Counted from the stretch's first letter, positions 1-29,764 are shown. The stretch: DNA of 29,764 nucleotides from Candidatus Sysuiplasma jiujiangense (GCA_019721075.1 JAHEAD010000012.1:62001-91764); one strand, 5' to 3'. Translations and numbers: made by a program. The notes: generated by a model not told the origin, from the letters alone.

Positions 1-219
1 CCCTCTGTCATACTTATCACATCAGATAATTTCAGTCTTGCCCCTACCATAATCAATTTATCGACGCGTGCCACACCGAAATTCATCAGGTGACTGATTA
101 CTTTTGTTTATCCGTGTCGGGTAGAGCGTAGACAAGGGTTGTATCTTCCCGGCTTCCATCTAATCCACTCCAGAGAGTAACAGATAAGATTAATGTAGTT
201 GATGAAAAGTGTCATTATT

Positions 220-1197
220 ATGAACGATTACGTTGCCGTTGACTTCGGCGTCGCGAAGGAGCTAAAACTCGTGGAGGATACCCTCAAGAAGAGCGTTAGA
301 TCTGAAAGCCCTGCGCTGACCGAAATTGCAATGCATGTGATAGCCGCCGGCGGCAAACGGATCAGGCCCGCGATATGCATACTCGCGTACAAGGCGGTAG
401 GCGGCGGAGACAGTAAACTGCACTCGGCAGTCGACGCTGCTGTGGCTGTGGAGCTCATTCACAGTGCAACTCTCATACATGACGACATAACTGATGAAGG
501 AGAACAGAGGAGGGGAAAAGTCACAGCATACAGGAAGTATGGCGTTCACAATGCGCTGGTTGCAGGTGATTTCATGTTCGTACAAGGATTCAAGTATGGT
601 CAATTTCTCAGCCCCGAATCCATTAGAATAGCGGCTGAAGCATATGAAAAACTTGCAGAAGGGGAAATGCTACAGGAGCAGTGGAGAAACAATCCATCGG
701 TACCGATGAATGAGTACGTAAACATCATAAGCGGAAAGACTGCCTCTGTATTTTCAGCAAGTGCACAGCTAGGAGCTTTCCATGGTGGTGGAACTGATGA
801 CGAAATTGAGGCACTGGGATACTTTGGTACCAACGTGGGAATTGCTTTTCAGATAATTGACGACATCCTGGACATAACATCAGATGCCGACACCCTTGGA
901 AAGAGCGTCGGAAACGACATAAAAGAAGGGAATATGACATTGCCGCTGATACTGGCGATGAATAATGGCGTCGACAAAAAACTGCTTGCGGATGTCATAG
1001 CCAAGAAGAACAAACCCAGGGAACTCATTGAGAGTGCAATAGAGATGATAAGGGGAAGCGGATGTGTGCCGGAATCTCTCGGGATTGCAGAAAAGTATGC
1101 TAAATTGGCTAATGAAAGTCTGAAAAGACTAAAACCGTCTGCCCACAAGGATGCGTTAATAAAGCTCTCCGGTTCCATCATCAGCAGAGTGAGGTAG
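220..1197 (+). CDS. Polyprenyl diphosphate synthase (trans-IPPS family, probably medium/long chain)
   Basis: GGKRIRP, first Asp-rich motif HSATLIHDDITD followed by RRG, KTA, and second motif FQIIDDILD. ATG at 220 lies about 27 nt after a TATA-like ATTAAT; the ORF track start at 199 is an alternative. Confidence 0.93.
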   Translation: MNDYVAVDFGVAKELKLVEDTLKKSVRSESPALTEIAMHVIAAGGKRIRPAICILAYKAVGGGDSKLHSAVDAAVAVELIHSATLIHDDITDEGEQRRGKVTAYRKYGVHNALVAGDFMFVQGFKYGQFLSPESIRIAAEAYEKLAEGEMLQEQWRNNPSVPMNEYVNIISGKTASVFSASAQLGAFHGGGTDDEIEALGYFGTNVGIAFQIIDDILDITSDADTLGKSVGNDIKEGNMTLPLILAMNNGVDKKLLADVIAKKNKPRELIESAIEMIRGSGCVPESLGIAEKYAKLANESLKRLKPSAHKDALIKLSGSIISRVR

Positions 1198-1276
1198 ATC
1201 CCTTGGTTCTTCGATACAGGGTAATTTCTTTTCTAAATCATCCGTCCGACTTGAGCAATGCATAGGTGATGCTCAA

Positions 1277-2389
1277 ATGCGGAAATACGATGTTGTCGTT
1301 GTGGGAGCGGGTCCTGGAGGGAGTTCTGCAGCAGAGTATGCGGCAAGGAGCGGACTCAGTGTTTTATTCATCGACAGCAGAAGGGAGATAGGATGGCCTG
1401 TTCAGTGCGGGGAGTTTATGCCAAAAACAGAGGAGATTCACAGGCTCTTTTCCGAAGTGGACGAACCTTCTGAACTCTTCGATGTACCTGCACGGGTCGT
1501 ATCTAAGCCCACTTCAATAATACGGATGGTCTCTCCGGGCGGCAGAGACTATGACATAAATTTTTCAGGCTATTCTACAGAAAGAAGAGATTTTGACAAA
1601 TACCTTGCCGAAAAAGCTGTGAAGGCAGGCGCCGAATTGATGACAGACACAAAATTTCAGAAGTTTGACGGCCGAAACAGGGTGGTCACTTCCAGGGGGA
1701 CCTTTGAAGCAAAGGTCATCGTTGGAGCTGACGGTCCGTTTTCCACCGTGAGGAAGGAGATAGGGATTGAGTCACCGAAGCTGCTTTACCCTGCAATGTC
1801 AACAACGATGAACGGTGAGTTCGGGGACACTGTATACATGTACTTCGGCAATGCTGCTCCAGCCGGATATGCTTGGATTATTCCGAAAAATGGTGGAGCC
1901 AACGTTGGACTCGGAGCCGATCCTAACCTGACAAAAAGAAAGGTTGGTTTCTATGCAAGGGACTTTATCGAGGAGATAGGCAGAAAATTCAATACGAAAC
2001 CGAGACAGATCATCGCCGGCGGATGGGTGCCCATGGCAGGACCGCTGAAGAGGACAGTGGACGGAAACGTGCTGCTTGTCGGAGATGCCGCAGGACACGT
2101 AATGGCTACGAACGGTGGCGGAATATGCGTCGCTATGATATGTGGAAGGATCGCAGGCAGGGTAATAGGAGACAGCATCAACAAAGGGACCGCACTTGTG
2201 GAATATGAGAAAAAATGGAGAGCTGCGGTCGGAAGGGATCTGGAGACAGCAAGGAGAATGATGGGCTATGCACACTTCTCATTCAGCAATGACTGGATGC
2301 TCTCACTCCTGTTCAGAATTGCAGGCAGGAAGGGACTCGGCAAAGTTATCAAATGCAAGTCGATCTTTTCGCTCAAGGACTGGACCTGA
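1277..2389 (+). CDS. Geranylgeranyl reductase family FAD-dependent oxidoreductase
   Basis: Rossmann motif VVVVGAGPGG, PVQCGE, GADG, the GGR signature PAGYAWIIP (PxxYxWxFP-like) and VGDAAG...GGGI; SD AGGTGA upstream. Confidence 0.93.
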   Translation: MRKYDVVVVGAGPGGSSAAEYAARSGLSVLFIDSRREIGWPVQCGEFMPKTEEIHRLFSEVDEPSELFDVPARVVSKPTSIIRMVSPGGRDYDINFSGYSTERRDFDKYLAEKAVKAGAELMTDTKFQKFDGRNRVVTSRGTFEAKVIVGADGPFSTVRKEIGIESPKLLYPAMSTTMNGEFGDTVYMYFGNAAPAGYAWIIPKNGGANVGLGADPNLTKRKVGFYARDFIEEIGRKFNTKPRQIIAGGWVPMAGPLKRTVDGNVLLVGDAAGHVMATNGGGICVAMICGRIAGRVIGDSINKGTALVEYEKKWRAAVGRDLETARRMMGYAHFSFSNDWMLSLLFRIAGRKGLGKVIKCKSIFSLKDWT

Positions 2390-2405
2390 AAGCCGAATAA
2401 TTCGG

Positions 2406-2420
2406 AAAAGAAATAAAAGA
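2406..2420 (-). terminator. Probable oligo-U terminator for the minus-strand MFS gene
   Basis: Minus strand reads TCTTTTATTTCTTTT about 40 nt after the MFS stop, between convergent genes, next to a CCGAA-TAA-TTCGG hairpin. Confidence 0.4.
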
Positions 2421-2460
2421 GTTAAGATGTTTAATGTTCGTCTGCCGGGTTGCGCGGCAT

Positions 2461-3960
2461 TTACTCTGTCGTGCCTGTCGGGGCCCATTCACCTGATGCC
2501 TGTTCCAGCGTCGCCTGGTTTGTCTCCTTTATGAAGAGAGTGGTAACAGCGACTCCCATTATGGCGACAGCCGAAAGGAGCAGCATCATTCCGGAGTCGT
2601 GCAGGACAATTGTGAGTGTTCCAAAGGTCAGAACACTCAGCGCAGCGCCGAGTTTACCTGCACCCGCCGCTATTCCATGGCCCGTTCCCCTGAATCTGGT
2701 CGGAAAGGACTCTGCCGGTATAACAAATGTTGTTGTGTTTGGCCCGATGTTGCCGAAGAGGAACGTCAGACCGTATATTCCGACAAACGGAAGGCCCAGC
2801 GATATCAGCGAAGGGTCGAGTCCGAGCACCGCGAAGGCAATAGCCATTACAGAAAACCCTACAAACTGCAGTGTTTTTCTTCCCACTCTGTCAATTGTGG
2901 CGACTGCGATCCAGTAGCCTGGAATAGTAAACAGAATGTCAACTACTGCAGTGTATTCTTCAGCAATGAGCAGATGCTGGACGTGAGACAGACCGGGCGA
3001 ATAAAGCAGGCTCAGTGAATTCAGAAGCGTTGGAGTGTATATTGATGTGCCATAGAATGATATGTCGAAAAGGAACCAGCTGAGAGCTGTCCCCACAACA
3101 AGAGGAAGATATGATGAAAGGAGACTGAAATACGTTCCTTCGCGCCCCCTGATGTCCTTTCCTTTGACGCTCTTTCCTGTAAGATTGGAAATCACTTTTT
3201 CTGCCTCTTCCTTGTTTCCCTTCACCAGGTATGTGTATCTGGGCGTCTCAGGCATTCTCCTCCTGAAGTAATAGACTGAAATGGCAGGTATCGCTCCGGC
3301 CAGAAGAAGCAGCCTCCATACAAGATCAAGCGAGGTCGGAAATGAAGCAAGTAGACCAATACCGAGAACTATACCGGAGATGAGACCGAATCCCTGCATT
3401 GCAAAAACAGTTGCAATAAGCTTTCCACGGCTCTTTACGTTTGAATATTCACTCATTATGGTTGCGGACATTGGGTAGTCGCCGCCGATGCCTAAACCCA
3501 GAATGAGGCGGAATGCGACAAGTGAGATGAAACTCCATGCAATGCTCGATGCTATGGCACCAAGGACGAGTATGATCATTTCTATGCCATACACGGTCTT
3601 TCTGCCGAACAGATCACCGAGTCTGCCGAATATAAACGGCCCAACAGCAGCTCCGAATATAGCCGCTGCGCTTATCAGTTCAATTCCTGAAACAACTGCA
3701 GTCTTCCCAAGCAGCGGGAATGTGAAAAGGGAATGAGGTATTGGAAAGGGCGTGAAGAAACCGAACATCGCAACAATCACACCTATCACAAACAGATCGT
3801 ATGCGTCTGTAAAAAATCCCATACCCGCAATGAGTATCGTCTTCAGATGATACTTTTTTACGCTGGATTCATCAAGCGGTCTGAAGGGACTCGGAGATCC
3901 TGCGTCCCGGGGGTCTGCGGTTCCTTCTCCTTCCGACTCAGTTTTTGCCTTTTTATTCAT
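2461..3960 (-). CDS. MFS transporter, phosphate:H+ symporter (PHS, Pho84/PiPT-like) family
   Basis: About 12 hydrophobic helices; PHS-type motifs GMGFFTDAYDLF, GIGGDYPMSATIMSE, FAMQGFG, WFLFDISFYG and GPNTTTFVIPAESFPTRFRGTGHG. Confidence 0.88.
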   Translation of the reverse strand: MNKKAKTESEGEGTADPRDAGSPSPFRPLDESSVKKYHLKTILIAGMGFFTDAYDLFVIGVIVAMFGFFTPFPIPHSLFTFPLLGKTAVVSGIELISAAAIFGAAVGPFIFGRLGDLFGRKTVYGIEMIILVLGAIASSIAWSFISLVAFRLILGLGIGGDYPMSATIMSEYSNVKSRGKLIATVFAMQGFGLISGIVLGIGLLASFPTSLDLVWRLLLLAGAIPAISVYYFRRRMPETPRYTYLVKGNKEEAEKVISNLTGKSVKGKDIRGREGTYFSLLSSYLPLVVGTALSWFLFDISFYGTSIYTPTLLNSLSLLYSPGLSHVQHLLIAEEYTAVVDILFTIPGYWIAVATIDRVGRKTLQFVGFSVMAIAFAVLGLDPSLISLGLPFVGIYGLTFLFGNIGPNTTTFVIPAESFPTRFRGTGHGIAAGAGKLGAALSVLTFGTLTIVLHDSGMMLLLSAVAIMGVAVTTLFIKETNQATLEQASGEWAPTGTTE

Positions 3961-4090
3961 GTTCTCCCGGAGGGAAATGAGAACTGGCGGATAGATAGCT
4001 CGTTCGCTCTTAGACTAAGAAGCACGTTATAGACTATATAGAAACACATTGAAGACGGAAAGCATGATGAAGCGACAAACAAATGAAATT

Positions 4091-5155
4091 TCATCTGGAA
4101 ACGACAACCTTCACTTTGCCGAATTTTCCTCTTTTCGAATGCCTGTCCAGGGCCTGAGGCATACAGTCGAATGCGAATTCAGAATCGACAACCGTCTTGA
4201 TTTTACCTTCCGAAGAGGCTTGAAGCGCAGCTCGCAGGTCCCTGATCGAACCTGTAGTGGAGCCGACGAGCTCAATTTGTCTCGAATAGAGTCGCAGGAG
4301 GCTTATCTCTGAACCCGGACCCGTCATGGTCCCGCATGTCGCATATCTGCCGCCCGGGGCAAGGATTGAAAAACTCTGCTGGAATGTAGACTGACCCAGA
4401 AAATCTATTACAATATCCGGTCCGATTTTACCTGCAAAATCTCTGACACAATCGGCAAAGTTGTCCTCTGATGTAATGCAAACAGCATCGGCTCCGAGTT
4501 TTTGTAGCTCATAAACTCTTGCAGAATCGTTGACAACAGCCATTACGTTGCAGCCCCCCAGCTTCAATATCTGGATTGCGAACAGACCTATTCCACCTGT
4601 CGAGCCCATTACAACTGCGTTTTCGCCACTGTTCGGCCTGGCTCTTTCAACCATATGCCACGCTGTCATTCCGCTCAAAGGAACAGCAAAAGCGCTATCG
4701 AACGAAAGGTCGTCGGGAAGAGTGACAACGTTTCTTGCAGGTATCAGCGTTTCTTCCGCCCATCCGCCATTCATGGAAAGAGGGAGCATGTTTGTTGAAA
4801 GATCTACCGGCGCATGATCAGGATTCCAGCCGCTTAAACAGACACTTTCCTGGTCAGCCAGGCAATAACGACAGTTGCCACAGAACATCTTCGGAAAAAC
4901 CGCAACCCTGTCCCCTGGAAAGATGCCCTTGACACCACTGCCGATTTCTTCTACAGTACCGACGTATTCCGATCCCGGAATACGTGGAAGAGGAACCCAT
5001 TTGAAACGGCCGCCGATAACAAGCCTGTCGATATGATTGACTGCAGTTATTGCCACCCGCACCTTTACGGTACCCTCACCCGGATGTTCAGCGGCACTGT
5101 CTGCCAGCTTCAACCCGACCGGAGAACCAAATTCCACTATCCGCCAGTTTTTCAG
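4091..5155 (-). CDS. MDR superfamily zinc-binding dehydrogenase / NAD(P)H:quinone oxidoreductase-like protein
   Basis: Structural Zn motif CGNCRYC-x7-C, GSTGGIG nucleotide-binding loop and C-terminal GKFGKVKV. Catalytic Zn ligands are altered (VNHID, PGSE). Start placed at CTG 5155 (SD GCAGGTG, giving MKNWRIVEFGSP); the ORF track uses GTG 5137. Confidence 0.88.
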   Translation of the reverse strand: MKNWRIVEFGSPVGLKLADSAAEHPGEGTVKVRVAITAVNHIDRLVIGGRFKWVPLPRIPGSEYVGTVEEIGSGVKGIFPGDRVAVFPKMFCGNCRYCLADQESVCLSGWNPDHAPVDLSTNMLPLSMNGGWAEETLIPARNVVTLPDDLSFDSAFAVPLSGMTAWHMVERARPNSGENAVVMGSTGGIGLFAIQILKLGGCNVMAVVNDSARVYELQKLGADAVCITSEDNFADCVRDFAGKIGPDIVIDFLGQSTFQQSFSILAPGGRYATCGTMTGPGSEISLLRLYSRQIELVGSTTGSIRDLRAALQASSEGKIKTVVDSEFAFDCMPQALDRHSKRGKFGKVKVVVSR

Positions 5156-5397
5156 AAAAACACCTGCATTAACAAGAAGTTCGTCTGTAAGTAAAGTTTA
5201 TGATTAAGATATTAACCAAATCAGAAGGTATGGCAGTTGAAGACGCGGAATATGATTTGCAGTCTCAAAGCTCTAGTCATTGATTTACTTGGGGAGAATT
5301 GTCGTCAGTGCGGTAGATCATTTGACAGGACTGCTCAAAACGGGATTACAATGCATGCCCCACTTTCAATGTTAAGTTCCGCCTCACCTTCATGTGA

Positions 5398-5410
5398 GAA
5401 TTTTAAATAA
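5398..5410 (+). promoter_or_regulatory. Putative BRE/TATA box for the zinc-ribbon operon
   Basis: GAATTTTAAATAA about 95 nt upstream of ATG 5502. Confidence 0.45.
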
Positions 5411-5501
5411 TTGTATGACGATATGTCTGACAGAGTGGAATGATTGTTTTTCCGGACGGGAAGCAATCTACCGGCTGAAACAAACAGAGGATGAAGTACG
5501 A

Positions 5502-6233
5502 ATGTCGACCATTAGATGCCCTTCATGTAGTGCGCCTTCCGATGATGACGGCGGGAAGAAATATAACATCTGCAATCACTGCAGGACGCTCTATCTCTTT
5601 GATGGTACCGGCTCTTACGTTCCTTCTTATGCAGAGGCAAAACTGAAAGAATCCGAAGCCATACGAAGAATCCATGAGTGGGCCTCCGATGTAAAAGGAG
5701 GAAGAGAGTTCTCGAGAAACATCGAGCTGGCAAGAATGTCGTTAAAGCACCTTCCCTTATACATATACGGGAAAGACAGGACGGGAAACGACACGGAGGT
5801 CGTCGTCAGCGGAATACCGTCCATACAACCCGGAATCAGGCAAATAGATCCTGCCGGCACCCAGAAGACACAGGTAACTGCAGACACAGACATATCCGAT
5901 TTCCAGATGCCAAACACTGATCCGCAGGCATACATACAGATACTTTCAGTGGATCCCGGATCGAGGCAACTTCTTTTTTACCCTTTCTGGATTACACAGT
6001 ACGTCTACCGCGGGAAACTCAACACCATCACGGTTGACGCATACAATGGCAGTGTTTACGGTGATCTGAACGTCGAAGTAGAAAGAAAAAATCCAATTCC
6101 GCTTGCAGCTGGGAGTTTTGCAATAATTTTTGCGGAAGGATTCATAGCATTTTTCGGTATCGTTTACGCACTTGCTGCAATAGGCGTGACTGCGGCCGGA
6201 ATTGCCTTCTACACAAACAGGAGGAAGGAATAG
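5502..6233 (+). CDS. Zinc-ribbon membrane protein (YdjG-like), paralog 1
   Basis: N-terminal CPSC-x14-CNHC, LLFYPFWITQYVYRGK...VDAYNGSV motif and two C-terminal hydrophobic helices; SD-like GAGGATGA before ATG 5502. Confidence 0.8.
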   Translation: MSTIRCPSCSAPSDDDGGKKYNICNHCRTLYLFDGTGSYVPSYAEAKLKESEAIRRIHEWASDVKGGREFSRNIELARMSLKHLPLYIYGKDRTGNDTEVVVSGIPSIQPGIRQIDPAGTQKTQVTADTDISDFQMPNTDPQAYIQILSVDPGSRQLLFYPFWITQYVYRGKLNTITVDAYNGSVYGDLNVEVERKNPIPLAAGSFAIIFAEGFIAFFGIVYALAAIGVTAAGIAFYTNRRKE

Positions 6234-6234
6234 A

Positions 6235-7143
6235 ATGATGTCCAAGAGCGGCTGTGTCGAATGCGGCACACCCATTTACTTTGATGATTTTGATCCGGTT
6301 ACGACCTGCCCCAATTGCAGCACGGCGTTCAGACTTCCACGTGACAGTTCAGGGTCTTTCATCCTAACATACTCATACAACATCGGCGCAGATGATGCAA
6401 GATCCCGTGCGGTGAGCATCATCATGTCCAAATTCTGCCCGAACAGATTCAGAAACACATTTGATATCAGTGAAGTATTTCCCGTCTGTCTTCCGTTATG
6501 GGGGATAACAGCCAGAATATCCGGATGGACCTGTTCGGGAAACGGTGAATCGGAAACCGTATTGCCTGTGAACATGACTAAGAAATTCCGACTGCCGGCT
6601 TATGAAAATGTGGAGTATATCGGAGAGCCTTCCGATGTAAACGGATCTGAGGCGGTGATATCCCCTGAAAGACACTTTCCCTCCCTTGGCCTGACAATCA
6701 GGCCCGAGAATGTCAGGGAGCACACGGAGCAGGTCATGCACAGGGAGCTCTCGGTGCGCCATCCGGAATACACAGACAGCAGGCAACTGAAGGTTTCGAT
6801 TGTTTCGCAGACAATAATAATGTACCCGGCATGGATAGTGAGATTCCGGACCGGGAGAGGGGAGCATGCACTCACGATAGACGGCATAACCGGAGAGCTG
6901 ATGAACCAGCCTGATGTTCAGAAGATGAATGAAGGACTCATGCACGAAACTGCCATTGCACTTGCATGCTCAGGTCTCGCTGCTTCCGGTGCAGTGCTCT
7001 TCACCGCGACATCATTCCATGGCCCCGGCCTTGGGCTGATGACTTCAGGTATTGCACTTTTTGCGGTTATCAACAGCCTCCGCTACCTGCTCAGGACGCC
7101 TCATCACAGCCGTTCCAGGAATACAAGGAGAGTAACGGTATGA
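6235..7143 (+). CDS. Zinc-ribbon membrane protein (YdjG-like), paralog 2
   Basis: CVEC-x14-CPNC, LPLW and YPAWIVRF...IDGITGEL motifs, two C-terminal TM helices and a basic tail; starts 1 nt after the paralog 1 stop. Confidence 0.8.
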   Translation: MMSKSGCVECGTPIYFDDFDPVTTCPNCSTAFRLPRDSSGSFILTYSYNIGADDARSRAVSIIMSKFCPNRFRNTFDISEVFPVCLPLWGITARISGWTCSGNGESETVLPVNMTKKFRLPAYENVEYIGEPSDVNGSEAVISPERHFPSLGLTIRPENVREHTEQVMHRELSVRHPEYTDSRQLKVSIVSQTIIMYPAWIVRFRTGRGEHALTIDGITGELMNQPDVQKMNEGLMHETAIALACSGLAASGAVLFTATSFHGPGLGLMTSGIALFAVINSLRYLLRTPHHSRSRNTRRVTV

Positions 7144-7718
7144 ATCCCGTCTCGGAACGCTGCCCCAGGTGCGGAAAGAGCACAAAACTCGAAAGGGGCG
7201 AGATACTGGCTTACTGTTCCTCATGCAAGAGTCTGCATGAGATAGGGGAAAAATCGGTTGTGGATGTCGAGATAGCCAAGTTTGGCAACGTAACGGAAGG
7301 AAAAAGAGTTTACATACCGTTCTGGAGATTTTTCTGCTCTTTCAATCTGGATGACGCTGGGAATGAAGCACATGGCAATCTCAGGAATTTCATAAAGGAG
7401 GGCAACGGTGGCAGAATGTTTGTATATGTGCCTTCCGCGGATCTTAATCCTCGCGACCTTATAGAGATGGGAGCGCACATGACTGCATATAACCCTGTTT
7501 ATTCAACGACCTTTTCATTCAATGACATCGAGCACCTCAGGTGCACAAGGAACAGCAGCGACGCCAGGGGCGACATAGAATATTATTTCCTTGCGGCGGA
7601 AACCTCCGAAGGCAGAAAGGAGGACATAAGGAACGGTTTCAGCATAGATAGCACACACGAGAAGATGGTTTTTTTGCCGTTTTATCACAACGGAGATGAA
7701 TTTATTCCCGCTGTCTGA
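7140..7718 (+). CDS. Soluble zinc-ribbon protein (YdjG-like), paralog 3
   Basis: CPRC-x14-CSSC, VYIPFWRF and VFLPFY; no TM segment; ATGA start/stop overlap with paralog 2. Confidence 0.78.
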   Translation: MNPVSERCPRCGKSTKLERGEILAYCSSCKSLHEIGEKSVVDVEIAKFGNVTEGKRVYIPFWRFFCSFNLDDAGNEAHGNLRNFIKEGNGGRMFVYVPSADLNPRDLIEMGAHMTAYNPVYSTTFSFNDIEHLRCTRNSSDARGDIEYYFLAAETSEGRKEDIRNGFSIDSTHEKMVFLPFYHNGDEFIPAV

Positions 7719-8409
7719 CGTTCAGCGACTCCAGGTATTCAGTGACAACCTTTCCATGATCGAATGCAAGAGGCGGAATGGAAGTGACGGGAAAAAAGGA
7801 TGCCGAGGATGCATCGTCGCCGGCCCTGATGCTGCCTCCTTTCAGGTCAACAAGATAAACGGCACTGACCATCCTCACGCGCGGATCCCGGTCAGGATTG
7901 CTGCATATCGTGAGCAACCTGTTTATTTTCCCTCGGATACCTGTTTCCTCAAAGAGTTCACGCAGAGCGCATTGTTCAAGCGTTTCATGTTCATCCAGTA
8001 TACCTCCGGGCAGTGCATAAAAGCCCTTGTAAGGGTCGTGGGCCCTTCTGACAAGCAGAATCATGTTGTTGTGAATCAGGAGTGAATCGGCGGCGACGCT
8101 AGGGCTCTTCCATCTGTTCACAAGCTGTTCTTCGGAAAGACGGACCTTATTCCTGTATATGGCAGCAGCATTGCTGTATTCCTCCCCCTCCTTTATGACA
8201 AGATCGTCGTCGAAATCAATTCCGCTGCTGCCTGTAAGCTTCAAAAAGCGGTCGTTTATCCTCAGAACTGTCCGCCTGAATTCAACCGATCGCCTGTCCC
8301 CGGATGAAATAGACTCGTATTCTTCCTGGGTCCAGATGAGCTCTCCGTTGAAGAAAAGGTCAAACCTGGGTCTCAGCGAGTAACGGCTGCTGTTTCTGTA
8401 CATTTTCAT
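7702..8409 (-). CDS. Nudix hydrolase (ADP-ribose pyrophosphatase-like) with N-terminal extension
   Basis: Nudix box GGILDEHETLEQCALRELFEETGI, RDPR and LAFDH motifs. Start chosen at ATG 8409 (8403 also possible). Confidence 0.9.
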   Translation of the reverse strand: MKMYRNSSRYSLRPRFDLFFNGELIWTQEEYESISSGDRRSVEFRRTVLRINDRFLKLTGSSGIDFDDDLVIKEGEEYSNAAAIYRNKVRLSEEQLVNRWKSPSVAADSLLIHNNMILLVRRAHDPYKGFYALPGGILDEHETLEQCALRELFEETGIRGKINRLLTICSNPDRDPRVRMVSAVYLVDLKGGSIRAGDDASSASFFPVTSIPPLAFDHGKVVTEYLESLNVRQRE

Positions 8410-8493
8410 GAGACAGGATGGCGGAAGAGACAAAAATACTTGATTGCGCTGCCGATAAGCATTTGAGCAGATGACGGCCTGGGCAGGATAGAA

Positions 8494-9441
8494 ATGAAAC
8501 TTCCAAGAGTGATGAATGCAGGCGAAATAATAGATTACCTCTTTTCAGCCGCCTCAAAGGCGCAGGGAAGCGGAACAAATGCGCTTACGAAGATCAGAAA
8601 GAGAAATATAAACAAACTGCACACGATCGGCGAACGGGCGGATAGACTGTTCTCCGAATATGTGACAGGCTTCCCTTCATTCGAAGAAAACACTTTCGAG
8701 TACGAGTTGGCGGATCTGCTTGTAGGTGTCGGTACACTGAAAAAGGCGATTGCATCCGTGCATGGATGCAAAAATAACGTTGTTACTGTGGTGAACAGGG
8801 CCGCCAGGGAAGTGGCAAAATCGTCCACCACCTCTGAAATGAGAAAGGCCAGGGAAGGCGCCTATGGAAGGACCGCTTCCCTGATCAAGGGCGTGGACGA
8901 AGATCTCAGTATGCTTGCCACGGCTTCGGCCAGGCTTGCAGAAATACCAGACATTGAGGGGGAAAACATAGTTGTTGTCGCAGGATTCCCCAATGTTGGC
9001 AAAAGCAGATTCGTATCATATATCTCTGGCGCCAGGACTAGAGTTGAACCCTATCCATTCACAACAACGGAACTTGTGGTGGGCCACAGGATCGTGGCAT
9101 ACACGGACATAACCTTTGTTGACATACCTGGACTCACAGAACGTGCCTTCGTAACCGGAAACCAGTACGAGAAGAAGGCGCTGCTTGCCATAAAACACAA
9201 GGCAAGGCTTATGCTCTATATCATAGATCCCACAGGGAGCTGCGGGTGTAGTTTGAAGGATCAGCATGCTCTTTTCACTGAACTCGAAAAGGCATTTGGG
9301 TCCAGGAGAACAATTGTTGCCTACAGCAAGGCTGATCTGGACAGCAACGTCAGTGAGGTGGAAGGCCTTCATTTTTCATCTGTGACGGGTCAAGGGGTGG
9401 ATGACCTTCTGGAAGCAGTGAGAAGGACGCTTGCCGGCTGA
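8494..9441 (+). CDS. NOG1-family (OBG class) GTP-binding protein
   Basis: N-terminal helical domain, then G1 GFPNVGKS, G2 YPFTT, G3 DIPG and G4 SKAD; IDPTGSCG motif typical of NOG1. Confidence 0.9.
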   Translation: MKLPRVMNAGEIIDYLFSAASKAQGSGTNALTKIRKRNINKLHTIGERADRLFSEYVTGFPSFEENTFEYELADLLVGVGTLKKAIASVHGCKNNVVTVVNRAAREVAKSSTTSEMRKAREGAYGRTASLIKGVDEDLSMLATASARLAEIPDIEGENIVVVAGFPNVGKSRFVSYISGARTRVEPYPFTTTELVVGHRIVAYTDITFVDIPGLTERAFVTGNQYEKKALLAIKHKARLMLYIIDPTGSCGCSLKDQHALFTELEKAFGSRRTIVAYSKADLDSNVSEVEGLHFSSVTGQGVDDLLEAVRRTLAG

Positions 9442-9529
9442 AATTTGATTATCAACTTTAGAAACCTGTTGGGAATACTTTAGTATTATCAGGGGCGGAT
9501 TACAGAACACAGGCAAAGAAGGTGGTCGT

Positions 9530-10204
9530 CTGGGCGAAGAGCCAGACTTGAGGAGCGCAGCATTTACACTGAAAAAGGAGGTTGACAGGCTTACTGTAGA
9601 GTACGCCAATGCCATCAAGATACTCGAGGAAATAGGTCTTAATGCAGAAAAGGGTGAAAGCTTTTCAACTATACAGGGCGCAATCAAGGTTCTCAGAGTC
9701 GAACTTGACCGGGAACTCGATATGAGCGAGATGAACAGATTCAGGAGCGAGGTGGTACTGCTCGATCCGGATGAAGAGATGAGACGCGGGAATGCAGAGA
9801 CTGCGTCGCCTGAAACTTCGCGCCGGAGGCTGCAGGACAGCAAACAGGATGAAATTCGGGAAACGGAAATGCAGTTTTCGGGCGGCGTGCCGGAGGGTGG
9901 GGCCAGCACCGGAAGAATTGGAGTCTCCGGTGTTTCCGGGACGACCGGTCCTTACATGGCATCTCAGACCAGGAGACCTGTGGTAAGGGAGGCCGATACA
10001 GACAGAATCCAGATAAGGCTATCTTCAATGAAGATTGAGAAGGTTGCCTCCGGAAAACACGATACTTCAGTGACGCAGGATCCTGCAAACGTTGCCTATG
10101 AAGCCGATGAGACAGATGGAGAACTCATAAAATGCAGAAATTGCGGCACGAAGATCAGCAGAAAATCGATTGTCTGCGTCTCCTGCGGTGAGTTCCTGCG
10201 CTGA
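9530..10204 (+). CDS. Hypothetical protein with C-terminal zinc ribbon
   Basis: Open frame filling the gap between NOG1 and polC; C-terminal CRNC-x10-CVSC. Start placed at CTG 9530 behind SD GAAGGTGG; the ORF track uses TTG 9548. Confidence 0.75.
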   Translation: MGEEPDLRSAAFTLKKEVDRLTVEYANAIKILEEIGLNAEKGESFSTIQGAIKVLRVELDRELDMSEMNRFRSEVVLLDPDEEMRRGNAETASPETSRRRLQDSKQDEIRETEMQFSGGVPEGGASTGRIGVSGVSGTTGPYMASQTRRPVVREADTDRIQIRLSSMKIEKVASGKHDTSVTQDPANVAYEADETDGELIKCRNCGTKISRKSIVCVSCGEFLR

Positions 10205-10248
10205 ATGGCTGTAACACAGGATTCCGGTAACCGCCAGACGGCCATTAA

Positions 10249-10263
10249 AGAAAGGATTAATAC
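10249..10263 (+). promoter_or_regulatory. Putative BRE/TATA box for polC
   Basis: GAAAGGATTAATA about 50 nt upstream of ATG 10309. Confidence 0.4.
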
Positions 10264-10308
10264 TCAGTACCCATGCCAATCAGTCTGAGTAACAGTTGCT
10301 GGTAAACG

Positions 10309-13300
10309 ATGCCTGAAATTGCCATGAGCACGAGGGTGAGGGAATATTTTGCGCGTCTCGAAGAAGAGGCGAGAAAATGTTACGATATTACGTCGAGGGC
10401 ACGTATCACTGGTATTGATACCGAGGAGAAAGTGGAAATACCCCTTGCGGAGGATATGGCTGCCCGGGTTGAGGAGCTTCTATCGGATTACAATGTGAAA
10501 GGGATTGCAGCAAAAATCAGGAAGCTCGCTGAAAACTACAACAGGGAAGAACTCTCGCTTATAATTGCGAAGGAAATAGCAAACGAGGGATCGGGTACAA
10601 AACTCGAACTTCTGGAGCGTGCAGTCAGGGTTGGTCTGGCGATACTCACAGAGGGCATACTCGTGGCACCGCTGGAGGGTATTGCCGGTGTAAAAATATC
10701 GGCAGAGGGCGGGACCGGGAGCTACGTGACGCTTTATTTTTCAGGCCCCATACGTTCTGCAGGCGGCACAGGGCAGGCCATGAGCGTGCTTATTGCAGAT
10801 GTGGTAAGAAGAGAACTGGGCATCGGCAGATATGTTCCAACAGAGGAGGAGGTTGAAAGATTCAAGGAGGAAATTCCGCTATACAAGCAGACCCAGCACC
10901 TTCAGTATCTTCCATCGCCTGAAGAGACGGAGATAATAGTAATGAACTGTCCGGTGTGCATAGATGGCGAGGGCACGGAAGACGTGGAGGTTGCGGGTTA
11001 TCGCGATCTCCCGAGGACAGGCACCAACAGACTCAGGGGCGGCGCGTGCATTGTAATTGCGGACGGTTTGTGCCAGAAAGCATCGAAGATAATGAAGCAT
11101 GTCGGGAATCTCAAACTGGATGGTTGGAATTTCCTGGAGAAAATAACAGGCAAGGCGACCGACATAGATGACGGGGAGGTCAGGATAGCACCAAACGAGA
11201 AGTATGTGAAAGATATGGTGGCGGGAAGACCCATATTCTGCCACCCTTCAAGGATAGGAGGATTCAGGCTCAGATACGGAAGAACACGCACAACCGGGCT
11301 AAGCGCTGTTGCAATAAATCCCGCTACAATGTTTGTTCTTGACAGCTTTATAGCCATAGGTACGCAGATCAAGCTGGAAAGACCGGGAAAAGCGGGAGCA
11401 GTGACGCCGTGCACCGAGGCGGAGGGACCAATAGTTCTGATGAAAAATGGCGACGTTGTGCAGCTCAACACCACTCATGAAGCCCTGGATTCCCTGAAGG
11501 AAGTTAAGGAAATCATAGACATAGGGGAGATAGTCATACCATTTGGCGAATTCCTGGAGAACAACCACCCGCTGGTTCCGGCGGGTTATTCGCTCGAATG
11601 GCACAGGGCGCTGCTCAGAAACAGACTCGGGAAGCTGCCGCCGAACTGGAGGGAACAGTCGTGGGAAGAGGCTCTGGCGACCTCCATCGGACACAATGTA
11701 CCGCTGCATCCTGCTTACAATCTTTTCTGGAGTGACCTGACGATGGAAGAGCTGTTCCGTCTGATTGAATACGTCTCAGGCAGCGGTATATTTCTGAATG
11801 ATGAGCTGCATCTTCCACTTACCTCCGAAAAATCGCTGCTCGAGAAGCTGGGTGCGCTGCACAGGATTAAGGGAAAAGAGATCATAATAGAAAAATATGC
11901 GAAACCCCTGCTCCTGTGCCTCGGCCTTGAACCGGCGGAAGGAACGCTCAGGAGAATCAGACAGCCCGGACTGTTTTCAAATGCAATCGAGACCGTTTCA
12001 TACCTTGCCGGAATCAGGATTATGCCCAGGGCTATAACGAGAATAGGCTCCAGAATGGCACGGCCCGAAAAAGCTGCTGAAAGAAAAATGAAACCCTCAC
12101 CTCATGTCCTCTTTCCCCTGGGGCACGAGGGAGGGATGCAGCGGCTGTTCTCGACTGCTGCGCAGAAAGGTGAATTTTCGGTTGAGATGAATCAGAGAAT
12201 CTGCCCGTCTTGCGGCTCAACGACATTTCTGTCGCTATGCAGGTGCGGGGCGCATACATACTCGAGGGGGAAGTCTGCGACTTTCAGAGTCAACATACGG
12301 TCAGTGCTGGAAGATGCCGCGGGCAGAATTGGAGAGAGCCGATACAGCGATATGAAAGGCGTACAGGGGCTGATTTCAGCGGCCAGAACGCCGGAACCTG
12401 TGGAGAAGGGCATTCTCAGGGCGAAGCACGGCGTAAACGTTTTCAGGGACGGCACTGTCCGGTTCGACATGACGGATGTTCCGCTGACCCATTTCAGACC
12501 CGCTGAGATTGGGCTTAGTGTCGAGCGTGCGAAGAAGCTTGGGTACACAATGGATGCAGAAGGCAGGGAACTGGCATCTTCCAACCAGCTATGCGAGCTG
12601 ATGGTGCAGGACATAGTGCCTTCAGTAAAATTTGCAGACTACATGAAAAGAGTGGCTGACTTTGTAGATGATGAACTTGTCAGGCTCTATGGCCAGCAGC
12701 CATACTACAAGCTGAACAGCAAATGGGATCTGATAGGGCAGCTCGCGGTTGGACTGGCACCGCATACTTCCGGCGGAATATTGTGCAGAATAATTGGTTT
12801 TACAGAAACAAACGCCGGCTATGGCCATCCATTTTTCCATGCTGCAAAGAGGAGAAATGCCGACGGGGATGAAGACTCGGTGATTCTGCTGATGGACGCG
12901 ATTCTCAACTTCTCAAGATCGTATCTTCCCGAAACACGGGGAGGGCTCATGGATGCACCGCTCGTCCTTTCATTGAGGATAGATCCGAATGAAATAGACA
13001 AGGAGGCGCACAATATCGACTTGCTGAAAGAATACCCTCTTGAATTTTTTGAGGCAACCGAGCGCTTCGCCAGGCCAAAGGAGGTGGAGGCCATCATGGA
13101 CACTGTGGGCCCCAGGATATTCAGCGAAAGACAGTACGAGGGATTCGGCTTTACCAACGACACCGCCGACATATCGGAAGGACCCAGGGGATCCGTATAC
13201 AGTACCCTGGAAACAATGGAAGATAAATTATGGGCACAGCTTGAACTTGCAAGAAAAATCAGGGCCGTTGATGCCGGGGATGTTGCCTACAGGGTGATAA

Positions 13301-13620
13301 CAAAGCATTTCCTTCCCGACATGATAGGGAATCTGAAAAGTTTTTCAGCTCAGGAGCTCAGATGCACCAAATGCGGATCGAAATACAGGAGGATGCCACT
13401 CAGGGGAAAATGCTATTGCGGCCACGAACTGACACTGACTGTCCATGAGGCCAGTGTCAAAAAGTATCTGGAACTCACGAAGGAGATTGTGAGGAGGTTC
13501 GATCTTCCCCAATACACAATCCAGAGGATCGAGCTCATTGAGAGTTCGATGAAGAGCCTGTTTGAAAGCGACAGCGTCAGGACACTGAAGCTGACTGAGT
13601 TCGAACAGACGGCAGATTGA
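10309..13620 (+). CDS. polC: DNA polymerase D large subunit (DP2)
   Basis: AILTEGILVAPLEGI, YFSGPIRSAGGT, GFRLRYGR, GLAPHTSGG, HAAKRRNADGDED catalytic region, C-terminal CTKC...CYC zinc module and PIP-like KLTEF tail; no intein. Confidence 0.98.
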   Translation: MPEIAMSTRVREYFARLEEEARKCYDITSRARITGIDTEEKVEIPLAEDMAARVEELLSDYNVKGIAAKIRKLAENYNREELSLIIAKEIANEGSGTKLELLERAVRVGLAILTEGILVAPLEGIAGVKISAEGGTGSYVTLYFSGPIRSAGGTGQAMSVLIADVVRRELGIGRYVPTEEEVERFKEEIPLYKQTQHLQYLPSPEETEIIVMNCPVCIDGEGTEDVEVAGYRDLPRTGTNRLRGGACIVIADGLCQKASKIMKHVGNLKLDGWNFLEKITGKATDIDDGEVRIAPNEKYVKDMVAGRPIFCHPSRIGGFRLRYGRTRTTGLSAVAINPATMFVLDSFIAIGTQIKLERPGKAGAVTPCTEAEGPIVLMKNGDVVQLNTTHEALDSLKEVKEIIDIGEIVIPFGEFLENNHPLVPAGYSLEWHRALLRNRLGKLPPNWREQSWEEALATSIGHNVPLHPAYNLFWSDLTMEELFRLIEYVSGSGIFLNDELHLPLTSEKSLLEKLGALHRIKGKEIIIEKYAKPLLLCLGLEPAEGTLRRIRQPGLFSNAIETVSYLAGIRIMPRAITRIGSRMARPEKAAERKMKPSPHVLFPLGHEGGMQRLFSTAAQKGEFSVEMNQRICPSCGSTTFLSLCRCGAHTYSRGKSATFRVNIRSVLEDAAGRIGESRYSDMKGVQGLISAARTPEPVEKGILRAKHGVNVFRDGTVRFDMTDVPLTHFRPAEIGLSVERAKKLGYTMDAEGRELASSNQLCELMVQDIVPSVKFADYMKRVADFVDDELVRLYGQQPYYKLNSKWDLIGQLAVGLAPHTSGGILCRIIGFTETNAGYGHPFFHAAKRRNADGDEDSVILLMDAILNFSRSYLPETRGGLMDAPLVLSLRIDPNEIDKEAHNIDLLKEYPLEFFEATERFARPKEVEAIMDTVGPRIFSERQYEGFGFTNDTADISEGPRGSVYSTLETMEDKLWAQLELARKIRAVDAGDVAYRVITKHFLPDMIGNLKSFSAQELRCTKCGSKYRRMPLRGKCYCGHELTLTVHEASVKKYLELTKEIVRRFDLPQYTIQRIELIESSMKSLFESDSVRTLKLTEFEQTAD

Positions 13621-13658
13621 CATCAGCCGTCGGGAATCCGGCTACCTGCGTGATTGAG

Positions 13659-14318
13659 ATGCGACCGGAAATAGTGACTTTTGACATCGACGGTACTCTG
13701 ACAGTCGGTCATGGATGGTATTACATTGCGGAAATGCTTGGGAAAAAGGATGATTACCTCCGTTCAACGCGCCTTTACAGGAGCGGAAGGATAGATGAAA
13801 GGGAACACCTGAACAATCTGCTGAATCTGGCGGCGGGCAGGACGGTTGATGATATTGCAGGAATGCTGGAGAGGGTCCCTCTCATCGATAACATCGCTGA
13901 GGGAGTAGAGCGGCTGAAGTCAGAAGGCATCGGCTCTTTTCTCCTGACACATAACCCTGAATACGTTTGTAAATGGTACTCCGGCAGATTTGGCTTCGAG
14001 GGGTATATCTGCTCCAGCCAGAAGGTCGACGGAAAAACCATCCGGAGAGCTGAATCCGCAGCGCCTGACAAGCTGGCCTGGCTTGACAAGTTCTGCCGCG
14101 CCAGGAAAGTGGAGCTGGAAGGCATACTGCACATAGGGGACAGCGCGAGCGATCGCTCTGTATTCATCCGGACCGGACGCGGCATCGCAGTCAATACAAG
14201 GGACAGGTCGATAATATACAGCGCGACAGCATACCTGAACACAACGGACATGAACGATATTGCCGGAAAGGTGCTGGAAATATCAGACGGCACTCAGCTT
14301 TTCCGCGAGATCCGATGA
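13659..14318 (+). CDS. HAD-superfamily hydrolase (phosphoserine phosphatase-like)
   Basis: Motif I FDIDGTLT, motif II LLTH, motif III K (PDK) and motif IV GDSASD. Start ATG 13659, or TTG 13617 overlapping the polC stop. Confidence 0.87.
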   Translation: MRPEIVTFDIDGTLTVGHGWYYIAEMLGKKDDYLRSTRLYRSGRIDEREHLNNLLNLAAGRTVDDIAGMLERVPLIDNIAEGVERLKSEGIGSFLLTHNPEYVCKWYSGRFGFEGYICSSQKVDGKTIRRAESAAPDKLAWLDKFCRARKVELEGILHIGDSASDRSVFIRTGRGIAVNTRDRSIIYSATAYLNTTDMNDIAGKVLEISDGTQLFREIR

Positions 14319-15113
14319 TTTCTTTTCGAGTATCTCTATTGATTTGATAAGCGCCTCAGACGCGGTCAGTGAGCCGTCCGTCTCAAACTGCATGACAAAT
14401 CGGGATTCGTCGCCGGTGACTTCGACAGCCCCCCTGGGTGCTGCCTCAACGCAGGCTTTGCAGAGCGTGCACTTTTCGATATCTGTAACAACGATGCTGG
14501 ATGCCCGCTTTTCAAGTATGTTCACCGGGCAGCAGCCCGTATCGAACTTGTCCAGGTCCAGCCTGTCATAATTGAACTTGACGCTCGGATAGTACCTGTA
14601 ACCGGGCGACTGGACTGCCTGAAACCTCGCATGCTGTTTACCTGTACCAAGTTCAGCGGTTGCATAAACCAGGACTGCCTGTTTCGGGCCGAGTTTGACA
14701 ATTGGTATGAATTCATCCTTTACGCGGTACTTTTCGCTTCCCAGAGGTTCCAGATCTCCGGAATAAACGGTGCATGGCCCCTTCTTGTTCAGCGAATACA
14801 TAACAGTGCAGCTGGGGCAGCCTTCACCCTTGCAGGTGCATTCATTCCTGAAATTGAACTCATCCAGGTAGGTTGGAAGAGGTATGAGGCCGAGTCTGTG
14901 AGCTATCATTTCATCGAACAGTGGAGTGACACTCTCGTACTCTGTGCCGTCTTCACCCATTATAGGACCGAGATGAAACTCCACATTGTTGACAGCCATT
15001 TTCGGCACTTCTGAGAGAAGCGTTCTCCGCAGCGCATTTACCTGCTGAGGATTCGCATCCGAGACTACAAAGCGAATGAAATTGTCCTTTACTTCCCTGA
15101 ATTCTATATCCAT
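14283..15113 (-). CDS. rpoD: DNA-directed RNA polymerase subunit D (Rpo3)
   Basis: NALRRTLLSEVPKMA, DEMIAHRLGLIPL, IPIVKL, ferredoxin-like insert (CCP...CTLCKAC) and ETDGSL; position after rps11. Confidence 0.97.
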   Translation of the reverse strand: MDIEFREVKDNFIRFVVSDANPQQVNALRRTLLSEVPKMAVNNVEFHLGPIMGEDGTEYESVTPLFDEMIAHRLGLIPLPTYLDEFNFRNECTCKGEGCPSCTVMYSLNKKGPCTVYSGDLEPLGSEKYRVKDEFIPIVKLGPKQAVLVYATAELGTGKQHARFQAVQSPGYRYYPSVKFNYDRLDLDKFDTGCCPVNILEKRASSIVVTDIEKCTLCKACVEAAPRGAVEVTGDESRFVMQFETDGSLTASEALIKSIEILEKKSSDLAEKLSAV

Positions 15114-15125
15114 CTGAGCACCCGT

Positions 15126-15506
15126 TCAGACCCTTCTGCCACGTCTTCCGCCCTTCTTCTTTGTGCCGTCATGCGGAACAGGGGTAACATCCTCTATTCG
15201 CCCAATCTTGAGTCCCGCTCTAGCGAGTGCTCTGATTGCCGCCTGCGCACCGGGTCCGGGTGATGCTGATTTGTTTCCGCCGGGGGCCCTTACCCTGACA
15301 TGCACCGTATCGATGCCCTTCTCCTTGATCTGCTCAGCAACCCGCTCTGCGGCGCGCATTGCGGCATACGGGGAGGACTCATCCTTGGCTGCCTTGACAA
15401 CCATGCCTCCGGTACATTTAGCAATTGTTTCAGCGCCTGTTATGTCGGTGACAGTTATGAGAATATTGTTGTAGCTTGCGAAAATATTCGCAATGCCTAT
15501 CTTCAT
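15126..15506 (-). CDS. rps11: 30S ribosomal protein S11 (uS11)
   Basis: [40 protein letters not shown]. Confidence 0.98.
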
Positions 15507-16246
15507 TTGTCCGCCTCCGTGTCATCAGGCACAGCATCCTGCAGGGGAACATCCTCTTTTACCTCCACCGCCTCAACCGCTTCCTTCAGCACCACATCCT
15601 TCTTTATCTCCTTCTTCACGACCTTCTGCACCACAGGAGGAACGAATGACCGGCGTCTCGAAAACTTCGAGTTCCTTCCTTCTTCCCTGTCCGGTCTCTT
15701 CTCCTTCAGGACACCGACAAAATCTGGTGCAGGGCGCATCGGATGCATGTCGCCGGATATCGGGGATGTGGGTGAATAAGCGATAGATTCGTCCTCCCCT
15801 ATCTTGACCATATATCCCGGAACGGTCAACCGTCTCGACTGCATGCTTATATGACCGTGAACAATAAACTGTCTCGCCTGTTCCACGCTTCTTGCCATTC
15901 CCTTCTTGAGTATAATCGTCTGAAGTCTTCTGGACAGGACCTCTTCTATGTTTATCAGAAGCAGATCGTTGAGATCTGCTGTCTCGTTGACAAGACCGAG
16001 CCTCTTGCATTTTGCCAGAAGAAGCTCTGTTTCCTTCCGTGCCTGTTCGTCTCCGGCCCTGTTGCGCGCCTGAAGAGATCTGGACTGTCTTCTCACTTCC
16101 CTGAGGAAAGACTGGGCCTTCCATAACTCCTTCTTGTTCTTCAGTCCGTACTTGAAAACGAGATTGCTCTCCCTCTTAATTCTCTCCCCTTCCCACGGAT
16201 GGGAAGGCCTGTCATATTTTCTGACCGGAAACTTTGGATCTCCCAT
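15503..16246 (-). CDS. rps4: 30S ribosomal protein S4 (uS4) with C-terminal extension
   Basis: MGDPKF...[29 protein letters not shown]. Confidence 0.97.
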
Positions 16247-16266
16247 TAATTCACCTTAAAATTGGC

Positions 16267-16899
16267 TCAGCTGGCCTTCTCCTTTGAAGCTGGCTTGGCA
16301 GGCGTTTTGGCAGGAGCGGCGGACTTTGCGGCTGGCGCAGCGGTTTTGGCAGCCTTGCCCGCGGTTGCAGACTGTCCAGGCGCGGCTTCAGCGGCCGCCT
16401 TCTCTCCGCCGGCACCCGCGGCAGGCGCGGCAGCGACCCTGGTCACACCCATCGTCAGACCTGTCCTTCCGTTGGAACGCGTCCGCTGTCCCCTGACTTT
16501 CTGTCCTGTCTCATGCCTTATTCCCTTGTAACAGCGAATCATTTTCATGCGGTTGATGTCTTCCCTGACCGCAAGGTCAACTTCGGTACCTATGGCATGC
16601 CTGCTTTCCCCGGTTTCAAATTCGCTTGGCCGGTTTACCATCCAGCCCGGGAAGTTACTTGCGATTGAATTTATTGCCTCTTCTATTTCTGCATACTTGG
16701 ATTCAGGGTATGAGCCGAGCTTGACGTTCCTGTCAATGCCTGCGGATATGGCCACCCGTTCAGCAATACGCTTTCCGAGACCTTTTATCTTCATCAAGGC
16801 AACAACGGACTTCTTGTTTCCGTCCAGATCAGTGTTCGCTATATGAACTATGAAATGGAAATCGCCCTTCGCAGCATCATTCCCGGTCTGATCAGCCAA
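16267..16899 (-). CDS. rps13: 30S ribosomal protein S13 (uS13) with Ala/Lys/Pro-rich tail
   Basis: IANTDLDG, IKGLG, YKGIRHETGQKVRGQRTRSNGRTG; TTG start. Confidence 0.97.
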   Translation of the reverse strand: MADQTGNDAAKGDFHFIVHIANTDLDGNKKSVVALMKIKGLGKRIAERVAISAGIDRNVKLGSYPESKYAEIEEAINSIASNFPGWMVNRPSEFETGESRHAIGTEVDLAVREDINRMKMIRCYKGIRHETGQKVRGQRTRSNGRTGLTMGVTRVAAAPAAGAGGEKAAAEAAPGQSATAGKAAKTAAPAAKSAAPAKTPAKPASKEKAS

Positions 16900-16941
16900 A
16901 ACTAACCAATCCTCTTGTAATAATTGCCTAAAAGGTTGCCA

Positions 16942-16956
16942 TATTTAACCTATTCG
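16942..16956 (-). promoter_or_regulatory. Putative BRE/TATA box of the rps13-rps4-rps11-rpoD operon
   Basis: Minus strand CGAATAGGTTAAATA about 45 nt upstream of the rps13 start. Confidence 0.5.
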
Positions 16957-17015
16957 CCGGCTGATTCAGCCGTTTGCCGGAAAACTGTTTGGCATGTTCG
17001 GAATGGCACTGCGGT

Positions 17016-18527
17016 TCAGAGCAGCGAAAGCAGTGCCCTTGCAGCACTGTTGCAGACAGCAATCACGGGACCCGGATATATGCCTATGAGCACGACAGCC
17101 ATCAGTGCTATCAGCAGGGATGCTGAACCCGGAATTCCAAGGGAGTACCTGGGTGGAGGCGATTCTGTGTCGCTGAACATGTTTCTTATCACCCTTACAT
17201 AATAGATCAGCGATACAGCGCTGTTCATTATTCCGAAAACTGCAAGCCAGATGACCCAAGAATAACCGGGTATTATGGATGCTCCCACAGCGCTTGAAAA
17301 TATCAGCAGCTTGCTGTCGAATCCGGCAAGAAGCGGGATACCCAGCAGCGAGAGAAGGTAGAACGTCATTGAAAAGGAGATGAGCTTGTTGTTCCTGAAG
17401 AGACCCCTGAAATCGTCAACGGCTACGCCGCCTACACTCGATGACATGAGCGCAACGATGGCGAATGCGCCTGCGGTCGCAATGGCATGGGTAAGAATCT
17501 GAAATATTCCTGAGGAGATGGAGAAGATCTGCAGACTGGAACCATAGATGCCCGGATCACCGTACGCGGCAGCAAAAACAGGCAGTGTTATGAGGATGTA
17601 GCCCGCCTGTCCTATGCTGGAATAAGCAAGCATTCTCTTGAAACTCTTCTGCTGGAGTGCAACAACATTCCCCACTGTCATTGTGAGGATGGCAAGTATG
17701 CCGAATATGGGAGCCCATTCGGCTCTGAAAGCAATAAGCGCGACAATGAATATCTTGAAAATTGCCGCCAGACCGGCCTTCTTCGTTCCTGACGAGAGCA
17801 GACTGGAGACCGGTGTGGGCGTTCCCTCGTAGACGTCCGGTGCCCACATGTGGAACGGTACAATCGCAACCTCGAATCCGAAGCCGGCAATTATCATGAC
17901 AAGCGCAATCATGGCGGTCGGAAAATACGGACTCTGCGAGGAAATGGACTGCAGGGAAGTAGCCAGCGCGGAAAGCTGGAGAGTGTGGGTTATGCCGTAG
18001 AGAAGGGAAATGCCATAAAGAGCGAGTGCCGCTGAAAGCGCACTGATGATGTAGAATTTCATAGCCGCTTCGATTCCAGTCCTGTCCTTCTTCCTGAACG
18101 CGGAGATGGATGCACTTGCGAGACCGGTGAGCGCAATGCCCACAAACAGGGTAATCAGGTCGGTCGCGGCGCTGATCACCATCATACCTGCCACTGAAAT
18201 CAGCAGCAGGCTGTAGTATTCACCCTGGTTTCTGTCAGACTGTATATAGCGAACCGAGGGGAGCATTGAAAGGAGTCCCACTGTAAGGAATATGAGCTGA
18301 AAGACGACGGCGAAATCGTCTTCCACCATGACATTGCCGAAATTCTGGTTGACAGGAATCACATCGAAGAGGATGAGGAAGAGCAGGAGGAATGTTGCAG
18401 CAATAGTGGCCAGGGACACACCCGCAACCGTCCTGTTGCTGACATAAAACGAAAGTGCTGCGGCAATTACTGCGCCTGCGACCATAACGATTAATGGAGA
18501 CATGCCTGATGCGAAGAACTGTATCAT
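17016..18527 (-). CDS. nuoN: Complex I-like subunit N (NuoN/FpoN)
   Basis: EAAMKFY, PFHMWAPDVYEGTPTP, KRMLAYSSIGQAGY; last gene of the operon; ATGA overlap with nuoM. Confidence 0.95.
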   Translation of the reverse strand: MIQFFASGMSPLIVMVAGAVIAAALSFYVSNRTVAGVSLATIAATFLLLFLILFDVIPVNQNFGNVMVEDDFAVVFQLIFLTVGLLSMLPSVRYIQSDRNQGEYYSLLLISVAGMMVISAATDLITLFVGIALTGLASASISAFRKKDRTGIEAAMKFYIISALSAALALYGISLLYGITHTLQLSALATSLQSISSQSPYFPTAMIALVMIIAGFGFEVAIVPFHMWAPDVYEGTPTPVSSLLSSGTKKAGLAAIFKIFIVALIAFRAEWAPIFGILAILTMTVGNVVALQQKSFKRMLAYSSIGQAGYILITLPVFAAAYGDPGIYGSSLQIFSISSGIFQILTHAIATAGAFAIVALMSSSVGGVAVDDFRGLFRNNKLISFSMTFYLLSLLGIPLLAGFDSKLLIFSSAVGASIIPGYSWVIWLAVFGIMNSAVSLIYYVRVIRNMFSDTESPPPRYSLGIPGSASLLIALMAVVLIGIYPGPVIAVCNSAARALLSLL

Positions 18528-20059
18528 TTCAGTGCACCTGCCATCATTGAGTAGTAATGAGCGACTGCAATGTTGATCGGATTGAACATGAACCACGGGA
18601 GTATTCCGAAGACAACAATAATCAGAAGCAGTACGGCCATCGGAAAGGACTCGAACCAGTTGCCGTCATGTATATCATTCATGGATATCTCCTTTGAATC
18701 CGGGCCGAATATCGTCTTCTGCATGGACCAGACATAGTATCCTGCCGTAAGCACCACAGTAAATATCGGTATGATGAGCAGCAGGCCGAAACTGAGATAT
18801 GTGACGTAGAATACGCTGAATTCCGCAGCAAACCCTATCATACCCGGCATTCCAAGCGACGCGAGGAAGCCTCCCATCATCAGGGTGGCTAGCGTCGGCA
18901 TTTTTCTTGCCAGACCGCCGAGTTTGCTCATATCTCTCGTTCCGGCATGATGCTGAATGACGCCTGCCGACATGAATAGCACTGCGGTGATGAGCCCGTG
19001 GGAGAACATCTGGAAATCAGCAACTGTTATACCCAGCGGATTAATCTGCCCGGTTTTTGGATTCAGCGTAAAAATTGCGGCTGCTATAGCAAGGAGAACA
19101 AGGCCCATATGACTTATGGATGAGTTTGCGATCATCCGCTTCAGATCCTTCTGCGCCATGCTGACCCATGCACCGTAGAGTATGCTTATCACTGCAAGGA
19201 CGACGATCAGATATTCGAAGTATTTTGCACCATAAGGCAGGGTGGGCACAGCGATACGTATCAGCCCGTACGAGCCCATCTTGAGCAGGAGGGATGCTAG
19301 CAGGACGCTTCCCCCCGTGGGCGCATCTGTATGCGCATCGGGAAGCCAAGTATGGAACGGGAAAACAGGCATCTTTACGATGAAACCGAAGAACAGGCCC
19401 AGAAACACTATTACCTGAAAATAGAGGGGGAAGAGAGGCGAGACCGCGGCAATCTTTGTAATTGAGAATGTAAACGGTTTTGCAGGGTAGAAGCTGTGAT
19501 ATTCAAAATAAAGAGCAAAGAAGGAGAGAAGCATTACAAGACTCGACGCGTGTGTATATATGAAGAATTTTGTGGCGCTGTATATCCGCTTCTGAGAGCC
19601 CCAGATCAGTATTATGAAATACATCGGGACGAGAACCACTTCCCAGAAGATGTAGAAGATGAAGTAATTGAGCGTTGTAAAGACACCCAGGACTCCAGTT
19701 TCGACCAGCAGAATCATGGAGAAATACTGATTTGACCTGTGCTCAACGTCCCAGGAGAACAGAACAACCAGGAAGGAGACAAGGAGAGTGAGAAAAACCA
19801 TCGGCAGTGCTATGCCATCCACTCCGACGGCGTAGCTTATCCTGAAATATGAGGTGCTAATCCACGTGTAATGCTCTGAGAACTGATACCCGGGATTGCC
19901 GTAATTGAATGACACGAGCATGTAAATGCCTAGAAGAAGAGGAATGAAACTGAATATTGCAGCGACTGCCCTGTTCTTCCGCAGATCTGCAGGCATTGCA
20001 AGCAGAAGTGCAAAACCCGCGGCCAGAAATATGAGCATCAGCGATATCAGGAACAACAA
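18524..20059 (-). CDS. nuoM: Complex I-like subunit M (NuoM/FpoM)
   Basis: GVDGI, FWEVVLVPMY, KMPVFPFHTWLPDAH, LLKMGSYG, SSISHMG; TTG start. Confidence 0.96.
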   Translation of the reverse strand: MLFLISLMLIFLAAGFALLLAMPADLRKNRAVAAIFSFIPLLLGIYMLVSFNYGNPGYQFSEHYTWISTSYFRISYAVGVDGIALPMVFLTLLVSFLVVLFSWDVEHRSNQYFSMILLVETGVLGVFTTLNYFIFYIFWEVVLVPMYFIILIWGSQKRIYSATKFFIYTHASSLVMLLSFFALYFEYHSFYPAKPFTFSITKIAAVSPLFPLYFQVIVFLGLFFGFIVKMPVFPFHTWLPDAHTDAPTGGSVLLASLLLKMGSYGLIRIAVPTLPYGAKYFEYLIVVLAVISILYGAWVSMAQKDLKRMIANSSISHMGLVLLAIAAAIFTLNPKTGQINPLGITVADFQMFSHGLITAVLFMSAGVIQHHAGTRDMSKLGGLARKMPTLATLMMGGFLASLGMPGMIGFAAEFSVFYVTYLSFGLLLIIPIFTVVLTAGYYVWSMQKTIFGPDSKEISMNDIHDGNWFESFPMAVLLLIIVVFGILPWFMFNPINIAVAHYYSMMAGALK

Positions 20060-20060
20060 A

Positions 20061-22067
20061 TCACACCCCCAGAATCGGGAACAGAATCAGCACTATCGCG
20101 AGCAATATCACTCCGAGTATGATTACATCGGCATAACTCTGGACAAAGCCGGTTTCACTCTTCCTCACCTTTTCCGAGGACCATACGAAGAACCTGCCTA
20201 TCCCGTTGACCAGGCCGTCTATTCCCTTCCTGTCAAAGAAGTCGAGGCCACGGGAAATTTGATACCCAATCCATTCGCCCATGCCATCGTAGAGTTGAGG
20301 AAAATAATACCTTTCAGAGAGAAGCGTGAATATTCTTTTTCCCGCAGGTCCTGAAACAAAGGCGTCAGCTGTTCTGCCTCTTCCCCAGTAGGAATATGCA
20401 ATTCCCAGACCGAGAAATGCCATGAAGAGGGAGAGGTAGGTCGCAGGCTCCCCGAAGATCCCGAAAACACCGTTGAACTGTGTATATGGACTTACAGCTG
20501 ACAGGGCGATCGGGTAATGCACTGCCTGGGCAAAACCGGCCACGCCGAAAACCGCCATTCCGATGACGAGTGTGAGAACAGCGAGTATGATCAGCGGAAC
20601 GGTCATCACGGGAGGAGACTCATGGACATGGACTTCCTGCGGATACCTTGCCTTTCCCCTGAAGGTATAGAACCACAGGCGGAAAATATACAGACCGGTG
20701 AAGAGGGCCGCAATCAGCCCGAACAGCCAGATCAGAATGAAAATCGAATTATAGGCGGAAGCACCCAGCGCAGCGCTGAGAACCGCATCCTTGCTGAAAA
20801 ATCCGCTGAAAGGCACGATGCCTGCGAGTGAAAGAGAGCCGAAGAGCATTGTCAGGGAGGTTATTCTCAGCTTCCCTGAAAGTCCGCCCATTTTGCGCAT
20901 ATCCTGTATTCCGTCAAGCGCATGCATTACGCTCCCGGCACAGAGGAAAAGCAGCGCCTTGAATATTGCCTGATTCATAAGGTGAAACACGCCTGCGCTG
21001 TAGCCTAGCGAGTAATAAGCGGACGCTCCGGGAGACGGAGAAACTGAAAGAACATATGCTCCCGCGCCGAGCGCCAGGAACATGTAGCCGAGCTGGCTTA
21101 TTGTTGAAAATGCGAGAACGCGCTTTATATCAAATGTCGCTATTGCCATCGTTGCAGCAAACAGTGCGGTGAAGCCGCCTATGAAAGCAACAAAGAGTGA
21201 ACTGACAGGCGACTGGCTGAACAGAGGATACATCCTCGCTACGAGATAGACACCCGCATTGACCATTGTAGCACCATGTATCATTGCGGAGACGGGCGTG
21301 GGACCCTCCATGGCATCGACAAGCCAGTCCTGCAGCGGGAACTGGGCGCTTTTGCCCATTGCTCCGCCGAAAAGTGCAAGCGTTGCAATAGTGAGCAGTC
21401 CCTGATTTTTCAGTGCCGTAATCGAACCCGGCTGGAAGAGCGTATCGAACATAACGGTATGATTTCCTGAACTGAGCAGCAGCACTATGCCGAACAGAAG
21501 AAACATGTCGCCGAATCTCGTGACAATAAATGCTTTCTTGGCAGCCCTTGCCGCAGACGGTCTTTCATACCAGAAACCTATGAGGAGATAGGAGCCAAGT
21601 CCCACGAGTTCCCAGAATATGTACATCTCGAGCAGATTGTTTGCCATGACAAGCCCGAGCATAACTCCAACAAACATCGAAATTATGCCGAAGAATCTCT
21701 TTCTCCTCGGTCCCTCCTCATGCATATAGCCGACGCTGTAGAGCACAATCAGGAAGCTGACAGAGGAAACGACGGCCATCATCACGACTGTGAGCCAGTC
21801 GACATAAATTCCAAGATAAACACCTGATGTTCTTGAGAATGTTATGTATTCGAACTGCTGCTGGAATGCAGCGGGATAGATTCCGGCACCGTTTCCGGTA
21901 AACTCGATAACAAATATGAGCAGTGAAATGGCGGCTGAAATCCCGACACCAAGAACCGCTATCCATTCGGCCAGCCGCGGACGTGAAACAGGCACAATGG
22001 AAATTACGGCGAATGCGATTATCGGGGAAAGGGTTACCAGCGATGCATACGGAAGAAGCGGATCCGT
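20061..22067 (-). CDS. nuoL: Complex I-like subunit L (NuoL/FpoL)
   Basis: WELVGLGSYLLIGFWY, GKSAQFPL, AMEGPTPVSA, STISQLGYM. The frame extends 24 codons upstream of the ORF-track GTG (21995) to ACG 22067, restoring a first TM helix. Confidence 0.95.
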   Translation of the reverse strand, partial: TDPLLPYASLVTLSPIIAFAVISIVPVSRPRLAEWIAVLGVGISAAISLLIFVIEFTGNGAGIYPAAFQQQFEYITFSRTSGVYLGIYVDWLTVVMMAVVSSVSFLIVLYSVGYMHEEGPRRKRFFGIISMFVGVMLGLVMANNLLEMYIFWELVGLGSYLLIGFWYERPSAARAAKKAFIVTRFGDMFLLFGIVLLLSSGNHTVMFDTLFQPGSITALKNQGLLTIATLALFGGAMGKSAQFPLQDWLVDAMEGPTPVSAMIHGATMVNAGVYLVARMYPLFSQSPVSSLFVAFIGGFTALFAATMAIATFDIKRVLAFSTISQLGYMFLALGAGAYVLSVSPSPGASAYYSLGYSAGVFHLMNQAIFKALLFLCAGSVMHALDGIQDMRKMGGLSGKLRITSLTMLFGSLSLAGIVPFSGFFSKDAVLSAALGASAYNSIFILIWLFGLIAALFTGLYIFRLWFYTFRGKARYPQEVHVHESPPVMTVPLIILAVLTLVIGMAVFGVAGFAQAVHYPIALSAVSPYTQFNGVFGIFGEPATYLSLFMAFLGLGIAYSYWGRGRTADAFVSGPAGKRIFTLLSERYYFPQLYDGMGEWIGYQISRGLDFFDRKGIDGLVNGIGRFFVWSSEKVRKSETGFVQSYADVIILGVILLAIVLILFPILGV

Positions 22068-22068
22068 T

Positions 22069-22383
22069 CTACCACCTCAGATCTGCGACTTCGTTCACTT
22101 CTATCGTGTCCCTCGATTTCCACAACACCAGCAGTATTGCCAGTCCGACTGCCACCTCGGCGGCCGCAACTGCAATCGAAATCAGTGCAAAGACCTGGCC
22201 ATCGGCTGCGAGAGCCTGGGTCGGCGCTGTGTTTGAAAATGCAACAAAGTTGATGTTTGCAGCATTTAGCATCAGTTCTATGGACAGCAGAACCATTATG
22301 GCGTTTCTCCTGAAGAGGACGCCAAACACTCCGACCACAAAGAGGAGTGAAGAGAACAGTATCACGTCCGCTATCGGTATCAG
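22069..22383 (-). CDS. nuoK: Complex I-like subunit K (NuoK/FpoK)
   Basis: RRNAIMVLLSIELMLNAAN and AVAAAEVAVGLAI; start placed at CTG 22383 (MIPIADVILF), ORF track GTG 22365. Confidence 0.95.
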   Translation of the reverse strand: MIPIADVILFSSLLFVVGVFGVLFRRNAIMVLLSIELMLNAANINFVAFSNTAPTQALAADGQVFALISIAVAAAEVAVGLAILLVLWKSRDTIEVNEVADLRW

Positions 22384-22385
22384 AA

Positions 22386-22616
22386 TTATTCCTCCTTTGC
22401 AAGATAGACGCCGCCAATCATGGAAGCGGCGAGAAGAACGGCTACTATCAGAAATGTTATGCCGTAACCACCCGGATTAAACATCTGGTAGGAGACTGCG
22501 GCAGTGCCGGAAACAGTCTGGCCCGCATATCCCCAGTTTGCAGGAACCAATGCAATCGAGAGGACTATAAACAGCAGAAAACTCAGGAGGATCGCGATTA
22601 TTTGATATCTTTCCAA
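22386..22616 (-). CDS. nuoJ: Complex I-like subunit J, C-terminal half (J2)
   Basis: YGITFLIVAVLLAASMIGGVYLAK resembles the last NuoJ helix; TTG start behind SD AAGGAGG. Confidence 0.85.
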   Translation of the reverse strand: MERYQIIAILLSFLLFIVLSIALVPANWGYAGQTVSGTAAVSYQMFNPGGYGITFLIVAVLLAASMIGGVYLAKEE

Positions 22617-22629
22617 ATAGATTCCTCCT

Positions 22630-22884
22630 TCAGCCGACAAGTATGTTGCGTCTCGTGAGCATTATTCCAAACAGTATGAGAACGACCACAGCACCGACGT
22701 AAATCAGTATCTGTATGATACCGACATAAAAGGCGCCCAGCAGGAAAAATATCAGAGAAACACCTATGAGGACGCCTGCAAAATAGAAGGCACTGTGTAC
22801 TATCTCCCTTGACAGCACCATAAGTAGCGAAAGAACTGCCGATGCGGCTGCCACCAGAATGAAAACAGCAGTGTCGATGTTCAT
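22630..22884 (-). CDS. nuoJ: Complex I-like subunit J, N-terminal half (J1)
   Basis: VHSAF and QILIYVGAVVVLILFGIML signature; SD GGAGGTGG. Confidence 0.92.
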   Translation of the reverse strand: MNIDTAVFILVAAASAVLSLLMVLSREIVHSAFYFAGVLIGVSLIFFLLGAFYVGIIQILIYVGAVVVLILFGIMLTRRNILVG

Positions 22885-23642
22885 ACCGCCACCTCCGCCC
22901 TGGATGCTTTTTCCGCGCTTCCTATCTGTACAACGGGATCGCTGGCAGTCGTACTCCTCGGTAGCATTTCCAGCGCGTCAAACGGGCAGGCATCCACGCA
23001 GAGAGCACAGCTAACGCAGAGTTCGTAGTTGAACATTGGAAGTTTCTTTTCCGGACCCAGTGTCCCGTTTGGCCTCTTCTTTGCTGTGCCCGGAATACTT
23101 ACCATGTCTATGACCTCATGTGGGCATGCCCTGTCACAGGCACCGCAGCCTGTACAGTTTATTTCATAGAGTTCGGGATAGGGAAATGGCTTCTGGTCCG
23201 GCGCTTCATCGGGCTTTATTGACCATTCATGCGGCTTGAATATCTTGTCATTCCTGTCCTGCGTTGCAGTTTCATATCTGTTTGTCATGTGCAGTGCGGT
23301 TGACGGGCAGACCTCGACACAGAGACCGCAGAACATGCACTGCGCCATGTCGAGCGCTGGCATCCACTTCTTCACACCCTGCTCTGTCTCGTCAAGCATC
23401 ATATCGAGGCATTTGTTAGGGCAGATCCTCGCGCAGTACTCGCAGCCAACGCACCTGTCCATTACAAGACCCAATTCCCCCCTGAAGTCGTCGGGGAGTT
23501 CCATCTTTTCTTCAGGATAGAGCAATGTGTTGGGCTTTCCTCCCGCCAGCGACGTACGTATAAGAGTTCTGAGCGATATCCACATCGGCTTGAAAGCATA
23601 GCCCATCAGTCCTACACGTTTCCTTTCAGTTGTTTGTGTCAT
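22881..23642 (-). CDS. nuoI: Complex I-like subunit I (NuoI/FpoI) with four [4Fe-4S] motifs
   Basis: TLLYPEEK...FRG followed by four CxxCxxCxxxCP motifs; lies between nuoH and nuoJ; ATG 23642 behind GGGTGG. Confidence 0.93.
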   Translation of the reverse strand: MTQTTERKRVGLMGYAFKPMWISLRTLIRTSLAGGKPNTLLYPEEKMELPDDFRGELGLVMDRCVGCEYCARICPNKCLDMMLDETEQGVKKWMPALDMAQCMFCGLCVEVCPSTALHMTNRYETATQDRNDKIFKPHEWSIKPDEAPDQKPFPYPELYEINCTGCGACDRACPHEVIDMVSIPGTAKKRPNGTLGPEKKLPMFNYELCVSCALCVDACPFDALEMLPRSTTASDPVVQIGSAEKASRAEVAV

Positions 23643-23643
23643 T

Positions 23644-24681
23644 TCAGAACCACCCGGCAGATTTGAACAGAACGGCAATCAGTATATTCAGGAGAGCAAG
23701 CGGAAGAAGACTCCTCCATCCTATGTTGAGCACCTGATCGATCCTGACCCTCGGGAGGGACCCCCTCAGCCATACGAACAGTGTGAATACTGCATACACC
23801 TTGATGTAAAACCATGCAACAGGGGGCAGGAAAGGCCCGCTCCAGCCACCCAGAAAGAGTATGACCATAATCGCAGCGCCGGCAAAGGATCTGACATAGG
23901 ATGTCAGCTGGATCAGTGCAAATTTAATGCCGGGGTACTCTGTCATCCATCCATGGACAAGTTCTGCTTCAGCGTCCGGCGTATCAAATGGTATTCGTTC
24001 TATCTCAGCGACCATGGATATGAGAAAAACAATGAATCCTATAATCAGCGGGATTATGAACCAGAGGTGACTCGACTGCTGACTCACAATTGTCATGAAG
24101 TTGAAGCTGCCTGCAAGAATGGCGACAGAAATGACAGTGATAAGCAATGGAACCTCGTAACTCATCATCTGTGCCGTTGAACGGAAGCCGCCGAGAAGTG
24201 AGTATTTGTTGTTGGAGGCCCATCCTGCAATGACAATTGCAAATGGCTCAATCGCAAAAATGGCGAAAGCGAGCAGCAGCCCGAGATCTGAATTGACAAA
24301 GAAGAAATCAGGCGCCTGCGGAATGACAGCAAATATCAGAAGAGAGGAGGCAACAATTATGACCAGTGTGCCGTTGTATCCCAGAGAGTCGGCGCTTTCA
24401 GGGAGTATCATCTCCTTGACTAGCAGCTTGAATGCGTCTGCAAAATTCTGGAAAAAACCGGCAGGGCCGACGACCATCGGTCCCCTTCGGTCCATGAATC
24501 TGCCAAGCTCCTTTCTCTCAACATATATCAGTATTATGACATTGACGAGCACGATGACTATCAGGACTACTGATGCGATCACCCACGTCAGACCGTAATT
24601 GAGGAATGCATCATTCTGCAGTCCCGCGAGGCCAAGCAGAAAGGTTGAAATCGCATGGGATATCGAGTAGAGGTAGTTCAG
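23644..24681 (-). CDS. nuoH: Complex I-like subunit H (NuoH/FpoH)
   Basis: ERK...RRGP, Q-x-FADAFKLLVKE, GWASNNKYSLLGG, PFDTPDAEAELVHG, LPRVRIDQ. Start placed at CTG 24681; the ORF track uses GTG 24702. Confidence 0.95.
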   Translation of the reverse strand: MNYLYSISHAISTFLLGLAGLQNDAFLNYGLTWVIASVVLIVIVLVNVIILIYVERKELGRFMDRRGPMVVGPAGFFQNFADAFKLLVKEMILPESADSLGYNGTLVIIVASSLLIFAVIPQAPDFFFVNSDLGLLLAFAIFAIEPFAIVIAGWASNNKYSLLGGFRSTAQMMSYEVPLLITVISVAILAGSFNFMTIVSQQSSHLWFIIPLIIGFIVFLISMVAEIERIPFDTPDAEAELVHGWMTEYPGIKFALIQLTSYVRSFAGAAIMVILFLGGWSGPFLPPVAWFYIKVYAVFTLFVWLRGSLPRVRIDQVLNIGWRSLLPLALLNILIAVLFKSAGWF

Positions 24682-24685
24682 TTTA

Positions 24686-25768
24686 TCACCTGTCCGATTC
24701 ACCGAGGCACATGTCCAGGCTTCCCATTATAGACGGGACGTCGGCTAGCTTGTACCCCTTGAGCATTGCAGGGGCGGCAGAAACAGTTACGAAAATCGGA
24801 CTCCTGATCTTCACCCTGTACGGCCTGTCCGTACCGTCACCCTGAACGTAGAAGAAGGCTTCCCCCCTGGGATCTTCGGTTCTGGCATATCCGTCCGCCT
24901 TCGGGATGTGCCTCGGAACCTTTCCAATCACAGGACCCGGAGGGATCGTTTTCAGGGCCTGCCGGATGATTTTGCAGCTTTCATACATCTCATTTATTCT
25001 TACACGATATCTGGCATAAACATCACACCCTTTCTCCACACAGATGTCAAAATCAAAATCAGGATAAGCCGAATACGGATCATGCTTCCTGATATCTATT
25101 GGAACGCCGCTGCCCCTCAAAGGCGGTCCTGTGACACCGAGGTTTATGGCATCAGAGGGGCTGAGATAACCAACCCCCTGCGCTCTCATTCTGAAAACTT
25201 CGCTTTCCTCAATCAGGTATTCGTACTCGCGCATGCGCTTCTCAAAGATGTCAAGTGTCCTGCTGCACTGCTGCGGGAAATTTACCGGCATGTCCTGTGA
25301 AACGCCGCCTATTCTCGGATAGTTGTGTGTAAGTCTGGCGCCGCAAAGTGCCTGAAGGAGATCCAGAAACATTTCCCTCTCACGCATCGCATACAGAAAA
25401 GCTGTCAGATTCCCGAGATCCGTCATGAACGATGCAAGCCATATCAGGTGGGATGCAATCCTCTGTATTTCCAGAGCAATTACCCTTATGTATTCAGCCC
25501 TCACGGGCACATCAATGCCGAGCATGTTTTCAACTGCTGAAACATAAACGTGGTCCCAGCTCATTGCTGCCACATAGCAGAGACGGTCGCATATGGGCAC
25601 AATCTGTGCGTATGTCCTGTTCTCGCACAGTTTCTCGAAACCCCTATGGAGATATCCGATCACCGGCTCCGAATCCACTATCGTTTCACCGTCGACCTTC
25701 ACCTTCAAGGTCCAGAGTCCGTGAGTAAAAGGATGCTGCGGTCCCATGTTTATCCACATTTCAGCCAT
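24686..25768 (-). CDS. nuoD: Complex I-like subunit D (NuoD/FpoD)
   Basis: NMGPQHPFTHG, GYLHRGFEK, DRLCY, C-terminal DMCLGESDR; no CxxC pairs for a NiFe site. Confidence 0.96.
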   Translation of the reverse strand: MAEMWINMGPQHPFTHGLWTLKVKVDGETIVDSEPVIGYLHRGFEKLCENRTYAQIVPICDRLCYVAAMSWDHVYVSAVENMLGIDVPVRAEYIRVIALEIQRIASHLIWLASFMTDLGNLTAFLYAMREREMFLDLLQALCGARLTHNYPRIGGVSQDMPVNFPQQCSRTLDIFEKRMREYEYLIEESEVFRMRAQGVGYLSPSDAINLGVTGPPLRGSGVPIDIRKHDPYSAYPDFDFDICVEKGCDVYARYRVRINEMYESCKIIRQALKTIPPGPVIGKVPRHIPKADGYARTEDPRGEAFFYVQGDGTDRPYRVKIRSPIFVTVSAAPAMLKGYKLADVPSIMGSLDMCLGESDR

Positions 25769-26363
25769 CGGCATCACCCATTTTTCGGGGGTCACTGGAA
25801 ACAAGCGGCTGCGGCGGAGGACGCTTCCCCTTGTTTTCCCAGTCGATCTTCCAGTGGTCTAGCAGTTTGAAATCCTTCCTGAACGGGAAAAAATCGGTTC
25901 CTTCAGGCGAAAGCACCCTCTCCAGTTTCGGATGATTGTTGAAAACTATTCCATACATATCATATGTTTCCCTTTCATGCCAGTTGGCTCCCCCCCACAG
26001 CAGGCTCAGCGAATCCACTGAAGGATCGTTTCTTGGAAGTTCGCATCGTATCTGGATGATACATCTGTTCCTGTAGGAGCTGATATGATAGAAGACCTCC
26101 CAGCTCCTGCGCAGGTCGTTGCCTCCCATGCATGTCAGATGATCAAAGTGAAGTTTTTCCTTCAGAAAAGTGCAAAATTCTAGCAGCTTCTCTCTTGGAA
26201 CCTTGTTGGCCTCAATCCTGCGATCTGTCTTTGCGTTCACAGCGATATCAGGAAAATGCGACTTCATCTCCGTAATGAGTTCCTGGACCGGCATGACATC
26301 ACTTATGCCGAGTTTCGAGTAATCTCTGTCCTCGCCGGATATGACAACTGTAGGTGTGGACAT
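25761..26363 (-). CDS. nuoC: Complex I-like subunit C (NuoC/FpoC)
   Basis: ANWHERETYDMYGIVFNNHP...FPFRKDF. Confidence 0.95.
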   Translation of the reverse strand: MSTPTVVISGEDRDYSKLGISDVMPVQELITEMKSHFPDIAVNAKTDRRIEANKVPREKLLEFCTFLKEKLHFDHLTCMGGNDLRRSWEVFYHISSYRNRCIIQIRCELPRNDPSVDSLSLLWGGANWHERETYDMYGIVFNNHPKLERVLSPEGTDFFPFRKDFKLLDHWKIDWENKGKRPPPQPLVSSDPRKMGDADG

Positions 26364-26372
26364 TTGCTTCCC

Positions 26373-26963
26373 TCAGTGCGGTAGCATGAAGTTTTCTTTC
26401 TCCGACCTTATCTTCTTCTGAAGTTTCAGGAAACCGTCCAGAAGAGCCTCAGGTCTCGGTGGACAGCCGGGGATATAGATATCCACCGGCAGAAAGGTAT
26501 CCGCACCCCTGACAATATTGTAGGAGTCCCACCATGGGCCTCCAGATATGGTGCATTCGCCCATGCATATTACCCACTTGGGATAGGGCATCTGTTCGTA
26601 GAGCCTGATCAGGACCGGCTTAAGTTTCATTGAGATCCATCCGTTCAGCAGAAGAACGTCGCACTGCCTGGGCGAATTCCAGAAAATGACGCCGAGTCTT
26701 TCAATGTCAAATCTTGGAGCCGCCGCGGCGGCCATCTCTATGGCACAGCAGGCAATGCCGAAATGAAGCGGATACAGCGAGTTTCTTGCAGACCAGTTGA
26801 AGACACTTCCGGTGAGTTTGTTTGTTCTGGCGCGACCAATCTCCTGTCTCTGTTTTACCATTTCTGCGACCTCGCCGCTCCACTGAAGGAACGTGTCATG
26901 AGACATTGCGATCGCGCTGGGGGCGTTGGAATCAGCTCTGCTCTGGGCCCTGCTCATATCCAT
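26373..26963 (-). CDS. nuoB: Complex I-like subunit B (NuoB/FpoB)
   Basis: GIACCAIEM with tandem Cys, SPRQCD, MGECTISGG, IPGCPPRPEA. Confidence 0.97.
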   Translation of the reverse strand: MDMSRAQSRADSNAPSAIAMSHDTFLQWSGEVAEMVKQRQEIGRARTNKLTGSVFNWSARNSLYPLHFGIACCAIEMAAAAAPRFDIERLGVIFWNSPRQCDVLLLNGWISMKLKPVLIRLYEQMPYPKWVICMGECTISGGPWWDSYNIVRGADTFLPVDIYIPGCPPRPEALLDGFLKLQKKIRSEKENFMLPH

Positions 26964-27313
26964 ATGACTTCCTCCTTCTTCAGAGCATAAAGTATCCCTA
27001 CAGTCAGCAAACCGACGAACACAAGCATGAGCAATTTGGCTTCAACAGACATGGAGGAGAAGGTGTATGCCCAGAGCGCAAGGAAGACCGTGAGAACATC
27101 CGCAATGACAAAAATGAGAGCGAACATATAATACTGGAAGTGAAACTGTATCCTGGTATCGCCTATAGGCACTTCGCCGCATTCATAGGTGGTTTCTTTG
27201 AGCGGTTCTTTTTTTGATGGCCTGAGAAGAGAGGACAGGAACATGCCGACAAATGCAAAAAGGACCGAAATAACAGCAAAAACGAGCACTGGTGCATAGG
27301 GTCCGTAGTTCAT
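26954..27313 (-). CDS. nuoA: Complex I-like subunit A (NuoA/FpoA)
   Basis: TYECGEVP and QYYMFALIFVIADV; three TM helices. Confidence 0.95.
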   Translation of the reverse strand: MNYGPYAPVLVFAVISVLFAFVGMFLSSLLRPSKKEPLKETTYECGEVPIGDTRIQFHFQYYMFALIFVIADVLTVFLALWAYTFSSMSVEAKLLMLVFVGLLTVGILYALKKEEVIWI

Positions 27314-27336
27314 GATTTTTCGATTAGTATGGACTG

Positions 27337-27352
27337 TTATAAGTACGTTTCT
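27337..27352 (-). promoter_or_regulatory. Putative BRE/TATA box of the nuo operon (probably leaderless nuoA)
   Basis: Minus strand AGAAACGTACTTATAA, with TTATAA 24-29 nt upstream of the nuoA ATG and no SD. Confidence 0.55.
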
Positions 27353-27379
27353 GATAACATCTTCTGCTTCGCCGCAATC

Positions 27380-28672
27380 TCATACCTCGAGCCTCTTCGG
27401 TTCCCTGATGCTCAGCAGCACAATAACGGAAACCGCAAACACAGGAACCGATACAATGAAAGGGAGAAGCGGCGTCACAGAATACAGGTAACCGCCGAGT
27501 ATCTGCGCCGGAATGGAGAAGAACAGCGGCAGTGCGCTGAACATTGCCATGATCCTTCCCCTGATGAATTTTGGAACAATGTCTGTCTGCAGTGCTGTCA
27601 GGGGAGGACCGAGAAGTGCTGTTCCGGTCCCTCCCACAACGCTCCACGTGACCATCTCATCCATATCCTTTGCCCGGGTGAAGAAAAGCTGGTTAAGAGG
27701 CACCGAAAGTGATGAAAACACGACTGATTTCTTGAGACCGAATTTCTCGACCATTCTTGCGGCAGGGAAAAGGAGGAGCATCACGACAAAGGATGAAATG
27801 CCGACAACGATGCCGTAAAGGTAGGGCTGGAAATGAAGTTCCTGGACGAAATAAAGGACAGAAAAGGAGGATGTCAATCCGAGCGCGAACGACGCCACAA
27901 TAGAATAGAGCAGGAGCAGCCTGGCGTCTTTGCCGACAACTGAGAATGCTCTCCTTGTTTCGGCAAATAATGTGAACCAGAACTCTGAAAAACTTACCTT
28001 CTTCCGCGGTGTGAAGTTTTCAGTCATCCTCAGCGCCCTGTACGTTATCGCAGCGATGCCAAAGAGACCGGCTGCCAGGAATGCAAACCTAATCCCCTGT
28101 ATATCGCCGAATCTTGATATCAGCAGGCCACCAAGATACGGTGAAATTACAGCAGGTATGGTGTTTATGAAAGAATATGACGCAATGCCCCTAGGTCTCA
28201 GTTCCGGTTTCATCGATTCTGTAAGCGATGTTGTGAACAGAGGTCCGTATATTCCGGAGACGGAGCCGATGACAACAGGGAGCAGGAGAAGCGGGGCATC
28301 CGGCGTCATAAAGTAGATGAAATTATTGGCCACCCCGATGAAGCTGAAAACTATGATTGCACGCTTCCTTCCCCAGACATCCCCCACATACCCGCCAACA
28401 AGCTGGGATACAGCGGTTACCAGAGAGGTTATTGCGGCAAGGTAACCGATAAGAATAGCGCTTGCACCAATGGAGTAGAAGAAGAGAGACTGGTATGGCG
28501 AGGCCATGGCACCCCCCACGGACCAGAGGGTCGAACTGCTGGTGAGTATCCATGCATTACCGGGAAGATAGAATCGCCTTTTCAGCCTGCCGATTATTGC
28601 GCTGGAGAAGAGGTTGCGTGCGTTCTCTTGCACGTCTTTGAGACCGATTTCAAGCTGGGCACTGTCCGTCAT
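27380..28672 (-). CDS. MFS transporter, substrate unknown
   Basis: About 12 hydrophobic segments; MFS motif A GGYVGDVWGRK; RPRG and IRGR loops. Confidence 0.9.
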   Translation of the reverse strand: MTDSAQLEIGLKDVQENARNLFSSAIIGRLKRRFYLPGNAWILTSSSTLWSVGGAMASPYQSLFFYSIGASAILIGYLAAITSLVTAVSQLVGGYVGDVWGRKRAIIVFSFIGVANNFIYFMTPDAPLLLLPVVIGSVSGIYGPLFTTSLTESMKPELRPRGIASYSFINTIPAVISPYLGGLLISRFGDIQGIRFAFLAAGLFGIAAITYRALRMTENFTPRKKVSFSEFWFTLFAETRRAFSVVGKDARLLLLYSIVASFALGLTSSFSVLYFVQELHFQPYLYGIVVGISSFVVMLLLFPAARMVEKFGLKKSVVFSSLSVPLNQLFFTRAKDMDEMVTWSVVGGTGTALLGPPLTALQTDIVPKFIRGRIMAMFSALPLFFSIPAQILGGYLYSVTPLLPFIVSVPVFAVSVIVLLSIREPKRLEV

Positions 28673-28895
28673 TCGACAACCTGGACTGTTTTACCAGTCT
28701 TTACCTCTGCAGGTATTTATTCCTGTTACTTCTGTTTTCGGGCAAATGAGAACATCGGTAAAAGCGGGGGACTGGCAGATCCGGAATGAGTAAATCGGCC
28801 CTCCCAGCACCTCAGCGACGACACTGAATGCTAGTTGGTTCAGAATGCTTTTCTCACAATTAACGCAGATTATCAAGGTGAAATTTTTGACAGGC

Positions 28896-28906
28896 TATAT
28901 TTTAAA
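28896..28906 (+). promoter_or_regulatory. Putative TATA box for the PAC2 gene (probably leaderless)
   Basis: TATATTTTAAA ending 25 nt before ATG 28931. Confidence 0.5.
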
Positions 28907-28930
28907 GTACTCGGCAGCAAATTACATGTC

Positions 28931-29662
28931 ATGAGTAAAACAATTCCTAAAACAAGCCACGGAACAATAGTGATCGAGGGATTTCCGGGCATGGGGGGAG
29001 TTTCATCAATCACTTCGAAGTACATAATTGACTTTTTCCGGCTGAAAAAAGTGACGACACTGGATCTCGACTCGATGCCGCCCGTTACGATAGTCAGGAA
29101 CAGACGGCCAGTACCTGCTGTGGGCGTCTACGGCGGGATGCTTCCAAGCGGCAGAAGAATTGCAGTCATCCATTCAGAAATACCTGCACCGGAAAAAGGC
29201 ATACGGAAGATTGCAAGCGAAATCTCCCACTGGGCAAAATCGATAAACGCATCCCTTCTCCTCAGTGCTCAGGGGATGGTTGTGGAGAGAGACATCGGAG
29301 ATCAGGGCGAAATAGGCATATACGGAACTTCGTCCTCGGCAAGGGGCGAACGGATGCTGAAAAATGCAGGCATCAACATAATGGAGGAGGGCGTGATCAC
29401 TGGCATACCGGGGCTGCTTCTTGCGGAGGGGGCCAAAAGACACCTGACTACCGTCGCACTTCTTGCCGAATCAGGCACTTCACAGATTAACCCCGGTTCG
29501 GCCGCGCTGATGATCCATGCGATTGATATGCTGTGCCTCAACAGCAACATGGACTGCGGCCCGATTTGCAATCTGGCGCTGGAATCGATAAACGGCAACA
29601 GGCTTCTTATTCGGAAAGAAATGAATGACAAGGAGCTGCTGCCCGGTCTTGTCTACAGGTAA
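28931..29662 (+). CDS. PAC2-family proteasome assembly chaperone (PbaA/PbaB-like)
   Basis: IEGFPGMGGV, PPV, GVITGIPGLLL, P-x-SAA; C-terminal LVYR fits HbYX. Confidence 0.88.
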   Translation: MSKTIPKTSHGTIVIEGFPGMGGVSSITSKYIIDFFRLKKVTTLDLDSMPPVTIVRNRRPVPAVGVYGGMLPSGRRIAVIHSEIPAPEKGIRKIASEISHWAKSINASLLLSAQGMVVERDIGDQGEIGIYGTSSSARGERMLKNAGINIMEEGVITGIPGLLLAEGAKRHLTTVALLAESGTSQINPGSAALMIHAIDMLCLNSNMDCGPICNLALESINGNRLLIRKEMNDKELLPGLVYR

Positions 29663-29764
29663 GGGCACCGTTCCACGAAACTTACCCACTTATTCCGTTG
29701 GATGTGGTGTTCATTTCCTGAATCACAGGCGGGCACTGAGCACACGGCTCTGTAACCTCCCGCC

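Follow-up and report, generated by a model that had tools for sequence, protein, structure and literature searches.

In eukaryotes, translation can also start at codons other than AUG, of which CUG, GUG and ACG are best tolerated, and these are read by Met-tRNAi. Such near-cognate initiation is under the control of eIF1 (PMC6237735). That source also describes aIF1A and aIF2 for archaea and presents a model of archaeal initiation ('local scanning') in which the Shine-Dalgarno (SD) sequence brings the complex into place beforehand, and triplets in the P site are then sampled by the initiator tRNA. For Deinococcus, Baudet et al. (PMC2830850) list non-canonical starts in dnaA (ATC), rpsL (CTG), Deide_03051 (CTG) and infC (ATA), and they mention the AUU/AUA start of bacterial infC (IF3), which is accompanied by autoregulation. 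The accepted archaeal start set comprises AUG, GUG and UUG, the only ones given in a 2020 review of archaeal initiation, where CUG and ACG are absent from the text (PMC7531240). In Haloferax volcanii, harringtonine ribosome profiling found ~30% of putative alternative initiation sites to be near-cognate, which the authors set aside as possible false positives (Gelsinger et al., PMC7261190). Our literature search found no paper describing CTG/ACG starts such as those presented below. A different route is known from plant organelles, where C-to-U editing makes AUG starts from ACG.

Here we analysed a stretch of 29,764 nucleotides, the window, from Candidatus Sysuiplasma jiujiangense. The host is an archaeon from an acid mine. 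In five genes of the window, a CTG or ACG stands where a start codon belongs; most likely, translation does begin at these codons, which standard gene finders overlook. As in eukaryotic near-cognate initiation, CUG and ACG are the codons concerned, the machinery is homologous and third-position near-cognates are not favoured. Unlike in eukaryotes, with their scanning and Kozak context, the codon is placed by the SD at a fixed spacing, and it would be the sole, family-wide conserved start of ordinary or essential genes rather than the start of an alternative isoform. With Deinococcus, this genome shares essential genes among those affected, conserved non-canonical starts in one lineage, CTG included, and cases that surfaced because canonical calls clip conserved N-termini. 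The Deinococcus cases, however, concern bacterial IF3/fMet initiation and four genes, comprise no ACG and have N-terminal peptides as proof, whereas those described here amount to some twelve or more genes in each genome, involve both ACG and CTG and are proposed from sequence. H. volcanii is likewise an archaeon, but the sites found there are alternative ones, in contrast to the sole conserved gene starts proposed here. The start of infC is, according to PMC2830850, also non-canonical and held by selection, in its case for regulation; unlike infC, the gene of the fidelity factor aIF1 is present here with an ATG start (MAGICPTCGLPEEL...), as in all 27 genomes read, and the non-canonical starts lie in unrelated genes. 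Finally, a genomic ACG where a start codon belongs recalls plant organelles, yet models PF00383 and PF14437 reveal no editing machinery here, and CUG would give UUG only.

SD spacing and context of the five codons

The 3' end of the genome's own 16S rRNA reads ...GGATCACCTCCT, so that the SD is GGAGGTGATCC. Among first-ATG genes (n=1165), an SD run of at least 5 nt occurs at a spacing (d) of 4 nt in 65 cases and at d=5, 6 and 7 in 26, 39 and 24, respectively, making 4 the modal spacing; for internal ATGs (n=11159), such a run at d=4 is found in 41. The earlier note had quoted ten SD-spacer-start strings and observed that the same 4-nt geometry lands on in-frame CTG or ACG codons. All ten strings are present in the window where it had placed them, and all five non-canonical sites combine a contiguous match of 5-6 nt with an aligned spacing of 4 (Table 1). 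Each of the five codons differs from AUG at one position, CTG at the first and ACG at the second.

Table 1. Positions of the SD blocks, putative start codons and coding sequences in the window
Feature	Position	Strand	Remarks
SD block ACAGGTGA, nuoH	24686..24693	(-)	6-nt run complementary to 16S 3' end
CTG, putative nuoH start	24679..24681	(-)	ACAGGTGA-taaa-CTG
nuoH CDS from CTG, 345 aa	23644..24681	(-)	Pfam NADHdh, E=3.4e-105
SD block GGAGGAAT, nuoK	22388..22395	(-)	5-nt run
CTG, putative nuoK start	22381..22383	(-)	GGAGGAAT-aatt-CTG
nuoK CDS from CTG, 104 aa	22069..22383	(-)	Pfam Oxidored_q2, E=1.6e-26
SD block TGAGGTGG, nuoL	22072..22079	(-)	6-nt run
ACG, putative nuoL start	22065..22067	(-)	TGAGGTGG-taga-ACG
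nuoL CDS from ACG, 668 aa	20061..22067	(-)	Pfam Proton_antipo_N + Proton_antipo_M
SD block GCAGGTGT, zinc-dehydrogenase ('MDR') gene	5160..5167	(-)	5-nt run
CTG, putative MDR start	5153..5155	(-)	GCAGGTGT-tttt-CTG
MDR CDS from CTG, 354 aa	4091..5155	(-)	Pfam ADH_N + ADH_zinc_N
SD block GAAGGTGG, hypothetical gene	9518..9525	(+)	5-nt run
CTG, putative hypothetical-gene start	9530..9532	(+)	GAAGGTGG-tcgt-CTG
Hypothetical gene from CTG, 224 aa	9530..10204	(+)	weak C-terminal zinc ribbon
Canonical SD-led examples of the earlier note	16246, 15506, 15113, 22884, 22616		

In the nuo operon, where 12 ORFs were examined, a usable canonical start is missing in nuoH, nuoK and nuoL only. The nuoD stop TGA (24686-24688) sits inside the SD block of nuoH, and the nuoJ2 stop TAA (22386-22388) within that of nuoK. 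The nuoL frame is closed upstream by an in-frame TGA (22077-22079), leaving GGT GGT AGA as the sole codons before the ACG, and the next canonical codon, GTG 21995, follows 24 codons 3' of it. For nuoK, Pfam alone does not demand the CTG, the domain starting at residue 8 and a GTG being found at residue 7. The domains of the 'MDR' gene identify a medium-chain (zinc) dehydrogenase, and its reading as a drug-resistance gene was rejected. The hypothetical gene matches in Pfam only Zn_ribbon_3, under its cut-off, and has no match in NCBIfam.

Enrichment and conservation of CTG and ACG

When SD-led, in-frame codons upstream of the first canonical start were counted over a gene set from a crude in-house call, CTG and ACG ranked as the top two of 61 codons by enrichment, with 12 CTG against 3.73 expected (p=3.8e-4) and 6 ACG against 1.72 (p=0.0076). 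Pooled, they amount to 18 versus 5.45 expected (p=9e-6), and 14 versus 5.26 (p=8.3e-4) remain once the window is left out. No excess was seen for the synonymous controls (CTC/CTA/CTT 3 versus 6.2 expected; ACA/ACC/ACT 8 versus 7.7), for other near-cognates (ATT/ATC/ATA 12 versus 11.5; AAG/AGG 6 versus 6.5) or for CTG/ACG at incorrect SD spacings. The expectation that CTG follows SD motifs more often than chance genome-wide thus stands in the ORF context; it does not in a context-free count of SD-N4-codon strings, where CTG ranks 35th of 64 without excess, but ATG itself reaches merely 1.7-fold there and the test therefore has little power. By the filters used, CTG/ACG make up ~6% of the SD-led starts in the genome. 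In a second genome of the family (G005, 840 kb examined), ACG is found 4 times versus 1.1 expected (p=0.024), while CTG alone is not significant (3 versus 2.1); further cases occur there in other genes, e.g. QRPTase, whose Pfam domain would lose 15 aa.

We compared orthologous start positions in a family of 10 Sysuiplasma-like Thermoplasmata genomes, which are kin and hence not independent samples. As suggested earlier, aligning orthologue N-termini places the CTG/ACG codons of nuoH, nuoK, nuoL and the zinc dehydrogenase at homologous start positions. In nuoH, the aligned codon is CTG in 7/9 family genomes, ATG in G002 and TTG in G003; canonical codons lie nearby in two relatives, an ATG at d=1 in G005 and a GTG within the SD in G004. 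For nuoK, 17 orthologous loci carry ATG (9), TTG (4), GTG (1) or CTG (2; G000 and G005), with one unresolved, and a common AAGGAGGAG-type SD precedes all aligned codons. The nuoL position holds ACG (4), GTG (4) or CTG (1) in the family and ATG (4) or TTG (2) in outgroups, and that of the zinc dehydrogenase, among 8 orthologues, CTG (2; G000 and G001), ATG (3) or TTG (3). The hypothetical gene has no canonical counterpart, showing CTG 4 nt after GGTGG/GGTGA in each of the 6 genomes, from two genera, that have a readable start. Beyond the window, CDC48 has ACG in 7/7 family genomes read and ATG in 8/8 outgroups, and rpiA is non-canonical in 9/9 (ACG 2, CTG 7), with in-frame stops leaving zero codons 5' of the start. 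The aligned codon in relatives is canonical for SRP54 (ATG/GTG/TTG) and, in 8/8, for the 2-oxoacid oxidoreductase alpha subunit (POR; TTG/GTG). On this comparison, the putative CTG/ACG starts are a trait of the whole Sysuiplasma-like family. The earlier idea of a relaxed start selection on SD-led genes agrees with this repeated use across the 10 genomes, but not with the enrichment of CTG and ACG only.

The nuoH CTG is common to 7 of the 8 genomes aligned, while of the 109 four-fold sites in the same 8 genomes none is identical in all and 2 are common to 7; invariant four-fold sites number 1/46 in rpiA and 0/10 in the hypothetical gene. With synonymous sites saturated, the CTG/ACG codons are kept in place by selection. 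Since selection retains a non-canonical codon at some genes, this codon probably fixes translation at a particular level, or at one that depends on conditions, in CDC48, rpiA, nuoH and the hypothetical gene, which would suggest a layer of translational control so far undescribed in archaea. Such retention fits some tuning of expression, as had been proposed for membrane subunits; a special link to membrane subunits is not supported, since soluble housekeeping proteins (CDC48, SRP54, RpiA, GcvT, arginase and a 2-oxoacid oxidoreductase subunit) share CTG/ACG starts.

Proposed initiation mechanism and alternative readings

Taken together, we consider it quite probable that the five codons are the translation starts of nuoH, nuoK, nuoL, the zinc dehydrogenase and the hypothetical gene, decoded as near-cognates by Met-tRNAi. 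In keeping with the local-scanning model, the SD would pair with the 16S 3' end and bring a codon that lies 4-6 nt further downstream into the P site, where the ordinary initiator Met-tRNA (anticodon CAU) would take CUG with a first-position or ACG with a second-position mismatch. This would resemble the acceptance of GUG and UUG, and the protein would start with Met. The initiator tRNA is indeed ordinary (CAU anticodon, A1:U72, GGG/CCC stem), and the substitutions in aIF1 and initiator tRNA that the earlier note had wanted inspected did not turn up: neither these two nor Sua5/Kae1 show a peculiarity that would account for tolerance of CTG/ACG. If the proposal is correct, archaeal aIF1/aIF2 would favour CUG and ACG as the eukaryotic system does, a point of relevance to the evolution of start-codon selection, and gene finders would truncate or mis-start the proteins concerned throughout the family.

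C-to-U RNA editing would turn ACG into AUG and CUG into UUG, so that the ribosome meets canonical starts. Both enriched codons are one such step from a canonical start, and the near-cognates beyond its repair (ATT/ATC/ATA, AAG/AGG) show no enrichment. No RNA read contradicts it either, since contigs from three metatranscriptome runs, compared with positions 5000-24800, span 0/5 of the sites (5155, 9530, 22067, 22383, 24681). Nevertheless, nothing but the spaced SD, which is a signal to the ribosome, is common to the sites, and they lack a joint flanking motif; GCG/TCG, which would become GUG/UUG, yield no convincing cases; and the deaminase models named above find a single CDA-fold gene genome-wide, full-length and ComEB/dCMP-deaminase-like. 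Editing also offers no reason for selection to retain genomic C over T in CDC48, nuoH and the hypothetical gene. To our knowledge, mRNA C-to-U editing is unknown in archaea, and we regard it as improbable here. A version in which start-creating editing is programmed, by an enzyme outside the searched deaminase families, and regulated, so that the genomic C is kept, appears a little more doubtful.

Ribosomes might instead restart after termination in packed operons at the nearest SD-positioned triplet, whose identity would be minor, such codons mattering at junctions only. Indeed, nuoH, nuoK and nuoL begin 4, 2 and 1 nt past the upstream stop, and 9/18 SD-led CTG/ACG sites lie at most 20 nt from an upstream stop on the same strand. 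Canonical SD-led starts, however, have an equal share near such a stop (102/198), and the zinc dehydrogenase, SRP54, UDG, the hypothetical gene (88 nt) and CDC48, with its AT-rich upstream region and own GGAG, are away from junctions. Moreover, indifference to the codon would also yield the synonymous CTC/CTA/CTT and ACA/ACC/ACT, which are not in excess, making this reading unlikely.

Translation from the next canonical GTG, TTG or ATG downstream, with the conserved upstream residues untranslated and the proteins shorter, is what gene finders would pick, and it would cost nuoK and the zinc dehydrogenase merely 6 residues. We find it very unlikely. As the earlier note maintained, the canonical alternatives (GTG 24702, 22365, 21995 and 5137; TTG 9548) lack a well-placed SD, with best runs of merely 2-3 nt versus 5-6 at CTG/ACG, and they are not conserved, GTG 24702 being missing from 6 relatives. 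At the protein level, relatives conserve the residues upstream. With the first canonical codon as the start, NuoL would lose its first 24 residues and CDC48 100 aa, and six other Pfam domains would be clipped: SRP54_N (26 aa), POR (22 aa), GCV_T (19 aa), an FAD Rossmann start (15 aa), AAA_23 (14 aa) and arginase (8 aa). Under the preferred reading, near-cognate initiation at CTG/ACG, the losses in NuoL, CDC48 and the SRP54 N domain are the truncations predicted for gene-finder calls.

Gene decay, or errors made in sequencing, assembly or binning, are scarcely credible explanations: the genome is a 55-contig assembly, its relatives are draft bins and G001 bears foreign contigs identical to G000, but identical codons recur at identical sites in as many as 9 genomes from three genera that were assembled independently, with intact frames and in essential genes.

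Shine-Dalgarno-led CTG and ACG codons

The genome of Candidatus Sysuiplasma jiujiangense (G000; 2.29 Mb in 55 contigs, 49.6% G+C) encodes an archaeal 16S rRNA with the 3' terminus ...GGATCACCTCCT, and the expected Shine-Dalgarno (SD) sequence is thus GGAGGTGATCC. Spacing (d) was measured as the bases separating a codon from the 8-nt block aligned to GGAGGTGA. Where ATG is the first canonical start (ATG, GTG or TTG), the modal spacing is d=4: among 1165 such genes, SD runs of at least 5 lie at d=4 in 65 and at d=5, 6 and 7 in 26, 39 and 24, respectively; such a run at d=4 precedes 41 of 11159 internal ATGs.

The five CTG or ACG codons of the window each follow an uninterrupted 5-6-nt match to the SD at d=4, and the longest SD runs at their nearest canonical alternatives are 2-3 nt. 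All strings quoted from the window in the earlier note were found where it had placed them. In nuoL, the frame opens just three codons 5' of the ACG, and the first canonical codon after it is 24 codons away. Among the 12 ORFs read in the nuo operon (A, B, C, D, H, I, J1, J2, K, L, M and N), only H, K and L have no SD-led canonical start. The nuoJ gene consists of two short ORFs, each with a separate SD at d=4. The product of the 'MDR' gene is a zinc-type medium-chain dehydrogenase.

Coordinates of start sites and other features, with the codons read at aligned positions. G000, source genome; G001-G009, relatives in its family f1; G028, AT-rich outgroup; L-numbers, loci read; counts for f1 include G000 where listed
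Feature	Position (strand)	Start or candidate codon	Nearest canonical alternative	Codons in family f1	Codons in outgroup families
nuoH	window 24681 (-)	CTG	GTG 24702	CTG 7/9 (G005 with an additional ATG one codon 5', d=1; G004 at d=5, plus GTG within the SD); ATG G002; TTG G003	ATG-led N-termini in 5 read
nuoK	window 22383 (-)	CTG	GTG 22365	CTG G000, G005; ATG 3; TTG 3; GTG 1	ATG 6; TTG 1; 1 unresolved
nuoL	window 22067 (-)	ACG	GTG 21995	ACG G000, G005, G007, G009; CTG G001; GTG 4	ATG 4; TTG 2; 2 unresolved
MDR gene	window 5155 (-)	CTG	GTG 5137	CTG G000, G001; ATG 3; TTG 3	
Hypothetical gene	window 9530 (+)	CTG	TTG 9548	CTG in 6/6 genomes with readable start, two genera	
nuoN	window 18527	ATG, behind GCAGGTGC			
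nuoJ1 (84 aa) and nuoJ2 (76 aa)	window 22386-22884 (-)	ATG 22884 (J1); TTG 22616 (J2)			
Match of 1099-nt metatranscriptome contig	window 11391-12489 (+)				
1103-aa gene containing this match	window 10309-13620				
CDC48/VAT-like AAA ATPase	G000:C1:177077-177079 (+); L340:13217-13219	ACG			
Phosphoesterase-family gene	G000:C54:38481 (-); L339:13680-14534	ATT			
Small membrane protein, paralogue 1	G000:C14:10512 (-)	ATA			
Small membrane protein, paralogue 2	G000:C29:6538 (+)	ATT			
Integrase ORFs	L345:1-566 (G000:C7:172-737)				
Initiator tRNA gene	G000:C6:62345-62432 (-)				
rpiA match in G003	G003:C171:6008-6688; L294				
nuoH N-terminus fragments in G001	G001:C89:3-281; G001:C99:1812-2090 (L057)				
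KaiC-like ATPase frame in G028	G028:C44:61144 (-)	ATA			
505-aa protein frame in G028	G028:C1:21585 (+)	ATT			

Genome-wide, we tallied in-frame codons at least 5 codons 5' of the first ATG, GTG or TTG (n=14495) in a crude in-house gene set of 2001 ORFs picked by codon-usage log-odds, counting as SD-led those with a run of at least 5 at d=4-6 (n=179). CTG and ACG are enriched among the latter, also when the window is left out. By p-value CTG ranks first and ACG third among 61 codons, and by ratio both are the top two; they are unremarkable when the spacing is wrong (d=0-2, 8-10 or 9-11). These criteria also pick out 198 genes whose first canonical start is SD-led, so that the CTG/ACG excess of ~12.5 sites corresponds to ~6% of SD-led starts, a lower bound given that nuoH and CDC48 escape the filter. 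GCC (8 vs 2.6 expected) and GCG (5 vs 2.2) were rejected as starts: two GCC hits precede an ACG at d=7, and the remainder is unconvincing.

SD-led in-frame codons 5' of the first canonical start in G000
Codon	Observed	Expected	Result
CTG	12	3.73	p=3.8e-4
ACG	6	1.72	p=0.0076
CTG+ACG	18	5.45	p=9e-6
CTG+ACG without window	14	5.26	p=8.3e-4
CTC/CTA/CTT	3	6.2	not enriched
ACA/ACC/ACT	8	7.7	not enriched
ATT/ATC/ATA	12	11.5	not enriched
AAG/AGG	6	6.5	not enriched

The general relaxation of start-codon selection proposed in the earlier note is not supported, with ATT/ATC/ATA and AAG/AGG at expectation. Its literal check, a context-free count on both strands of SD motifs (AGGTGA, GGTGA or GGAGG) followed by a spacer and a codon, showed neither CTG nor ACG in excess (CTG is 35th among 64 codons for AGGTGA-N4); since ATG itself reached just 1.7-fold, this count cannot decide and was dropped as a cross-genome test.

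Outside the window, starting at the first canonical codon would cost several Pfam domains part of their N-terminus: SRP54_N (26 residues), POR (22), a FAD Rossmann domain (15) and AAA_23/SMC-like (14) in genes with a CTG start, and GCV_T (19) and Arginase (8) in genes with an ACG start. The suggested link to membrane subunits thus finds no support. In an SD-independent screen, codon usage looked coding-like in 236 ORF extensions. Of these, 101 were compared with Pfam and 68 returned N-terminal domain information; use of the first canonical start would remove at least 3 residues in 11. These 11 include three CTG sites already known, chorismate mutase with CTG behind a weak SD, and a CDC48/VAT-like AAA ATPase with a candidate ACG, which would lose 100 residues including CDC48_N if the first ATG were used; PntB, DUF4147 and PAS are unresolved. 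Two integrase fragments, overlapping rve/rve_3 ORFs with most of their domains lacking a canonical start, resemble an IS element whose transposase is frameshifted or decayed more than a start-codon case. The last is a phosphoesterase-family gene with no canonical start before residue 66; it reads AGAGGTGT-agtgc-ATT, with a 6-nt SD and the ATT as second codon of the frame, and its N-terminus is arginine-rich and signal-peptide-like. Separately, ATA and ATT are possible starts of two paralogues encoding small membrane proteins (ILAPKPKGSS, then a hydrophobic stretch), which we take to be pilin-like; the codons lie at d=4 from TGAGGTGG/TGAGGTGA, with the frame opening three codons earlier.

Start codons in related genomes

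Each orthologue search covered the same 31 genomes (G000, nine of its family f1 and 21 from 16 other families of the class), and the DNA was read at the aligned codon. Of the ten f1 genomes, four (G000 included) belong to one genus, one to genus g2 and five to genus g3. The same SD precedes the nuoK start at all loci, the alternative GTG of nuoH is missing from six relatives, and in a group of MDR paralogues the position of the MDR start holds ATG (5) or TTG (3). For the hypothetical gene, no homologue was found in the 21 genomes of other families; amino-acid identity to the farthest genome read is ~34%, with GGTGG or GGTGA, 4 nt and CTG in each. That the aligned codon in relatives is either canonical or CTG/ACG supports the earlier note's claim that these codons are probably genuine non-canonical starts and a trait of the lineage. 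The G001 bin (6% contamination) has two short contigs 100% identical to the nuoH N-terminus of G000, and its own nuoH copy is 88% identical; the bin seems to include fragments of a G000-like strain.

Other genes show the same pattern to varying depth. CDC48 has GGAG, 9-11 nt and ACG in 7/7 f1 genomes read and ATG behind a strong SD in 8/8 outgroup genomes read. In rpiA, a non-canonical codon stands at or adjoining the frame opening with a 5-nt SD in 9/9 f1 genomes read (ACG in G000 and G001, CTG in seven); the outgroup codon is ATG or TTG. A single in-frame TGA occurs within the rpiA match of G003. By comparison, G000 alone has ACG in GcvT and CTG in the 2-oxoacid oxidoreductase alpha subunit (elsewhere TTG in 5, GTG in 3), while SRP54 has CTG in G000, TTG in two close relatives and ATG farther out; SRP54 of G000 is 87% identical to that of 'Candidatus Sysuiplasma superficiale', the closest named relative found. 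The same tally over 840 kb of G005 gave ACG 4 vs 1.1 expected (p=0.024) and CTG 3 vs 2.1 (not significant), with cases in genes unaffected in G000, namely AdoHcyase, QRPTase (whose domain would lose 15 residues) and an SDR; an AAG excess there is due to AAG after CTG starts.

Synonymous sites between f1 genomes are saturated: none of 109 four-fold columns in nuoH is invariant in all genomes (only 2 are common to 7/8), as against 1 of 46 in rpiA and 0 of 10 in the hypothetical gene. A single change restores a canonical start, at the first position of CTG or by C-to-T in ACG. The retention of CTG in nuoH (7/8) and the hypothetical gene (6/6) and of ACG in CDC48 (7/7) therefore points to selection for the non-canonical codon itself, although these genomes are related and the trials not independent.

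Outside the family, all sites examined have canonical codons, these being sites chosen for G000 being non-canonical. In G028 (1.0 Mb), SD-led CTG/ACG in ORF extensions number 0 vs 0.3 expected, both codons being rare there; at the G000 rate, its 104 SD-led canonical starts would lead one to expect ~6. ATA is in apparent excess in G028 (4 vs 0.7 expected), which did not hold for L15e: two of the hits belong to it, and its canonical ATG fits Pfam better, with Rpb4 neutral. Two long G028 frames, one for a KaiC-like ATPase and one for a 505-aa protein without Pfam family, open with ATA and ATT, respectively, behind an SD at d=4; the first canonical start follows 34 and 37 codons later, and these are possible candidate starts.

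Probable initiation at near-cognate codons

Apart from an SD at canonical spacing, the sites have little in common. The SD would pre-position the initiation complex on the mRNA, and initiator tRNA sampling P-site triplets might then accept CUG and ACG. The eukaryotic order of near-cognate codons, which differ from AUG by one base, matches the choice of just these two. Sampling of P-site triplets by archaeal initiator tRNA has been described as 'local scanning' (PMC6237735). Near-cognate initiation is the best-supported candidate explanation of the CTG/ACG starts.

We found nothing unusual in initiator tRNA, aIF1 or Sua5/Kae1 that would point to a cause. An ordinary initiator tRNA is encoded, with a CAU anticodon, A1:U72, a GGG/CCC stem and one intron; aIF1 is present with an ATG start and scores like those of other families, and the genome also has Sua5 and Kae1 (t6A). 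The aragorn calls, an incomplete set, include no initiator-like tRNA whose anticodon is CAG or CGU. The initiator tRNA intron measures 13 nt and lies beside the anticodon loop; several further tRNAs have introns, in an aragorn set of 38 that is partly spurious.

Editing of mRNA from C to U, on which the earlier note had speculated, would fit, being compatible with the same two codons; however, the sites have no flanking motif in common, GCG/TCG cases are unconvincing, the single deaminase-fold gene found with two Pfam deaminase models is dCMP-deaminase-like, and editing offers no reason for selection to retain a genomic C. Restart after termination at operon junctions is not the distinguishing feature, since an upstream stop lies within 20 nt for 9/18 SD-led CTG/ACG sites and for the same share (102/198) of canonical SD-led starts, and an AT-rich region of its own lies upstream of CDC48.

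Natural use of CUG or ACG to start translation in archaea was not described in any paper that our literature searches turned up. A review from 2020 on initiation in archaea lists AUG, GUG and UUG, with CUG and ACG absent from its text (PMC7531240). A ribosome-profiling study in Haloferax classed ~30% of putative alternative sites as near-cognate and set these aside; its supplement may list their codons (PMC7261190). The closest documented prokaryotic case is Deinococcus, with ATC in dnaA and CTG in rpsL (PMC2830850); it is backed by peptides. Near-cognate initiation as such is already known, and what appears new is its probable occurrence in archaea, SD-led, family-wide and conserved.

Contigs of a mine-drainage metatranscriptome, compared with window 5000-24800, cover none of the five codons and match other parts at 99% or more (of 11 contigs from one run, 9 are at least 99% alike), and this organism or a near-identical strain was therefore present in that RNA library. 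One contig, of 1099 nt, differs from the window at 3 positions.
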